Shown here piece by piece: positions 1 to 64,000 of a stretch of 64,000 nucleotides of DNA. The translations under genes were made by a program, and so were the position numbers. The stretch lies in IMG/VR virus record IMGVR_UViG_3300020154_000003, positions 1 through 64,000 of that record, one strand, 5' to 3'. Below the pieces are notes generated by a model, which saw nothing but the letters and a program-made list of their open reading frames with translations, ran no database searches and was not told where the DNA came from. Each line of letters begins with the position of its first letter. Positions within the stretch are counted from its first letter, which is position 1.

Positions 1-1422
1 TTTAGTCAAAAATTCACTTTTCATCTGCCTATCCAAATCTGAATCTAAAGAACCAGTAGTATTTTTAGTGATTGTTGCGTTAGGCTTCGAATGTTCGATA
101 CACCTAATCTCCAATGTATCATTATTAAAAATAGCATTCTCGAATTTGAAACCATCTTTAGCAAAACGTGCTTTCAAAATTTGCATGTTGGCTAAATTGT
201 CCTGTTTCTGTTCTGGTGAACGTGCAATCGACATCAAGAAGTGTGTTTTTTGTGCTCTCTTAATACTTCCACCCATTTGATCTGATTGAACAAACTCAGA
301 ACTAACTGAACTACGATTACCTTGCACTGCAGTCCAGCACGGAATTTTAAATTCAGCAGCCATCGATTCGAAGGCTTTGATAACTATCAATTCTCCTTTC
401 AAATCATCTCCACCCGTAGCTTTATGTGCTTCAACACAATCGATATAATCGAGAACGATCATATCAAATTTAATGCTGAAATTTTTCTGATAATTAAGAA
501 TCCAATTTTTAATATAAGGTATTGTAATGTCTTCCTGAGGAAGTTTCTTAACAATCAATTTACCACCCTTATTTCTATTTTGGTGCTCGATTACCTTCTC
601 TCTAACTTCATCAGAACGAGTATCGAATTGACTCAAAGGCACTTTAGACCATATTGCATAGTGCTTTCTCCGCACTTCATCAACCTTATCTTCGAATACT
701 ATTTGAAGCACATTCTTTTCAACTTCGAATGCAGTGTTTGCTATTTTTGTTAGGATAGTTGTTTTACCAACACCGAATGGTGCTAATATAATACCCATTT
801 CTTCCCTACCAAGACCACCACCCATTGCTTGATCAATAGCCTTAATCCCTGTTGGAATTGGATGTCTGAATTCTTTCTCTAGTGCAGAATCAATATCTTC
901 AAAGATGTCTTTACCGAAATCATCTTGAAGACCTAATTGACCGATACGCTTTATAGATTCTTCAAATTCATTAACATTTTCTTCTAATGAACCTGTTTTA
1001 ATTTTATCGTAAATCTTATCAGCAAATTTTTTATATTCTTGCTGTTTTACGAATAACCATACGTTTCGTTGAATTATTTCACCATCATCGTCAGTGGAAC
1101 CAGTATGAGTGGCTTTGTCCCATGCCATGATGCGTTTTACCGTACCGTGTAATTCTTCTTTTTCTGTTGCGCTGTAGTGTGAAGCATTAATTGCTTCAAC
1201 AATACTTCTGTTTGAAAGTTGAGGGACTTTCTTATTGGCTTCCAAATATTTTCTAACAATACTTAGAAGTTTCTTTTGAATTACAATGTCAAAATATTGA
1301 CTATTCAGGTTAGGTACGATCTCATTTCCAAATTCTGTATTTGTTAAGATTTGCCATAGAACTTTTAGTTGAAAAGATGGCCCTAAATAGCCAAGGGTTT
1401 CCTTGCTATTATTTTCACTCAT
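1..1422 (-). CDS. dnaB: Replicative DNA helicase, DnaB/T4 gp41-like (3' end runs off the window)
   Basis: Not in the ORF track; translated by hand from the ATG at 1422 (MSENNSKETLGYLG...). Open to position 1. Walker A APFGVGKTT, Walker B IVLDYIDC, then TAVQGNR and KARFAKDG, typical of SF4 helicases. Confidence 0.9.
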   Translation of the reverse strand, partial: MSENNSKETLGYLGPSFQLKVLWQILTNTEFGNEIVPNLNSQYFDIVIQKKLLSIVRKYLEANKKVPQLSNRSIVEAINASHYSATEKEELHGTVKRIMAWDKATHTGSTDDDGEIIQRNVWLFVKQQEYKKFADKIYDKIKTGSLEENVNEFEESIKRIGQLGLQDDFGKDIFEDIDSALEKEFRHPIPTGIKAIDQAMGGGLGREEMGIILAPFGVGKTTILTKIANTAFEVEKNVLQIVFEDKVDEVRRKHYAIWSKVPLSQFDTRSDEVREKVIEHQNRNKGGKLIVKKLPQEDITIPYIKNWILNYQKNFSIKFDMIVLDYIDCVEAHKATGGDDLKGELIVIKAFESMAAEFKIPCWTAVQGNRSSVSSEFVQSDQMGGSIKRAQKTHFLMSIARSPEQKQDNLANMQILKARFAKDGFKFENAIFNNDTLEIRCIEHSKPNATITKNTTGSLDSDLDRQMKSEFLTK

Positions 1423-1440
1423 ATCTAAATTTATTTAAGG

Positions 1441-2115
1441 TTATCCTGCAAACTCTGTTTGCTTATTATAATCGAATCGAACTTGCTCGACAAAATTATA
1501 ATCACCCTTGTTCTTTAGAAGTTCTTCTCTCCTTTCACGAGAAAGTTCTCTAACTTGTTGAATATTCAAATCAAATACGTTTATGAGTGTATGATCATCC
1601 CACATTTGATTTTTGTCAGTCTTCGCTAAATGGTTCGCCAAATTTTTAACAATCTCACGTACTGTTTTCATAAGTTCGATGGAGAATCTGGCTTCAGGAT
1701 TGTAATTATCCACATAGAAATTTCTTTCTACAATAGGATTATGGTTAATGTACAAACCGAATTTAAATTCAGTACCGCCTTTCATTGGATACGGCTTACC
1801 ACTAACAGGATTGTTTTTTTGGTGTTGTGCAGGCACTTTAAGTTTGAAGTAGCTGAGATCATTTACATCACAAAGCATTTTGTAATAGTTCAATGCGCTA
1901 GACCAACCGTCATTATTTTCAAATGTCAAATCTAAACTACCAGACTGTAGTACAGTTTGAATATCTGAAATAATACTAGGTATCATTTCACGAATATTTA
2001 CTGAATATCTAACTACTGGATTGTATTGATCTGCACTAAAAATTCTTTCCGCGATCACTTCGTTTCTCAAATATATACCAAACTTAAAGTTGTTCTCTTG
2101 TTTTCTTTCTTCCAT
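1441..2115 (-). CDS. Hypothetical phage protein with an internal duplicated motif
   Basis: 224-aa ORF in the replication block. FKFGIYLRNEVIAERIF recurs as FKFGLYINHNPIVERNF, and YNPVVRYS as YNPEARFS. Confidence 0.6.
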   Translation of the reverse strand: MEERKQENNFKFGIYLRNEVIAERIFSADQYNPVVRYSVNIREMIPSIISDIQTVLQSGSLDLTFENNDGWSSALNYYKMLCDVNDLSYFKLKVPAQHQKNNPVSGKPYPMKGGTEFKFGLYINHNPIVERNFYVDNYNPEARFSIELMKTVREIVKNLANHLAKTDKNQMWDDHTLINVFDLNIQQVRELSRERREELLKNKGDYNFVEQVRFDYNKQTEFAG

Positions 2116-2140
2116 AAAGATTATTAATTACTATCTACAG

Positions 2141-2148
2141 CAAAGTTA
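2141..2148 (-). promoter_or_regulatory. Bacteroidota-type -7 promoter element TAACTTTG(C)
   Basis: Exact TAnnTTTG match upstream of the 1441..2115 gene; no TTG at the expected -33 spacing. Confidence 0.4.
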
Positions 2149-2173
2149 TCAATTTATAATTCTATTGCTAGAA

Positions 2174-3223
2174 TTATTGATTATTTTTTTGATATAGTTT
2201 ATACTTTTCTTTTTCTTTCGCAATCACTGTGTAAAATGGTTCAACATAACTGTTGAAATTTCCGTAGTTTGAATACAATGATAAAAAATCATCTTGTTGC
2301 ATCAATTTAAAGAGGTTACTACTTCCTCTATTTTCATCTACCAACGGCATGTCTAGCTGTTCAAGAGCCTCATTAGCTTCATCACTTAAAAAAGGTTTGC
2401 TCAGGTTAATTAGTTGGTAATTAAGTTTTAATCTTTCGACTCCTTCAACAAGATTTTTTAATGCAGCAATTGGCTTTTTCTTACTATTTATTCTTTCCTT
2501 ATTTAAATTATCAGCCAACCCACACAAATCTCGAACACTCATTGGTTTAGTATGCAAGTCCGGGAAATATTTAAATAGTGTTGTTTCTTGCAAACCTTTA
2601 ATTCCTTGAATATTGTCACTTGTATCTCCACAAATAATTTTAAGTGTCAATGCATTCTTGTAATGGAACGGAAAATACATGAAAAAATTACCAGCACTAA
2701 TCAATGCTTTTTTGGAGTGTAACCTTATTTTAATTCCATAATCAAGCAATTGCAAAAAATCTTGATCATTTGTGAATAATATAATATCCTCCGTCTTGCA
2801 TTTCTTCATACAGTACGCTGCGATCAAATCATCAGCTTCAATATCGTCTACCTGTATCTGTCTGAGGTACAATTCTTCAGCATATGACTGTATCTTTACT
2901 TTTTGAAAAAGAATAGATTGTTGTTTTTCCTTTTCTCGCTGAATTTCCTCATCTGTCAACTCTATTTTTTCGTACCACGATTTATTCTTGCGATTGGCCT
3001 TATATTGATTGTCTAGTCTATGCCTATGAATACCACCATTCTCACCATCCCACACTAATACGACTTTATTGATTTGGTATTCCTTAATTAACATTCTTAC
3101 GGTTGTAAGAAAGCCATATAATCCACCCATGAAACCGGATTTAGTATAGGCATTCTTAGAACCGTCAAATGATCTCTTTAGGAGATAAGAACTGTCAATC
3201 AGTAAGGTTTTCGTTGAACTCAC
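2174..3223 (-). CDS. 5'-3' exonuclease / flap endonuclease (Pol I N-terminal, T4 RNase H-like)
   Basis: Motifs LLIDSSYLL, VWDG, YKANR, EADDLIA, TNDQDFLQL, GDTSDNIQGIKGL. Confidence 0.92.
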   Translation of the reverse strand: MSSTKTLLIDSSYLLKRSFDGSKNAYTKSGFMGGLYGFLTTVRMLIKEYQINKVVLVWDGENGGIHRHRLDNQYKANRKNKSWYEKIELTDEEIQREKEKQQSILFQKVKIQSYAEELYLRQIQVDDIEADDLIAAYCMKKCKTEDIILFTNDQDFLQLLDYGIKIRLHSKKALISAGNFFMYFPFHYKNALTLKIICGDTSDNIQGIKGLQETTLFKYFPDLHTKPMSVRDLCGLADNLNKERINSKKKPIAALKNLVEGVERLKLNYQLINLSKPFLSDEANEALEQLDMPLVDENRGSSNLFKLMQQDDFLSLYSNYGNFNSYVEPFYTVIAKEKEKYKLYQKNNQ

Positions 3224-3234
3224 TATTTGTTATT

Positions 3235-4302
3235 TTAATCGTTACTCTCAATATCAACCAATCTGGTCTCAATGTCTTCCGCATTAACATCCTTACCAAG
3301 TTTGTCTCTGAAGAAACTAATGTTTTGCTTCTTATAAGCATCAATATCAGCTTTCTCTGAACCAATAAAACCATGTGGTGTTGAAATTAATGATCCCTCC
3401 AATGAGATACCTCCTAGCGGGCCATCAACTTGATTCTTAAACACTGACACATTTGTTTTGATACCGTAAAGAATATCATTACCTGCGAACGTTGCACCAA
3501 TTGCTTTTGTACCGTGACCCATGATACCACCGTGGTGATAAATAAGTCTTGCACCGTATGCAAATGCTTCTCCACCTTTGTGCTTCACAGTAATCATAGG
3601 TGCTGAACCTTGAGTCCAGATTTTCTGAACTGCAATCATTGTGTTGGTATAAGGTTTATTTACTTTACGTGAATTCGGGATACGGTAGTTCACAAGAGAT
3701 TTGAACGCTCTTTCGAAAGCACCTGCGTTCCACATATTGTTCTGGTTGGTATCATTAGATTTTGCCTCAATTGTCATATTGCAATCAAGCGTACCCAATG
3801 AGTCAATCATGAACAACAAATCGAAAGGCAATTCACCAGCATCTTGAAGATCAAGTAAGTGGTGACATGCATCCGCAAGGTCTTCAATACTCGCTTCTTG
3901 CTTATCCTTTTTCTTTCTTCTACCGTAGTTTTCAAGAAGATAATCGTTGTCAATATCAATGTAATCTGCTTCCCAATTAAAACCAATGTTGGCTAATCGT
4001 TCACGACCAAGGTTATTTTCAGTATCGATCAAAATAGGTAACACACCCATTTTTTGGGCTGCAACTACTGCCTCACTTACTGATGTTGATTTACCAGTAT
4101 TTGTGAATCCTCTACTTAATGATACATATCCTTTAGGAAATCCGGGAAGTCCTGTTGCTTTTTGAAAAGCAGGTGAGCATTGGAACCATTCTAATGGTTT
4201 ATCTGGTACATCTGCACCATTTATTTTCTTTTTAAAATTCTCTAATGAAAATTGTTTTTTTGCTGTTGGTTTCTTTTGTAATTCCATGTAATTTACATGC
4301 AC
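3235..4302 (-). CDS. recA: RecA/UvsX-like recombinase
   Basis: Walker A GFTNTGKST, Walker B FMIDSLG, KGGEAFAY motif. The true start may be the second Met (MELQKK). Confidence 0.85.
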   Translation of the reverse strand: MHVNYMELQKKPTAKKQFSLENFKKKINGADVPDKPLEWFQCSPAFQKATGLPGFPKGYVSLSRGFTNTGKSTSVSEAVVAAQKMGVLPILIDTENNLGRERLANIGFNWEADYIDIDNDYLLENYGRRKKKDKQEASIEDLADACHHLLDLQDAGELPFDLLFMIDSLGTLDCNMTIEAKSNDTNQNNMWNAGAFERAFKSLVNYRIPNSRKVNKPYTNTMIAVQKIWTQGSAPMITVKHKGGEAFAYGARLIYHHGGIMGHGTKAIGATFAGNDILYGIKTNVSVFKNQVDGPLGGISLEGSLISTPHGFIGSEKADIDAYKKQNISFFRDKLGKDVNAEDIETRLVDIESND

Positions 4303-4317
4303 TAAAAATAAGATTAT

Positions 4318-4345
4318 GAAAAAGAAGGGAGCCTTTGCTCCCTTC
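4318..4345 (-). terminator. Rho-independent terminator after the SSB gene
   Basis: Perfect 9-bp stem GAAGGGAGC/GCTCCCTTC (4324-4345) with a 4-nt loop and a U-tract on the minus strand. Confidence 0.8.
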
Positions 4346-4370
4346 CTTATTTATTCTATGATTTACTCAA

Positions 4371-5642
4371 TTAGAAAGGTAGATCATCGTAGCTGTCATT
4401 CCCTGCAGCAATTGGTTGCTGTTGAGTTGTTTGTGGTTGCGCTGGTTGTTGTACTGGCGCAGCACCGATGTCACTTGAATTGTGATTGAAGGTTTTGACA
4501 TCTGCTTCAGTGATAGTTGTTATATCAGGCTTTGAACTTTCGTTCACAGTTGATATTGCAGCACCTGCGTATGATGAGTCATCTTCATCGTAGTTGCTAT
4601 ATTCATCTTCTGCATCCAAATTGTCATCTCTTCTATTAGCTGCGGCTTCAAGTTCAGGATGATTAGGGAAAACCCATCTCTTGTTATTGGAATCGCTATC
4701 ATCCCAATAAGGTGCATTACCCTCTGCTGCCAATTCCAAGAATTGCAACGGTGTAATACCTCTAGCTACTGCTGGTTTGAACACATCTCTCCATTCAGTT
4801 TTATCTTCGAGCCATTCTTTTTCCTTCATAGGATCAGTGCTCAATTTAGATGGGCCTCTTGCGATAACCGCAGACACATCCTTGTATGTATATGTTTTTC
4901 CGGGCATTTGACTGTCAACCACAATGATTGTGAAGTCAGTACCAGTATTAACATCGGTGAAATCTCCATGTTGTAATGAATATTCTTCAGTTACTGACAT
5001 GAGCGTATCGAATACTCCTTTGTTTTTGAAGTTGTGCTTAAATCTCCAGAATTTTTTACCGTCTTTTTCAACGCCTCTGTCGATACCACTAAGAATATAA
5101 AATTTCTTAGCTTCCATTTTGCTGGCTTCACTCCAAATTTCCTTATTCTTGTTGAATATTCTCAATTCGTCAGAAGTCAAATCTCTTTCAATTTGCTCTT
5201 TCTTTTTACCTTTTACTTTCGCTTGGATTGAACGATCTTGAGTAGCCAAATGTACTTTAGCTTTCTTACACAAAGGGCAATGTGCTGCAACCAAAACAGG
5301 TTTACCGTTCTGATCAACTACTGGTTGTCCGTTTTTGTCAATTGCTTGAACCTTAGGATCGTTGAATTGAGGACAGTAAATTTTTTTCCAGTTCTTACCT
5401 ACTTTTACTTCGTGGAAGTATGCAGGTTGGAAAAGTCTGTCGATGAGAGGAACTTTAATGTCCTTGTTAGTTGGGGGGAGGGGTCTAAAATATTCTTTAT
5501 CCCTTCTAGGAGTGAAGTATTTAGCTAATTTTTCTTCTTTAGAAACAAACTTTTTTACTTCTTTTCGCTTCTTGTAGTGAGCGAACATACTTTGTAAGTT
5601 CTCAGAGCCTTGCTGAGATGTTACTTCATTGCTATCTGCCAT
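4371..5642 (-). CDS. Single-stranded DNA-binding protein, T4 gp32-like
   Basis: Next to recA. YCP...HCPLC Zn-type motif, GTDFTI strand, acidic disordered tail ending YDDLPF. Confidence 0.75.
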   Translation of the reverse strand: MADSNEVTSQQGSENLQSMFAHYKKRKEVKKFVSKEEKLAKYFTPRRDKEYFRPLPPTNKDIKVPLIDRLFQPAYFHEVKVGKNWKKIYCPQFNDPKVQAIDKNGQPVVDQNGKPVLVAAHCPLCKKAKVHLATQDRSIQAKVKGKKKEQIERDLTSDELRIFNKNKEIWSEASKMEAKKFYILSGIDRGVEKDGKKFWRFKHNFKNKGVFDTLMSVTEEYSLQHGDFTDVNTGTDFTIIVVDSQMPGKTYTYKDVSAVIARGPSKLSTDPMKEKEWLEDKTEWRDVFKPAVARGITPLQFLELAAEGNAPYWDDSDSNNKRWVFPNHPELEAAANRRDDNLDAEDEYSNYDEDDSSYAGAAISTVNESSKPDITTITEADVKTFNHNSSDIGAAPVQQPAQPQTTQQQPIAAGNDSYDDLPF

Positions 5643-5674
5643 GATTTAATCTATTTATTATTTAATCGTTGTAT

Positions 5675-5707
5675 CGTAAACATATATGACTTTCATGTAA
5701 AAGTCAA
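5675..5707 (-). promoter_or_regulatory. Putative host-RNAP promoter TTG-N18-TATATGTTTACG upstream of SSB
   Basis: Same 12-mer and spacing as 37340-37372; resembles the Bacteroidota -33 TTG / -7 TAnnTTTG architecture. Confidence 0.55.
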
Positions 5708-5776
5708 CTTATTCACGCTATTTATTTTCTAATCCTTAATTAATTTTTAATCGTTCCGTACTGTATAAATACTGCT

Positions 5777-7159
5777 TTACGCAGAAAAAGCTTCATCATT
5801 TACAATGGTAAATCCGATAGGAGATTTTACACTAAAAATTGAATTATTTGACAATTTTAACTCTAAAAAATAATCCTGAGGAACTAACCAACTGGTATCC
5901 AACTCGAACTCATACCCTCTGAATGTTCTATTTACTTGAGTAAAGGGAATTATCTCCATATGAGTTCTACCACCTTGTTTAATGTACAATCTATATGAAA
6001 TATCTAACGGCAAATTGTCATCCTGACTACCATATAATTGTTTAATTAATACTTCAATCTTACGCTTGTCACCTCTTTTGAGATATTCGCCAGATTTTAA
6101 ACCGTGGTAGCTAAAATGGAAATTTTCAGGGTTAATAGTGTTCGACAGATCAAAACTGTAATACTTATCAGAATTAATTAAATAAAAATCCTGTGAGATG
6201 ACTTTAATTTTACTGTTCTGAATTATTGTCCATTGATCATTGAAAATAACTGCATCAGGATATACTGAAGAATCAACACTCAACTCTATTTTATAAACTC
6301 CCTTTTTAACTCTTGTGATATTGTCGCCTGTTATTGTTGTCAACACTTCACCTTCATAATCATAAATGGTTACTGCACTAACTGTCACGTCACCAGCACT
6401 ACTATATAAGTAAAGACTATTCGTCTTATCCATGTAGAAGTATTTTCTATCATCCGTAATTACGTCATCGACAATTGTTTCTATGTAAGGTTCAAATACT
6501 GTGTTAGTGTGACGTAAATGGAATGCTACTGCTTGTCTATATAATGTGGTTAATGCTTCAATGGCATCAGTGAATTTAATTCCTAAACCATAATTAGTTT
6601 CACCGCTGAACAGTATTGCATTTACATAATCAGTAACATCAATTGAAAAATCTTCATTTCCTTTAGGAAAAGATTGAGTCCCAATCACTGTTGATCCTGT
6701 ACTGTTGAATGCTCCTTCACTCTCCCATAACTGACCAGTCTTTCCAGAGTACCAGTTACTCGCCATTGGTGTGATACCAAAATTCATTAAGCTTTCATCA
6801 CTATAAAGCAAATCATAACCAGCACCTTCATCCCAATCCTCTGCTAACGTAAATAACTCAAGCTGGAAACTACTTGCTCGTTCAATTGCCTCACTATATG
6901 ATTTTTTACCTAATAAATCAGGTCTGTTAGCAATTGTATTTTTTAAAACTAATTTGTGTGATGTAATTTGAGATTCGGTAATGCCTTCATTGGATATTTT
7001 AGTAGTTAAGTCATCCAAACCTAATTTGAAGATGATTCTACTGACAGATGCATCAGCAGTACCGTAAGAAACTTCTCCAACAGGATTTTGAGAATTGTTA
7101 GATTCATTACCCTCTATAAGCGTATTGTTTTTCTCAAAATATGATCTGAAAATTGACAT
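5777..7159 (-). CDS. Putative virion structural protein
   Basis: 460 aa, beta-rich composition, GTATTTAT motif 16 nt upstream; no catalytic motif recognised. Confidence 0.55.
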   Translation of the reverse strand: MSIFRSYFEKNNTLIEGNESNNSQNPVGEVSYGTADASVSRIIFKLGLDDLTTKISNEGITESQITSHKLVLKNTIANRPDLLGKKSYSEAIERASSFQLELFTLAEDWDEGAGYDLLYSDESLMNFGITPMASNWYSGKTGQLWESEGAFNSTGSTVIGTQSFPKGNEDFSIDVTDYVNAILFSGETNYGLGIKFTDAIEALTTLYRQAVAFHLRHTNTVFEPYIETIVDDVITDDRKYFYMDKTNSLYLYSSAGDVTVSAVTIYDYEGEVLTTITGDNITRVKKGVYKIELSVDSSVYPDAVIFNDQWTIIQNSKIKVISQDFYLINSDKYYSFDLSNTINPENFHFSYHGLKSGEYLKRGDKRKIEVLIKQLYGSQDDNLPLDISYRLYIKQGGRTHMEIIPFTQVNRTFRGYEFELDTSWLVPQDYFLELKLSNNSIFSVKSPIGFTIVNDEAFSA

Positions 7160-7175
7160 CTATATTAGTTTTCTA

Positions 7176-7183
7176 ATAAATAC
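7176..7183 (-). promoter_or_regulatory. Putative late promoter GTATTTAT
   Basis: One of about 15 copies on the sense strand just upstream of structural genes. Confidence 0.6.
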
Positions 7184-7192
7184 TAAAATGGT

Positions 7193-7222
7193 TAAAATAA
7201 AACCGCACCCTTTACGGTGCGG
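7193..7222 (-). terminator. Rho-independent terminator
   Basis: Stem CCGCACC/GGTGCGG (7203-7222) followed by TTTTATTTTA on the minus strand. Confidence 0.75.
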
Positions 7223-7262
7223 AAGTGTTATTTAAGGTTATCTGGTATTCAGAACCTTCCAA

Positions 7263-8003
7263 TTAAAACTTATCGAAGCTATCTTTAACTTCGTATGGAG
7301 ATAATTTAGGAAGTTGATCAAAATCAGCCATATACCCACCATCCTGAGTCTTAACTATCCCTTTGCTATTCATACTATCCATTCTACCTTGGAATGTGTT
7401 GTTATTCCACATGTCATTTAAATTGAAGTAGTATGGGTGACTATCCATTTTTCTATTGTCAAATTTTTCAACATCAGTAGGTTCCTTAACCTTTTCAACT
7501 TCTTTTGAAAATTGAGCCAATTGTGAATTAAGACTTAAAACCAAACCTTCCAGTTCATCCATCTTTCTTGACATTCCTCTCATTGCGTCCAATTGATATT
7601 CCATTACCTTTTTCTGTAATTCTTCTTTGCTCGGCCCTAGATCAGGTGCTGGAGCAATTGGGGCAGATGTTGCATCCATTGCAGGAGCAGGGGAAGGTAC
7701 TGGTTCAGGTGCTGGCGCAGCAGTTGTTGCTGTTCCTTGAGGGGCAGCAGCAGGGTCAGGAGTAGGTTGTGTTGGTGCCGCAGTTCCCACAGGCTGTGCT
7801 GCAGGGTCTGGTGCTGTAGATGCTGACGTTTGACCAGAAGCAGGTGATATTGCGCCCTCAGCTTCCTTCATGTTCCATCCTTCAGGAATTGGATCAAATG
7901 ACTTGTCATCCATTACCGCACGATAAATCGGACTTTCATTTATAACATACTTACTTTTATAGAGCATTTTTTGAATATGCTCATTAAGTTCTGGCTTCTG
8001 CAT
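7263..8003 (-). CDS. Pro/Ala/Thr-rich late protein with coiled coil; candidate internal head or scaffold-like protein
   Basis: Low-complexity PAPA linker and heptad segment; N-terminus matches that of ORF 46364..47134. Confidence 0.5.
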   Translation of the reverse strand: MQKPELNEHIQKMLYKSKYVINESPIYRAVMDDKSFDPIPEGWNMKEAEGAISPASGQTSASTAPDPAAQPVGTAAPTQPTPDPAAAPQGTATTAAPAPEPVPSPAPAMDATSAPIAPAPDLGPSKEELQKKVMEYQLDAMRGMSRKMDELEGLVLSLNSQLAQFSKEVEKVKEPTDVEKFDNRKMDSHPYYFNLNDMWNNNTFQGRMDSMNSKGIVKTQDGGYMADFDQLPKLSPYEVKDSFDKF

Positions 8004-8014
8004 GTCAGAAATAA

Positions 8015-8191
8015 TTAATATTGTTCTCTCAATAATTGCTTACCATCTTTGGTTACAAAAACCTTGTCAACTCTTTCGATCAAACCTTCGCGGTCGCTCA
8101 ATATCATTTTCTTAGCGTTTTTCGCTTTTCTTTTTGAAGAGTCATTCAAGAAATTGTCCAAAGCATTAGTATTTTTTTCTACGTTGTCCAT
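8015..8191 (-). CDS. Small hypothetical late protein (58 aa), missed by the ORF track
   Basis: Hand translation MDNVEKNTNALDNFLNDSSKRKAKNAKKMILSDREGLIERVDKVFVTKDGKQLLREQY; GTATTTAT 14 nt upstream (8206-8213). Confidence 0.65.
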   Translation of the reverse strand: MDNVEKNTNALDNFLNDSSKRKAKNAKKMILSDREGLIERVDKVFVTKDGKQLLREQY

Positions 8192-8212
8192 AGTAATATT
8201 TTCTCATAAATA

Positions 8213-8818
8213 CTATGAAAATAAGAAAACAACAATACTACGCTTTAATAAGCCAAATTCGGGGAATAATTTATAGAACTTTTGGTATTCTGTAGAATCG
8301 TCCAGTAGGTGATTTTTGGACTTAGATACCATTACATTAATGATGTCATCCACATGATGACCTAAATATTCGTAGATAGATAATTTTAACCCACATATAA
8401 CATGGCCCTTGCGATAATATAGTATATCCTTTTTATAAACATACAAATCACCATTGGGTTTGAAGAAGTTATGAAGTTGTTCAACTGTGTATAGGTTGTG
8501 GAAAAATGGGTCGATATTAACATATTTGTATTTAGATATATAATACTCAGGAATCCTTTTTACAAAGTTTTCCAGTCCCTGCGAGTACTGAACAATATCC
8601 TCTTCCGGGGAAAACTCCCAATACCTTTGATTGACCATATTTTTGGTCAAAATATCAGCTTCGCCACCAGTATTTGTACTTTTGAAGTAATTCCAACCGA
8701 CAATTAAGGTGGGTAACTGGTTTCTAACCTCAGAAACGTCCTTGTAGTAATTAAGGAACTCAACTTCTTTATGATTTATCAGCCGTTCGGGAGAAACAAC
8801 GTTACCTATCTTGATCAT
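8213..8818 (-). CDS. Hypothetical protein, last gene of the glycosylation operon
   Basis: 201-aa ORF whose start overlaps the wecB stop codon by 1 nt. Confidence 0.6.
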   Translation of the reverse strand: MIKIGNVVSPERLINHKEVEFLNYYKDVSEVRNQLPTLIVGWNYFKSTNTGGEADILTKNMVNQRYWEFSPEEDIVQYSQGLENFVKRIPEYYISKYKYVNIDPFFHNLYTVEQLHNFFKPNGDLYVYKKDILYYRKGHVICGLKLSIYEYLGHHVDDIINVMVSKSKNHLLDDSTEYQKFYKLFPEFGLLKRSIVVFLFS

Positions 8819-9837
8819 TAAACTATTTTTGTCTTTTCCAGTATTTTAACAATTTTTTTAGCGGAAAATCCATCGCCAAAGGGACAAATACTATCCTTGA
8901 CCTCAAAATCGATCATCGTTTCCTTAATTAAGGATTCAAGATGTGCTGGTGAGGGGCATAAGGTACTGGTTTGACCCAAAGCTTCTGGCCTTTCCGTCTC
9001 TTTTCGACAAACTATGGTCTTTTTCTGAAAAAATGACGATTCTTCCTGCAATCCACCACTATCAGTCACGACAAATTTACATTTTACTAGAATATTAAGC
9101 AAATCTTCATGATTTAATGGTGGAATCACCTTCACATGAGTCAAAATATCACGATGCTTCATGACATTAGGGTTTGGATGGATCGGTAGAATAAATTCAT
9201 AGTCAGGATATGCTGCTGCGATCCTATTTATCTGTTCAAACCACACATCAATTGAATCGTGGTTCTCGCGCCTATGTAACGTAACCAGTACTTTGTTTGT
9301 ATATTCACACAAATCTTTAAAAGGTAATAAATTATCAAGCACCGTATTCCCCACAATCCATTTTTCACCTCCCACCTGCTCAGATACTAAATTCAGTTCA
9401 TTACTAGGCGTTGGACACAAATGAATGGAGGCTATTTTAGAAATCATCAACCTGTTTGCTTCCTCAGGGAAAGGGTTTTGAAGATCGAATGTGCGCAATC
9501 CAGCTTCAAGGTGAATTACTTTAATTCCGTTGTGAAACGCAGCCAAGGCGACACCTAAAGCAGATGTGGTATCCCCTTGTACCATCACATATTTGTAATC
9601 AAAGTCCTGAAACAATTTAGATGCAGCCACCATTACCGATGACAACACGTTAGTCAAGCGATCAACACGATGAGTTGGTGGTATGTGTAATGAAACATCC
9701 GCACGAACAACATTCAATAAATCCCTATGTTGACCAGTAAATAATGTCTCAAACAAAAATTTTTGATTTACTAATTCATCAATAACAGGCTTAACTTTCA
9801 ACCACTCCGGTCTAGTCCCAAACGCAATGAGAAGCAT
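8818..9837 (-). CDS. wecB: UDP-N-acetylglucosamine 2-epimerase (non-hydrolysing)
   Basis: GTRPE, TGQH, VQGDT, HLEAGLRT, PEEANR, TLHRREN, TDSGGLQEE, RPE, PFGDG motifs. Confidence 0.95.
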   Translation of the reverse strand: MLLIAFGTRPEWLKVKPVIDELVNQKFLFETLFTGQHRDLLNVVRADVSLHIPPTHRVDRLTNVLSSVMVAASKLFQDFDYKYVMVQGDTTSALGVALAAFHNGIKVIHLEAGLRTFDLQNPFPEEANRLMISKIASIHLCPTPSNELNLVSEQVGGEKWIVGNTVLDNLLPFKDLCEYTNKVLVTLHRRENHDSIDVWFEQINRIAAAYPDYEFILPIHPNPNVMKHRDILTHVKVIPPLNHEDLLNILVKCKFVVTDSGGLQEESSFFQKKTIVCRKETERPEALGQTSTLCPSPAHLESLIKETMIDFEVKDSICPFGDGFSAKKIVKILEKTKIV

Positions 9838-10319
9838 TATTCTTTTATAAATTTACCTTTATATGTTTCAATTATGTCACTACATATCCCCACTAAGGAT
9901 TCATTGAGAAAAGCATTATGTAGCTTATCGAAAGTCACGTTCTCGCTTTCAGGCAACACTGCAATACTATTTGCTACCGCACGATTGCCCGGATAAACCC
10001 AAACAAATCCTTTTGAAGTTATTGTATACCAATCCGTATTGTGCCAAAAATAATGGAATCGCTCACCGTTATTAACTAAGTAATTCAATGCCTCCTTATT
10101 TTTTGCGTGAATCCAGAAATGTGAATTAGATAAAAATTCAGGTGAGACTTCATATGTCGGTTCATCATGTCCTAAATAAGGCTTGTCCTTATGCAACCAC
10201 AAATCAATTTCAACATCATAACCTGCCATCAAAGCAGTTACGATATAGTTTGGGGAATTCTCCCAACCACTTTTCCCATTAATATTCCCGCGATGTGAAA
10301 TATATTTAAATTGTTCCAT
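9837..10319 (-). CDS. GDPD/PLC-like phosphodiesterase-fold protein
   Basis: SHRGN, EN(S)P, GYDVEIDLW, LGHD and WIHAKN motifs; short (160 aa). Confidence 0.7.
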   Translation of the reverse strand: MEQFKYISHRGNINGKSGWENSPNYIVTALMAGYDVEIDLWLHKDKPYLGHDEPTYEVSPEFLSNSHFWIHAKNKEALNYLVNNGERFHYFWHNTDWYTITSKGFVWVYPGNRAVANSIAVLPESENVTFDKLHNAFLNESLVGICSDIIETYKGKFIKE

Positions 10320-10650
10320 CTACCACATATTTATCATCTTGTACAGATGGGAGTTTAATCGCAACAATAGCTGCATCAGTTATTGCGCGGAACTCGATTA
10401 TTTCATTTTGAAAAACTTCAATAATATCACCCTCTCCAAAGATTTTATCATTCATTTGCACCTGTCCTGACACCACCACAGTATATTCTTTCGCTATCTT
10501 ATGATAATGTGCGTTATCGACATCGCCCTTCTGATAGTATTTTACAGCAATCTCAAAATCCTTACTATTAACCAGCACCGGATTAAAATTTCCCATGAAC
10601 CAGCCATTAGTAAAGTTTTTCAATTGATGTTTTAGCATATTATTTAACAA
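10306..10650 (-). CDS. Cupin-fold protein (sugar isomerase/epimerase-like)
   Basis: HYHKIAKEYTVVVSG cupin motif 1, followed by GDIIEV. Confidence 0.75.
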   Translation of the reverse strand: MLNNMLKHQLKNFTNGWFMGNFNPVLVNSKDFEIAVKYYQKGDVDNAHYHKIAKEYTVVVSGQVQMNDKIFGEGDIIEVFQNEIIEFRAITDAAIVAIKLPSVQDDKYVVDGTI

Positions 10651-10659
10651 ATATACAAT

Positions 10660-11403
10660 TTAATCTAATATTTTAGAGTGTTTTAAAAAATAGTCAAGGT
10701 CTTCGGGTACACCAATACCCCACATCTTTTTAACATCATAAACCGATATTTTATGATTTTCGGGAATAGCTTCATTATATACTGGTGCCACGTAAAATTC
10801 TCCGTTTACACGAATGTTTTTGTTGATCATTTGCTCCGCATATTTGACATAATCTCTTCCCTCTCTCCAAACATATATTCCAACCGTTGCAACTGTCGAT
10901 ATAGGTTCTTTTTCAGCAACCCTTTTTACAAGACCTTCATCGTTCAACTCCACAAAACTCCATTTAGGATGGGTCGATTCAAACGTTAGTACTACACCAC
11001 TTAATTTATTTGACTCGTCAAACTGTATTTCTAAGTAATTAAGGAACTTCGTTGAGTTATATTGAATAATTTGATCTGAATTGGCAATGATTAATGGTCG
11101 ATCATTATTAATATACTCTTTCGCAAGTAATGTTGTACAAGCTGCACCCTCAGTCAGTGAATCTACTACAACTATTGAGCATCCCGGCTTAATTAAATTC
11201 AAAACCATATCCAACTTATATTTTTCATGATGTTCTTTTTGAACTATAAAAACATAGTCACCATTAATAGATATGTTTTCAACAACAACCTGAATCATTG
11301 GCTTATTATTGATCGGTATTAATGGTTTGGGAAAAGTATAACCAGCATTGGCGAACCGTGAGCCTGCGCCAGCCATTGGGATGAGAATAATAGGTTTTTT
11401 CAT
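10660..11403 (-). CDS. Sugar-phosphate nucleotidyltransferase (GT2_BcE-like / NTP_transferase)
   Basis: IPMAGAGSRF, PKPLI, EGAACT, NSDQ, AEKEPIS, GEFYVAP, GVPEDL. Confidence 0.85.
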   Translation of the reverse strand: MKKPIILIPMAGAGSRFANAGYTFPKPLIPINNKPMIQVVVENISINGDYVFIVQKEHHEKYKLDMVLNLIKPGCSIVVVDSLTEGAACTTLLAKEYINNDRPLIIANSDQIIQYNSTKFLNYLEIQFDESNKLSGVVLTFESTHPKWSFVELNDEGLVKRVAEKEPISTVATVGIYVWREGRDYVKYAEQMINKNIRVNGEFYVAPVYNEAIPENHKISVYDVKKMWGIGVPEDLDYFLKHSKILD

Positions 11404-12044
11404 CTATAAAATCCCTTTGATGCTTGAATGTAATCCAAACGGAATTTTATTGGTTCGTAACGAATTTCACTACTATCTTTTACCTCATACAAATATGCTC
11501 CTGATTTTTTGGCAGCATCGATACCATATTTTGAATCTTCAAAAATCATTGTTTCAAGTGCATCACAACGACCTATTTCCATAGCCAATTCAAACATCTC
11601 AGGATCAGGTTTAGGGTGAATTACATTTTCATTTGAAAGATAATGATCTACATAATCCATCAAACCAGTCTTTTCAAGTGCTGCGCGAATAGTTGCATGT
11701 ATTGAATTTGATGCCACCATTATTTGATACCCATCTTCTTTCAATTTGCGTAATGCTTCGTTAACGTGTTCATCAGGTAATAGAGTGTCCTCAATTACTT
11801 GTGCTGTAATTGCTTGCTTACGATCCCAAACACGTTCATGTTCACTGAGTGGCAACCCTCTTTCCTCTGTAAGCATGTATAATTTTTGTTTTGTTGGAAG
11901 TCCATCATATCTACTTTCATGGTCTTCACGGTTGATGATGAATTTAGGATCAACTTCACCCAATGCCCGATTAAGTGCTTCATAGTGTACGTCCTTCAAT
12001 TCAATCAACGTACCATCCATATCAAATATTAATAATTTTATCAT
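11400..12044 (-). CDS. HAD-family phosphatase (beta-PGM/Gph-like)
   Basis: FDMDGTL (motif I), VASNS (II), KPDP (III), FEDS..G (IV). Confidence 0.9.
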   Translation of the reverse strand: MIKLLIFDMDGTLIELKDVHYEALNRALGEVDPKFIINREDHESRYDGLPTKQKLYMLTEERGLPLSEHERVWDRKQAITAQVIEDTLLPDEHVNEALRKLKEDGYQIMVASNSIHATIRAALEKTGLMDYVDHYLSNENVIHPKPDPEMFELAMEIGRCDALETMIFEDSKYGIDAAKKSGAYLYEVKDSSEIRYEPIKFRLDYIQASKGFYR

Positions 12045-12058
12045 TTGGTTAAATTTAA

Positions 12059-12784
12059 CTAACTATTAGTCCCTCTTGTATAAGGGTTAATTCCATATTT
12101 TTTAAACAATTCCTTCAACTCATTAGAATATTCATCAGTATTCCACTTACCCTTTACTACGGCAGTTGCTATATAGGGATATATCGAACTATCAAAATGA
12201 CTAGTACCCTTTCGTGAAGAGCCACCATCATCAATATAGTAACCGAAGATTTTTCTTTCTATACAAACTCGTTTTGCGTCAACCTCAAACTCCCATACGT
12301 TCCTACCTTTAGAATTATCATATACTTCTCTAAGTTTTTCAAAATTCCAGATTGTCGGTTGTATTGCGAACACACAATCAAACTTATTGGTGATTATTTT
12401 TAATTCAGGATAAGTCGCATCAGATAAGCCAAACGTAATCCCTCCTTTAATCAGTTTAACAAAATACTTATCCTCAATATTTGCTTTTAAATATTCAGTA
12501 AATACTTTAAGCTTATCATGGTTTGGAGTATCATACAAAAACATATCTTCATGTTGGAAAATACAATAATCGACAGTATTAATCTTTTTCAATGCTGATG
12601 ACATCCTTTCTCTATATGTGAGTTTATCATCATATAAAATAACTTCATAATTGATGGGAATACCAGCGACCCATTTATCTACTATGATGTAATGTTTATC
12701 CTCAGGGAAATACTTATTCATCTGACCAAAATATAATGGCCAAATGTCTTTGTAATCGCTATGAGTATAAACTATGAAATTCAT
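12059..12784 (-). CDS. Putative GT-A fold glycosyltransferase
   Basis: Cluster context; YCIFQHEDMFL acidic metal-binding-type motif; QPTIW and WEFE motifs. Confidence 0.55.
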   Translation of the reverse strand: MNFIVYTHSDYKDIWPLYFGQMNKYFPEDKHYIIVDKWVAGIPINYEVILYDDKLTYRERMSSALKKINTVDYCIFQHEDMFLYDTPNHDKLKVFTEYLKANIEDKYFVKLIKGGITFGLSDATYPELKIITNKFDCVFAIQPTIWNFEKLREVYDNSKGRNVWEFEVDAKRVCIERKIFGYYIDDGGSSRKGTSHFDSSIYPYIATAVVKGKWNTDEYSNELKELFKKYGINPYTRGTNS

Positions 12785-13440
12785 TGTTTTAATGTGTCTT
12801 TGGCTTTTCTACCCCAACCAAGATGTCTCACATAACCTTGATCAAATATAGCTGCACGGAAACCTAATTCACCATACTTGACACTAACCCAAGGCTCTCC
12901 ATCAAATTGTTCTATTGGTTTAATTAATTCATAATCACGTAATCTTCTCAAACCCGGATTGAAGCTAAACCCATTCCACACACTGAAGTAATGCATTGCA
13001 AGCAGTCTAAATTTCTTACCTCCAATGCTACTGGCATAGTATTGCGGATCAAGAGGATGTCCATTAGTATCATTGACTTCCCTCAACCATACTTGGATAA
13101 TTTTTTTATTAGACTCCAGAACTTCTAAACTGTCCTCAATGAACCCACTTCGATAAAATTCCCAATCTTCTTCACAATGAAAGATGTATTCAGTATCGAC
13201 ATGAGCATATGCCAAGTCAATAGATTTCATTTGACCTAGATTTTTAGGATTGTCAATCCACACAAAATTATGATCTTTATACTTCTCTTTTAAATGATCG
13301 TTAATATTTGGTTTACCTGAATCTTCAATTACCACATACTTTTTAATTGGATATGTGTTAAACTTGAAAAAGGAATCAAGAGTTTTTTCTAACAAGTCAG
13401 GTCTATTGCACGATGTCAAAACGAATGTTACTTCTTTCAT
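12781..13440 (-). CDS. Glycosyltransferase family 2
   Basis: TSCNRPDLLEKTL, IEDSG, NLGQ, YIFHCEEDWEF. Confidence 0.8.
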   Translation of the reverse strand: MKEVTFVLTSCNRPDLLEKTLDSFFKFNTYPIKKYVVIEDSGKPNINDHLKEKYKDHNFVWIDNPKNLGQMKSIDLAYAHVDTEYIFHCEEDWEFYRSGFIEDSLEVLESNKKIIQVWLREVNDTNGHPLDPQYYASSIGGKKFRLLAMHYFSVWNGFSFNPGLRRLRDYELIKPIEQFDGEPWVSVKYGELGFRAAIFDQGYVRHLGWGRKAKDTLKQ

Positions 13441-14180
13441 TAAATAACTGGTTTACTTTTAGTTAAATACTCATTGAAGGCTTTTGTTACTTCCTGATCT
13501 TCATAGAAATAGTGTCTACCAATACCAACTTTTCTATTTGCATCAGGTATTCGAGATTTCGATCTATGAACTTTAAATAGTAGATACTCTAAAGACAATC
13601 CTTTATAGTGTAATAATTTTAATCCACCATAAGCAGTAGCTTTCACATTCCCCTTGGGATCAGAATAGTGACATCCCATACCATAATCGATTTCATCTAA
13701 ATCGTCAGGGGAGAATATTACTTGCTTATCCATCATTTCAAATTTGCATCCGTTTTTTACTCGCTCAGTTAGCTGCAAATCTGGTTTAAATTCAGGAAAC
13801 ACGTTGCTATACATATTATATCCTTCTGGTTTGAAGATTGTTATTCCTGCCTTCTTTTTTTCATCCAAAAATTGATGAATATTCTCGTGGTATAAGAATT
13901 CATCCAAATCACAAACAATCACATAATCCACGTTCTGATTTTTAGAATCTTTCCATGCATTATTTTTTATTTTTGTGAACACAAGATCATCTTGTTTGTT
14001 ATTCGACTCATATTGTCTGATTTCATGATCTACACCAGAATTTTTGATGATCTCAATACTACTATCAGTGCTAAAATTGTCGTAGAAAAAGAACTTTGAT
14101 ACGAAAGTTCTGTAGTGATTTATAAAAAACGGAAGTAAATCTTCCTCGTTATAAAGAATTGTATATAGATGTATTTTCAT
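13440..14180 (-). CDS. Glycosyltransferase, GT2/GT92-like
   Basis: YNEEDLLPFFINHY, YDNFSTD, IVCDLDEFL (DxD), LLHY. Confidence 0.8.
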   Translation of the reverse strand: MKIHLYTILYNEEDLLPFFINHYRTFVSKFFFYDNFSTDSSIEIIKNSGVDHEIRQYESNNKQDDLVFTKIKNNAWKDSKNQNVDYVIVCDLDEFLYHENIHQFLDEKKKAGITIFKPEGYNMYSNVFPEFKPDLQLTERVKNGCKFEMMDKQVIFSPDDLDEIDYGMGCHYSDPKGNVKATAYGGLKLLHYKGLSLEYLLFKVHRSKSRIPDANRKVGIGRHYFYEDQEVTKAFNEYLTKSKPVI

Positions 14181-14986
14181 TAAACAAATTTTGATTTTTC
14201 ATATAATCCAACTCTCATAAAAAACCATTTATGATATAGATGATTGTTAATTATCTGCCAAGTAGGATATTTTATTAAGTTGGTTGTTTTTGTTGGTTGA
14301 AAAAATTCATTACTAAATTCATCGTTTGCATTACTGTCGGGCCAACCATTAATTAATGCCTTGTGGTATTCACTCCCAATTTTGAAGTCATGCATAGCAT
14401 GTTCTTGCATCATGATGAGAATATTCATATTTTTTGAATTAGAATAAAACCATTGATCAGCATACCCTGCATTCAATTGTGCCCACATTGAAGAATAAAT
14501 GTACTGCATATCGGCCTCAGGCATAAAATTCATTAAAGAAACATTATATCCTCTGTGCAAACCACTTCTATGTCCCAAATCAAAACGAGCAGTGACAACC
14601 ACATCATATTCAAAATCATATTCCAATTCGTGAGTATATTTAAATATGATTGACGCACCTCTACTGGTATAAAAGCTTAATGACGATTGGATAGTACAAT
14701 CTTTGAAGATTGTTTCTGATCTGTTGAAATCTTTATCAATATCACTTTGAGACAACCCCCTTTTTTTAGCTAAAGCTTCGAAGTCAGCTTGTTTATCGAA
14801 AACAGCAAATTTTGGATTATAAAGACCTCTAATTTTATCTTCATTCTCCAAATCCCATGAATGTATAAAGACATCAACGTTAGGATATTTAAGTATATTA
14901 TCCTTAATGTAATTATACCCCTTCATTCCAGCATTAGAATCTCCCTTATTGTTGAAGTACCCGTACAAACAAAGTGCTATTTTCAT
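14180..14986 (-). CDS. Uncharacterised glycosyltransferase-like protein
   Basis: IALCLYG, DVFIHSWD, YDVVVTARFDL and DQWFY motifs, of the kind seen in phage and giant-virus glyco-cluster proteins; cluster context. Confidence 0.5.
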   Translation of the reverse strand: MKIALCLYGYFNNKGDSNAGMKGYNYIKDNILKYPNVDVFIHSWDLENEDKIRGLYNPKFAVFDKQADFEALAKKRGLSQSDIDKDFNRSETIFKDCTIQSSLSFYTSRGASIIFKYTHELEYDFEYDVVVTARFDLGHRSGLHRGYNVSLMNFMPEADMQYIYSSMWAQLNAGYADQWFYSNSKNMNILIMMQEHAMHDFKIGSEYHKALINGWPDSNANDEFSNEFFQPTKTTNLIKYPTWQIINNHLYHKWFFMRVGLYEKSKFV

Positions 14987-15621
14987 ATTGTTCTATATTT
15001 TTTAAAAACATCAAATTCAGTCAAGTCTCTATATCCCAATCCATCATTTTCCCCAAGATCGGGCATAGACGCAGGGTAATTAAGCATTAACGTCAATCCC
15101 CTTGCAGCTTCTTCAGGAGTCATATAGAAATTATAACCAGTTAATTTGATATTATCTTCCATGTAATTCTTTTCAGAGCGTCCTTCATATCTCATCTGCT
15201 TGAACCATTCAATTGCATTCGGATCATCGAATAGTATAGCACCACCCTTACCGATTGGTAATTGTTTCTTTATGTGGAATGAGAGACACATCATTGATCC
15301 GGGGATATACATGTCTGAGGTAAGCCGCTTTGCACTATCGTAAATCGGATATGGATCAAGTCTATACAATCCACTCCATTCCATATCTTTAAAAACAGGT
15401 ATACCACCAGACAAAATCACAGCTTGCGCTACAGATAGATATGTGCGCTTAGGTACAATAACGTCCTTTCCTTGCACTTTATGATAAAGTAATGAGAGTA
15501 AGAGTGCGTTAGTACAACTATCTACTACAACACAATATGGTGCCCCTGTATACTCGCACAGTTCTTCCTCAAACATTTGATTAACTTTGAAAGGATTATG
15601 TTTTATACTTTTAAGTGACAT
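14983..15621 (-). CDS. DegT/DnrJ/EryC1/StrS PLP-dependent sugar aminotransferase (short form)
   Basis: SCTNAL, YDSA (PLP Asp), SFHIKK..IGKGG (catalytic Lys), GYNFYM; only 212 aa. Confidence 0.85.
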   Translation of the reverse strand: MSLKSIKHNPFKVNQMFEEELCEYTGAPYCVVVDSCTNALLLSLLYHKVQGKDVIVPKRTYLSVAQAVILSGGIPVFKDMEWSGLYRLDPYPIYDSAKRLTSDMYIPGSMMCLSFHIKKQLPIGKGGAILFDDPNAIEWFKQMRYEGRSEKNYMEDNIKLTGYNFYMTPEEAARGLTLMLNYPASMPDLGENDGLGYRDLTEFDVFKKYRTI

Positions 15622-16047
15622 TTATCTATTAACAATTTTATAATATTTGAATTCCTCATCCTGTCCAACTTGAGTAAAACCAGATGAAATAAACATTTTA
15701 TGACTTGGAATATTATTGTGTTTAACTTTGGCGACAGCGGTAGGGTGTACTTCCTTAATTTTATCTAACATAAAACTACCTACTCCTTTACCATGAATGT
15801 CAGGTATGACTGCGATTCGGATGTCGTTATCAACAACACCCACAAAACCTACTGGAATTTGATAATCAATACCTTCTAGGTGGGCCAAACAGATGAAATA
15901 ACCATCGTTATGCTTTTCCATGTAAGCATTCTGTTGTTCGACAGTTATTTTAACTTGTTCTACAAAAGAATCCTTTATTCGATCATCGCTTCTGAGCGTT
16001 CTTATGAAATCCCAATACTTTGGTTCATTTTTTACGAATTGTAACAT
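15622..16047 (-). CDS. GNAT-family N-acetyltransferase
   Basis: HGKGVG acetyl-CoA loop, NIPSHKMF...GF; directly after the aminotransferase. Confidence 0.8.
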   Translation of the reverse strand: MLQFVKNEPKYWDFIRTLRSDDRIKDSFVEQVKITVEQQNAYMEKHNDGYFICLAHLEGIDYQIPVGFVGVVDNDIRIAVIPDIHGKGVGSFMLDKIKEVHPTAVAKVKHNNIPSHKMFISSGFTQVGQDEEFKYYKIVNR

Positions 16048-16048
16048 T

Positions 16049-16816
16049 CTACCATATGCAAGTTTTTTTAAGTGATTCCCCGCCAGTTAAGTAACCTCTT
16101 AAACCCTTCATACCCATATATGGATTTAATGTTGTACCAATATCAATATATGTATTATCTGGTGCTATCTTAAAAAGTTCATACTGCAATACATTGCTCA
16201 ATGATGATGCTGAAAATAGGAAAATATGGTTTTTAATCTCATTATCCATCACCCATTTTTTCATCGTCTCAATGAGATCATAGTTATTTATTATGCAGTT
16301 TGCTCCTACTCTAAAATCTTTTTTTACTTTGAAAGGAAGTGTATCTAGGGTTGCATTTTCATTGACCACATACACAATACCGTCATTTTCTCTTTTCTTT
16401 AAAAGAGGAACAATGTGTTCCATGAAGAGAGGATAATTTGAATTAACCCACAAATTCGACCACGTTAGATTTTGATGATCGCCACCATACCAATCAACCA
16501 TTTCCTGAAAATCGCTATATCCAACGCAGCATCGACAACTCAGACCTACAAAATAATTATCAGCCTTGTGCTGGTATGATTGCATTAAATGATCGCTAAA
16601 AAATTTATGCTGTTTAGGGTGAAAGTGTTTATGATCTTCAGGAGCATATCTGCCCGGACTCTTTGAGTTACCTATCACAAAATGATCATCAGCTAACTTC
16701 AATTCTTGTTCTTGAAGTATTCTAAGTTCACCATCGCTAAAGCGTAGGAATGCGAAATTTTCTTTATTTGCAATCTTACCATGAAGCAACCAAAAATGTT
16801 TTTTAAAATCTTTCAT
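16049..16816 (-). CDS. GT-D fold (DUF1792-like) glycosyltransferase
   Basis: FAFLRFSDGE N-terminal signature and IDIG motif near the C-terminus. Confidence 0.6.
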   Translation of the reverse strand: MKDFKKHFWLLHGKIANKENFAFLRFSDGELRILQEQELKLADDHFVIGNSKSPGRYAPEDHKHFHPKQHKFFSDHLMQSYQHKADNYFVGLSCRCCVGYSDFQEMVDWYGGDHQNLTWSNLWVNSNYPLFMEHIVPLLKKRENDGIVYVVNENATLDTLPFKVKKDFRVGANCIINNYDLIETMKKWVMDNEIKNHIFLFSASSLSNVLQYELFKIAPDNTYIDIGTTLNPYMGMKGLRGYLTGGESLKKTCIW

Positions 16817-16817
16817 A

Positions 16818-17552
16818 TTAATGGTTTTTTATTATCCAACCATTATTACAACATTCCCGAACAATATGATCTCGAACATTATTATGATTGTTATTATGTA
16901 GCCAGCTTGCAGATGCATCATTACCGTGCTTAAATCCAAAAGCAGGATCACAACTCCATAAAGTAGTGTCATCTTCAGGATGAGGTGGAACCCATGTTTT
17001 TATTTTTCCATATTTTTGAAGTAAATATGAAAACATAATGTCCTCACCATTTTCCCAAGAAACAGGTTTTTCATACCACATGTATTTACTCCACGTTGAT
17101 TTCCAAAACCAAGCATGTCCTACCAGATCAACATCAGTAGGTATAGTACGTCTCACGCCATTCCACCCTATCTTTTGATTAGGGCCATACGAAGTAGTGT
17201 TAGGTAACACCACACCACTACCTCCAAGTAAACCATCGACTTGATCCATTGTCTCAAGGCAGTTTTTAAACCAATTTACTCCGGGCAGAACGTCATCGTC
17301 AAAGAGCGCAACATATTCAGTTTGCACCAACATTGCTGCAGCAAATCTGCCGTGGAATTTTGTATTTTGGTTACAAACAAAGATTCTATGACTAGAATTT
17401 TTAGGTGCAGCCTGCTTGGCAGTTCCTTTATTGTACCAAACCCATATATTTTCATCCCGTACTGGAACTGATTGATTCTTTATTGCCTCAATCTGAGCCT
17501 CAAGAGTATGTGCCCTGTTGTAAACATTCAAAATGACGGTTATCTCGCTCAC
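16818..17552 (-). CDS. Glycosyltransferase family 2
   Basis: ILNVYNR, EYVALFDDDVLPG, GEDIMFS. Confidence 0.8.
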   Translation of the reverse strand: MSEITVILNVYNRAHTLEAQIEAIKNQSVPVRDENIWVWYNKGTAKQAAPKNSSHRIFVCNQNTKFHGRFAAAMLVQTEYVALFDDDVLPGVNWFKNCLETMDQVDGLLGGSGVVLPNTTSYGPNQKIGWNGVRRTIPTDVDLVGHAWFWKSTWSKYMWYEKPVSWENGEDIMFSYLLQKYGKIKTWVPPHPEDDTTLWSCDPAFGFKHGNDASASWLHNNNHNNVRDHIVRECCNNGWIIKNH

Positions 17553-17565
17553 TACTACCTATCCT

Positions 17566-18219
17566 TTATATAAGATTATGCTTTCTCATCACTATCATCG
17601 GTGCTTCATTTTCATTATTTGCCAATGAAGTAATTCCTTCATCCAGATAATATGCATAAAACATATTATTCTCTCCACCGAGTGCTATTCCTTCATGACC
17701 GTTTTTAACCATGCTCAAATACATATCCCAATCTTGAAGTCTTTTCAATGATTCGTCAAATCTTGGAAATGCTTCACGCTTCATTAATGACATTGTTGAG
17801 ATGTAATTACCTCTTTTCAATTGAGTGCTATTGAACGCCAACGTAGGTATTTTAAAATTACCTCTCATTGGATGTGTTTGAGGATGAAGAACTATTCCAT
17901 GATAACCAGTATAGGCAAATGATTTATCGGGATTATCTTGTAATAAATTGAATAGATTTTCTAAATAATCTTTACGCAAGACAATATCATCATCACAAAA
18001 GAATATATATGGTTGTGTTGATAGATCAAAACCATCATTTCTTTTCTTAGGCGCACCACCTATATTGTCATTTACGATAATTTCTGCAGGTCTATTTGCC
18101 TCAAGCATGGGCAACACAATATTTTCAAAAAAATCCCTTCTCTTGGAACCTAATGGAACAATAAACGATACTGGTAAACAGTCATCAAAATCCTCAAATA
18201 ATTTATCAACCGTAATCAT
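17566..18219 (-). CDS. Glycosyltransferase family 2
   Basis: SFIVP, KRNDG, FFCDDDIVL, QDWDMYL. Confidence 0.85.
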   Translation of the reverse strand: MITVDKLFEDFDDCLPVSFIVPLGSKRRDFFENIVLPMLEANRPAEIIVNDNIGGAPKKRNDGFDLSTQPYIFFCDDDIVLRKDYLENLFNLLQDNPDKSFAYTGYHGIVLHPQTHPMRGNFKIPTLAFNSTQLKRGNYISTMSLMKREAFPRFDESLKRLQDWDMYLSMVKNGHEGIALGGENNMFYAYYLDEGITSLANNENEAPMIVMRKHNLI

Positions 18220-18950
18220 AGTATTATTTTTGCAGGCAAGTCATCTTTATATAATTCAACAAATAACTGTCTATTCTCTTCCCACTCTGAATTGGTCTCA
18301 CCAACTGATTTATGCATCACACTAATACGATCAACAACACCAATATTGCAGCCTTCCAAATAATTCCTAAAACAGAAAGAGATGTCGTATAAATGAAATC
18401 CCTTAAACCTTTCGTCAAACATCTCTGCGACAGTTCTACCATTAACAGCCATAAAAAGACCATCGATGGTAACAACTTCTTTAACCCCTGAGATTTTTTC
18501 TGAATATATGCTTTCCCATTCACGTAACCCGTTGGTGTGCCATACACGACCAAACATTTTACTGTGATTCATTTCCTTTCCATCAGGAGTTAGCCACCAA
18601 CATCCATGTGAATTAAGTTCAGTCGTACCAGCAATACCTATGATGTCGAAATATTGATATTTAAACAATCCAAGCAGTATGCGACCCCAATCTTTAGTTT
18701 TGAAAACAATATCATTGTGACAAAACACAATAATTCCATCGCCTCTACCAATTTCTTTGATATGGTTCCAACCTAAATTATAAGCTTCAGTCAAAGAGTA
18801 TTGACGTTTATTTACAATACAATGTACATAAACATCGACCTGACCGACTGTTTCTTTAACATGTTTAATGAATTCATTATTTTCATCATCGGAAAGATGA
18901 CTACTGAATATTATTGATAATTTACTTCTCATTGTTTGCCTTAAAAGCAA
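18216..18950 (-). CDS. Glycosyltransferase-like family 2 protein
   Basis: SLTEAYNLG, FCHNDI, DGLFMAV, FDERFKGFHLYDISF. Confidence 0.8.
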   Translation of the reverse strand: MLLRQTMRSKLSIIFSSHLSDDENNEFIKHVKETVGQVDVYVHCIVNKRQYSLTEAYNLGWNHIKEIGRGDGIIVFCHNDIVFKTKDWGRILLGLFKYQYFDIIGIAGTTELNSHGCWWLTPDGKEMNHSKMFGRVWHTNGLREWESIYSEKISGVKEVVTIDGLFMAVNGRTVAEMFDERFKGFHLYDISFCFRNYLEGCNIGVVDRISVMHKSVGETNSEWEENRQLFVELYKDDLPAKIIL

Positions 18951-18965
18951 ACATAGTTAAACTAT

Positions 18966-19277
18966 TTAAGATTCCATATATTTTCTTAAACTATTTTCAA
19001 AAATCATTTTCGCTTTCTCTAAAGGGAAAGGAATGCGAATAATAGTGCCATCAGGAATATCAAATTCACTGATATACTGCGGATTAGCATACATAATTAA
19101 AAAGTCATACATCGGACTACTGTAATAATCTGATGAAATAATATCCATTCTACTAAATCCTTCTCTCCATTCTTCATATTTATCTGAGGAACTAACTGGA
19201 ATATTTACAAAAGGAGGCATATCAATACTTCCATCGTTATTTTTTAGTATTTGGTATCTATCGTAATCTGCTTGCAT
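18966..19277 (-). CDS. Baseplate wedge protein, T4 gp53/LysM-like
   Basis: RMDIISSDYYSSPMYDFLIMYAN...IPDGTIIRIP matches the gp53/LysM-type pattern. Confidence 0.65.
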   Translation of the reverse strand: MQADYDRYQILKNNDGSIDMPPFVNIPVSSSDKYEEWREGFSRMDIISSDYYSSPMYDFLIMYANPQYISEFDIPDGTIIRIPFPLEKAKMIFENSLRKYMES

Positions 19278-19282
19278 CTTAA

Positions 19283-22198
19283 TTAAGGTTTAATGGCTTC
19301 AGTGTTAGCATTTGACTGACCACCTGTTTGAGATGAATCAGTTATTTTTGATCCATTATTGGCTTCTATTTGTGCGGATTCAGCGATTCTAGCAGTCTTG
19401 TAAACACCAACAGGATAATATGTCGAATTTGCGTAGTAGTTGAAACTTTCAGCATTCTGTAGAACATCAATGGCAGACTTCAACGATTGTCCACCAATTA
19501 CACGCATAGTAATGCTTATGTCAGCAATCATAAACTGCATACCCATGCCTTCAGGATTCATGTCCCAAGGAGCGTCAGTATAATCAAAATCAATACTATC
19601 AATGATCACCTTCGTGTGAAAGAAATCACCAATTCTCAACACGCATACTGGTGGTCTTCCGAATACTGAATTACGAGCAGCAGGAATACCCTGACTTTCG
19701 GTCGAATCCAATACTGTTGCGTTACCCTGACGTGTACACTGTTGTAAGAATGTTAATCTTCTATGAAAATCTTCGGGTGTCTGCGAATGAAATACTGGTG
19801 ACAGTGTGCGTTTTTCTGCAGCTTCGAATCCAGTATATTCTTTATCGTTAACATTTTTCAAAACAAACAACCCATCGTTGTTTTGGAAGTTTTCAGCTTC
19901 AGCAATTAATCTCTTATTTGCTTCAATCTGTTCAAGAATTTTATTTCTATCGTTTTTCTGTTGTTCAGTTAATTCAACCTCCTTATATCTAACCGCTCCG
20001 TTTCTAACCAGTACTACCTTTGCATTTCTCTCTGGTTTAACATCCGATGCATACGCAAATTCTGCTTGCGCACCTCTGTCTGAACCATTGGTTGAACCTG
20101 ATGCAACTTTAATTACTTTCACACCAGCTTCTTCCAGCGTTTTACCATGTTCAGTTTTAAACTTTGTTTGAATATATTCATACAACGCCTCAACCCTTCT
20201 TCTTGATAAATCTAAATTATATTGATACTGTTTTGTTTTATCCACATATAGTTTCGATGCAGAACCAACAAAATTTAATGTTACTAAGTCCAATTCACCA
20301 GTATTTGGGTTAAGTACTGATTGAACGAAGTCAGTCACTGTAGAATCGAAACCAACATTTAATCCATCATCGTTGGGTTCGTTACCATCGTCAGTACCGT
20401 TTTCATACGAGCCATCAGGATCAACAACATCCACGTCATTAGGGAAATAATACGTAACATATGTTCCAGATTTAATTACTGGTGTCTGTTGAATTTTATT
20501 TGGTGTAATGGTCTGTAATTGTGCCTCAAGCCTAGAATTTTCAACTTTCTTAGCTTCAATGTCAACGTTCTTCAACTCAGAAGCACTTAATCTACCACCG
20601 AAAGCAAAAAATTTAGCAGCCTCATTATGGCTTCTACCTCTAATCTGTGGTGGATAATCGATAATTAATTTAAATCCTAATCTTGCTATACGCTCTGATG
20701 AACTATATGTATATATAGGTTCACCTCTACCGATGAAGGTTGTAGTTTCATGCTTCGCAATCGAACTTTCACTTAATTGGATGCCGTAAGGAGGAAACCA
20801 CATCACTCTCCCCATATTTTCACCTACTTCGCTCAACGGAACTTTTGTTCCGAAGGCATCACCCAAATATCCTTTGCTGTTTAATCTAAATGCAAGGTTT
20901 TCGATACTAAACATCATGTTCCTGTTGTCGATAACATTTTTCTCTTTATCGAAAATTGGATGCATCTTAGGAATCACATATCTATTTATCACCGATTCTT
21001 TAGGCCCATCATAAATGTTGTTACCATTAAATCTGATCGCTTTTTTATAATTGTTGTAAGGGTCGATAATATTTTGCTGTCTTTCAGTACGAACGTTACC
21101 ATCATTGTCTCTTGTAAGTGGCGAACCATTGTACATAGGATTTCCGTCCTTGTCATACCACTTCTTTTTCGTCTGGTCGATAGATGAGTTACCACCTCTG
21201 GCTTGCATCAAGGCTCTGGTATAAGCCAGCATACCCGTTCTAATGCCGAATTTAGAGGCCATCGTATTTGCACCGTCTCTACCCCAAACAACCTGACCAT
21301 TGACGTTATCCACGCCAAAGCCATAGCTATTATCAACAAAGTCAAAATCTTTGTCCTTAGGTTGATTTGGTAAGTTCTGAGCAGTGTTTCCAACGTAGTT
21401 GGTAGTCTTACCCAACCTACTTTTGTGATTTGCACTACCATATTCAAGATTGTTCTGGCCTTCGATACTTTTAAGATCGGGTATTTGATATTCATCAACC
21501 ACCGTCATAGATGCCTCAAACCCGTTAGGGAAATTTTCAGGGTCATCAGTAGGAAATAATACACGCTCATACCATTCACGGCCAGCAGGGATTATTGACA
21601 AACCTTGACCGTTGGTTGTAGATATAAATGCACTATCACTAGGCTTATATAGGTTTTTATTTAAACTTTCATAAAGAAAATTCAACACCCCTTTACCTGT
21701 GTTTCTCACCAACTCGTTACGCATCATTCGGAATTCTTCGTTGGTTCTGGTTGGGCTTAATGGTGAGGTCACTCGTTGATTACCAGCAATTCTTTCAATG
21801 ATATTTTCAACTGTGGTATTATCCTCATCACGAGTAATACGATAATCTACACGTTTTGTAAATAATTTTGTATTTGGATTACCATCAAAAAGATTGTTGA
21901 AATTTATAGATGGTAAACCAGCAGTAAGGGCGTTTTGTGTCACTCTTTGAGCAAATTGCTTACCTAATTGCTCGATTCCGATCTGTGCAATAGGTGTATT
22001 TGGCCCAATCATCCTACCGATAACCGTATTTTTAAGGTCAAAAGACTTGGTTGGGTTGAAAACAGCAGAAATTCCGTTAATAGCCTTAATTAATAACGGG
22101 TTGTCAATCGCATAAGGATCATTTGGAGTGTATAAGTTTCTGGCTACCAAATTTTCCCTTAAATTTTTTAATTCTTGGCTGTCTTTTAATCCGGGCAT
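19283..22198 (-). CDS. Large baseplate / tube-initiator-like virion protein with an OmpA-like domain
   Basis: Tube-like segments (FIGRGEPIYTY; GRPPVCVLRIGDFFHTKVIIDSIDFDY) flank an OmpA_C-like stretch; late motif at 22215-22222. Confidence 0.6.
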   Translation of the reverse strand: MPGLKDSQELKNLRENLVARNLYTPNDPYAIDNPLLIKAINGISAVFNPTKSFDLKNTVIGRMIGPNTPIAQIGIEQLGKQFAQRVTQNALTAGLPSINFNNLFDGNPNTKLFTKRVDYRITRDEDNTTVENIIERIAGNQRVTSPLSPTRTNEEFRMMRNELVRNTGKGVLNFLYESLNKNLYKPSDSAFISTTNGQGLSIIPAGREWYERVLFPTDDPENFPNGFEASMTVVDEYQIPDLKSIEGQNNLEYGSANHKSRLGKTTNYVGNTAQNLPNQPKDKDFDFVDNSYGFGVDNVNGQVVWGRDGANTMASKFGIRTGMLAYTRALMQARGGNSSIDQTKKKWYDKDGNPMYNGSPLTRDNDGNVRTERQQNIIDPYNNYKKAIRFNGNNIYDGPKESVINRYVIPKMHPIFDKEKNVIDNRNMMFSIENLAFRLNSKGYLGDAFGTKVPLSEVGENMGRVMWFPPYGIQLSESSIAKHETTTFIGRGEPIYTYSSSERIARLGFKLIIDYPPQIRGRSHNEAAKFFAFGGRLSASELKNVDIEAKKVENSRLEAQLQTITPNKIQQTPVIKSGTYVTYYFPNDVDVVDPDGSYENGTDDGNEPNDDGLNVGFDSTVTDFVQSVLNPNTGELDLVTLNFVGSASKLYVDKTKQYQYNLDLSRRRVEALYEYIQTKFKTEHGKTLEEAGVKVIKVASGSTNGSDRGAQAEFAYASDVKPERNAKVVLVRNGAVRYKEVELTEQQKNDRNKILEQIEANKRLIAEAENFQNNDGLFVLKNVNDKEYTGFEAAEKRTLSPVFHSQTPEDFHRRLTFLQQCTRQGNATVLDSTESQGIPAARNSVFGRPPVCVLRIGDFFHTKVIIDSIDFDYTDAPWDMNPEGMGMQFMIADISITMRVIGGQSLKSAIDVLQNAESFNYYANSTYYPVGVYKTARIAESAQIEANNGSKITDSSQTGGQSNANTEAIKP

Positions 22199-22214
22199 GT
22201 AGTTTACTTTTCAC

Positions 22215-22222
22215 ATAAATAC
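22215..22222 (-). promoter_or_regulatory. Putative late promoter GTATTTAT heading the baseplate + glycosylation operon
   Basis: 16 nt upstream of the ATG at 22198. Confidence 0.6.
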
Positions 22223-22243
22223 TTGACTTATTTTTTAATAAAA

Positions 22244-22275
22244 TTTGCATTATTCAAATTCTTTAAATAAGATTG
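22244..22275 (+). promoter_or_regulatory. Putative Bacteroidota-type promoter TTTG-N20-TAAGATTG
   Basis: TTTG at 22244-22247 and a one-mismatch TAnnTTTG at 22268-22275, just before the first hairpin of the non-coding region. Confidence 0.4.
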
Positions 22276-22279
22276 CGAG

Positions 22280-22522
22280 ACATAGTGGGCGGGTAAACAC
22301 CATTGGCACTATGTGATTAGTTCAAAGTATGCTACCAAGGGGGAATTAAGATAAGCATACACCCACTCCTAAATCCTGAAGGGTTCTTAATCGGTAAATA
22401 GGAAATTATCGTAAGTAGCAGGAGAGAGTTTGATACCTATATACAAACTTGAATACGGATACCTCGTAATTCACAGGACTAACCTATAATAGAATATTAT
22501 ATATTTTTTTATAGGGGAGTCC
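22280..22522 (+). ncRNA. Candidate structured non-coding RNA or long leader upstream of rnhA
   Basis: Largest intergenic gap in the window. Three stems: ACATAGTG/CACTATGT, GTATGCT/AGCATAC, GGACT..CCTATAA/TTATAGG..AGTCC. No family recognised. Confidence 0.3.
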
Positions 22523-22587
22523 TACCTATGAAGCCGTTTCCTTTAATCCTTATTAATCTTATATAGTTATATAATACTCAAAAACAT

Positions 22588-23046
22588 ATGTTAAAAGTAT
22601 ATACTGATGGTTCTTGTTGGCCAAACACTGGTGAAGGTAATGGAACATATGGTTTTTTAGTTGTTGATAACAATGAAAACGTCATCCACTCGCACATTGA
22701 TGGTCGGGAGAAAACGACAAACAACCGAATGGAATTGCTTGGAATTATCTCGGCATTTAAATACTTAAATGCTAATCACGGAAGTGTATCAAACATAACG
22801 ATTTTTTCTGATTCGCAATATTGCGTAAAAGGATTCAACACTTGGTATTTTGGATGGATAAAATCTGAAACTAAATTAAGTAAAATTAAAAATTTGGATA
22901 TGTGGCATTATCTGCACGGCCTGCGTTCTCCAAACATTGAATTGAAATGGGTAAAAGGTCATGCATCAAATAAATTTAATAACCTTATCGATGAATTGAT
23001 AAGTGAAGAATTTGCGAAACGATATGGAACAAAACCTAAGTACTGA
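22588..23046 (+). CDS. rnhA: Ribonuclease HI
   Basis: YTDGSC, TNNRMEL, SDSQY, N.DMW, WVKGH, N..ID. Confidence 0.95.
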   Translation: MLKVYTDGSCWPNTGEGNGTYGFLVVDNNENVIHSHIDGREKTTNNRMELLGIISAFKYLNANHGSVSNITIFSDSQYCVKGFNTWYFGWIKSETKLSKIKNLDMWHYLHGLRSPNIELKWVKGHASNKFNNLIDELISEEFAKRYGTKPKY

Positions 23047-23332
23047 AAAAATATTTCGAAAGGTATTATTATCTGAAAAATTACCTCCTTTAGATAAATA
23101 TGTTCCCATGATTGATGATCATGATGAAATTATTATGTATAGAAGAATTGAAGTCCCTATACTTGGAAGTAGTAATATGTCAACTTTTTATAATATGCGA
23201 GATTTGGCAGGGGATAATACTCCACATGATAACCATCCGATGATTTATTGGCTTGAAGAAGTAACTATTGATGAGTTACTTACAACTTCCTCGCGGCTGA
23301 AGTACCTTGTTGATGTCTTACGGACTGAATAA
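23003..23332 (+). CDS. Hypothetical protein
   Basis: 109-aa ORF overlapping rnhA and the 3' end of the tape measure gene. Confidence 0.5.
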   Translation: MKNLRNDMEQNLSTEKIFRKVLLSEKLPPLDKYVPMIDDHDEIIMYRRIEVPILGSSNMSTFYNMRDLAGDNTPHDNHPMIYWLEEVTIDELLTTSSRLKYLVDVLRTE

Positions 23333-25793
23333 CTGCTTCCCTACCAATATCGAGAACCTTAACCAATCTTTCACGGTTAATCTCAAGAGTAATATCACTC
23401 TTAATTGAAACATTTTTATCCGCAAACTCAACTTGCAGAGGTTTGCTTAATAATGATTTTAACTCAGCGAACATGCTGTTGGAATCGATCTTAGTATTTG
23501 CAATATTTTTTATTGCACTTTCCACTTTTTCAAATTGTCCTGCATTAGCATTAAGAACGACACCGATGTTTTTGAAAGCATCGCCAACCCTTTCAATATT
23601 TTTAGCTTGTGTTCCGATTGCAAGTATCATTGCTAACGCACCTCCACCACCGATAGCACCTAAAATTCCACCAGCAGCTAATGACATTGTGGCAGCACCA
23701 ATCGCAGCAATACCTCCTGCAATTCCAAGTAATTGTTCACCACTTGTAGACTTCGAAAGATCGGCTAACCCTTTCGACATATATCCGATACCAGCACCAG
23801 CGATACCGATAGCAACGCCAATACCTAAGAGAGCACCAGTTATGATTGCAATACCGACCACAGATGTTTCTGCAGCCTTACCTAAAAGTACCAAGCTTAC
23901 AGCCATTAATGGTACTGCAATGCTAATTCCTATTATGGAAAATTTAAGTGCATCTAATTGTTCGGGATTTAAGTCCTTCAAGCTTTTCGCTAAAAATCCA
24001 AACCCTGCTGCGGCAGCACCAATTCCAATACCTGCACCAGCAGCAGCTAAACCAATTGCTTTAAGATTACCAGCCATTGCGCTACCGCCTTTACCAGCAA
24101 CTTTTTGCATACCTCCACCCATGAGACCGCCACCACCTGCAGGAGATGGTGAACTACCTCCTTTTGATTTAAGCATCCCACCGATACCACTCATCATCGG
24201 GCCAACGGTGTTGAATAACTTACCAGCAGCAAGTAAAGTGATCGCTGCACCACCGATGCCTTTGATCCAGCCTTCACCCATCCAATCCTTTAACTTATTG
24301 ATCTTTTGTAGAACCCAATTAACTCCCTCCAGTACAGGAAGAAGAACAGATTTCATTTCGAGCATAGTATTTTTCATCACTTCCTCGAAATTCTGTGAGT
24401 CAATACCTCTTTGTTCTAAAGTTTTTTGTTCTTGCTTTAAAAGTTTAATATCGGACGTAGCTAACTTTGAAATGTCTTTTTGCGCACCATTAACCATCGC
24501 AAAGAACTTACCAGTCTTACTATCGAATTTTGCAATACCTTCGATGTACTCTTGCTCATCCTTAGTTAAGTTCAAACCTAAAGTTTGCTTTTTCATGGCC
24601 TGAACCTGTGCGACTCTACGGGCAGATTCTGCTAAATTTTCATATGACACTCCGAGAGCATCAGCAGCCTGACGTAATCTGTCCTGATCCTGTGCAGTTA
24701 CTGCGAAATCGAATCCGTCTTCAGTTTTACGCATCGTAGCCATACCCTTTGTTAGTTGGGTCAACTTCTTAGCATATTCTGCAGGATCATTTCTTGAAAG
24801 GAATAGTAATTCAAATGGGTCTGACTTTGCAAACTCACCACCTAACACATTTAATTGTGAAGCCATCTCAATAGCACCTTCCAAGCTTCTGGCCATCTTT
24901 GCACTATTGATCGAATCATTAATATCTAGCTTGAATTTCTCTGAGTATTCACTCATTTTAGCCATACCTTTAATACCATCTCTGAAAGAGAACGTGTTAA
25001 GGGTTTTGAAGTTCTGACTTATATTTTTTAATACTTTGGTTGCATTAATACCTAGTCGCTCTGATGAGTCAACAACTCCTTGTACAAATTTTTGACTTCT
25101 TTCAATACTGACACCTAAATTATCAAATTGTCCAACAAGTTTTCCAGCTTGATCAACACCTAAGGCTGTACCCTTTCCAATACTTGAAACTAACTTGAAT
25201 TCTTTCTCAGAAAGTGCTACTGTTCTACTTGTTTCTTCTGAATATGCTGCTTGAGCCTTTGCTAATTCAGCAATAGAAACACCCAATCTTTGAGAATACG
25301 TTGCAGCATTCTGCATGTTTTGTCTTAAGTCGTCTGCCTTACCTGCTGACAACCCTAATTCAAGCGTTACACCTCTGATTGCTTTATCGGCATCCATGAT
25401 GTAACCAGTCATCGCACCAAAACCAAAGTTTCTATCTCCAAAACTGGCAATGGAGTTCTTTATATCTCCAACGACTTTTTCTTGTTTTCTATAAGTTTTT
25501 AGTTGGTTTTCTAGTTGCTTATCAAGACCTTTTGCAGCAATGATTTGCTGTTTTAGATTAGCTAAAGCAGTTTGAGATAGTTTACCCCTACCGCTAACGT
25601 GTCGATTTAATCTATTCTCTAACTTTTCAAGTTCTCTGGCGACTGATAGTCTTTCAAGTTCAGTATTGGCAATATTTTTCTGGAAACTACTCTCAAAGCC
25701 TAAGCTTTCGTTAATCTCCTTCATTATCCGTGCCTTTTCCTCCAACGCATTAGTTGATAGTGGAGTGCCTGAAACTTTTTGCTTTTTAGCCAT
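23280..25793 (-). CDS. Tail tape measure protein
   Basis: 837 aa, helical/coiled-coil, Gly/Ala-rich hydrophobic C-terminal half, downstream of tail chaperone genes, late motif at 25809-25816. Confidence 0.85.
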   Translation of the reverse strand: MAKKQKVSGTPLSTNALEEKARIMKEINESLGFESSFQKNIANTELERLSVARELEKLENRLNRHVSGRGKLSQTALANLKQQIIAAKGLDKQLENQLKTYRKQEKVVGDIKNSIASFGDRNFGFGAMTGYIMDADKAIRGVTLELGLSAGKADDLRQNMQNAATYSQRLGVSIAELAKAQAAYSEETSRTVALSEKEFKLVSSIGKGTALGVDQAGKLVGQFDNLGVSIERSQKFVQGVVDSSERLGINATKVLKNISQNFKTLNTFSFRDGIKGMAKMSEYSEKFKLDINDSINSAKMARSLEGAIEMASQLNVLGGEFAKSDPFELLFLSRNDPAEYAKKLTQLTKGMATMRKTEDGFDFAVTAQDQDRLRQAADALGVSYENLAESARRVAQVQAMKKQTLGLNLTKDEQEYIEGIAKFDSKTGKFFAMVNGAQKDISKLATSDIKLLKQEQKTLEQRGIDSQNFEEVMKNTMLEMKSVLLPVLEGVNWVLQKINKLKDWMGEGWIKGIGGAAITLLAAGKLFNTVGPMMSGIGGMLKSKGGSSPSPAGGGGLMGGGMQKVAGKGGSAMAGNLKAIGLAAAGAGIGIGAAAAGFGFLAKSLKDLNPEQLDALKFSIIGISIAVPLMAVSLVLLGKAAETSVVGIAIITGALLGIGVAIGIAGAGIGYMSKGLADLSKSTSGEQLLGIAGGIAAIGAATMSLAAGGILGAIGGGGALAMILAIGTQAKNIERVGDAFKNIGVVLNANAGQFEKVESAIKNIANTKIDSNSMFAELKSLLSKPLQVEFADKNVSIKSDITLEINRERLVKVLDIGREAVIQSVRHQQGTSAARKL

Positions 25794-25819
25794 TTAAACT
25801 CGTTTCAGATAAATACCTA

Positions 25820-25848
25820 TAAAAAAAATAACCACGATTAGTGGTTAT
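25820..25848 (-). terminator. Terminator after the tail chaperone genes
   Basis: Stem ATAACCAC/GTGGTTAT (25828-25848) followed by a long T-tract on the minus strand. Confidence 0.7.
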
Positions 25849-26042
25849 CTTCTTTTTTTCGAGAATCCAGTACTGGTTTGACTTTTCCTTCTGGCCTTTT
25901 CTAGTTCTTCCTTTTGTTTTTCGAATTCATCATTCAATTTATACAAATAGTATCTCCTTTTCCACGTAGGCATTTGTGCTACTTCATTTATCGAGCCTAT
26001 TTGTCCGTGTCTACTCAGATAATAAACCTCATCGGTTATCAT
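25845..26042 (-). CDS. Tail assembly chaperone C-terminal part (gpT / T4 gp51-like); probable -1 frameshift extension
   Basis: MPTWKRRYY motif; frame is open upstream to the T9 run at 26073-26081. Confidence 0.7.
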   Translation of the reverse strand: MITDEVYYLSRHGQIGSINEVAQMPTWKRRYYLYKLNDEFEKQKEELEKARRKSQTSTGFSKKRR

Positions 26043-26059
26043 CCTTTTGTATCTATCCG

Positions 26060-27010
26060 CTAAATGAAGGGGAAAAAAAAATCTACGCCTACGCTAATTT
26101 TAGCTTTAAATTTGTATCCATCTGCTGCAGTGAATTCATAATTCATATCAACGTCAGGAGTAACTTCTTGAATTCTTTTCTTCAATTCTGCAGAATCTCT
26201 AGCAGGCATTGCGTCAACGAAGCTTACGATGTAATCTTTTGTTCGATTTCCTGCAACTTCAACAATTTCAGCCTTTAATTTCAAAGAAGCGAATTGACTG
26301 TATGATTCGCTATAAGCGTCCTGTATTGCTTCAGCAGTTTTCAACACATGATTGATCTCTCTGTAGTTTAGGATTTTGAATTTAACCAATAATTTTCTGA
26401 CAGGTAACAAATATGAGAACTCGCCTCTTTCATCAGGTACATGTTTAATTTCCTTTGGTTTAAGTTGGGTTAAATCAACTTTATCAGGAAAACTATTGCC
26501 ATTTCTAGGGTCAGTAACATTTACCTCATACTCAGCACCATAGGATGACGCTCTAAGGAAAAGTAATATTGCGTTCCTATCACCAACGAGCAATTCATCA
26601 GTGTTTATACCCGGAGTCTTTATTTTTTGCTTCAATAAAATATCCAGTACCGTACCATTTTCGATCAAAGATGATGTTGAAAGAATGTCTTCATCTTTTG
26701 AAGTCATATATTCAACTGTTACTTCAGATATTTTATTGGAATAGTAAAGTCCTTTTGATGGTAATTGAACTATCTCATATCCTACGGTAAGGTTAGGATC
26801 AACATTAGTTTGCTGCGCTTGGGTTTGTTTTTGGAATGCTTCTTCAGACTTGAAGCCTGAGAGTGTTACTGGTTCAACAGCTTCTGGAGTGATAGCTTTG
26901 TTGATGGTTTGGTTAACATCCGCACCTGATTTATTAGCATAAAAATTATTCAATGCATCTTTCAGTGCTTTCTGTTCTATCGGGTCAACTACTTCTTTTC
27001 TATTTGCCAT
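26060..27010 (-). CDS. Tail/baseplate assembly chaperone (gpG / T4 gp26-like)
   Basis: LPSKGLYY, MTSKDEDIL, GDRNAILLFLR, ends GVDFFFP; upstream of the tape measure gene. Confidence 0.75.
   Translation of the reverse strand: MANRKEVVDPIEQKALKDALNNFYANKSGADVNQTINKAITPEAVEPVTLSGFKSEEAFQKQTQAQQTNVDPNLTVGYEIVQLPSKGLYYSNKISEVTVEYMTSKDEDILSTSSLIENGTVLDILLKQKIKTPGINTDELLVGDRNAILLFLRASSYGAEYEVNVTDPRNGNSFPDKVDLTQLKPKEIKHVPDERGEFSYLLPVRKLLVKFKILNYREINHVLKTAEAIQDAYSESYSQFASLKLKAEIVEVAGNRTKDYIVSFVDAMPARDSAELKKRIQEVTPDVDMNYEFTAADGYKFKAKISVGVDFFFPFI
26073..26081 (-). other. Slippery site for a programmed -1 ribosomal frameshift (GA TTT TTT TTT CCC)
   Basis: Nine T on the coding strand just before the TAG; the -1 frame reads PLHLADRYKR into the 25845..26042 ORF. 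Confidence 0.7.
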
Positions 27011-27125
27011 AATTATAATTTTTTATTATTCTTTATAATTAAATACAGTGTTTTTGAAATTTTTCTCTAAAAAATCAAGATTTCCCTGACTTTCCTGTAT
27101 AATACAGTAGGAGAATATTTTTTTA

Positions 27126-27866
27126 ATGGCTAAAAAAAGTAAGAAAAGTAGCGAGTCGTTCGAAATCTCGAAAATCGAGAAGAACGAACAAGAGAAAGAG
27201 AGGATTAATCAAATACTACATGAGAGAGTATCACTGAACGCCAAAAATGATAGTCAAAAAAGATTAATAAAGTCAATAAAAGAGAATCAAATAACCATTT
27301 GTAATGGTGTTGCTGGTTCTGGTAAGACAATATGCTCGATATACATGGCACTGTCACTACTGAAGGATGCTAACAATGCTTATCGCAAAATTTATTTAGT
27401 TAAATCAGTAACAACACTAAAAGGTGAGGAACTAGGATTTTTGAAAGGAGATTTGAGGGAGAAAGTTGACCCTTTTATTGAGAGTTTTAGAATTAATGCT
27501 GAAAAGTTATTTCACGTAACTAATGTAAAAGCATTATTTGAGACTAGCATTATTGAATTCTTACCGTTGGCTTACATCAGAGGAAGAAACTTTGATAATT
27601 GTATTGTTATCCTTGATGAGACTCAAAACGTCAGTATCGACAACACCAGAACCCTATTAACTAGGATTGGCGAAAGTTGTAAGATGATACTTCTAGGTGA
27701 TACTAATCAGATCGACTTGAAACTAAAGAAGGACAGTTCGTTAGAACCAGTGCTTCGCATCTTCAACGATGTTTCTGATATTGGTTGTGTTACAATGGAC
27801 GAAAACGAAGAAAATCTACGTAATCCAATCATTAAAACAATCGAAAGAAAGTTTAAAGAGTTATGA
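27126..27866 (+). CDS. phoH: PhoH-family ATPase
   Basis: GVAGSGKT, LGFLKG...EK..PF, PLAYIRGRNF, ILDETQN, GDTNQIDL, RNPII. Confidence 0.93.
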   Translation: MAKKSKKSSESFEISKIEKNEQEKERINQILHERVSLNAKNDSQKRLIKSIKENQITICNGVAGSGKTICSIYMALSLLKDANNAYRKIYLVKSVTTLKGEELGFLKGDLREKVDPFIESFRINAEKLFHVTNVKALFETSIIEFLPLAYIRGRNFDNCIVILDETQNVSIDNTRTLLTRIGESCKMILLGDTNQIDLKLKKDSSLEPVLRIFNDVSDIGCVTMDENEENLRNPIIKTIERKFKEL

Positions 27867-28159
27867 GTGAAAAAATAATTTTAGTGTTTTACATAGGTAT
27901 TGCTGATATGAATGAATATCAAGTTGCACAATACGTGCAACGTGTTCAGCAAAGATTCTTTACTGAAGAATTTATTAAATCTAATAATGCTGAAATAATT
28001 TTATTACCAACCAGAGAAACGAATAGTAGAATTGAATGTATTAATCCAAAATATATTAATGATGCTGAATTAATTAAAGAACATCAAGAAAAAATGACCA
28101 GCTACCATAATGAATTTCAAAAATTTGTTGAAGAGTATGGTTTTAAGAAAGCGGAATAA
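27863..28159 (+). CDS. Hypothetical protein
   Basis: 98-aa ORF with ATGA overlap on phoH. Confidence 0.6.
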   Translation: MSEKIILVFYIGIADMNEYQVAQYVQRVQQRFFTEEFIKSNNAEIILLPTRETNSRIECINPKYINDAELIKEHQEKMTSYHNEFQKFVEEYGFKKAE

Positions 28160-28162
28160 AAA

Positions 28163-28552
28163 ATGGATGAAGACGAATACAGAAGAAGGTTCGAAGAAGT
28201 AAACAAAAAAATTTCAGACCCTAAAATAAGTAAGAAGATAGATAATTTTCTGAAAAAAATTGCTGAATTGGTGGACTGTAATGTTGAGTTGAATTTTTCG
28301 ATAACACCACATATAGAACATTATGCGGAATTACAAGGTTCGGATGATTTTATAATTCCTGATGCACCAACAATGAAATTACAAGATTTTATGGAGCATT
28401 TGAGGAAGGAAGAAGGCCATAATTTCGATGTTTATATTGATCCAATTTATTTGAATAAGGGTGTTAATGAGATAATTGATGTGTTAATAAGTACGGTTGA
28501 CAACAAACTTATTGTTGTACCAATATCAAATAAAAAACAAGTAAAACTTTAA
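28163..28552 (+). CDS. Hypothetical protein
   Basis: 129-aa ORF in the operon. Confidence 0.55.
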   Translation: MDEDEYRRRFEEVNKKISDPKISKKIDNFLKKIAELVDCNVELNFSITPHIEHYAELQGSDDFIIPDAPTMKLQDFMEHLRKEEGHNFDVYIDPIYLNKGVNEIIDVLISTVDNKLIVVPISNKKQVKL

Positions 28553-28558
28553 AATAAA

Positions 28559-29305
28559 ATGAGTAAAAAAATAGTATTAGCGATAGACCTTGATGAAGTG
28601 ATCAGATCAAAATGGTTGCAATTCGATAGATTCTACGCACAAGAATTTGGTGAAGAAGGTATTAAAATGCCTTTTGATACATATGACCTAAGAAATCATT
28701 ATGAGTTCAATGATCGTACAGACATTGTAAATTATTTGAATGAAGACCTGCCTGATGATATTTCACCAATAGAATATATGTTGGATGAAAACGGTAATGC
28801 ACCTGTCGATCATGATGCATTCAGGAAAAAAGAAGAAAAAATGACCGCAGATGAGGCATTTAATAAATTCCTGTACGAAGATTTCCTTGTTGAAATTTTT
28901 GGTACTGCACCTCCACTTTATAGAGGACTTGACTTACATCTAAGAGAGTTTACACAGGAATTTGATCAATATGTTGAAATTGCAATTTTCTCAAAAGAGC
29001 AGAATCCAAGCATTTCTCCAACACTTTTTTTCCTTTCAAAACTTAGACCTACTGTTAGGACATATTTTTTCCCTAAAACTAATGAAGAGGTTTGGGAAAA
29101 GGCAGATATAGTAATTACTACTGACCCTGAAATTATTAAAATCGCCCCGAACAATAAAATGATTATTGTCTTGGATAGGCCGCATAATGCGGGTCTTGAT
29201 TGTGACTATTCTGCATTGAATTTTATTGATTTAATAAAAAATAATGAATTTAGAAGTGAGATCGGTGCTCCAGCATACGTAGAGAAAGAAAGTACAACCG
29301 AATAA
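28559..29305 (+). CDS. HAD-superfamily 5'(3')-nucleotidase-like protein
   Basis: LAIDLDEVI motif I, later DRPHN; motifs III/IV look degenerate. Confidence 0.55.
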   Translation: MSKKIVLAIDLDEVIRSKWLQFDRFYAQEFGEEGIKMPFDTYDLRNHYEFNDRTDIVNYLNEDLPDDISPIEYMLDENGNAPVDHDAFRKKEEKMTADEAFNKFLYEDFLVEIFGTAPPLYRGLDLHLREFTQEFDQYVEIAIFSKEQNPSISPTLFFLSKLRPTVRTYFFPKTNEEVWEKADIVITTDPEIIKIAPNNKMIIVLDRPHNAGLDCDYSALNFIDLIKNNEFRSEIGAPAYVEKESTTE

Positions 29306-29333
29306 TTTAAAGAAAATACATAAGAAAAATAAA

Positions 29334-30506
29334 ATGGCTCAAGAATCGGCTCCACAAGAATTATCTAACGAACAGAAATTACAAATTTCAATAGATAATA
29401 TTAAAAACAAGAAAAATAAGATTATGTTCTTCGTACCTGATCTCGGTAAAGTTCCATCAGGTGCTGTGTATGAGATTTATTCTCATGCAACATTAGTGAA
29501 ATCATTGGGATATGATGTAAAAGTTTTGTTAGAGACTACAAAATCTACCAAACCAGAATACGTAGAACCTGAATTGTTAAATCTTGAACACATCACAATG
29601 GAAACTGCAAAACTTACTGTTTCACCAGAAGATTTGCTGATTATCCCTGAGATTTTTACAAACGTTATGGAACAAGCTAAAACATTACCTTGTGGTAGAG
29701 TAGTATTGTTTCAATCGCTTGATAATGCTACCAGAGCACTTCTTCCCGGAACTGACTGGTCTAGCTTTGGAATTAAAGATGTGATTACAACAAGTAATAT
29801 TATGCAACTATTCATCGAAGAATTCTTCGGCAAGAATAAGTTCAATGTTCGCACTTATAATGTTCCTGTACCGGATTATTTCCAAAAAACTACCGAACTT
29901 AAGAGACCTGTTGTATCAGTGTTTGTTAGAAATGAAGGTGATCTTGAGAAAGTCATCAAGTTATTCTACAGCAAGTACCCTCAATACAGATGGATTACTT
30001 TTGAACCTATGCAAACTGATTCAAAGCCACCGCAATATTTGAGAAGAAGAGATTTTGCAGATAAGCTTGGTAAGAACTTCGCAGCTATTTGGATTGATCG
30101 ATTGGCAACTCACGCCCAATTTCCGCTTGAGTGTATGAGAGTTGGTACTATACCTATTGCATTGAAACCTGATGTAACTCCTGAGTACATTATTAAAGAT
30201 GATAAGTTTGTAGAAAATTCAGGAGTTTGGACATCTGATCTATATGCAATGCCTTCATTGCTTGCAGATACATTGAGACGATTCTTAGATGACGAAGTTC
30301 CGCAAGAGTTGTGGGATACTATGGATTCAATTGCAGCTAACTACACCACTGAAATTGCGAAAAAGCAATTAACTAAAATCTACAGAGATTTGATCGGTGA
30401 AAAACTGTTACTGTTGGAGAAAACTTTGGAAGCTATAACTCCTAAGGTTGAGACACCTGCAAGCGTAGATGAAGTTAAACCATTAACTGATCAATTATTA
30501 AGCTAA
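29334..30506 (+). CDS. GT-B fold (GT4-like) glycosyltransferase
   Basis: FFVPD...SGAVYEIYSHA..LGYDV, IIPEIF, FPLECM..G donor-binding-type motif. Confidence 0.7.
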   Translation: MAQESAPQELSNEQKLQISIDNIKNKKNKIMFFVPDLGKVPSGAVYEIYSHATLVKSLGYDVKVLLETTKSTKPEYVEPELLNLEHITMETAKLTVSPEDLLIIPEIFTNVMEQAKTLPCGRVVLFQSLDNATRALLPGTDWSSFGIKDVITTSNIMQLFIEEFFGKNKFNVRTYNVPVPDYFQKTTELKRPVVSVFVRNEGDLEKVIKLFYSKYPQYRWITFEPMQTDSKPPQYLRRRDFADKLGKNFAAIWIDRLATHAQFPLECMRVGTIPIALKPDVTPEYIIKDDKFVENSGVWTSDLYAMPSLLADTLRRFLDDEVPQELWDTMDSIAANYTTEIAKKQLTKIYRDLIGEKLLLLEKTLEAITPKVETPASVDEVKPLTDQLLS

Positions 30507-30534
30507 TTAATTTAAGAAGAAAATATATATAACA

Positions 30535-31362
30535 ATGAGTAATATAACAATTATTATACCTGTACACGAATTTAACGAAAAGGTTAAAGGGTATTTGACT
30601 AAAGCATTGGATTCTATTAAACTTCAAATAGGAGTTTCCATACCAAAAATTAAAGTAGTATACACAAATTCTGCCGAGGAAGGTGGAATATTGACTTTCT
30701 TATCTGAGTATGCTACATCATCAAACATTCAAATTGATTCGGTGAAGAATGAAGGTAAGACTGATTTTTGTGGTCAAATAAATTTTGGAGTTCAAAATAC
30801 TACAACAGATTATTTTTCAATCCTTGAATATGATGATGAATATAGTACTATCTATTTCAAGAATGTTGAAAAGCACATTGCCGCAATGCCAGAGGTTGGT
30901 ATGTTCCTACCCTTCACAATTGATGTCGATGATAAAACTTCAACTCCAGCACAAATCGTAAATCAAACCATATGGTCTAAAGGGTATGTTGGCGAAAATG
31001 GTGTGTTAGGATTTTTGAATGTTAAATCTCTTAACGATTATTCATTCTATACAATTGGTGGGTCGGTTCTAAAAAAATCTGAGTTTGAAGCTGTTGGTGG
31101 ATTGAAGTCTAATATTAAACTTGCTTTCACTTATGAGTTCATTTTGAGATTTCTTGAGAATACAAATAAAATATACTCACTACCTAAATTCGGTTACAAA
31201 CATATTATCAATCGTGAAGGTAGCTTATTTCAAAACTACAGTGTTTTGATGCCTAAGCATGAGAGAAAATTCTGGTTCGAAACAGCTAAAAAAGAATGTC
31301 ATTTTTGGAATGATAGAGTTATAGATACGAAAGCACTGAAGGGCACAATCGTGGAGGCTTAA
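30535..31362 (+). CDS. Glycosyltransferase family 2-like protein
   Basis: TIIIPVH, QINFGV, FSILEYDDEY, AVGGLK, YEFILR. Confidence 0.75.
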   Translation: MSNITIIIPVHEFNEKVKGYLTKALDSIKLQIGVSIPKIKVVYTNSAEEGGILTFLSEYATSSNIQIDSVKNEGKTDFCGQINFGVQNTTTDYFSILEYDDEYSTIYFKNVEKHIAAMPEVGMFLPFTIDVDDKTSTPAQIVNQTIWSKGYVGENGVLGFLNVKSLNDYSFYTIGGSVLKKSEFEAVGGLKSNIKLAFTYEFILRFLENTNKIYSLPKFGYKHIINREGSLFQNYSVLMPKHERKFWFETAKKECHFWNDRVIDTKALKGTIVEA

Positions 31363-31399
31363 TTAATAACCTTAAAAGTAATAGTGTGAGTTTCCAGAC

Positions 31400-32173
31400 A
31401 TGGCCAAAAAGAGTGTTAAGTTAAAAGATAATTATTTCGGTGAGATAGAAGAAATGGCTGTTATTGCATATAATAATGCAAAATCAATAGAAGAAAAACA
31501 TAGGATATACAACAGTATACTTAAGAAGCCTTTTGAAAAGATGGCTGAAATTGTGTACAAAAGGTATCGCTCAAGGGATAATAAGGGTGGATATGAAATA
31601 GAAGACATCATATCCAACGCCTTGGCTCATCTGATCGAGAATATGCATAAATATGACCCTAACCGAATTAATAAAAACGGTGTAAAAACAAAGGCATATA
31701 GTTATTATCAAACTGTAATTCATAACTACTATAAAGATCATGGTAGGAATAGTTACAAAGAAATGATTAATAATCTTGCGTTCGAAGATCATTTCGATGA
31801 AATAGAATCCAGAGAGGAAAATATGTATGAGATTGATGCAGTTAATGAGGCTGAAATGAATGAACAATTAATTGAATTAATTGTTGAGAAGTTCAGGCAT
31901 AGAATCGACACAGACACAAGCCTTAAGAAGAATGAAATAATTGTCGGTGAAGCAATCATCAATGTTCTAAAAAATTGGCACAGTCTATTCATGGAGGAAA
32001 CTGCTATAGGTAATTATAATAAGAAAATATCCAACAATTTCGCAAAAAATAAGATATTATTCTTCCTTAAAGAAATTACAAATCTTTCAACTAAGGAGAT
32101 ACGATCTTCAATGAAACAGTATAAAGACCTTTATTTTTTGGAAAAAAACCTATTCTTCAAGGAAGAATCCTAA
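31400..32173 (+). CDS. Sigma-70 family factor, T4 gp55-like (candidate late sigma)
   Basis: Region-2-like segment EDIISNALAHLIENMHKYDP...KAYSYYQTVIHN; no obvious region-4 HTH. Confidence 0.7.
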   Translation: MAKKSVKLKDNYFGEIEEMAVIAYNNAKSIEEKHRIYNSILKKPFEKMAEIVYKRYRSRDNKGGYEIEDIISNALAHLIENMHKYDPNRINKNGVKTKAYSYYQTVIHNYYKDHGRNSYKEMINNLAFEDHFDEIESREENMYEIDAVNEAEMNEQLIELIVEKFRHRIDTDTSLKKNEIIVGEAIINVLKNWHSLFMEETAIGNYNKKISNNFAKNKILFFLKEITNLSTKEIRSSMKQYKDLYFLEKNLFFKEES

Positions 32174-32212
32174 ATTTTCGCCCATCTACTATTTATAGTT
32201 AAAAATAACGGT

Positions 32213-32587
32213 ATGGCAAGAATTAAGCGTAAACGAATCAAATTTACTGAAGAAAGCCTTAATGAACTTTATCAAGAAGTTTATAACGACACATTCAACT
32301 TCAAAGCGAAGATTGAATCTCTGATCTCAAAATGGTCAATCCACATCAAAGATGAGGGTAATATCGCTGCATTGGGTAAGGAAATTGTAGCCTTAATGAA
32401 CGGTATAGGTAAAACAAATGATCAAAAAATAGTTCTTCTTAAAATCTTAAAGGATATTGTTTACAATAAGGATGGTAAACAATCCGAAACTAAAGATAAT
32501 GATGGACAAACATCAATTAGTGATGAGGCTAAGGAAGAATTAATGAGAATGGCTGAAGAAGCCAGAAAAGGCATGGAAAATAACTAA
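32213..32587 (+). CDS. Hypothetical late protein
   Basis: 124 aa; CTATTTAT 16 nt upstream (32189-32196). Confidence 0.6.
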   Translation: MARIKRKRIKFTEESLNELYQEVYNDTFNFKAKIESLISKWSIHIKDEGNIAALGKEIVALMNGIGKTNDQKIVLLKILKDIVYNKDGKQSETKDNDGQTSISDEAKEELMRMAEEARKGMENN

Positions 32588-32592
32588 TCAAA

Positions 32593-33888
32593 ATGGGCTT
32601 AATTGATGATAAAAAAAGTATTATTAAGCAAATCAGTGTCTTTAACTCGATGGGTAAGGAGGTTAATGTCGCTGAAGAGAATAATACATTACCATCAATA
32701 AACAATAAAAATGAACCCATACCATTCATGTTAGATACCCTAACGGTAATGGTGGGTAGCCAAGCCCTCGAAAGAGTTACAGGCCAAGTCATGACTGACT
32801 TTGTTAAAGGAGTTGAACCCCAACTCAAAACCAGCTTAATAAAGCAAAATACTACATTTAATTCCAACCAAATATTATCGTCTGGATTCGCTGCAGGATA
32901 CACAGTACCTGTGAGTGATATTGATTTATATGGGAAATTGAAAACTGATCCATCAAGTCAAACTGGTGGATTACTATATGGCGATGATGCAAATGATTTT
33001 GATAAAGCAGTATATAGTGCGATAAATGCCCCCGGAACTGATGTTACTGCAAGTAATGTCAAATTAAATTATAATGAGGTTACAGATGAAATAACCATTA
33101 CGCCACAGAACTCAAGTCAATCAATTGGAACTTTTGTTTCTCAATATGTCGATGGATTAACATTGATTAATGAAAAGGCATTTACAACCAGAATTGTTGA
33201 TTTAATATTTGGAACTGCATCGAAACAGCAAAATAAAACACTAAGTAATATTGAACTTGAACAGAAAATTACAAAACTCCTAAAGAAAATTAGTGATGAC
33301 GAGAGTGATCTTGAGTTTACGAAGGATGATTTGAATTTGATTGAGAAAGAGTCAGTAGAAAAATTAGAAGGAGTAAAAAAGGTAGATGTTGGGTGTAGCA
33401 TCATTGATAGTGATGTAAGTATTTCGGATTTAGAAAATTTAGTGATATTGAATAGTGGTAGCACTGACCCTGTAAAGGTTGGGCAAAATTTTGGTTCATT
33501 AATCGATAATAGCTTCGGTAAAAATTCTTCTCAAACTAATCCTACCAATAAAAATGCAATTAAAGATGGTTTCTTTAAAAGAATTATCGAAGCCATCCAA
33601 GCATCGTTAATTGAAGCAGTGACAGTAACACCTCAAATTAGGGTGTTATTAATAATTGTTAAGGGTTTGAAAAATGGTGATGTTATAGGATTAACAAATC
33701 CATTAGATGATATAAGAAATCAAAAAAACTTGGTAAAATGTTTATCTGATTCAGCGAAAGTATCGTTGAATGAATTCATATTCAATTTATTAAAGGCTGA
33801 ATTGATAAAGATATTAGTGCCTGTAACTAAAATCATATTACGAGAAAAACTTAAAGCGTTTATAAGTATTTTAAAATCATTAGTGTAA
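32593..33888 (+). CDS. Putative virion structural protein
   Basis: 431 aa, in the operon leading to the baseplate spike gene. Confidence 0.5.
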   Translation: MGLIDDKKSIIKQISVFNSMGKEVNVAEENNTLPSINNKNEPIPFMLDTLTVMVGSQALERVTGQVMTDFVKGVEPQLKTSLIKQNTTFNSNQILSSGFAAGYTVPVSDIDLYGKLKTDPSSQTGGLLYGDDANDFDKAVYSAINAPGTDVTASNVKLNYNEVTDEITITPQNSSQSIGTFVSQYVDGLTLINEKAFTTRIVDLIFGTASKQQNKTLSNIELEQKITKLLKKISDDESDLEFTKDDLNLIEKESVEKLEGVKKVDVGCSIIDSDVSISDLENLVILNSGSTDPVKVGQNFGSLIDNSFGKNSSQTNPTNKNAIKDGFFKRIIEAIQASLIEAVTVTPQIRVLLIIVKGLKNGDVIGLTNPLDDIRNQKNLVKCLSDSAKVSLNEFIFNLLKAELIKILVPVTKIILREKLKAFISILKSLV

Positions 33889-34295
33889 TGGCAGTAGATT
33901 TCGGGAATTTTACATCAATTTTAAATGGGATAAAATCCATTCTCAAAATCCAGAATGCTGGTGGTAATACGGTTGTGCCTACTCCTTTGATTTTGGTTGG
34001 TGCTCAAAAACGCCCCGGATTATCAGCAACAAAAATAGCTAGTGCTATCATTCAAAGAAAGAGTGAAGCAGGTCTACCTATAGGTGCATTACCTTCGGGA
34101 GGTGTTAGTCCCGATGAGATTATGGAAAGAATAAGGGTAGAAGAAATAATTAAAGCGATTCAGGAGGATGCTAAATTAACTATAGCAATACCTCCCGGCA
34201 CGACATTAAGTGCCTCAGGAGCCTCACCATCTGGCCCTGTAACCGTGTTTGGAAGCACGATAACTTTAACCACTGGATACGGTGTCATACAATAA
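33888..34295 (+). CDS. Putative baseplate-associated protein
   Basis: 135 aa with a C-terminal Gly/Thr-rich beta segment; TAATG coupling at both ends. Confidence 0.5.
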   Translation: MAVDFGNFTSILNGIKSILKIQNAGGNTVVPTPLILVGAQKRPGLSATKIASAIIQRKSEAGLPIGALPSGGVSPDEIMERIRVEEIIKAIQEDAKLTIAIPPGTTLSASGASPSGPVTVFGSTITLTTGYGVIQ

Positions 34296-34468
34296 TGGAC
34301 GTAGAATATTATACTTGGGATAGTTGGACTAGCTGTAATACATATAGTATTGCATATTTGAAAAAACATAAAATACAAAAAATTAAAACAAGCTTTGACG
34401 AATCAAAGGGAATGGTTCGTGTAGAGATTCAATACGAAAATGATGAGCAAAACGGAAGCGTTGGTTAA
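34295..34468 (+). CDS. Small hypothetical protein (57 aa), missed by the ORF track
   Basis: MDVEYYTWDSWTSCNTYSIAYLKKHKIQKIKTSFDESKGMVRVEIQYENDEQNGSVG; TAATG overlap with the previous gene. Confidence 0.5.
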   Translation: MDVEYYTWDSWTSCNTYSIAYLKKHKIQKIKTSFDESKGMVRVEIQYENDEQNGSVG

Positions 34469-34613
34469 GATTAATAGTTTAAAAACTAAGCATGAACTGC
34501 TTAAGAAAGAAATTATTGACCTGACTTATCAAATTGAAAATAAACAATCAGAACTCGCGGAAATTGAAGATGAGTACATTAAGCTGATTGAGATTTTAAC
34601 ACAGGACGAATAA
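34440..34613 (+). CDS. Small coiled-coil protein (57 aa), missed by the ORF track
   Basis: MMSKTEALVKINSLKTKHELLKKEIIDLTYQIENKQSELAEIEDEYIKLIEILTQDE; stop lies 1 nt before the next ATG. Confidence 0.6.
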   Translation: MMSKTEALVKINSLKTKHELLKKEIIDLTYQIENKQSELAEIEDEYIKLIEILTQDE

Positions 34614-34614
34614 C

Positions 34615-35487
34615 ATGGAACCTAAATATATTCAAACCAGTAGACCATACAGTAAAGATACGAATAAGGAAACTTCTATTCGTAATATTTACTATGGTGA
34701 GGTTGTGAGTATTGATGATCAATATGATGGCGGTAGAATAAAAGTAAGAATTGCTGATCTTGACAATAAAACAATCGACAACAACTTACCGTATGCGTAT
34801 CCTGCAATTCCAAAATTCATGCATATCTATCCACAGGTAGGTGAAATTGTTAGAGTGTTAATTGAAGATGTACGATACCCTCAAAGAGGAAGACATTGGA
34901 TTGGTAGTGTAATTTCACAACTACATAAGATTGGTAGAGATGGTTATTTAACTGCATTATCAACAACAAATGTTGGTTTAAGTACGCCCGATAAAGCACC
35001 ATCAACATATCCTGATGCCGCAGGAGTATTCCCTTCAATTAATGATATTGGTTTAATTGGTAGAGATAATACCGATATTCTTTTAAAGGAAAGACAGGTT
35101 ATGATTCGTGCAGGTAAACACGAAGTTGGTAATATTCTTTCGTTGAATAAAAAGAATCCAGCTACAATTCAGTTGGATATAAATAAAACAGGTGATCGTT
35201 CATCAATCATCCAACTTGCGGACAAAATTGCTTTGATCTCGCATGAGGGCAATCCGAAATTACCTACAATAAATTATGACGAAGAAACAATTACAAAACT
35301 ATTCAATGAAGCACATCCATTGGGAAGAGGGGACGTAATTGTACAGGCTCTCGAATTATTAAGAAAAGCAATTATTCAACATATACATGCTTACTCTGGA
35401 ATGCCAGTCGATAAGAGCGGTGTGATTATTGATTTGGAAAAAGTGGATTTCACACAAATACTACAAAATAATATTAGAATAAATTAA
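34615..35487 (+). CDS. Baseplate central spike (gp5/gpV/VgrG-like OB-fold N-terminus)
   Basis: GEVVSIDDQYDGGRIKVRI, PQVGEIV.V, WIG motifs, followed by beta-strand repeats. Confidence 0.75.
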   Translation: MEPKYIQTSRPYSKDTNKETSIRNIYYGEVVSIDDQYDGGRIKVRIADLDNKTIDNNLPYAYPAIPKFMHIYPQVGEIVRVLIEDVRYPQRGRHWIGSVISQLHKIGRDGYLTALSTTNVGLSTPDKAPSTYPDAAGVFPSINDIGLIGRDNTDILLKERQVMIRAGKHEVGNILSLNKKNPATIQLDINKTGDRSSIIQLADKIALISHEGNPKLPTINYDEETITKLFNEAHPLGRGDVIVQALELLRKAIIQHIHAYSGMPVDKSGVIIDLEKVDFTQILQNNIRIN

Positions 35488-35494
35488 CTTATTC

Positions 35495-35695
35495 ATGGGC
35501 AGAACATGGAAAGATAGCCAAGGGAACGCTAAACGTAAGGCGAAACACATCCCGTATGGTGGAAAAAGGGGAGAAACCTTCCCTATGATTAAAGAAAATG
35601 ACTTAATTAAGGAGGGATCAGCAATTCCGGTCAATAAAAGAGGGGAAAGACAAAAAAATAGAATAGATTTGCGAGATATTGAATTTGATGACTAA
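35495..35695 (+). CDS. Small basic hypothetical protein
   Basis: 66-aa Lys/Arg-rich ORF. Confidence 0.45.
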   Translation: MGRTWKDSQGNAKRKAKHIPYGGKRGETFPMIKENDLIKEGSAIPVNKRGERQKNRIDLRDIEFDD

Positions 35696-36542
35696 TATCG
35701 AAATTCCAGTACCTGCGGAGATTTATTATAAATTCAATGGAATTAAATTCCATGATGATATACATAAGTATTATGTTGGAGAAAAAAATTTAATTTCCGT
35801 AACAACAATACTTCATGCATATGAGCAGCCTTTTGATGATGCTTATTGGGCAGAAATTAAAGGCAATGAATATGGTATGTCTCAGCTTGATGTAATGGAA
35901 ATGTGGGGTGCTTGGAATTTGAAGTCTCAAATCAGAGGTTCTGCCGTTCACAATTATGCTGAATTATTATTCAACAATAAGATATATAAAATATCACAGG
36001 ATGAAATTGATCAGAAGCTAGGGCCACGAAACATTGAAATTCTCAAAACATATCCTAGAAAATATCAACACCTTTTAGAGAGCGGAATTATGTCCAAGAT
36101 GGAAGGTTACACCATCATGGAAGAATATGAAACGCTGAAAGGATATGTTCAAAATTTTTATCGGGATACCTATAACAGGTTAATTCCGATTCGAACCGAG
36201 TATGTCATGTATGACGAACTTTGGGGTTTGTCAGGGATGCTTGATATTTTGTTTTGGAATGTAAAAAAGCAGTGCTTTCAAATTTGGGATTACAAAACCA
36301 ATAAAGAATTGCGGAAAAGCAGTGACTTCGGTACTAAGATGAAATATCCATTAAATAAGCTAGATAATTGCGAGTATAATACGTATTCTTTACAATTGTC
36401 AGCCTATAAGACTATTTTGGAGAGAAATCTACCCATTAAAATTGAAGGAATGTATCTTATTTGGCTTCATGAAGGAAATCCAAATTATGAAATCATCGAA
36501 TGTCAGGATTTAAGCACGGAAATCCTTAAAATTATGCAGTAG
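35679..36542 (+). CDS. PD-(D/E)XK (RecB-family) exonuclease
   Basis: H.Y...ISVTTIL, RGSAVH, SGMLDIL, IWDYKT, YSLQLSAY. Confidence 0.85.
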   Translation: MNLMTNIEIPVPAEIYYKFNGIKFHDDIHKYYVGEKNLISVTTILHAYEQPFDDAYWAEIKGNEYGMSQLDVMEMWGAWNLKSQIRGSAVHNYAELLFNNKIYKISQDEIDQKLGPRNIEILKTYPRKYQHLLESGIMSKMEGYTIMEEYETLKGYVQNFYRDTYNRLIPIRTEYVMYDELWGLSGMLDILFWNVKKQCFQIWDYKTNKELRKSSDFGTKMKYPLNKLDNCEYNTYSLQLSAYKTILERNLPIKIEGMYLIWLHEGNPNYEIIECQDLSTEILKIMQ

Positions 36543-36601
36543 GATTCCCTTAATTTAGTATTTATATATGAAATAAGCTGAATTTTGTATATTTTAGGGT
36601 A

Positions 36602-37327
36602 ATGGTAGAGAAGCGTAATTACAAACTTGATCATAAATTAAAGATTAAACAAGATGATCCTCTATATTACCTACTTGAAGGTGATTTAGACTTAAAATCC
36701 AATCATATTTATCTTTTCGGAATTGAAACTTACGGTTACGGTGCTGGTGCTGATGGTGGAATTGAACCCGGAGTGGAATATGCAATGGCAAACCGCTTTA
36801 TCCGAAATATCAATCTTTGCATGAGAGTTAATCCTGAGACTCCATTGCTCATCCATATGAAAACTAATGGTGGTGACTGGAATGAAGGGATGGCTATATA
36901 CGATGCGATACGCTCATTTCCTTGGCCTGTAACGATACTTAACTATACCCACGCTAGATCGATGTCATCTTTGATCTTCCAAGCCGCTAACAAGCGTGTA
37001 ATGATGCCACACAGTACATTCATGTTTCATGATGGTACTATGGAAATCGGTGGTACTGGAAAACAGGTTAGTTCCTACGTCAAATTCAGCCGGAAAACTG
37101 CCGATAAAATCATGCTTGAAATTTACGCAAAGTCAATGCGTGAAGCAGGTAAGCTATCCGATAAGAGTCAGGAATACATAAAAAGATGGCTTAGAAACAG
37201 GATGGATAAGGAGGAAGATGTTTACTTAACTGCCAAAGAAGCAGTAGATTACGGTCTTGCGGATGAAATCTTTGATGCCGACTGGAAAAACCTTACAGAT
37301 TATACTCCGGCCCAACTCGAAAGATAA
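36602..37327 (+). CDS. clpP: ClpP-like serine protease
   Basis: TNGGD, ARSMSS (Ser), MPHSTFMFHD (His), EEDVYLTAKEAVDYGLAD (Asp). Confidence 0.88.
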   Translation: MVEKRNYKLDHKLKIKQDDPLYYLLEGDLDLKSNHIYLFGIETYGYGAGADGGIEPGVEYAMANRFIRNINLCMRVNPETPLLIHMKTNGGDWNEGMAIYDAIRSFPWPVTILNYTHARSMSSLIFQAANKRVMMPHSTFMFHDGTMEIGGTGKQVSSYVKFSRKTADKIMLEIYAKSMREAGKLSDKSQEYIKRWLRNRMDKEEDVYLTAKEAVDYGLADEIFDADWKNLTDYTPAQLER

Positions 37328-37339
37328 TCGGCCAAAAAC

Positions 37340-37372
37340 TTGCATTTCTTGAATAAGTTATATATGTTTACG
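37340..37372 (+). promoter_or_regulatory. Putative host-RNAP promoter TTG-N18-TATATGTTTACG
   Basis: Same 12-mer and spacing as the promoter upstream of SSB. Confidence 0.55.
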
Positions 37373-37403
37373 TTTTAACGTTTAATAAAAAAACATATAT
37401 TTT

Positions 37404-37625
37404 ATGAGAAAAAACAATGTAAAGGCACTGCCTAAACAACAAAAGGTATTGACTTACCTTCAGAACAATAAGGGTAAAACTCTTACCCCGACAACAGCAA
37501 AAACTCGTTTTAACGTTGGTAATTTGAGAGCAACTGTATCTGATCTTCGTGATCTTTATGGTAGCGACATCATTACCACAACTAAGAATACTAAAGGTGT
37601 GCTTGCGTACACTTACGGTAAATAA
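37404..37625 (+). CDS. Small winged-HTH DNA-binding protein
   Basis: QQKVLTYLQ...LTPTTAKTRFNVGNLRATVSDLR helix pattern with a C-terminal wing. Confidence 0.6.
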   Translation: MRKNNVKALPKQQKVLTYLQNNKGKTLTPTTAKTRFNVGNLRATVSDLRDLYGSDIITTTKNTKGVLAYTYGK

Positions 37626-37640
37626 GTTTAGAATAGAGAT

Positions 37641-37675
37641 AAAAAATAAGGGTTACGGTCACACGTAACCCTTTA
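37641..37675. terminator. Bidirectional terminator between convergent genes
   Basis: 10-bp stem AAGGGTTACG/CGTAACCCTT (37648-37673). Confidence 0.75.
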
Positions 37676-37715
37676 AGGTTTCTAAGGTAAAAATCTTAAT
37701 ATTTTTGAATTATGA

Positions 37716-38204
37716 TTAGTAATTCAAAATACATCTCCAAGGCTGGAGAGTAAGAGTAACTGTTTGTACTTCATCATCATCTTGTGCGTTATCGCCAAAG
37801 TCGATGTTAGTGATCATACACTGCTGAAGAACCCATTTTTCAACTTCAACACCAGTAGGATCGAGTGCCTTGATAGTTACAGTTTTCTTGTAACCTGCAG
37901 CATAACCCATTCTACCTGTTAATGATTCTGCGTGTAAACGTACCCACTCCATCAATTTGGTTGATGTTGATGGGCCGATAGTGTCGATGAAAGTTACTTC
38001 AACTGGTTCCCACTTATATTTACCAGCAACGTAGTTAACTTCATTCAACCAATGAATTTCAACAGGGTTGATACTCATTTTTGGTCTTGCGATGGTTTGA
38101 ACTTTCCATACTTCAATTCCAAGTTCATCAGCGAATTCCACAAAGAATCTATTCTTCTTTTTTGGTTCGTAATCGAAAGGGATGCCTCTTAATAAATCAG
38201 CCAT
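37716..38204 (-). CDS. Tail tube protein (T4 gp19-like)
   Basis: 162 aa, NRFFVEF, YVAGKYKWEP, YKKTVTIKALDPTG...EKW; downstream of the sheath gene. Confidence 0.85.
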   Translation of the reverse strand: MADLLRGIPFDYEPKKKNRFFVEFADELGIEVWKVQTIARPKMSINPVEIHWLNEVNYVAGKYKWEPVEVTFIDTIGPSTSTKLMEWVRLHAESLTGRMGYAAGYKKTVTIKALDPTGVEVEKWVLQQCMITNIDFGDNAQDDDEVQTVTLTLQPWRCILNY

Positions 38205-38304
38205 TTTTCTTATATTTTTTTAAATAATTTTATCTCGTTTCTTGTAAATACTTAAATCTTGATATTTGTCTATATTTCAGACTAAATCATTTTCTAATAA
38301 ATAC

Positions 38305-38337
38305 TTGAAATAATGGAAATTTCTTATAATATTTACG
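38305..38337 (+). promoter_or_regulatory. Putative host-RNAP promoter TTG-N18-ATAATATTTACG
   Basis: Third instance of TTG with identical spacing to a TTTACG element, upstream of ORF 38359. Confidence 0.4.
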
Positions 38338-38358
38338 CTTTCCAAAACCCCACAAAAA

Positions 38359-38763
38359 ATGGTATATAAAAGTAAGTTTGCAGTACTTCTCGATGATGAA
38401 GCAGTACTTTTCAATAATGAGGGTGATTTTAAATACTCACCAGATTATAATAATGTTGTTGTTTACATAAAAGATAATGCACTTCTTTTTGAAGGGTATA
38501 GATATAAAAAACAAAGATTGACTGATAAAAGATATTATATTGATAATATCACTGACATGAATGAATTGGGTGAATTCGTTTATTTGGATTACTATTTTGT
38601 TCGTAAAAAAGAGTTCTTTTCAAAGAAAGAGTACTACAAAGCAAAGGGTTGTTGGGTAGATGATTTTGCTGAAATCAAACAAACGACTCTTATCAAAAAG
38701 TATTTGCCCAACTTCAAAATAACATATATTGGAGAGGCATTAGAAATTCTCGAAAAGCATTAA
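38359..38763 (+). CDS. Hypothetical protein inserted between tube and sheath genes
   Basis: 134-aa ORF on the opposite strand with its own promoter-like element and terminator. Confidence 0.55.
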   Translation: MVYKSKFAVLLDDEAVLFNNEGDFKYSPDYNNVVVYIKDNALLFEGYRYKKQRLTDKRYYIDNITDMNELGEFVYLDYYFVRKKEFFSKKEYYKAKGCWVDDFAEIKQTTLIKKYLPNFKITYIGEALEILEKH

Positions 38764-38767
38764 AAAA

Positions 38768-38803
38768 TAAAAAAAAGCCTCTTTTTTAAGGAGGCTTTTT
38801 TTT
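38768..38803. terminator. Bidirectional terminator
   Basis: A-tract, GCCTC/GAGGC stem (38777-38795), T-tract. Confidence 0.8.
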
Positions 38804-38822
38804 GAAAGGAGAGGGTGATTAA

Positions 38823-41546
38823 TTAGTTCTCGAAAGAAGCACCTGAAGGAGAGATTGTGAAGTTCAATCCAATGTATTCTACTGATTTAGTAGGTACGAT
38901 TGAGATTTCGCCATACAATTCATTTCTGTCTCTGCTCTCAGGGGTATTATTAGTATCATCCATTTTAACTTGGAATTGCTCTAATCCTCTTTCTCTCTTA
39001 ACAGTATCCAATATTGGATTAACTTTGTTCAAGAAGCTGTCGATTGTAGTTTGATCATTTTGTTCGAAAACAAGTCTAACCGCGATGTTAGAGATCAATA
39101 CTTTCAATTGCAACAACAATCTTCTAACGTTAACTCTGTCAAGAGCAGATTGTCTCTTTTGTAATGTCTTCTGTCCGAAGATAGCAACGCCAGTTTCAGG
39201 GAATGTTGCCATAGGGTTAATTCTACCGTTGTAAAGCGTGTCTCTTTCTTCAAGAGAAAGTTTTCTTCTTGCTCTCTTAGCATCGGTAACACCTCTTTGT
39301 AAACCTGCAGGAGCGAACCAAGGGAATGCAATGTTGTCATTGAATGCGATTGATTTAACAACCTCAGCAGTTGGAGGAATGTATACGTTTTGATTATTTG
39401 TTGTATCTCTAATTTGAATCCAAGGATAGTAGATTGCAGCGTAGCTAGAATCAATATCTGCAGCATCAAGTAAGTCAACAATGTCTTCAGCTAAAGTAGC
39501 TGTATCAGGCTGATCAGGAGCATCAATGATGTACAATGAGTCTGCTCTTCTTTCTTCAACCAATTCGATACCTGAATTAATAAGTGATAAGTTATCACTG
39601 AAGTTAATACCCGGAGTTGCGAATAAGTTGATAGTTACTTGCTCAGGATTTGCAAAAGTTTCAATTGCATTTGCCCATGCTTGGTAATCAGTAGCTACAG
39701 CAGATGCACTTGCAGCACCGTCATAAATCTGACCACTTGCGTAAAGGTCACCATTGCTTCTTCTTACTCTATGTTCATCCCAACCATCGAAACCACCATA
39801 AGGTACGAAAGTGAATTTTCTACTATTTTTAGCGAAGTATGCGTTTGAATTATCAGCCACATCACTTGCAGTTTGGAATGCTGATTCACCAACTTCGAAT
39901 TCACCGATGATTGTTGCACCATCAGAATATGAACCAGTTGCACCTGAATCTAAGTGGAAACCTTTTGTTTTAAGATAGCCACTAGGAGCGTTACCATTGC
40001 TAGTGCTAATATCTAAACCAGCAAAATTGAATAAGTTTTGGTTGATGCCAGTACCTTCCAAGTTTGCTGCATCATAAGCTTTTTCAGACACACCAAGATA
40101 AGTTCTGTTAACTCTGTCAGTAGTTTCGTAAGATGTTTTATAGAACATTGCAGGTGCTTTAGCGTCACTTCCAAAAGAAGTTGCAGAAGCTGCGAAATCG
40201 TAATAAACATATCCTTCAAAACCAGCAGGGAACGCATCGTTAGGAGCATTAGCATCAAGTTCAAGCATGATGAAATTGCTCTGAATATCGAAATCACCAT
40301 CCGATGTACCGATTCTGTTACCAATATAGTTGTTTAAACCTTTCTGCATTGAGCATCTTAAGAATGACTCAAGAGGCACCATATTATCGTCAGTATCATT
40401 GAAATCACGGACAATAATGTCGAATTCTTTTGAAACTGGATCGATGTTTTGGATTGAAATTTTAATCTCTCTGTTAGCTGCGTTACCGTCAGAAATAGAG
40501 ATGAATTTGAATAATCTCTCAACAGTGTTACCACGCAATTCAGAAACAACCCAAGGAGTCTCAGGAGTTTTAAATGCATCTCTGTAATCTGTGAAGGCTG
40601 AAGATGTTGCTTTAACAAGGGTGCTAGAAACACCATATGCAACGCCATCAGCATCTAATTTCTTAATTAAATCAGGAAATACTGATTCAACATATATTTT
40701 TGTGTTTTTACCTTTTGGTTTATTACCAAGTACATTCGAGATGAAGTCTCTTGAATCAGGATTCAATGATACTACATATTCTTCAGAGCCATCAGCACCA
40801 GTTGCAGTGATTGTGAATTTACCAAACAAGTCACCAGTGCCTGTGTTGGTTGCATTTGAAGTAATTGTTACTGCACTCGCATCAAAAGTTGTTTCAGGAG
40901 AAGCATCTTCAACATCTTCAACAGATGCTCTTGATCTGATGAGAGCAACTACCATGTTTTCGTAGTCAGAAAGAGTGTTAGCAGTAATTGTTCTTGTGAA
41001 ATCTGTAACAGTTCCGCTACCACTAGAGTAAGTAAGAACACTTATTTCGTGTTGGACTGTAGTGAAAAAGCTTCCAGTTTTTGTGTAACCAGTATTAACA
41101 ATGCCAGTCTCTCCAGTTGCTGTGATAGACATACCCAAATATGAGCCATTACTATATGCTTCAACTGTTGATCCTGTTGCTGTTTGTCCTGTTGTTGATG
41201 TGTCAACACCTGCACTAAGCGTTACTGCCCATGCTGGCCCTGCCTGATAACCAGACAAACCAAGAACTCTAGTAACGTAAAGTTGATTTGATTGATCCAA
41301 ATAAGAATTTGCCACATAAGGTAGTTGATATTTCAAATCACCTGAAGGGAATTTCTCAATAGATTGTTCACCAAATCTCGCTCTAAATTGTCCTTTGTCC
41401 TCAATCGCTACTGGTTGAAATGCTGGCCCTTTAGGAGTTTCGCCAACCAAACCAAGGGTGGTTACACCAACTGTTTTGGTTACGAATGATAAGTCTTGTT
41501 CTCTAAATTTTACTCCGGGGCTAACGAATACAAAGTTATTTGCCAT
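38823..41546 (-). CDS. Contractile tail sheath protein (T4 gp18-like) with insertion domains
   Basis: FVSPGVKFRE, GETPKGP, YYPW, IPPTAEV, WFAPAG..RG, NGRINP, GQKT, DRVNVRRL, FEQND. Confidence 0.95.
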   Translation of the reverse strand: MANNFVFVSPGVKFREQDLSFVTKTVGVTTLGLVGETPKGPAFQPVAIEDKGQFRARFGEQSIEKFPSGDLKYQLPYVANSYLDQSNQLYVTRVLGLSGYQAGPAWAVTLSAGVDTSTTGQTATGSTVEAYSNGSYLGMSITATGETGIVNTGYTKTGSFFTTVQHEISVLTYSSGSGTVTDFTRTITANTLSDYENMVVALIRSRASVEDVEDASPETTFDASAVTITSNATNTGTGDLFGKFTITATGADGSEEYVVSLNPDSRDFISNVLGNKPKGKNTKIYVESVFPDLIKKLDADGVAYGVSSTLVKATSSAFTDYRDAFKTPETPWVVSELRGNTVERLFKFISISDGNAANREIKISIQNIDPVSKEFDIIVRDFNDTDDNMVPLESFLRCSMQKGLNNYIGNRIGTSDGDFDIQSNFIMLELDANAPNDAFPAGFEGYVYYDFAASATSFGSDAKAPAMFYKTSYETTDRVNRTYLGVSEKAYDAANLEGTGINQNLFNFAGLDISTSNGNAPSGYLKTKGFHLDSGATGSYSDGATIIGEFEVGESAFQTASDVADNSNAYFAKNSRKFTFVPYGGFDGWDEHRVRRSNGDLYASGQIYDGAASASAVATDYQAWANAIETFANPEQVTINLFATPGINFSDNLSLINSGIELVEERRADSLYIIDAPDQPDTATLAEDIVDLLDAADIDSSYAAIYYPWIQIRDTTNNQNVYIPPTAEVVKSIAFNDNIAFPWFAPAGLQRGVTDAKRARRKLSLEERDTLYNGRINPMATFPETGVAIFGQKTLQKRQSALDRVNVRRLLLQLKVLISNIAVRLVFEQNDQTTIDSFLNKVNPILDTVKRERGLEQFQVKMDDTNNTPESRDRNELYGEISIVPTKSVEYIGLNFTISPSGASFEN

Positions 41547-41601
41547 TTGCTATTGATATTTTAGTTTATAATTATAATTTGCTTAGTTTGAAACTTTTTT
41601 T

Positions 41602-41652
41602 ATAAATACTATTCTTTCCGTCAAAATCAATATTTTTCGACATTGTATTTAT
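41602..41652. promoter_or_regulatory. Back-to-back divergent late promoters (ATAAATAC 41602-41609; GTATTTAT 41645-41652)
   Basis: The motif appears once on each strand, each pointing into a structural gene. Confidence 0.6.
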
Positions 41653-41674
41653 AAAAAATAATAAGTACTCATTT

Positions 41675-43813
41675 ATGGGAAATAAGTCATACAGGATAAA
41701 AACTACCGCAGGTGGTAGTGATAAATACTTGAAAGTTAAGCTAGAGCAAGAAACTGACCTCGTAGAAATTTTATCGTTGAAAATAACCCAAAAGGACATT
41801 TACGCTAGTTTTAACGCTGATTTTGGGGTTCTGGTCGGTAGAGTGCTTGCAAATGGAGGAATAGGGATTCCGAATGCCAAAATTTCAATTTTTATACCGA
41901 TTACGGATGACGATAAGACCAATTCAGAAATAGCTTCAATTTACCCATATACCAATCCAAGGGATAAAAATGCTGATGGGGTTCGATATAATCTTCTTCC
42001 ACGGGTTGCAGTTAATAACCCATTCAATACCGCAGGTCAATTCACACCAGCCGTGCCAGTAGGTACTTTCCCTACAAAAGAGGAAATCACGACAAATGAG
42101 ACATTCTTAGAGGTTTACAAGAAGTATTTTAAATACACCACCGTAACTAACACCTCAGGAGATTATATGATCTACGGGGTTCCTGTGGGCCTCCACACAG
42201 TTCATATGTCTGTGGATGTAACTGACATTGGGGATTATTCAATGACTCCCGGAACTATGGTGAGCCAGCTTGGTTATTCGCCAGTACTGTTCGAAAATAA
42301 TAAGGTAAAGTTCAGTACTGACTTAGATACTATACCAAATATTGAAACCCAAAATATAAGTGTGGACATTCGACCTTTTTGGGGTGATCGAGATAATTTC
42401 GAGATTGGTATAACCAGACAAGATTTTAAAATTCGTGCTACGTTGGTTTCAAGCGTGACAGTATTTGGTGCTGGATTCACCGATAATTTTTATGCTTCAT
42501 ATGGTAGAGACGATTATTTTGGGGATAGAGATGATTCAGCATCAGCGATGTCTCAAAATGAAGGGGAATATCCTCAACCTGCTAGTGGTGATGCTGGCGT
42601 TCGTGATGGTGTTAAGTATAACGTTGGTGTTGCATCAAGAAGAAATGGATTATTTGAGATTGAAGTGTATACAATTCCAAATACTGTCACGATGAATGAA
42701 ATTCAGAGTGGTGATTTTAATACGACAACGGACATACAGCTATTAGATAAGTCTCAATATAATGAAATTTTAGATGATGGTATGTTTATTCTAACATTAC
42801 CTTGCAATAGAGCCAAAAAAGTAGTAAATGAGTTTGGTGAGTTGGTTGATACAACTGATGATGATCCTAATGGTATTTTTACGCAATTCGTTGGTATGTT
42901 TATTATTGATTATGGGCCAGAATTGTCACAATATCAAATAAATAATGTGACTGATAGAAGTCAAAGAAGTAGACAAGACAGAACAAGAATTAAAATTCCT
43001 CAATCTGCTCCAGACCCTGTGTTGGAGGAAATTTTTGGACTTACTTTTGAAGCTTCAGACACGTTTTCCACTGAAAGAGATGGAAATTTTGGTGGAAAAA
43101 CTAAAGAACAACGAATAGAATTGAATGAGCGATGGAGAAAACAAGCATTCAATTTTGAGGGAGGTAAAATATATAGTGTTGCAAAATTCTATGGAACTGC
43201 TTACGAAGATCAGGCTGGTGCTAGAGTTAGATACTCGATGACTGGCGATACTACAAATAAAAATCTTGACGTTTGGAGAAATGCTGGTGGCTTACCTCAA
43301 TTAAGTAGTGGCGACACGGCGCAGGAATTTCCATATAACGTTACTAATGCGACATACAATTTTAATTGGAGTAATGCTCCTGAGCCATTAATATCAAACG
43401 TAAAAACTTTTGCTGGTGAATGGTTAAATATGTGTATTTATTTCCCGCAAATATTTAATTATACTGGTGGTGAACAAGATGTTACACGTATGTTAACTAC
43501 TGATTATGCTGGTCATACCGATATGACTATTGAAAATACTTACAATGTGGTAGGTACAAGAAAAGATACGTCTTACTTCTTGAGATCGGACATTCATCAA
43601 TCAACATTTATTGAAGTACCTAAAGCGGATTTAGTTAATATAATTCAGAATGCACCCGATAAAAAAGGATTTACTAGTGCTGATCCTGAATTTCTTTCAA
43701 ATCCATTAAGTGGTTCATACCAAGGATTGGCCGACACAAAATACTTTTATCGAGGTTTACATGATGCTGATGTTATCACATTTTTGCAACAAAATGGTAT
43801 TATATCGGCATAA
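41675..43813 (+). CDS. Putative virion structural protein with an N-terminal carboxypeptidase-regulatory-like beta domain
   Basis: GVLVGRVLANGGIGIPNAKISIF and TNTSGDYMIYGVPVG pattern; late motif upstream. Confidence 0.55.
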   Translation: MGNKSYRIKTTAGGSDKYLKVKLEQETDLVEILSLKITQKDIYASFNADFGVLVGRVLANGGIGIPNAKISIFIPITDDDKTNSEIASIYPYTNPRDKNADGVRYNLLPRVAVNNPFNTAGQFTPAVPVGTFPTKEEITTNETFLEVYKKYFKYTTVTNTSGDYMIYGVPVGLHTVHMSVDVTDIGDYSMTPGTMVSQLGYSPVLFENNKVKFSTDLDTIPNIETQNISVDIRPFWGDRDNFEIGITRQDFKIRATLVSSVTVFGAGFTDNFYASYGRDDYFGDRDDSASAMSQNEGEYPQPASGDAGVRDGVKYNVGVASRRNGLFEIEVYTIPNTVTMNEIQSGDFNTTTDIQLLDKSQYNEILDDGMFILTLPCNRAKKVVNEFGELVDTTDDDPNGIFTQFVGMFIIDYGPELSQYQINNVTDRSQRSRQDRTRIKIPQSAPDPVLEEIFGLTFEASDTFSTERDGNFGGKTKEQRIELNERWRKQAFNFEGGKIYSVAKFYGTAYEDQAGARVRYSMTGDTTNKNLDVWRNAGGLPQLSSGDTAQEFPYNVTNATYNFNWSNAPEPLISNVKTFAGEWLNMCIYFPQIFNYTGGEQDVTRMLTTDYAGHTDMTIENTYNVVGTRKDTSYFLRSDIHQSTFIEVPKADLVNIIQNAPDKKGFTSADPEFLSNPLSGSYQGLADTKYFYRGLHDADVITFLQQNGIISA

Positions 43814-43840
43814 AAAAAAAGCCTCCATATGGAGGCTTTT
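43812..43840. terminator. Bidirectional terminator
   Basis: AAAAGCCTCC-ATAT-GGAGGCTTTT perfect hairpin between convergent genes. Confidence 0.85.
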
Positions 43841-43859
43841 CGGTTTAGGTCTGGTTAGG

Positions 43860-44360
43860 TTATTTTAATGTGAATGTCATGACAACCTTCTCAACGTCTT
43901 GAAGCCGCATACCCGAATTAACTTGTACGGTCTTCTTACTTAAATCTTTTGCTGGTGTTATGATCTCGAATTCCCATCCATTACTTGTGGTGACCAGTAA
44001 CTTTCCGTTGGTTTCCTTCACTTCATATGTTGATTCTACAGTTTTCGATTGACAATTTAATATTTGTGATGCTTTTGCACCTGCAGCAAATTTAAAGTCA
44101 ATATCTTCAAGGTTGGCTTTTACTGCTTGAGGAAAGCCTGTTTCATCACAACCTCCATTGAAGGTGTAATCAACGGAATTATCGGTAACTACAATGGATT
44201 GAAGTTCCCATGTTCCAATAATCCCTTCTTTCACCAATTCCAGATTGGTTTTAGTAGGTTCTTTTGGTTGCGGGTCTTCCGACTCATCTCCACACGAAGT
44301 GAAAGACAGGGCTACAACGGCCAAAACCATTGTAAAAAGGCTGAATTTAAGGTTTTTCAT
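43860..44360 (-). CDS. Bacteroidota-type lipoprotein, lipocalin-like
   Basis: Signal peptide II MKNLKFSLFTMVLAVVALSFTS-C, acidic GDESED after Cys, then IIGTWELQS lipocalin-like start. Confidence 0.75.
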   Translation of the reverse strand: MKNLKFSLFTMVLAVVALSFTSCGDESEDPQPKEPTKTNLELVKEGIIGTWELQSIVVTDNSVDYTFNGGCDETGFPQAVKANLEDIDFKFAAGAKASQILNCQSKTVESTYEVKETNGKLLVTTSNGWEFEIITPAKDLSKKTVQVNSGMRLQDVEKVVMTFTLK

Positions 44361-44460
44361 AATATTAAAGTTTATTTAAGTGTCTGTTAATCAATTATAC
44401 GTAAATAAGTTAAAAATGTTTTGGTTTATTGAAAAAATCATTTATTAGCTATTTATACGT

Positions 44461-45603
44461 ATGAATGAGCCAATTCAGATTCAGTTAGGAAGTAGTAGAA
44501 GTGTAAACAGTATAAATGTTGACGAATACGTAAATATAGGTCTTCAAAGTAATGAAGTCACGATTTTACCATATAGTCAAACCTCAGTTATAAATGTGGC
44601 TGAAATATTTGATAACGAAAGACAGGCGAGTTTAAATTATAGAATATATGGTGACGTGGATTTTTTGAGTGTTGTTAATGGATTGTTAAAAACTTATACA
44701 AAAGTCTCTGATTTTTTCACAAGGCCATTAATAGGATCGGAACAGCTTGGGCTAACACGGAATCTTTTGAATTGTTTTGATATTTATCTTTGTAAATTAT
44801 CAACTGGTCATACTTCGGGTGCATCGTCATTATATAATACAAGATACGAAATTTTAACAAATCTATCTGACATTGAACTTTACAATTCAGGTTACGGTAA
44901 GAATATCTTCAACGATCAAAAGTATTCCTTTAATTTTAATATAGACGTTGATGTTACTGATATGTGGGACAGTTTCGGTAAACCGATAATGAATCTTTAT
45001 CTGTTCTTTAATTTTAAGCCTGTGATTGAAAAAGGAGAAACAGTTTCAAAAAAATTCTTCATACCTTCTGCTCCAGATCAACCAATAACGTATCAAGTTT
45101 ATAGTAAAGGTGACGTTGTAGATGGTGATTTGGTTTTTTATGAAAAATCGAATTTTGAAGAAGTTCTCATTGAAAGGCAAGAATATTTTGTCACTTTCCC
45201 TTGTACCGATGTGGGCATAAACGTCTTACAATTTAAATATTATCCTTTTGTTCCAGTAAAGTTAAGAGATTTTTCAGATGTTATTGTGAGTGCCAATATT
45301 AGTGGAACTAGTATAAACGATACTGAAATACCTTCATATGCAGTGAAAATCGATAATGATGGTAATTATATTTGGAAAAACATTTTAGAAAATGGATATA
45401 TTGACCCCATCTCAAACTTGGGTGTTAATCATCCCTTTGTTAACAACACACACTATGTATTTACTAATGTAATACTGGATTTAGTACCTGATTTAGACAA
45501 CTCATTTACTCAAACTGCATTTACTAACATTAAGTTTGGCCCGAATACTTTACTTAACAGCAAGCCAATAACTTCACTTAACAACCTTGGGACAAAATGT
45601 TAA
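44461..45603 (+). CDS. Putative virion structural protein
   Basis: 380 aa; CTATTTAT immediately upstream. Confidence 0.5.
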   Translation: MNEPIQIQLGSSRSVNSINVDEYVNIGLQSNEVTILPYSQTSVINVAEIFDNERQASLNYRIYGDVDFLSVVNGLLKTYTKVSDFFTRPLIGSEQLGLTRNLLNCFDIYLCKLSTGHTSGASSLYNTRYEILTNLSDIELYNSGYGKNIFNDQKYSFNFNIDVDVTDMWDSFGKPIMNLYLFFNFKPVIEKGETVSKKFFIPSAPDQPITYQVYSKGDVVDGDLVFYEKSNFEEVLIERQEYFVTFPCTDVGINVLQFKYYPFVPVKLRDFSDVIVSANISGTSINDTEIPSYAVKIDNDGNYIWKNILENGYIDPISNLGVNHPFVNNTHYVFTNVILDLVPDLDNSFTQTAFTNIKFGPNTLLNSKPITSLNNLGTKC

Positions 45604-46331
45604 AATATAATGTTCGTATATCGCCAGTTGGTAATGATTTAAATTTAACATTTCCCCTTTCCAGTAAATCAAACTTGAGTGGGTTAAGTCAGGATATTCA
45701 AGACCTTGTGACTGATCAGTCGGATAACAGTATTAATTTAGGTACGGATGGAGAAAAAACTCGGTTTACTCCTAACGGATTTACAGGTATCACATTTTGG
45801 AATGGTATTATGACTGGTTTTACCACGTTAGAAGTTAAAACTCAAGCATATGTTAATAGTTTCTTCATCATTCAAATCTATGATACACCAGTAAGCGATA
45901 CTCAAACCTTGCTGCATACCAGTTTCATTAATGGTTATTATTTTACAACAGGAGTGACTGCCATTTTTGATTGGACGAACGTGTTTGAATACACTGACCT
46001 TCACATACCTACTGATTATTTGGCAACTTTTTCAGGTAATACTGTTAATGTATATTGTAAAACTAATTTTTATAATGCTAAATTAGGTAAAATTGATCCG
46101 TTTTACGATGTGTATGCAACTGGCAATACAGAATCGAAACTTTATAAAATGATGACTTTGAATAAAACGAATAGAACCTATTCAATTACTGGAAATATGC
46201 ATTTTGCCAAGATCAATAATCCAGAATATGTAGAATTGATCAATGACAGCATTGAATCCTTTAATGTTGAGAAGCCAACTTACCCTACAGGGAATACTTT
46301 CAATCCAAACGGTACGTATACAATCATTTAA
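45597..46331 (+). CDS. Putative virion structural protein, Thr-rich
   Basis: 244 aa, overlaps the previous gene; six [ST]-G-x-T motifs. Confidence 0.5.
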   Translation: MLKYNVRISPVGNDLNLTFPLSSKSNLSGLSQDIQDLVTDQSDNSINLGTDGEKTRFTPNGFTGITFWNGIMTGFTTLEVKTQAYVNSFFIIQIYDTPVSDTQTLLHTSFINGYYFTTGVTAIFDWTNVFEYTDLHIPTDYLATFSGNTVNVYCKTNFYNAKLGKIDPFYDVYATGNTESKLYKMMTLNKTNRTYSITGNMHFAKINNPEYVELINDSIESFNVEKPTYPTGNTFNPNGTYTII

Positions 46332-46363
46332 GAAAGTTTTAGTATTTATTATAAAGTATTTTT

Positions 46364-47134
46364 ATGGAAAAAAAGTCACTAAATGAGCATATTGATAGAA
46401 TGATAAAAATTTCGGAATACAAAATTCCTGAAACCAAAAGAACTTTGGTTGAAATGTCGTTACCTATCGGTGAAGTGGCCCCAATGGGACAACAACCACA
46501 GCAACAAAATCCTGCTCAGGTAGATCAAGCCTTCGAAAGAGAGGTTGATGCAGCACTTAATCAAATAATGCAGACTTTACCACAAGAATTACAGAAAATA
46601 GCGACCACACAAGGTGATAAAGACGGTCAAATTGAACCAATAGGTCAGGAAAATCAACAACCTGCTGCCCAACCACAAGGTAATCCTGTAGCTGAAGCTG
46701 AATTAAATGAAGCAGTGGGAGCACTGATCGCAGGTGGAGCCTTGGCATTGCCCGCAATAGGTAATTTAGTAGGAAAAGCGATCTCTTTTTTAGGTAAAAG
46801 AGCCGATAGTCAAGTAATTCAAAAGATGGGTGATCGTGTAACCCATGCTGCGGAGCATTTACATCATAAATATGAATCTATTATTGATAGAATTCTCAGT
46901 CCCTTAACGAAAAATCTCGATCCAAACACCAGAAAGTTAATTAACAAAGGCGTTTTTTACGCGATTGTTGCTGCTTTAGGTGGTGCTGGTGCAATTGGAG
47001 CCACACACGCAGTACAAGGAGGTAACATTGGCCTTGCTGCCGTTGAAGGTGGATTGACAGGAGTGAAAGCCAGCGAGTTAGTTGCTGCAGCCCGCACAAT
47101 TATCCCAAGAATTTTGAGCCAAGTAGTTGCGTAA
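46364..47134 (+). CDS. Late protein with Gln/Pro linker and Gly/Ala-rich hydrophobic helices; candidate internal/ejected protein
   Basis: GTATTTAT 14 nt upstream; leader shared with ORF 7263..8003. Confidence 0.5.
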   Translation: MEKKSLNEHIDRMIKISEYKIPETKRTLVEMSLPIGEVAPMGQQPQQQNPAQVDQAFEREVDAALNQIMQTLPQELQKIATTQGDKDGQIEPIGQENQQPAAQPQGNPVAEAELNEAVGALIAGGALALPAIGNLVGKAISFLGKRADSQVIQKMGDRVTHAAEHLHHKYESIIDRILSPLTKNLDPNTRKLINKGVFYAIVAALGGAGAIGATHAVQGGNIGLAAVEGGLTGVKASELVAAARTIIPRILSQVVA

Positions 47135-47157
47135 TTGTTAACTTTTGTTAGATTTGC
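47127..47157 (+). promoter_or_regulatory. Bacteroidota consensus promoter TTG-N19-TAGATTTGC
   Basis: Exact match to the -33/-7 consensus; the -7 element lies within an inverted repeat. Confidence 0.65.
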
Positions 47158-47177
47158 TATTCTAACAAAGTTAAATA

Positions 47178-47867
47178 ATGAAATATGTATCCATTGACAT
47201 CGAAACTACTGGTCTCGATGAAAATCAACATCAAATACTTGAATTTGCTGCAATAATTGAGGACACTCAACTTAATCTTTCCTACGAAGACATCCCTAAA
47301 TTCAGAAGGGTAATTATCAATCCAGATGATAAATATGTTTTTTCTTCATATGCATGTAGTTTAAATACACGTCTCGTTAAAATTATATCGAGAATTGTCG
47401 AAAATAATTCTTTTGATAAAATTAATCTCCCTAACATGGATGATGGGTATTGTTATCCCGACAATCTAATTGTTTCATTTGCAGATTTTTTAACATCTAA
47501 TGATGATAAATGGGCAAGATCGTTTCAAAAAGAAATTATTCCAGTAGGGAAAAATTTTAAAGGCTTTGACCAGAAATTTATTACACGATTGAAGCACTTC
47601 AACGAGTTTATAAAGTTTGAATATAGAACCTTAGACCCTGCCTCACTTTTTGTTAATTGGGATGAAGACGCTTCAGTACCATCTACGAGTACATGTAAAA
47701 AAAGAGCGGGATTAGGAAATTCAGTATCTCACGAAGCATTGGCAGATGCTTGGGATGTAATTCAATTATTTCGGTTCGACAGAGAACAAAAAAATGAATT
47801 CAAAAGATTAAAAAAATTGAATGAACCTAATTTTGATGTGTATAATGGTAAAACACTATTGGGATGA
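47178..47867 (+). CDS. DEDDh 3'-5' exonuclease (DnaQ/oligoribonuclease-like)
   Basis: IDIETTGL (ExoI), GKN..GFD (ExoII), HEALADA (ExoIII). Confidence 0.88.
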   Translation: MKYVSIDIETTGLDENQHQILEFAAIIEDTQLNLSYEDIPKFRRVIINPDDKYVFSSYACSLNTRLVKIISRIVENNSFDKINLPNMDDGYCYPDNLIVSFADFLTSNDDKWARSFQKEIIPVGKNFKGFDQKFITRLKHFNEFIKFEYRTLDPASLFVNWDEDASVPSTSTCKKRAGLGNSVSHEALADAWDVIQLFRFDREQKNEFKRLKKLNEPNFDVYNGKTLLG

Positions 47868-48103
47868 AAGCAATAATTCACAAACCAACGGGTAGTTGGG
47901 TACAATTCGTAGGATTAGAAGTAGGTATTTCCGAACTACCACAGTTATTTCCAACTTCTTCATCTTTAGAAGGATTGGTAGAATACAATAAAGTCTTCAA
48001 TCACGAATTGGACATCACTGACCTTGAAATGATTGATGTGGTTATCGTCACGAAGAGTGAATACGATAGATTAAGGAGCAATTGCAGCCCAAGTTCCACC
48101 TAA
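47864..48103 (+). CDS. Hypothetical protein
   Basis: 79-aa ORF with ATGA overlap. Confidence 0.5.
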   Translation: MKAIIHKPTGSWVQFVGLEVGISELPQLFPTSSSLEGLVEYNKVFNHELDITDLEMIDVVIVTKSEYDRLRSNCSPSST

Positions 48104-51010
48104 TGCAACGTCAACCCATGATGTAGTTGATATAGCAACCAATGTCATCGTGTTTCCAATTGTATTACTGATCAAATATCCTGCTGGTTCAGTAACAATA
48201 CCGCCACTCCTAACAGTTTGACCTGTATTTCCTTTCACCCTCAAGTTTTGATTTGCAACAATATAGAAAGTATATGTCATACCAATATCACTACTAGTTA
48301 TTACTGGCAAGTTATATGTTTCCGTACCAGTAGCACCTGAGTTTGTAAATATTTTTCCAATGTCATTAAATGTTAAGGTTTTACCTAAAACGTTTTCAAC
48401 GATTCTCTTTTTAGGTTTATTTGCATATGCCTTATCAACTAATGAACGATCACTATAATTGTCTGCAAAATCATATGCATATTGAATGCCTGTAAATTGT
48501 AAAGGATCGCCTAATACAGAAATACTGTTTTCACTAAAATAAATAGAACTTTCGTTACCATTTGTTGCACTTAAGTACCCAATTGCAATAGAGGAACTAA
48601 ATCCAAAAACTGCACCACCATCTCGTGATACTGCAACACCATCACCCTCCCCAATATTCCAGTTTGTTGATCCTAAATTAATGTCGGTGTCCTGAGTTAT
48701 TGTTGTGATACCATTACTTTTCCAAAAACTATCTGATGTAATTGACTTAACTTTTCTACTTGATGCTTCATACACAAGAATTCTATCCGTAGACGACCCA
48801 CCTGTTGGTGTATTCCAAAGAACTAAGCTAGGAACTGCAACGTGATCCACATATGATGTGCCTGTTAATTTGATTCTGTTACCACCAATAATGGCAGCAC
48901 GAGTATTACCAACTGCAATATGGTGATCATCACCACCAAGAATTGCGGAATAGTCAGCAATAGCACCATGTCCTGTTTCCTGTGTCCCACTCGTTCTTGA
49001 AAAGTTGAATGAGGATATACCCGCTGCTAAAGTGTTTTTTATGTCAAAACCAGTACCTCCTGCGAATGAAGAATTTCCTGAAGCAACTGACCAAGTACCA
49101 ATTGCAGTTGAAGATTGTCCATAGGCTCTACTTTGAAAGTTTTGTGCGTGAGAGTAATTTCCAATTGCTTGAGTTCCTGAATTTTGTGCAAATGATAAAG
49201 TACCGATTGCTTTAGAATTGTTAAAAGCGGCTGACGAGGAACCAGATGCTGCTGAACCAGTCCCACTTGCAAATGAATCAGAACCAGCAGCTTTATTTGC
49301 TCTACCCAAAGTGGAGCCATATTCACCAGTTACTATATTTCCAAGTCCTGAAGAAAATGTATAATTATTTCTACTCTCATTTCCTCTACCAAAAATTGCA
49401 TTATAGTTTCCGACTGAAATTAAAGTAGAACCATATACAATGGACGTGTTTCCTGTAGTACCAACTAATGACCCGCCACCAAATGCATATGTGCCTTGAA
49501 CTTTAACGCTTGATCCCATTGCAGTTGAATTTGTTCCACCTGTAACTACATTATTCTCATCATGAATTTTAAATCTTCTATTATTTACATCATATACAAA
49601 TCTACTACTCCCTTCAAAACTGCTATTGTTTTTTAGTTGTATTGAACCTTGTTCACCTGTAGGTAGTTTGGCAGATAGGTCAACATATTTTTTAGTGGGT
49701 ATTAAAGTGTCTGCTGTTGATAATGGTTCGGAATTATAATGTAAACCAGTTTTACTGAAAATTATTCCCGATGTTGAATTGAATATATTTACAACACCAA
49801 CTCCGCTTGATGCAGTGATTCTACCAACTAAGAATGTACCACTACCAATATTACTTCCAGTGCCAACATATAAAACTCTATCAGAAGTTGTTGGATTACC
49901 ATTAACATAATTACTTATTGCTCCGGTATATTGATTTCGCATTATGTTTAAGTCGAATTTACTTATACCATCACTAATAGAAGTTCCGTATATGGTATTT
50001 GATTCACTATCATATATCGGTGCGTTGATGGCAGATAATTTAAATACATCACCACTATAATTTCCTGATGTGTTGGAATATCTTGTTCCGACATTAGTTA
50101 ATGTGTTTAATTTCCAATATCCACCCAAACTACCACTAACATGTGATAACCATAACTCATCTCCAATAGGTAGTAAATAACCAGCACCACTAATGGGGAT
50201 CACGTCACCAGTATAATTCCCTGAAGAAGCGTTATATAATACAACATTTGATTGGTCATCCATTCTAAATAATGCAGAAGTTGTTAAAAGCCACGTATAA
50301 CCATTCAAACTAACAACGTCTCTTCCATTATTTGTCAATGCAGCACCAGTATAATTACCTGAAGTTGAAGTATATCTTGTAACTACATTTGTTATTGTAT
50401 TAAATTTTATAAAACCTTGTGTGCTTGAACCAAACCAAATATGAATACCATCACTATCAACATTTGCAGATGTAAATGCGATGGCAGGTAATGTATCACC
50501 ACTGTAATTGGACGTTAAATTAGTATAGTCTACAGCAACGTTACTATCAATATTGAATTTAGTAAAACCGAATAATGAGCTGCTAGTAAGATATAGATGT
50601 CCATTTAAATATACACCAGTAATTAAATTATTTTGAATTAATCCTTCAGAATCATCATAATTTCCGCTAGTAGCATTATAAGTTATTGGAGTAAAAAATA
50701 GAAAATCTGCCTTCCATAATCCACCACCGAAAGTAATAAAAAATAAAGTAAAATCGTCTATAGGTATAATTTTTCTAACATTATTACTTGGTAAAAGGTC
50801 ACCATTCATGAAACTAAAAACAGATTCGAAACTGCTTCCTAATGATGTGGTGTCTATAGTATCATAAGCATTAGAAATGATGTCATCATTTTTAATACTT
50901 AATGTTTTACCTGTGTATGTTCCTAAATATGTTGAACCAGATAAATTTAATGCTTTATTATTTTCTTGAAAAAATTTACTATTTTCTAGCTGTTGTCTTG
51001 TTCTTAACAT
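48071..51010 (-). CDS. Tail fibre / adhesin-like virion protein with N-terminal repeat domain and YadA-head-like repeats
   Basis: Five YxxxSGNYxGD-type repeats, then 14-residue A.G..S.A.G repeats and AILGG..H repeats. Confidence 0.7.
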   Translation of the reverse strand: MLRTRQQLENSKFFQENNKALNLSGSTYLGTYTGKTLSIKNDDIISNAYDTIDTTSLGSSFESVFSFMNGDLLPSNNVRKIIPIDDFTLFFITFGGGLWKADFLFFTPITYNATSGNYDDSEGLIQNNLITGVYLNGHLYLTSSSLFGFTKFNIDSNVAVDYTNLTSNYSGDTLPAIAFTSANVDSDGIHIWFGSSTQGFIKFNTITNVVTRYTSTSGNYTGAALTNNGRDVVSLNGYTWLLTTSALFRMDDQSNVVLYNASSGNYTGDVIPISGAGYLLPIGDELWLSHVSGSLGGYWKLNTLTNVGTRYSNTSGNYSGDVFKLSAINAPIYDSESNTIYGTSISDGISKFDLNIMRNQYTGAISNYVNGNPTTSDRVLYVGTGSNIGSGTFLVGRITASSGVGVVNIFNSTSGIIFSKTGLHYNSEPLSTADTLIPTKKYVDLSAKLPTGEQGSIQLKNNSSFEGSSRFVYDVNNRRFKIHDENNVVTGGTNSTAMGSSVKVQGTYAFGGGSLVGTTGNTSIVYGSTLISVGNYNAIFGRGNESRNNYTFSSGLGNIVTGEYGSTLGRANKAAGSDSFASGTGSAASGSSSAAFNNSKAIGTLSFAQNSGTQAIGNYSHAQNFQSRAYGQSSTAIGTWSVASGNSSFAGGTGFDIKNTLAAGISSFNFSRTSGTQETGHGAIADYSAILGGDDHHIAVGNTRAAIIGGNRIKLTGTSYVDHVAVPSLVLWNTPTGGSSTDRILVYEASSRKVKSITSDSFWKSNGITTITQDTDINLGSTNWNIGEGDGVAVSRDGGAVFGFSSSIAIGYLSATNGNESSIYFSENSISVLGDPLQFTGIQYAYDFADNYSDRSLVDKAYANKPKKRIVENVLGKTLTFNDIGKIFTNSGATGTETYNLPVITSSDIGMTYTFYIVANQNLRVKGNTGQTVRSGGIVTEPAGYLISNTIGNTMTLVAISTTSWVDVALGGTWAAIAP

Positions 51011-51037
51011 TATATTTTAATTTAAATATTTTTCTTA

Positions 51038-53026
51038 TTATGAAATAAAACCTGAACCTATCCAATTAAAGCCGTTATAGACAAATAATAATGTACCATA
51101 ATTACTGTCTATTAATGCAGTGGAATTACCATTGATTGTTTTTCCATTACCATAAACGGTTATATTATTTGTAAATGCATTTCCCTTTGCATCCGATACA
51201 ACTATTTGTTGTCTGTCTTTAGGAGATGCTGGCAAGTATATATTACCTGCGGTGCTCCCGGAGTAATGTATGTAATGAGAATCTGTCGTTGCAGTGATGG
51301 AACTACTAGTAACCAAATCCAATCCAACCTGATTTGAAGATGAACCTCCCGTAATGTCTGAAACGTATGCTAATGTTTTTATTTCTGTTCCAGTTGAAAC
51401 ACGGAAGACCCCATCTGTCGTATTATACCAAATATCACCACCAATTGTCGCAGCAATACCTATATCGGAAGTTATTCTACCAACGTTTAAACCCACAACA
51501 CCATCACCACCCTGTTTTCTAGGACTAAACATATGTCTACCAAAACTATAAGTCTTAGCTTCCAAAACATAATTTTTGTTAACTAGTGCTTGACCACTAC
51601 TTCCAGTTGTGATGGTTCCAGTAAATAGAATTGGAGCATCAGTTCCGATTCCTGAATCGTTGAACTTCAAAGTATTTCCATTTGGGGCTTTAATATTAAA
51701 TTCATTAGCCCAACTTTCTATTTTAAGTCCGTACCAACTTGTACCTGTGTTTGCGTAAATACCAACAATACCATCTGTCTTAGCACGTATACCTGCATCG
51801 ACTTCACTACTTCCATCATTTAGGAAAATTAAACTTCCGAATGTATTTTCAACCGTTACGTCAGAACTCAAAGAAGTACTACCCGTTGTTTTCCAAAAAC
51901 TCCCCACACTGCCAATTGTCGAAGCTTGTCTGATCTCAATTTCACCCGTACTAGGGTTTCTAACAAGGACATTATCGTTTGAATTGTTTGTTACAGTTGT
52001 TGCACCAGTACCTAAACCGAATCTAATTTTAGGGAAGTGTGCAGTATACTGTACTCCTGAACCAACCTTTATCCCTCTACCACCAAGGATTGCTGACCAA
52101 GGAGCATTGGCCGGTATATTATGATCTTGTCCACCAAGAATTGCTGTACGAGCACCTAACGCACCATGTCCTAGAGTTTGAAACGTAGTGTTGACGGAGA
52201 AATTAAATGAAGCTTCACCAGATGCTTTAATTCTTTTGTCGAAACCAGTACCGACACTACCCCAACCACCAGCAAAAGATTTATTACCGGATGCTAAAGT
52301 CTGCATCCCCATAGCGAATGATTGAGCACCACTGGCTTGTGAGAAAAAACCACAAGCGAATGATGTCTGACCGTTTGCAATAGAACTACCACCAAAGGCA
52401 GTTCCGAAATTGGTTGCATATGATTTATTACCAAAACTTATTGAAAACAAACCTCTTGCTGTATTAGTAACTATTTTAAAAGGATATGTTCCAGTTGCAC
52501 CAGTAAATATATTATTACCAGTACTAATAATTGCACCACCAGCTAAAAGCTGTCTCTCTGAGAACACTTCCAGTATTGTTGCTTGAGTAGCCGATTGAAA
52601 TGATGATAAATCAATTCTATATGAAACGTTATTGGAGTCAACAACATGCATTGAATACCAATATGATAAACCAAGACCTGTTGTCGCATCAAGAAAATTA
52701 GTACCATTACCAAGGACTGTTGCAGAACCATTAGTTAAAGTAACAAGACCTTCACCAACAATATCGACATTTGATTTTATGGCTCGTACTGCATCATTAT
52801 GTTCTGTAGCTTTGATTAGTCCTACATAATCATTTAACCCTGCTTGGCTAACTATTTTTGTCGTGCCAGTACCGCCAGTCTGTACAATTTGATCATACAT
52901 AACGGCACTATCCACTAAATCATTTATAAGGTTGTAAACCCTAGTCTTCGTATTTCTACCTTTTCTGGTTTCATTACGTAGTATAAGTGCATTTTCTTTT
53001 TGTTGTTCTCTACTAGTTTGGCTCAT
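51038..53026 (-). CDS. Tail fibre protein with YadA-head-like repeats
   Basis: ASGAQSFAMG-type repeats, AILGG..H repeats, C-terminal fibre-tip-like domain. Confidence 0.7.
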   Translation of the reverse strand: MSQTSREQQKENALILRNETRKGRNTKTRVYNLINDLVDSAVMYDQIVQTGGTGTTKIVSQAGLNDYVGLIKATEHNDAVRAIKSNVDIVGEGLVTLTNGSATVLGNGTNFLDATTGLGLSYWYSMHVVDSNNVSYRIDLSSFQSATQATILEVFSERQLLAGGAIISTGNNIFTGATGTYPFKIVTNTARGLFSISFGNKSYATNFGTAFGGSSIANGQTSFACGFFSQASGAQSFAMGMQTLASGNKSFAGGWGSVGTGFDKRIKASGEASFNFSVNTTFQTLGHGALGARTAILGGQDHNIPANAPWSAILGGRGIKVGSGVQYTAHFPKIRFGLGTGATTVTNNSNDNVLVRNPSTGEIEIRQASTIGSVGSFWKTTGSTSLSSDVTVENTFGSLIFLNDGSSEVDAGIRAKTDGIVGIYANTGTSWYGLKIESWANEFNIKAPNGNTLKFNDSGIGTDAPILFTGTITTGSSGQALVNKNYVLEAKTYSFGRHMFSPRKQGGDGVVGLNVGRITSDIGIAATIGGDIWYNTTDGVFRVSTGTEIKTLAYVSDITGGSSSNQVGLDLVTSSSITATTDSHYIHYSGSTAGNIYLPASPKDRQQIVVSDAKGNAFTNNITVYGNGKTINGNSTALIDSNYGTLLFVYNGFNWIGSGFIS

Positions 53027-53028
53027 TC

Positions 53029-53880
53029 TTAACTGAAGGTTTCATCAAATGTCGAGTCGAACGTATTTCCACCTGTGGCTTTAGTTTGGTTGACATCTAA
53101 TTTCATATTATTTTTACTTACTGCAAGACCAACTGATAATTTTGGTACTCTTGAAGTTTTAACTATTTCAAAGTTTTTTTCATTTTGTACAAAAGCAAGC
53201 ACCTTCAACTGGTATACATTAACGTACATTCTATCTCCCTTAATATCCTGAATGTGTTCTTCCTCTAATGTATCACAATGAATTGCGAAAGGATTACCTT
53301 TAATCCAGCAATATGATTGTCTGCTTGAAAAAATATCCAATACTAATTCATCAAGAAGATTCATGTCGTTCTGATATTTTGAGAATAAGCGAACTTCGTA
53401 TGTCATATCGACTGAAGTTGGTTGTGGTACTTTAAATCTAAGATTAACTACTTGTCCATCATCAAAGATGGGAACATCTAAATATGTGAATCTTTTATGT
53501 TGGGCAACCGTATATTTCTTATTACCCATTCTCGTCCCAAACTCCCTTTTAATTCTTCTAACCGTCATGTACGGGGTGAGAACGTTTTGATCATTATCAG
53601 TGAATTGCCATGTTTTTGCGAATTCACCCCATCTTTCCTTTGTCAAATAAAATACTGGAACGTCTTTTCCATCAAGTATTAATTTCATATCTTTGTTTTT
53701 GACAAAATCAAACATTGCAGCATCTATATCCCTAAGTTTGATAGTTCTTGGTAAATAGTTTGTCTTTTGATTGGTTTTGAGCATAAGTTCCTCAATACGG
53801 TCTAAACCGTATTTTAAGTACTCATTTCCTACTTTTATAGGGTTCAAAACCAGATCAATCTTCTTTTTTGGAAGTGCCAT
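53029..53880 (-). CDS. Tail completion / sheath stabiliser protein (T4 gp15-like)
   Basis: Position among tail genes; TPYMTVRR, P.SVDMTYEV pattern; late motif at 53893-53900. Confidence 0.6.
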   Translation of the reverse strand: MALPKKKIDLVLNPIKVGNEYLKYGLDRIEELMLKTNQKTNYLPRTIKLRDIDAAMFDFVKNKDMKLILDGKDVPVFYLTKERWGEFAKTWQFTDNDQNVLTPYMTVRRIKREFGTRMGNKKYTVAQHKRFTYLDVPIFDDGQVVNLRFKVPQPTSVDMTYEVRLFSKYQNDMNLLDELVLDIFSSRQSYCWIKGNPFAIHCDTLEEEHIQDIKGDRMYVNVYQLKVLAFVQNEKNFEIVKTSRVPKLSVGLAVSKNNMKLDVNQTKATGGNTFDSTFDETFS

Positions 53881-53908
53881 GATAATTTTATTATAAATAC
53901 GAATAGAT

Positions 53909-54262
53909 ATGATATTAGAAAGAAAAGAAACAAAGAAGGATAATGGAGATATTGTGATTGAGGGGTATTATGATTCGAGCAATATAATCAAAACAATGTA
54001 CGTCCCAAGTCAAAACCACTTATTCATTTTTTTCAAGAATAAGCATGTTTATTCTTATTCCGGGATCGATAAGCAATTGTTTGAAAATTTTGAAAAGGCT
54101 GAGTCCCAAGGAAAATTTTTCATCAGTGAAATCAGGAATAAGTCCAAGGAATACAATTATTTCCGCGAGTATAAATTGTATGATTTTGAGCAGCAGGACA
54201 TTATGGATATTATCGAACAGTTGAAGTCTACCGAAAAGCCAGAGAATAAGAACATTTTATAG
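53909..54262 (+). CDS. KTSC domain protein
   Basis: SSNIIKTMY....LFIFFKN..VYSY.......FEKAESQGKFF...IR. Confidence 0.8.
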   Translation: MILERKETKKDNGDIVIEGYYDSSNIIKTMYVPSQNHLFIFFKNKHVYSYSGIDKQLFENFEKAESQGKFFISEIRNKSKEYNYFREYKLYDFEQQDIMDIIEQLKSTEKPENKNIL

Positions 54263-54298
54263 AAATCTGCGTATAAGTGGGTAAATAGGAAGATTTTT

Positions 54299-54667
54299 AT
54301 GGAAAGTACTATAAAGAAAAGTATCTTAATTAAGGAATTCAAACATCAAATAAAAAACAAAAAAACTGTAGATTTACGCAAACTCGATAAGTCCTTTTTT
54401 GCAATAGTAAACAGGGTTTATAGGAATAAGCCACTTGATCTGAAGTTTCACATTACCAAAAGCAATACCATCGCATTTAACATTGAATACCCGGACGATA
54501 AGAACGTGTATTTGGAGCATTTCATAGATAAAACTCCGAACACGTTACTGTCATTCAGTATGAGAAACGATAATTTCGATACCCAAGATGATTTATTTCA
54601 TGGGGATTTGGACATTGCACTGGATAAAATTGATCAAAATTTAGTAAGAAGGAATGTCCCAAATTAA
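54299..54667 (+). CDS. Hypothetical protein
   Basis: 122-aa ORF in the plus-strand accessory run. Confidence 0.55.
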   Translation: MESTIKKSILIKEFKHQIKNKKTVDLRKLDKSFFAIVNRVYRNKPLDLKFHITKSNTIAFNIEYPDDKNVYLEHFIDKTPNTLLSFSMRNDNFDTQDDLFHGDLDIALDKIDQNLVRRNVPN

Positions 54668-54926
54668 AGAAAATATTAATTCGCTCTTGTTGAAATGTGC
54701 CGAATTTTATTCGGATGAAAGTAACTACGAGAAAAAACTAGCAAACAATCAAAGCCAAATTGATCTGGATAAGGGTTTCGTTGCAAAAGAGACTATTAAA
54801 ATGGTTAAGCTTTTAATGGAACAGGAAGAGAAATTTGATCAACTTGCCAGCCAGCTAGAGGAAGATGGTTCCCCTGAAGATTTGTTGAAGCAAATTGAAG
54901 ACATAACAAGTAAATATGGGAGGTAA
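54654..54926 (+). CDS. Hypothetical protein
   Basis: 90-aa helical ORF overlapping its neighbours. Confidence 0.55.
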   Translation: MSQIKENINSLLLKCAEFYSDESNYEKKLANNQSQIDLDKGFVAKETIKMVKLLMEQEEKFDQLASQLEEDGSPEDLLKQIEDITSKYGR

Positions 54927-55932
54927 TTTATTTAAGGTCGGTAGAGTTTCAAAGGAACGGTATCTCGAAATTGTCGCTTCGTTACAACCCTTCCTTGATA
55001 AGCATTTTACTGAAAAGGATTTAGGAGGTGAATTTAAGCAGCACTATCGAATTCCTTCTGCTTATCGCAGCAAGCCTGACTATGGGGATGTAGACGTTAT
55101 TTTGAATGCAACCTACCTTCAAAACCGAGAATGGGTTGAACCCTTAATTAAGGATTTAGGTATAACGAAGGTAAAAAAGGTTGGAAATGTTGTCTCGACC
55201 TTGTATATGGATTTTCAGGTTGATTTCTTTACTGTTGGTCAAGGAAGATTTGAGTCCACATACACATTTATGAGTTACAACATCCTTGGTAATCTGTTGG
55301 GTAGAATCTTTCATAAGTTCAATTTGAAGTATGGTCAGGATGGATTGCACTATGTTCTTCGCGGTTTTAATAACCATATCTCAAAACAAATCGTACTCAC
55401 TAGAGACATTAAACAATCGCTCGAATTTCTTGAACTTGATTATGTAAGATGGGTTCAAGGGTTTGACACACTTGAAGAGATTTTTGAATATGTAATATCC
55501 TGCAAGTACTTCTGTTCTAATTCTTACTTGAACGACTATTTCAACGTAAGAAAAAGAGCAACGGAACGGCCAGACTTCAACAAATTTTTGGATTACCTTC
55601 ACGAGCGAAACATTAATAAGAATTATCCTTTCCTAAAGGATAAATCAGTATACGTTCCGATGATAGAATCCTATTTTCCTGAGAGTAAATTATGCAGGCG
55701 AGTTAATGAACATCAGGCACTGCAAATCAAACTCGAAAAAATATCCGAGAAATTTAACGGCAGGATTGTGATGTCCTTACTTAATTATGAGGGTGAAGTA
55801 TTGGGTAGATTCATCGGTATGTTCAAAGCTTTCTATGGTAAGAGGTTTGACGATCTTATTCTTAATTCAACACAAGAAGCCATCAATGACGCAATAGTAA
55901 ATTTTAATGAACAATATTTCTTCGCAAAATGA
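54916..55932 (+). CDS. DNA polymerase X / pol-beta-like nucleotidyltransferase
   Basis: YGDVDVIL (G-D-x-D), QVDF third Asp, GNLLGRIFHKFNLKYGQDGL thumb-like segment. Confidence 0.65.
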   Translation: MGGNLFKVGRVSKERYLEIVASLQPFLDKHFTEKDLGGEFKQHYRIPSAYRSKPDYGDVDVILNATYLQNREWVEPLIKDLGITKVKKVGNVVSTLYMDFQVDFFTVGQGRFESTYTFMSYNILGNLLGRIFHKFNLKYGQDGLHYVLRGFNNHISKQIVLTRDIKQSLEFLELDYVRWVQGFDTLEEIFEYVISCKYFCSNSYLNDYFNVRKRATERPDFNKFLDYLHERNINKNYPFLKDKSVYVPMIESYFPESKLCRRVNEHQALQIKLEKISEKFNGRIVMSLLNYEGEVLGRFIGMFKAFYGKRFDDLILNSTQEAINDAIVNFNEQYFFAK

Positions 55933-56381
55933 AAACCATGACAGTATCACATCTTATCTTAATTGGAACATTACTCATTGTAACGGCAATTGCAATTATC
56001 GCAATCAGAACCCTTAAAGAAAAACTAAGAAGGGCTGAATTGACGAATGAATGGTATTCTAATAAGTATCTTCGTAAAGCAGGATACACCGCATTGTGGA
56101 GCGGTAGCGATGGTCTGAATTATGATCTTCGTTCCTTCGATGGAGGCAAAACATGGTATGCCATTGATCATAAAAGTACAATAGATTTCGATAAGGTGGT
56201 TATTTTGGGGAAGGCTGAAGAGGTGTATCCGGGCCTCATTGAATCGATGGAGGCAGTCGATAGACTAGTTGACTATGCAAAAAAGAATGGGCCTATTGGC
56301 TCCAAAATGACTCCAGAACTAGAAACCTTAATTGAGGATGTGAATGAGTCTGAATCATTACTTAAATTTGAGAAAAAGTAA
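55929..56381 (+). CDS. Hypothetical membrane-anchored protein
   Basis: N-terminal hydrophobic helix LILIGTLLIVTAIAIIAI. Confidence 0.55.
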   Translation: MKTMTVSHLILIGTLLIVTAIAIIAIRTLKEKLRRAELTNEWYSNKYLRKAGYTALWSGSDGLNYDLRSFDGGKTWYAIDHKSTIDFDKVVILGKAEEVYPGLIESMEAVDRLVDYAKKNGPIGSKMTPELETLIEDVNESESLLKFEKK

Positions 56382-56411
56382 CATTTTTCAGTCTTTTCCG
56401 TATAAATTTGT

Positions 56412-56939
56412 ATGAAAGTGAGAACCATAACACATTATAACCCTGATTTAGTTGTAAAAGCAATCAAACTTGCAACGACAGGCCACATTGAAAGCAACCA
56501 TCGCTATGGTGATTTTTCGTATGTTGTTCATTTGGCACATGTCGTTGATGTTCTCTATCGATATATAGATTTGGTGCCAGTACAATCCAGACCAGATGTT
56601 ATTGCTGCAGGATGGTTACACGACAGCATTGAGGATGCTAGATTGTCCTACAATGACGTTAAAAAGGGGACAAACAAGAATGTTGCGGAAATGGTTAGAG
56701 CCGTTACCAACTATACCCGTGGACGTAACAGAATGGAACGGATGCCTGATTTCGTGTACGAAGATATTCGTAATACTGACGGTGCAACATTTCTTAAATT
56801 AGGTGATAGAATCGCCAATATCGAAAGTGGAGGTAAGAGTGAAATGTATAAAAAAGAACAACCTCACTTTAAGGAATTACTTTATAATGCTCAATATGAT
56901 GTAATGTTCGATTATATTGAAACGCTTTTTTTAGAATAA
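56412..56939 (+). CDS. HD-domain hydrolase of RelA/SpoT type (small alarmone hydrolase-like)
   Basis: H...HRY..SYVVHL..V, AAGWLHDSIED, LKLGDRIAN. Confidence 0.8.
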   Translation: MKVRTITHYNPDLVVKAIKLATTGHIESNHRYGDFSYVVHLAHVVDVLYRYIDLVPVQSRPDVIAAGWLHDSIEDARLSYNDVKKGTNKNVAEMVRAVTNYTRGRNRMERMPDFVYEDIRNTDGATFLKLGDRIANIESGGKSEMYKKEQPHFKELLYNAQYDVMFDYIETLFLE

Positions 56940-56947
56940 GAAATTGA

Positions 56948-57145
56948 ATGGATGAAAGTAAACCTGTAGAGGTAAATGAAAAAATAGAAAACGCTGATGT
57001 AATTTGTAACAATTGTACTTGCGAGTTTCAGGAAGAAAGAATCAAAAATCAAGCCCATGTTTTTAATTTAAAGCTGTTTAAAAAATGGCGATTTAGATCA
57101 AAGTGCGGGTTCATTTCTAAAGAGTATATAACCAAACTAAAATAA
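56948..57145 (+). CDS. Small hypothetical protein
   Basis: 65 aa with a CNNCTC motif. Confidence 0.45.
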   Translation: MDESKPVEVNEKIENADVICNNCTCEFQEERIKNQAHVFNLKLFKKWRFRSKCGFISKEYITKLK

Positions 57146-57146
57146 A

Positions 57147-57830
57147 ATGTCACATTATCATTCTGCACGTATCGGTAGAAGCAACAGTACCTACAATAGC
57201 GAATTCATGACCAAAGTTTATGGTTGGATGACGTTCGCTTTGTTTATCACGGGCTTCGTTTCAATTTTTGTGTCAGCAACACCCGTGATCATGAATACTC
57301 TCATTGAGAATACATGGTTATTTTATGGTCTCTTGATTGGAGAAATTATTCTTGTAATTTATCTTGCTGCCAGCATTGATGATCTTTCATATGAAAGTGC
57401 ATTCATGCTATTTTTCATATACTCAGCATTGAATGGTGTTACGTTATCGATAGTTTTTCTGATCTATACTGCAGAATCAGTTGCAACGACTTTCTTCATT
57501 ACGGGAGGGACGTTCGGGGCAATGTCGCTATGGGGTTTGACCACAAAACAAGATTTAAGTTCGTGGGGTAATATTCTATTTATGGGTCTGATAGGACTGA
57601 TAATTGCTGGTGTGGCAAACGTCTTTATTGGTAGCGAAACCTTTCAATATGTAATCTCATTCATTGGTGTAATCGTGTTCGTAGCTTTGACTGCATATGA
57701 TACCCAAAAGATAAAAAATCTAAGTCATAATGGAGATTCTAAAGACGCTCTAATGGGTGCGCTGACATTGTACTTGGACTTCATCAATTTATTCCTTTAT
57801 TTGTTGAGGTTTTTAGGAAATAAAAAATAA
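57147..57830 (+). CDS. Bax inhibitor-1 / YccA family membrane protein
   Basis: Seven hydrophobic segments, FMTKVYGWM, TAYDTQKIK, ALTLYLDFINLF. Confidence 0.92.
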   Translation: MSHYHSARIGRSNSTYNSEFMTKVYGWMTFALFITGFVSIFVSATPVIMNTLIENTWLFYGLLIGEIILVIYLAASIDDLSYESAFMLFFIYSALNGVTLSIVFLIYTAESVATTFFITGGTFGAMSLWGLTTKQDLSSWGNILFMGLIGLIIAGVANVFIGSETFQYVISFIGVIVFVALTAYDTQKIKNLSHNGDSKDALMGALTLYLDFINLFLYLLRFLGNKK

Positions 57831-58234
57831 TGGAATTAGAATTCTTTAAGAATATGGACAACCCGATACTGGAACTGTACGCAGTCAGAAACAAAGAAGG
57901 TAAATACTTCCGTTCAAAAGGATATGGAGGTTACGGACAAACATGGGTAGATGATCTCAAGTCTGCAAAAATATATGCAAAGCTTGGACAGGCGAGAGCG
58001 AGAGTGACGTGGTTTAGTTCCAACTATCCTGAGTATGGAATTCCAGATGTTTGTCTATTAACTGTAACCACGGTGACGGTACTGGATGAAACAAAACGTG
58101 TACAAAGGGCCATCAAAAATAAGGAGGCTGCGAAACAAAAAAGAGAAGTTAGACACAGAAAATGGCAACTTGAAAGAGCACAACGTGAGTTACAAGCTGC
58201 ACAAGAAAACTTGGAGAAATTAACTAAAGAATAA
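57830..58234 (+). CDS. Hypothetical phage protein
   Basis: 134 aa with a C-terminal coiled coil; TAATG coupling. Confidence 0.6.
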   Translation: MELEFFKNMDNPILELYAVRNKEGKYFRSKGYGGYGQTWVDDLKSAKIYAKLGQARARVTWFSSNYPEYGIPDVCLLTVTTVTVLDETKRVQRAIKNKEAAKQKREVRHRKWQLERAQRELQAAQENLEKLTKE

Positions 58235-58237
58235 ACT

Positions 58238-58612
58238 GTGGAATTCTTGTCTATAAAGATAGATGATGATCATAGCTTTGAATTTGCACACTTGAAAGAC
58301 CCATCCTTTTGGGCCAAGCAACAGGTGGTCAATAGCAGGTATCCTGAACTTATCAGTAGACCAATATTTCCTCATGACTATTACGTGTACACTCATTTCG
58401 AAGTAATTCCATACTACGAAAGTAACCTCTTCAAATTTTTACCTGACGAGACTAAAATGAGTGATGCGATCTTAGATAGAATCGCGGTTAAATTTTACGT
58501 TAAAGATAATTGTGTTGCTGAACGAACATTAAACATTGAATGGAAAGAAGGGTTTGAGTATCGGATTGTTTATGAAATTGAAAAAATACTATACAGGGAT
58601 TTGACACTATGA
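58238..58612 (+). CDS. Hypothetical protein
   Basis: 124-aa ORF with a GTG start. Confidence 0.5.
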   Translation: MEFLSIKIDDDHSFEFAHLKDPSFWAKQQVVNSRYPELISRPIFPHDYYVYTHFEVIPYYESNLFKFLPDETKMSDAILDRIAVKFYVKDNCVAERTLNIEWKEGFEYRIVYEIEKILYRDLTL

Positions 58613-59817
58613 GTTACCTTACCAAAAAATATACACAACAATTTGTGCAGGATAACAACCTGTTTCTGGCTAAGGTTATTATTGGCTCACATGCCTTTGG
58701 ACTGGAAACTCCAAAGTCTGACATCGATCTGTATGGTATTTACTACATGCAGAAGGATGACTTCTATTCACTTCATTATCGTACCGATGCATCCTACAAA
58801 GATGTTGTTGAGAAGCAGAGACCCGAAGATCAGGACATAACCTTCATGGAAATAGGTAAGTTCATGCAATTACTTGCCAATGGTAATCCAAATGCCCTTG
58901 AAATTCTTGCTTCCTTTAGCGAACCCAAAAATGTTGTTACTATTGATCCGCTCGTACAAGACATCGACATCAATAGAGTCTTAAGTAAGAAGTGTCACAA
59001 ATCCTTTGGTGAATACGCAGTAGCCCAAATTAAAAAGGCTCGTGGATTGAATAAAAAAATTGTCAATCCTGTGGCACCTGAACGCAAAACTCCCATTGAT
59101 TTCTGTTACATGATGGAAGAGGGCAGAACAAAGAAATTGAGAACATGGTTGGAAAAACACGGGTATGATCAAAAGTTTTGTGGTGCTGTAGCATTAACAA
59201 ATGCAAGAGATTCATATGGTCTTTATTATGATCGAGTATCGTTTGATTTGTTTGGTAACCCGAATTTGGCTGAATGGGATGTTGAAAATATGAAATCTCA
59301 TCGTAGGGAGAAAGGTTTGCCAATGGGTTATGGATTTAAAGGTATTGAACTGGAAAATTCTAATGAAATACGACTATCTTCTGTCCCCAAACTAGGCAGC
59401 ACCCCTGACGAAATCGAATATTTGGGCACTATTTCCTATAATAAAGACGGATATGTCAAACATTGTAAAGATTACAGGGAATATTGGGAATGGGTTGAAA
59501 AACGCAACCAGAACCGTTATGAGAACAATCTGAAGCAGAACTACGATACCAAGAACATATCACATTGTATAAGGCTTTTAAGTGTGGCTAGAGAGATCGG
59601 GGAAGGCAAGGGTCTAATCCTACATAGAACCCATGATCGTCAATTCCTGCTCGATATAAAGCTTGGAAATGTTGAATATGACGTGGCGATGGAATATGCT
59701 GAAAAGATTACAAATTCCTTGGATGAATTATATAATAATAGTACCTTGCCAGACGAACCAGATTTCCAATATCTGAACGATAAACTTATTGAAATTAGAC
59801 ACAATTTATACAAATGA
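58609..59817 (+). CDS. Pol-beta superfamily nucleotidyltransferase (RlaP/YcgL-like)
   Basis: GSHAFGL.T..SDIDLYG, GNPNALEIL, YDTKNISHCIRLL, FLLDIK.G, LPDEPD. Confidence 0.82.
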   Translation: MSYLTKKYTQQFVQDNNLFLAKVIIGSHAFGLETPKSDIDLYGIYYMQKDDFYSLHYRTDASYKDVVEKQRPEDQDITFMEIGKFMQLLANGNPNALEILASFSEPKNVVTIDPLVQDIDINRVLSKKCHKSFGEYAVAQIKKARGLNKKIVNPVAPERKTPIDFCYMMEEGRTKKLRTWLEKHGYDQKFCGAVALTNARDSYGLYYDRVSFDLFGNPNLAEWDVENMKSHRREKGLPMGYGFKGIELENSNEIRLSSVPKLGSTPDEIEYLGTISYNKDGYVKHCKDYREYWEWVEKRNQNRYENNLKQNYDTKNISHCIRLLSVAREIGEGKGLILHRTHDRQFLLDIKLGNVEYDVAMEYAEKITNSLDELYNNSTLPDEPDFQYLNDKLIEIRHNLYK

Positions 59818-60986
59818 AGCACATTTTACCTTACCAGATCAGCTATTATGAAATTCTGGTAAACCTTATAAACAACCCCGATAAAGAAATTACCTCACGA
59901 GTAGGCGATGTAAGAAGTAGATTTTCTGAAAAAATTAAGGTTGACCTGAAAAAGGAGTTTCCTTTGATGGACATAAAACAAACATCTTTTAAGAATATTG
60001 CCGTTGAACTTATTTGGTTCATCAATGGTGAAACCAACATCAAATATCTCGTGGATAACAAATGCTTCATCTGGAATGATGATGCCTTTCGTTGGTATAA
60101 TGAAAAGTATGTTCCGCTTGGTGCTCCTACAATTACAAAGGAAGAATTTATTGAAAAAGTTAAAGTAGGGGAAATATTCCGATATGATGACAAGTTCGAT
60201 CAAACTGGTTTGAAGTTATCACATTATACCTATGGTGATCTTGACATCGTTTATGGTCGCCAATGGAGAAGTTTCGGTGGTAAAGTTGATCAGTTGAAAG
60301 ATATGATCAATATGCTCAGGAAGAACCCCGATGATCGTAGGATGATTGTGTTGGGTCATAATCCCGCAGATATTAAAGATGGTAACGTAGGTCTTCCTGC
60401 ATGTCACAATTACATGCAAGTTTATACTCAACCCATCACGGTTAATAGGAGGGCTGAAATTGCTCTCGAAAGAGGTTTGCTTGAAGGCGAATTGAAAGAT
60501 TTAGTTGATGCCAACATCTTCTATAAGAAGGGATACGGTATTCAAATCTCAAAAGACACTCTTAAAGATATTGATGCTCGATTGGATGCACTCGGTATTG
60601 AAAAAAGATACCTCTCATGTTTCCTAAACATTCGAAGCAATGACTTCTTTTTGGGTAATCCATATAACGTTGCTTCTTACGCATTACTCACCAAGATGAT
60701 TGCACAATGCGTAGGTATGCTACCGAATATCCTTTCAATCGAAATGGTTGATTGTCATTTGTATACCCCACATTTGGAAGCTGCTCATGAATGGATTGCT
60801 CGATTTGAGGCAAAATTAGAAGAGAATAACAGTCACAATCCTGCACAGGTTGATAAGACATTCTTCTGTAAGTCTGAAGTTGAACTGAATCCAAGCATCA
60901 AAGAAATTGATGAGTTTATTCTATCTGATTTGAAAATTATAAATTATAGTCACTTAGGTAAAATTCAAGCACCTTTATTGACGTAA
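59814..60986 (+). CDS. thyA: Thymidylate synthase ThyA with two insertions
   Basis: ELIWFI.G, IWNDDA, VYG.QWR, DDRR, LPACH, RSND, GNPYNVASY, DCHLY.PH. Confidence 0.92.
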   Translation: MKHILPYQISYYEILVNLINNPDKEITSRVGDVRSRFSEKIKVDLKKEFPLMDIKQTSFKNIAVELIWFINGETNIKYLVDNKCFIWNDDAFRWYNEKYVPLGAPTITKEEFIEKVKVGEIFRYDDKFDQTGLKLSHYTYGDLDIVYGRQWRSFGGKVDQLKDMINMLRKNPDDRRMIVLGHNPADIKDGNVGLPACHNYMQVYTQPITVNRRAEIALERGLLEGELKDLVDANIFYKKGYGIQISKDTLKDIDARLDALGIEKRYLSCFLNIRSNDFFLGNPYNVASYALLTKMIAQCVGMLPNILSIEMVDCHLYTPHLEAAHEWIARFEAKLEENNSHNPAQVDKTFFCKSEVELNPSIKEIDEFILSDLKIINYSHLGKIQAPLLT

Positions 60987-61003
60987 AAAAATGAAAACTT
61001 ACA

Positions 61004-61330
61004 ATGTTAGAACTAATATTGGTTGGCGTAATTCTATGCTGCGTTGTATGTTTATATATCGTTAAAAGGAAAAAAGATAATGCTGAGGCAAAAATTGAAT
61101 CCTTATTAGGTGAAATTGAAACTTTAAAAAAGTTAATTCCATCTGATAAGGATTTACAATTTCTTGAATTTACTGTGGATATGTATATCAAGTATGCAAA
61201 GGACTTTGGTATCCATTCGGAAACACAACATGAAAAAATTGTTACAGAGTTGACCAGAGTTCGAGACCAGTACTTGATTAAGAGTTCTTCATCAATCCAA
61301 CAACATCCTCATGAACAGGAGTCGCAGTAA
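61004..61330 (+). CDS. Hypothetical membrane-anchored coiled-coil protein
   Basis: N-terminal hydrophobic helix followed by a basic cluster and heptads. Confidence 0.5.
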   Translation: MLELILVGVILCCVVCLYIVKRKKDNAEAKIESLLGEIETLKKLIPSDKDLQFLEFTVDMYIKYAKDFGIHSETQHEKIVTELTRVRDQYLIKSSSSIQQHPHEQESQ

Positions 61331-61817
61331 TTTTCTTCCAATAAGGTTTAAATCCACCACGGCTTCTGGCAGTAGTATCTGAAACATTGTCTGCTGACGT
61401 AATTTCGAAAAACCTTTCCTTTTCTCCAGAGAAGTTAAATGAAACGTAATTACCTGCATTCATGTCAACACCTTTTTCGGTTAATTCCTCAAGATAAATT
61501 CCAAAAACCATATCGCCAGAATCTTCTCGCGCAATACCATCTTCACCGAAGTATTTTCTTTCACCTTCTTCAACGTCAAGCATGACCGCTAACTCCACAA
61601 CTGGTAGGAATTTCTTATCTGCAGGCTTTGCTTCACCATAAAGATCGTCAACATTAGATTTAAGTACATCAACACGATAATATTTAACTCGGAAGGGAGA
61701 ATCAGTATTCAAATACTCACGACCATACATAACGTCAAGATTAAAACTGTTCTCACTCATGAACAATCCGTATCTTTGTTCTTCCAGATCAATATTTTGC
61801 TTTTTCTTTTTAGCCAT
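61278..61817 (-). CDS. Neck / head closure protein (T4 gp14-like)
   Basis: DDLYGE...F, E..KYFGE.G motifs; adjacent to the neck gene. Confidence 0.65.
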   Translation of the reverse strand: MAKKKKQNIDLEEQRYGLFMSENSFNLDVMYGREYLNTDSPFRVKYYRVDVLKSNVDDLYGEAKPADKKFLPVVELAVMLDVEEGERKYFGEDGIAREDSGDMVFGIYLEELTEKGVDMNAGNYVSFNFSGEKERFFEITSADNVSDTTARSRGGFKPYWKKITATPVHEDVVGLMKNS

Positions 61818-61818
61818 C

Positions 61819-62937
61819 TTATGCGGTCATAATAGGGAACATTGGAGGTTGGAAACCTCTCTCTTTATTTACGTTTGCAGCAATTTCTGCTCTATCTCTA
61901 GTCAATTGAACAAGCGACAATTTATTCAAGGATTCAGTGATCTTAAGAATGGTCTCATCTTTCAACTGCTTGCCTTCTTCCAATAAATGTCTGTAATCCA
62001 TCGTCAATTCCTTCTGCGTTGCACCAACTTCACCACTGTAAAAACCTCTAATTCCACCGATTGCCATTTTACATTTAGCAATAAATAAATCTCTAATCTG
62101 AACTTTGGCAACACTGTTTAATTTTTCCCATTTAATGATGTCGATGGGAGCATCGCTAGGAAGTTTCACAACATCATTATTGGCTTCCAAGCACTTATCT
62201 CTTCCGATATTGTTGGTATTGTAGTAAAAATACCAGACTTTGGTTCCTTCCATCGATTTACTGAAACCGTTGCTGATTTCATTTCTTTCTCCCGGAACAG
62301 GATACAAATACAACAGTTTGGTTCCATTAGGGCCACCTGTTACACGGTATGTTAATTCAGACTGAAGAATACGTCTTTTTGTGCCCCTATCCTGCGCTGA
62401 AAGCAACAATGAGTATGTGGGCTGTGCGTATTGGGCTGGTCTACCTAAATAACTCCATCCGAAGCTATTGGCGTTCCAATTCGACAATGCGAAAGGATCG
62501 ACCAAACCACTGTCTATTTGAGGCGGGGTAGTCCAGAGCACTTCGTTGATCTCTCTATTGGCTGGAATTATGTAAACTTGGGTGTTTGCTGAGATCGTGA
62601 CATAATCCCTATGGAGAACCCAAGAATCGCCAGATGGAGCGTTCATTCCAAGGCCAACCTGCTTAGAGTAGGCGTAGGTGAAACTCTCCATAAAGTCCGT
62701 AGATTTCGTTGTATAGGCTTCAAAGAAATTGGAGCCATCGACCTGTAAACCTTGCAGGGATACCCACTGCTGCTCTATGAGCCAGTTGTTTACGATCATG
62801 CTGTAGTCCTCAACCACCATTTCAAGATAGGAGTCAAGTTGTTCAGTTTTAAGTTCAAAGGGGCGCAATGGATACCCCAATTCGTGTTTAACTTGTTTGT
62901 ATAATTTTTCTTTATCTACCTTTGAAATCAGTGACAT
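61819..62937 (-). CDS. Neck protein (T4 gp13-like head-tail adaptor)
   Basis: LGYPLRPFEL..EQL, ELTMDY..LLEEG, C-terminal PP.FP; late motif at 62953-62960. Confidence 0.7.
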   Translation of the reverse strand: MSLISKVDKEKLYKQVKHELGYPLRPFELKTEQLDSYLEMVVEDYSMIVNNWLIEQQWVSLQGLQVDGSNFFEAYTTKSTDFMESFTYAYSKQVGLGMNAPSGDSWVLHRDYVTISANTQVYIIPANREINEVLWTTPPQIDSGLVDPFALSNWNANSFGWSYLGRPAQYAQPTYSLLLSAQDRGTKRRILQSELTYRVTGGPNGTKLLYLYPVPGERNEISNGFSKSMEGTKVWYFYYNTNNIGRDKCLEANNDVVKLPSDAPIDIIKWEKLNSVAKVQIRDLFIAKCKMAIGGIRGFYSGEVGATQKELTMDYRHLLEEGKQLKDETILKITESLNKLSLVQLTRDRAEIAANVNKERGFQPPMFPIMTA

Positions 62938-62969
62938 AATTCGTTATTTTACATAAATACTAAAAAAGT

Positions 62970-63446
62970 ATGTTTTCATTTGAATATAATATAACTACTA
63001 ATGAGCACGGAAGGCCGATAATTGACATTTCCGATAAAACTTTAAAGGAACTCGATTCTATCGAACATAAATTCATGGCATTAGAGATGAGTCGAACTAT
63101 TATAGAAACTTCTGTTATTGCCAATCAGAAAAAACCAGTACTCAGTGAGGAAGAGTTTAATGAGTTAAAATCAGTATTGTTTGGATTACGTAAGATTTCT
63201 GATATATTTGCGCTCACGATAAAAAATCAAAACGCACTCCTAAACACCGTTTGGGACAACTTCGATGTAGAAGTTAAGACAATGGATGATCTTTATAAGT
63301 TAAATTATAATGGGTTCTTCTATAAAGATAGAATCTTCTCCCGGAAGATAGGTCTGAGAGTCAGAGTTATTGAAAACGGAAACGTGTATGAATTGAAGGA
63401 TGGTATTGATAACCAACATTGGGTAGATGTCACAAAAAAAGAATAA
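62970..63446 (+). CDS. Hypothetical protein
   Basis: 158-aa ORF divergent from the neck genes. Confidence 0.55.
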   Translation: MFSFEYNITTNEHGRPIIDISDKTLKELDSIEHKFMALEMSRTIIETSVIANQKKPVLSEEEFNELKSVLFGLRKISDIFALTIKNQNALLNTVWDNFDVEVKTMDDLYKLNYNGFFYKDRIFSRKIGLRVRVIENGNVYELKDGIDNQHWVDVTKKE

Positions 63447-63452
63447 TCTTAA

Positions 63453-64000
63453 ATGAGCGAAGAATTAGCACAACCACAAATAACACATGATTACGATCCT
63501 AGATCAACGGAGGAACAAGTAACAATATACAATTGGGTAGAATATGGTGAAGGTAATTTAGTAATCAGAGCACGGGCTGGTGCTGGTAAAACAACAACAT
63601 TGGTTGAAATCGCAAAGCTATTACCTGCTGATGCTTCAACCACATTTTTAGCATTCAACGTTCACATTAAGGATGAACTTAAGACCAAGCTTCCAAAAAA
63701 CGTATTTTGCTACACCACACACGGCTTAGGATACTCCGCTATCAAGCGAAAATATAAGGATGCTGAGGTTGATAATTTTAAGGCTGATAAGGTCATTGGT
63801 AAGCAAGCTAAAAAGTGGAATCTCGATGGAATCGACAATAAGCTTGATTACATGACCAACATGAAAAAATTGGTCAGCTTAATTCGATTGTCATTAACTC
63901 ATGATAAAAAGTATGTCCCGGACATTTGTGAACGCCATGATATAAAATTTGATGGTGAAGACATTAATCGTGCATTTCAAGTACTGGAAGAAATGTATAA
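63453..64000 (+). CDS. UvrD/Rep-family (SF1) helicase, 5' part (runs off the window)
   Basis: Not in the ORF track; hand translation MSEELAQPQ...TEEQ...GNLVIRARAGAGKTTTL...LAFN...YTTHGLG. Confidence 0.85.
   Translation, partial: MSEELAQPQITHDYDPRSTEEQVTIYNWVEYGEGNLVIRARAGAGKTTTLVEIAKLLPADASTTFLAFNVHIKDELKTKLPKNVFCYTTHGLGYSAIKRKYKDAEVDNFKADKVIGKQAKKWNLDGIDNKLDYMTNMKKLVSLIRLSLTHDKKYVPDICERHDIKFDGEDINRAFQVLEEMY

What the first reader, a model, noticed from the sequence alone, without database searches (positions are those of the whole stretch)
9837..12044. Four-gene module (HAD + BcbE-like nucleotidyltransferase + cupin + GDPD-like) for an unknown activated donor
Seen: four overlapping or abutting genes whose folds suggest isomerisation, dephosphorylation, nucleotidylation and phosphodiester chemistry. 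From memory, and to be verified: similar nucleotidyltransferases (GT2_BcE-like) occur in capsule loci such as Pasteurella bcb and E. coli K4 kfo, which have been linked to fructofuranose decoration. Inference: the module makes an unusual NDP-sugar or NDP-polyol, and the GDPD-like protein may act as a transferase rather than a hydrolase.
Basis: inference. Interest (0 to 1): 0.6.

Follow-up and report, generated by a model that had tools for sequence, protein, structure and literature searches.

The report
Nucleotidyltransferase plus mini-phosphodiesterase sugar cassette
Four tightly packed genes in a 366-kb phage form a sugar-activation cassette whose constant core, a nucleotidyltransferase paired with an undescribed miniature phosphodiesterase, recurs in glycan gene islands of marine bacteria (SAR11, Prochlorococcus) and in cyanophages, so it probably makes a surface-sugar decoration that has not been characterised.

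Summary
At 9837-12044, on the minus strand, four translationally coupled genes encode:
- a HAD-IA hydrolase (H);
- an RmlA-fold sugar-phosphate nucleotidyltransferase (N);
- a 110-aa metal cupin (C);
- a 160-aa protein (G) that is a stripped-down glycerophosphodiester-phosphodiesterase (GDPD) barrel with the HR..EN..ExD..HD motif but no Pfam match.

The window is the start of a 366-kb jumbo phage.

The genes are a real module. Of 145 G-containing loci with called ORFs, 126 also carry N and 88 carry H. In 75 of those 88, H and N are fused into one protein. C occurs in 39, and all four genes occur in 14 of the 149 fetched loci. Related jumbo phages keep the order H-N-C-G-WecB.

N+G is the invariant core. 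H, a RuBisCO-like protein, and a PfkB kinase (usually with a KdsC-like phosphatase) are almost mutually exclusive alternatives that appear to feed N.

G is also found fused to putative glycosyltransferases, methyltransferases, the cupin, N, and a 2H-type cyclic-phosphodiesterase-like domain.

My best reading: N makes an NDP-linked sugar phosphate, and G displaces NMP from it, either by phospho-sugar transfer or by cyclic-phosphate formation. The product is unknown.

The link to BcbE and fructose could not be tested here. I found no published description of the pairing.

The parts
11400..12044 (-). H: HAD-IA (capped) hydrolase, 214 aa, with the DxD nucleophile motif (D8, D10). It may be a sugar phosphatase, a phosphomutase or a pyrophosphatase. 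In most other loci it is fused N-terminally to N.
   Evidence: PF13419 E 8.7e-30. The NCBIfam beta-PGM-family subfamily scores 87.8 bits, below its cut-off of 153. Best PDB matches are the TM_1254 sugar phosphatase and beta-PGM. H-N fusion proteins: 77, in 75 loci.
10660..11403 (-). N: RmlA/GalU-fold sugar-phosphate nucleotidyltransferase, 247 aa. It keeps GxGxR, K26, D110 and E164-K165.
   Evidence: PF00483 E 7.8e-14. No NCBIfam equivalog is reached; the best, rmlA_long, scores 62 bits against a cut-off of 320. Best PDB match is 4evw, E 1.9e-15. Conserved residues come from alignment A3. It is about 60% identical to the C-terminal half of cyanophage H-N fusion proteins.
10306..10638 (-). C: 110-aa single-domain metal cupin with H44-x-H46-x4-E51-x6-G58. 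It is probably a sugar(-phosphate) isomerase or epimerase.
   Evidence: Alignment A2. The profile finds quercetinase cupins, the small Thermococcus phosphomannose isomerase 7zvm and KdgF in the PDB. AlphaFold pLDDT 95.7. Foldseek hits are cupins, including 7zvm/7zvy, KdgF and the CapF cupin domain. The ATG start at 10638 follows the gene on record.
9837..10319 (-). G: 160-aa 'mini-GDPD', a stripped-down GDPD-type barrel. Invariant residues are H9 R10 G11 N12, E20 N21, E37 D39, H51 D52, H71 K73, H93, T101 S102, W107, C146 D148. By sequence position, the GDPD E-x-K motif is H-x-K here (placement of that motif from memory).
   Evidence: Alignment A1. Profile against the PDB: 3i10 E 4.7e-4. AlphaFold pLDDT 95.8, pTM 0.90. 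Foldseek finds GDPDs with query-normalised TM (TMq) up to 0.58. No Pfam or NCBIfam hit. The family has 2,994 clusters at 50% identity.
8818..9837 (-). Neighbour: WecB-type non-hydrolysing UDP-GlcNAc 2-epimerase. It is translationally coupled to G (TAATG) and sits in the same place in related jumbo phages.
   Evidence: PF02350 E 8e-72. TIGR00236 scores 244 bits, above its cut-off of 210. Synteny in L153-L155.
12059..12784 (-). Neighbour: 241-aa protein of unknown family directly upstream of H. Homologues lie beside the module in a few other loci.
   Evidence: No Pfam, NCBIfam or PHROG hit. Homologues occur in 6 other loci, for example L046, L082 and L097.
14180..14986 (-). Neighbour: 268-aa protein weakly related to the DUF7796 family. 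DUF7796-like proteins lie beside G in 47 loci and are fused to G in at least one representative (P0197); they may be transferases.
   Evidence: Weak BLAST link to a member of the ~220-aa DUF7796-related group: 29.5% identity, E 4e-5. PF25072 hits for other members of that group and for the C-terminal part of the G fusion P0197. No Pfam hit for this protein itself.

Best explanation
The four genes are a cytoplasmic cassette that builds and then processes a nucleotide-activated sugar phosphate for a glycan decoration, within the phage's long glycosylation operon.

Shown:
- N and G form an invariant gene pair across phages, bacteria and archaea.
- H is usually fused to N.
- H, a RuBisCO-like enolase-type protein, and a PfkB kinase (usually with a KdsC-like phosphatase) are almost mutually exclusive partners of N.
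- C follows N in most loci that have it.

Inferred:
1. C interconverts a ketose phosphate and an aldose phosphate.
2. H places the phosphate where N needs it. It does this either as a beta-PGM-type mutase or as a phosphatase acting on a bisphosphate. This would be the job that kinase plus phosphatase do in the ADP-heptose pathway and in the phage arabinose pathway.
3. N couples the sugar phosphate to an NMP, giving an NDP-sugar.
4. G uses GDPD/PI-PLC-type metal-assisted acid-base chemistry to attack the sugar-proximal phosphorus of that NDP-sugar and expel NMP. The nucleophile is either an acceptor hydroxyl, which would leave a phosphodiester-linked sugar phosphate on a glycan, or the sugar's own neighbouring hydroxyl, which would give a cyclic phosphate that is then opened or used.

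The identity of the sugar and the final acceptor (host envelope or virion) are unknown.
For: Coupled operon.

Co-occurrence:
- N lies within 3 kb of G in 64 of 80 IMG/VR loci, 5 of 5 isolate-phage loci and 54 of 64 cellular loci. In loci with at least 5 kb of flank on both sides, N is present in 45 of 49 viral and 31 of 31 cellular loci.
- All 17 isolate-phage records with G are among the records that have N.

Fusions:
- 77 H-N fusion proteins and one 1091-aa N-G-H-N ORF (HAD and one NTP_transferase domain seen by Pfam, the other segments by BLAST to the window proteins).
- Cupin-G and G-RLP fusions (for G-RLP, RuBisCO_large_N by Pfam).
- G-GT61, G-WavE and methyltransferase-G. G-DUF7796.
- G fused to a domain with two HxT motifs, as in 2H cyclic phosphodiesterases. 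The Pfam hit for this domain is weak, E 1e-3.

Feeder enzymes are mutually exclusive: H in 88 loci and RLP or PfkB in 28, with an overlap of 1; Fisher p 1e-17, but the loci are not independent.

The PfkB + KdsC-like HAD + N + cupin variant has the same logic as the heptose pathway and the phage arabinose pathway (PMC13326640).

N keeps the RmlA-type phosphate-binding E-K pair and GxGxR. G keeps the catalytic His, Arg and two of the GDPD metal ligands (E37, D39). Related jumbo phages keep H-N-C-G-WecB.
Against: - No enzyme of the G family or of this N subfamily has been characterised, so every catalytic step is inferred.
- H does not keep the beta-PGM distal-phosphate residues, and it scores about as well against HAD pyrophosphatases such as PpaX and BT2127. 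It could simply pull the N reaction forward by removing pyrophosphate.
- No GDPD-family enzyme is known (from memory) to act on a pyrophosphate or to act as a transferase.
- C is absent from about 73% of loci, so it is not essential.
- The 2H-like domain was seen in only three proteins, and its Pfam hit is below threshold.
- A fold test of N with G gave no verdict.
Confidence: 0.5

Rival explanations
1. An ordinary GDP-mannose-type supply line. C would be a mini phosphomannose isomerase, H a phosphomannomutase and N a mannose-1-phosphate guanylyltransferase, feeding the GDP-mannose 4,6-dehydratases nearby. G would be an accessory or unrelated hydrolase.
For: - C resembles the 104-113-aa Thermococcus phosphomannose isomerases.
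- N followed by C mirrors bifunctional ManC, which is NTP_transferase plus cupin (established knowledge).
- GDP-mannose 4,6-dehydratase lies within 6 kb of G in 55 of 145 loci.
- N weakly matches mannose-1-phosphate guanylyltransferases in the PDB, E 6e-5.
Against: - This does not explain why G, not C, is the constant partner of N.
- It does not explain the RuBisCO-like, PfkB or KdsC-like alternatives.
- N reaches no curated equivalog.
- H is a HAD-IA protein, not the HAD-IIB or alpha-PGM type used by known phosphomannomutases (established knowledge).
- The window itself has no GDP-mannose dehydratase among its scanned minus-strand ORFs from 1 to 22198.
Confidence: 0.15
2. N would be a BcbE/KfoD-type enzyme and the cassette would make an activated fructofuranose (or other ketose) donor. 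G could move the phosphate from O1 to the anomeric O2 through a 1,2-cyclic phosphate.
For: [quoted passage not shown]
- BcbE-like proteins are about 241 aa with the same fold class (PMC11641403).
- The RuBisCO-like partner lacks K334 and R295. Its profile scores against the 2,3-diketo-5-methylthiopentyl-1-phosphate enolase models are close to its best score. It therefore resembles the RLPs that enolise 2-keto-1-phosphates (established knowledge).
- Some loci carry two N paralogues, and one fusion is N-G-H-N plus a 2H-like domain.
Against: - No BcbE or Kfo sequence could be compared here, so family membership is untested.
- The papers read here describe no GDPD-like gene in the bcb locus.
- The window has only one N.
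- The chemistry is speculative.
Confidence: 0.1
3. G works upstream as a normal GDPD. It would release glycerol-3-phosphate (or another polyol phosphate) from glycerophosphodiesters, and N would then convert that product to a CDP-glycerol-like donor.
For: - This is the canonical GDPD reaction, and G keeps the catalytic motif.
- There is a precedent for a GDPD feeding a nucleotidyltransferase-based decoration: GlpQ with the lic1 phosphocholine pathway in Haemophilus (from memory).
Against: - H, C, the RuBisCO-like protein and the PfkB/KdsC-like pair would have no role.
- Fusions of G to putative glycosyltransferases and methyltransferases point to the transfer end of the pathway.
- By sequence position, the GDPD E-x-K motif (third metal ligand; from memory) is H-x-K in G, and the barrel is about 90 residues shorter than the GDPD chains it matches.
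- N keeps RmlA-type rather than TagD-type features.
Confidence: 0.1
4. The cassette supplies a sugar donor for hypermodification of the phage's own DNA rather than for a surface glycan.
For: - The operon sits beside replication genes: DnaB-like helicase, RecA-like protein and 5'-3' exonuclease.
- A thymidylate-synthase-family gene with a large insertion lies at 59814-60986.
- Phage pathways for arabinosylated cytosines use an isomerase, a kinase-nucleotidyltransferase and a HAD phosphatase (PMC13326640).
Against: - The same cassette sits in chromosomal glycan islands of SAR11, Prochlorococcus, Flavobacteria and archaea, beside GDP-mannose dehydratases, aminotransferases and methyltransferases.
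- The window operon carries WecB, a GNAT, a DegT-like protein and six GT2-type transferases, which is typical of polysaccharide assembly.
- No DNA glycosyltransferase was identified.
Confidence: 0.07

Closest known systems
ADP/GDP-heptose pathway (GmhA isomerase, HldE/HddA kinase, GmhB HAD phosphatase, HldE/HddC nucleotidyltransferase) and the phage arabinose pathway (isomerase, AfhE kinase-nucleotidyltransferase, AfhF HAD phosphatase; PMC13326640)
   Same: Same logic: isomerise a ketose phosphate, put a phosphate on C1, remove the distal phosphate, then add NMP. The module variant KdsC-like HAD + PfkB + N + cupin + G has every one of these roles. N weakly matches HddC.
   Different: The isomerase is a 110-aa cupin, not a SIS-domain protein. 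In the window a single HAD-IA protein stands where kinase plus phosphatase stand elsewhere. No known heptose or arabinose pathway has a GDPD-like enzyme, yet here that enzyme is the invariant partner of N.
Glycerophosphodiester phosphodiesterases (GDPD, PF03009: GlpQ, UgpQ, archaeal GDPDs)
   Same: Barrel fold and the HR..EN..ExD..HD catalytic signature.
   Different: G has 160 residues, against 217-285 for the GDPD chains it matches. It has no Pfam match. By sequence position the E-x-K motif is H-x-K (motif placement from memory). The N-terminus carries the catalytic motif straight away, with no obvious leader sequence. G is embedded in sugar-nucleotide operons and fused to transferases, which suggests a biosynthetic role rather than scavenging.
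Donor-synthase plus phosphotransferase pairs for phosphodiester decorations (LicC+LicD, TarI/J+TarL, TagD+TagF and the TagF-like/GT fusion capsule polymerases)
   Same: A nucleotidyltransferase is genetically locked to the enzyme that uses its product with release of NMP. The G-GT61, G-WavE and G-DUF7796 fusions resemble TagF-like/GT fusions (the comparison is from established knowledge).
   Different: G has a different fold from LicD, TagF and Stealth transferases, and no transferase activity has been shown for any GDPD. This is a functional analogy only.
BcbE/KfoD-type capsule proteins (IPR016873) linked to fructose side chains
   Same: Similar size (about 241-247 aa) and fold class. Genetic evidence ties BcbE to the addition of an unusual sugar.
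   Different: Sequence relationship is untested. The papers read here report no mini-GDPD partner in those loci.

Membership tests
GDPD (PF03009) | Profile match above Pfam's gathering score | tested here: not met
   No Pfam or NCBIfam hit at E<=0.01. Only a family profile reaches GDPD chains in the PDB, at E 4.7e-4.
GDPD (PF03009) | Catalytic signature HR..EN..ExD..HD | tested here: met
   H9-R10, E20-N21, E37-x-D39 and H51-D52 are invariant in 34 family members and align to the same motifs of 3i10 and 7e0v.
GDPD (PF03009) | Full-size (beta/alpha)8 barrel of about 220-250 residues, with Glu as third metal ligand in an E-x-K motif | tested here: not met
   The 160-aa model has eight short strands and six helices. 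Foldseek TM is up to 0.58 normalised by the query but about 0.40 normalised by the target. The position is H71-x-K73 (placement of the motif is from memory of GDPD structures).
Sugar-1-phosphate nucleotidyltransferase (PF00483, RmlA/GalU fold) | Profile match above cut-off, plus GxGxR, catalytic Lys/Asp and the E-K phosphate-binding pair | tested here: met
   52.3 bits against a cut-off of 21.2. G12-x-G14-x-R16, K26, D110 and E164-K165 are conserved in A3.
RmlA, GalU, GlmU, HddC or MurU equivalogs (NCBIfam) | Score above the curated equivalog cut-off | tested here: not met
   The best is rmlA_long, 62 bits against a cut-off of 320. All 17 hits are far below their cut-offs.
BcbE-like capsule protein (IPR016873 / CDD GT2_BcE_like) | Sequence membership in the family model | not testable with these tools
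   No InterPro or CDD model and no BcbE/KfoD sequence were available. The best PDB relative, 4evw, is an unannotated structural-genomics entry. Text searches gave only the family's name and size.
HAD superfamily, subfamily IA | DxD nucleophile motif and HAD_2/Hydrolase profiles above cut-off | tested here: met
   D8-M-D10. PF13419 scores 104.6 bits and PF00702 92.5 bits. TIGR01509 HAD-SF-IA-v3 scores 45 bits against a cut-off of 29.4.
Beta-phosphoglucomutase (TIGR01990) | Equivalog score and the distal-phosphate residues (K45, R49, K117, N118 of the L. lactis enzyme) | tested here: not met
   69.7 bits against a cut-off of 189.4. In the alignment to 1lvh these positions read D, T, I and H, while H20 is kept (residue roles are from memory).
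Cupin superfamily (metal-binding monocupin) | Double-stranded beta-helix fold and motif 1, HxH-x3-4-E-x6-G | tested here: met
   H44-x-H46-x4-E51-x6-G58. Foldseek finds 268 PDB hits at E<=1e-3, and all those listed are cupins. Pfam Cupin_2 scores only 16.7 bits against a cut-off of 27.2. The His of motif 2 is absent.

The most novel reading that the evidence does not exclude
The mini-GDPD may be a new class of glycan-building enzyme that takes the NDP-sugar made by its partner nucleotidyltransferase and expels NMP. It could do this in either of two ways:
- as a phospho-sugar transferase, a fourth fold for this chemistry beside TagF, LicD and Stealth;
- as a cyclase, making a sugar cyclic phosphate that a 2H-type enzyme (or G itself) reopens. 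That would be an NTP-driven way to move a phosphate to a position, such as the anomeric oxygen of a ketose, where direct phosphorylation is rare.

If so, an abundant and unrecognised sugar decoration would exist on SAR11, Prochlorococcus, other marine microbes and their phages.
Probability: 0.25. Interest if true: 0.85.

Novelty: new variant of a known kind. Interest (0 to 1): 0.62.

Why it matters
The G family is large: 2,994 clusters at 50% identity. It has no Pfam model and no characterised member, and it is locked to one nucleotidyltransferase subfamily in the hypervariable glycan islands of some of the most abundant marine microbes and their phages. These islands are thought to set phage-host recognition (from memory). 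An unknown, widely shared decoration pathway there would be a concrete biochemical target.

The interchangeable feeder enzymes (HAD, RuBisCO-like protein, PfkB plus KdsC-like phosphatase, cupin) make a natural experiment in pathway design. The RuBisCO-like member would add a glycan-biosynthetic role to a family otherwise known for sulfur salvage and apiose catabolism.

If G proves to be a transferase or cyclase, it extends the known chemistry of the GDPD fold.

Tried and rejected
- DNA-level search of isolate phages found only partial hits in five Synechococcus phages, so I moved to protein-level searches.
- The word-index protein search for the cupin found only two proteins, which is a limit of the index. 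The family was rebuilt from fetched loci instead.
- Complex prediction for N with G gave no verdict (score 0.00). It counts neither for nor against binding.
- The ESM Atlas look-ups returned only 'hypothetical protein' clusters for G, and DUF7796 for the ~220-aa neighbour family.
- Text searches found no paper describing this cassette, the mini-GDPD, or a RuBisCO-like protein in glycan loci. They also found nothing for GT2_BcE_like, cd04183 or 4EVW beyond one annotation table.
- A BcbE/Kfo sequence comparison was not possible. Those capsule types are unlikely to be in the species-representative genomes, E. coli genomes takes only DNA queries, and I had no reference sequence.
- The 308-aa gene inserted between H and N in related jumbo phages has no PDB relative.
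- I considered and set aside three ideas:
  - H as an MtnC-like enolase-phosphatase and C as an acireductone dioxygenase. There is no ARD profile hit, and C is about 70 residues too short (typical ARD length from memory).
  - N as a CMP-ketose synthetase of the KdsB type. N keeps the RmlA-type E-K pair.
  - The RuBisCO-like partner as a true carboxylase. K334 and R295 are replaced.

Full report
**What the window is.** The window is bases 1-64000 of a 366,038-bp virus record rated 100% complete. It encodes:
- a DnaB-like helicase, a RecA-like protein, a 5'-3' exonuclease and RNase H;
- a tail sheath protein, an RlaP nucleotidyltransferase and a thymidylate-synthase-family protein.

It is therefore a jumbo tailed phage, with about 35% G+C throughout. 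From about 22198 down to 1, nearly all genes lie on the minus strand in one long array.

**The observation.** They are translationally coupled:
- N's ATG overlaps H's stop (ATGA).
- G's ATG lies 14 nt inside the end of C.
- The ATG of the downstream WecB-type epimerase overlaps G's stop (TAATG).

Fold assignments:
- H is a HAD-IA hydrolase (PF13419 E 8.7e-30).
- N is an NTP_transferase (PF00483 E 7.8e-14).
- C gives only sub-threshold cupin hits. Its family has the motif HxH-x4-E-x6-G, and its model (pLDDT 95.7) matches only cupins.
- G has no Pfam or NCBIfam hit. It begins ISHRGN and carries E20-N21, E37-x-D39 and H51-D52, all invariant in 34 relatives.
  - A profile of the G family finds GDPD chains in the PDB (3i10 E 4.7e-4; 7e0v E 1.2e-3).
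  - Its model (pLDDT 95.8, pTM 0.90) is matched by Foldseek essentially only to GDPDs (TM up to 0.58 by query, about 0.40 by target).

So 'GDPD-like' is right, but G is a cut-down version. It has 160 residues, against 217-285 in the GDPD chains it matches. By sequence position it has H71-x-K73 where GDPDs have E-x-K (motif placement from memory).

**The rest of the operon.** Upstream lie six GT2-type glycosyltransferase-like genes, a GNAT, a short DegT-like gene and several genes without any family. Downstream lie the WecB-type epimerase (TIGR00236, 244 bits, above its cut-off) and then unknowns, followed by the replication genes.

**Is it a module?** Yes.
- All four proteins belong to PHROG families of unknown function.
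- Among isolate phages, N occurs in 23 records and G in 17. All 17 G records are Synechococcus myoviruses, and all of them are among the N records.
- In these cyanophages the homologues of H and N are one 457-461-aa protein, with H at the N-terminus and N at the C-terminus.
- A pattern scan for G found at least 583 viral contigs and 64 loci in cellular genomes. The cellular loci come from many Pelagibacteraceae (including a complete Pelagibacter chromosome), Prochlorococcus, Flavobacteriaceae, Chitinophagales, CPR bacteria, a Poseidoniales archaeon and others.
- Across the 149 fetched loci, N lies within 3 kb of G in 64 of 80 IMG/VR, 5 of 5 isolate-phage and 54 of 64 cellular loci. Where at least 5 kb of flank is present on both sides, N is present in 45 of 49 viral and 31 of 31 cellular loci.
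- All four genes co-occur in 14 loci, 7 viral and 7 cellular. Examples are a Pontiella MAG (H-N fusion, then C, then G) and an Acholeplasmataceae MAG.
- Contigs of 211-327 kb from related jumbo phages, whose N is 71-72% identical, keep the order H, a 308-aa unknown, N, C, G, WecB (one of them with an extra 158-aa gene after N), followed further downstream by the same RecA-like and exonuclease genes.

**Anatomy of the wider family.** I clustered all ORFs within 6 kb of G. Of the 145 loci where G was recovered as an ORF:

| Component | Loci |
|---|---|
| N | 126 |
| H | 88 (75 as an H-N fusion) |
| GDP-mannose 4,6-dehydratase | 55 |
| DUF7796-like protein | 47 |
| C | 39 |
| RuBisCO-like protein (RLP) | 17 |
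| PfkB-like kinase | 11 |
| KdsC-like HAD-IIIA phosphatase | 9 |

Recurrent gene orders are:
- H-N fusion, then G;
- N-C-RLP-G;
- KdsC-like HAD, PfkB, N, C, G;
- N-RLP-G (in SAR11);
- H-N-C-G, as in the window.

The constant unit is therefore N+G. H on one hand, and RLP or PfkB on the other, almost never occur together: 88 and 28 loci with an overlap of 1 (Fisher p about 1e-17). The loci are related to one another, so this p-value overstates independence. Such exclusivity is what alternative suppliers of the same kind of substrate would show. It argues against H being merely a pyrophosphatase helper.

The RLP keeps K175, K177, K201, D203, E204, H294 and H327 but has N at R295 and Y at K334 (residue roles from established RuBisCO work). 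It is therefore not a carboxylase and has lost part of the distal-phosphate site. It resembles the RLPs that enolise 2-keto-1-phosphates.

**Fusions of G.** A profile search of 1.84 billion representative proteins found 2,994 clusters with G (1,362 at E<=1e-30). I used this costly search because the family scans left G open. About a sixth of the 150 best hits are longer than 300 residues and carry a second domain. The partners found are:
- TylF-like and other SAM-dependent methyltransferases, GT61 and WavE;
- DUF7796, a family the ESM Atlas groups with 'capsular polysaccharide biosynthesis' and 'glycosyltransferase family' clusters;
- the cupin, and the RLP;
- a roughly 230-aa domain with two conserved HxT motifs and a weak hit to the AKAP7 2H-phosphoesterase model (E 1e-3, below threshold).

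One 1091-aa ORF in an Oxalobacteraceae MAG reads N-G-H-N followed by this 2H-like domain.

These fusions place G at the junction between donor synthesis and transfer or tailoring, not in nutrient scavenging. If the 2H-like domain is real, it hints at a cyclic-phosphate intermediate, because 2H enzymes open cyclic phosphates (established knowledge).

**The individual enzymes.**
- N keeps G12-x-G14-x-R16, K26, D110 and E164-K165. These are the RmlA/GalU-type nucleotide and sugar-phosphate binding residues (established knowledge), so N most likely joins an NMP to a phosphate ester. It reaches no curated equivalog; the best is rmlA_long at 62 bits against a cut-off of 320. Its nearest solved relative is an uncharacterised Vibrio protein, 4evw.
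- H is closest to the TM_1254 sugar phosphatase and next to beta-phosphoglucomutases, but it also scores against PpaX and BT2127-type pyrophosphatases. In the alignment to L. lactis beta-PGM it keeps D8, D10 and H20 but not K45, R49, K117 or N118. Sequence alone cannot tell mutase from phosphatase from pyrophosphatase.
- C resembles the very small phosphomannose isomerases of Thermococcus, KdgF, and the cupin domain of CapF. That supports an isomerase or epimerase role on a sugar derivative, but it is not specific.

**Most likely mechanism.** The variant KdsC-like HAD + PfkB + N + cupin has exactly the roles of two known pathways:
- the ADP/GDP-heptose pathway (isomerase, anomeric kinase, distal phosphatase, nucleotidyltransferase; established knowledge);
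- the phage arabinose pathway recently described (isomerase, AfhE kinase-nucleotidyltransferase, AfhF HAD phosphatase; PMC13326640).

By analogy, I propose for the window:
1. C shapes the sugar phosphate.
2. H delivers the phosphate ester that N needs. It does so either as a mutase or by trimming a bisphosphate.
3. N makes an NDP-sugar.
4. G attacks the sugar-proximal phosphorus with release of NMP. It either transfers the sugar phosphate to an acceptor hydroxyl or cyclises it onto the neighbouring hydroxyl.

Steps 1-3 are inferred from family logic, fusion and mutual exclusivity. Step 4 is inferred from GDPD/PI-PLC chemistry and from G's fusions. Nothing here identifies the sugar.

I put about 0.8 on 'functional cassette with an N+G core for a glycan precursor'. 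I put about 0.5 on 'G acts on N's product'. Within that 0.5, I split roughly evenly between transfer and cyclisation.

**Rivals.**
- An ordinary GDP-mannose line (C as isomerase, H as mutase, N as guanylyltransferase) fits the cupin's resemblance to mini phosphomannose isomerases and the frequent GDP-mannose dehydratase neighbours. It leaves unexplained G's constancy and the RLP and PfkB variants.
Membership of N in the BcbE family could not be tested.
- G as an upstream GDPD feeding a CDP-glycerol-type donor ignores the feeder enzymes and the fusions.
- A DNA-hypermodification role fits the phage context but not the many chromosomal glycan-island contexts.

**Known or new.** The Aravind-group survey of jumbo phages notes in general terms that cyanophages carry clusters with cupin isomerases, PfkB kinases, nucleotidyltransferases and glycosyltransferases (PMC7824862). 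I found no paper that describes the mini-GDPD family, its pairing with this nucleotidyltransferase, the H-N fusion, or RuBisCO-like proteins in such loci. GenBank annotations call the parts 'glucose-1-phosphate thymidylyltransferase', 'HAD-superfamily hydrolase', 'hypothetical protein' and, once, 'glycerophosphoryl diester phosphodiesterase'. I rate it a new variant of a known kind: a sugar-activation cassette with a new, uncharacterised enzyme family at its core.

**Limits.**
- All functional statements are computational.
- The loci are not phylogenetically independent.
- Some 'cellular' loci from single-cell or metagenome bins could be phage DNA, although a complete Pelagibacter chromosome also carries the module.
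- The 2H-like assignment is weak.
- The N-G complex test gave no verdict.

Noticed in passing
window 59814-60986 (+): A thymidylate-synthase-family protein of 390 aa, about 125 aa longer than the 266-position Pfam model. The model is matched in two stretches (positions 3-154 and 159-264), the first spread over about 195 residues, so the protein carries extra inserted sequence. It could be an ordinary ThyA or a pyrimidine hydroxymethylase or hydroxylase relevant to DNA modification.
   Followed up: partly
window 14983-15621 (-): The DegT/DnrJ/EryC1-type aminotransferase ORF is only 212 aa, against about 360 for the family. Related jumbo phages also have short versions of 230-257 aa (L153, L155). 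This looks like a lineage feature or a truncated enzyme rather than a sequencing break.
   Followed up: partly
L116:1432-2625, L033:6039-7220, L088:2888-4078 and 14 other loci: RuBisCO-like proteins (form IV type, with K334 replaced by Y and R295 by N) sit between the nucleotidyltransferase/cupin and the mini-GDPD in glycan islands of SAR11, CPR bacteria, Bacteroidota and uncultured phages. This is an unexpected setting for this family.
   Followed up: partly
L134:818-4093 (+): A single 1091-aa ORF in an Oxalobacteraceae MAG reads nucleotidyltransferase, mini-GDPD, HAD, nucleotidyltransferase, then a domain with two HxT motifs (2H-phosphoesterase-like). Nearly the whole pathway is in one polypeptide.
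   Followed up: partly
L004:8037-8504 (S-CAM9, NC_031922 152549-153016) and L005:8037-8498 (S-PRM1): In these GenBank records the mini-GDPD homologue is not annotated as one gene. Its frame overlaps the 3' end of the 'HAD-superfamily hydrolase' and a 95-104-aa 'hypothetical protein', so the start codon is probably annotated too far downstream.
   Followed up: no
window 57147-57830 (+): A full-length Bax1-I/TMBIM-family membrane protein (PF01027, E 2.9e-62) is encoded by the phage.
   Followed up: no
window 19283-22198 (-) and 23280-25793 (-): Two large ORFs (971 and 837 aa) have no credible Pfam or PHROG match. The 971-aa one is the upstream-most ORF of the minus-strand array that holds the glycosyltransferase genes.
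   Followed up: no
L153:7050-7976 and L155:7044-7970: Related jumbo phages carry an extra 308-aa gene between H and N that the window lacks. It has no precomputed Pfam hit on record and no PDB relative. It may be a further feeder enzyme.
   Followed up: partly
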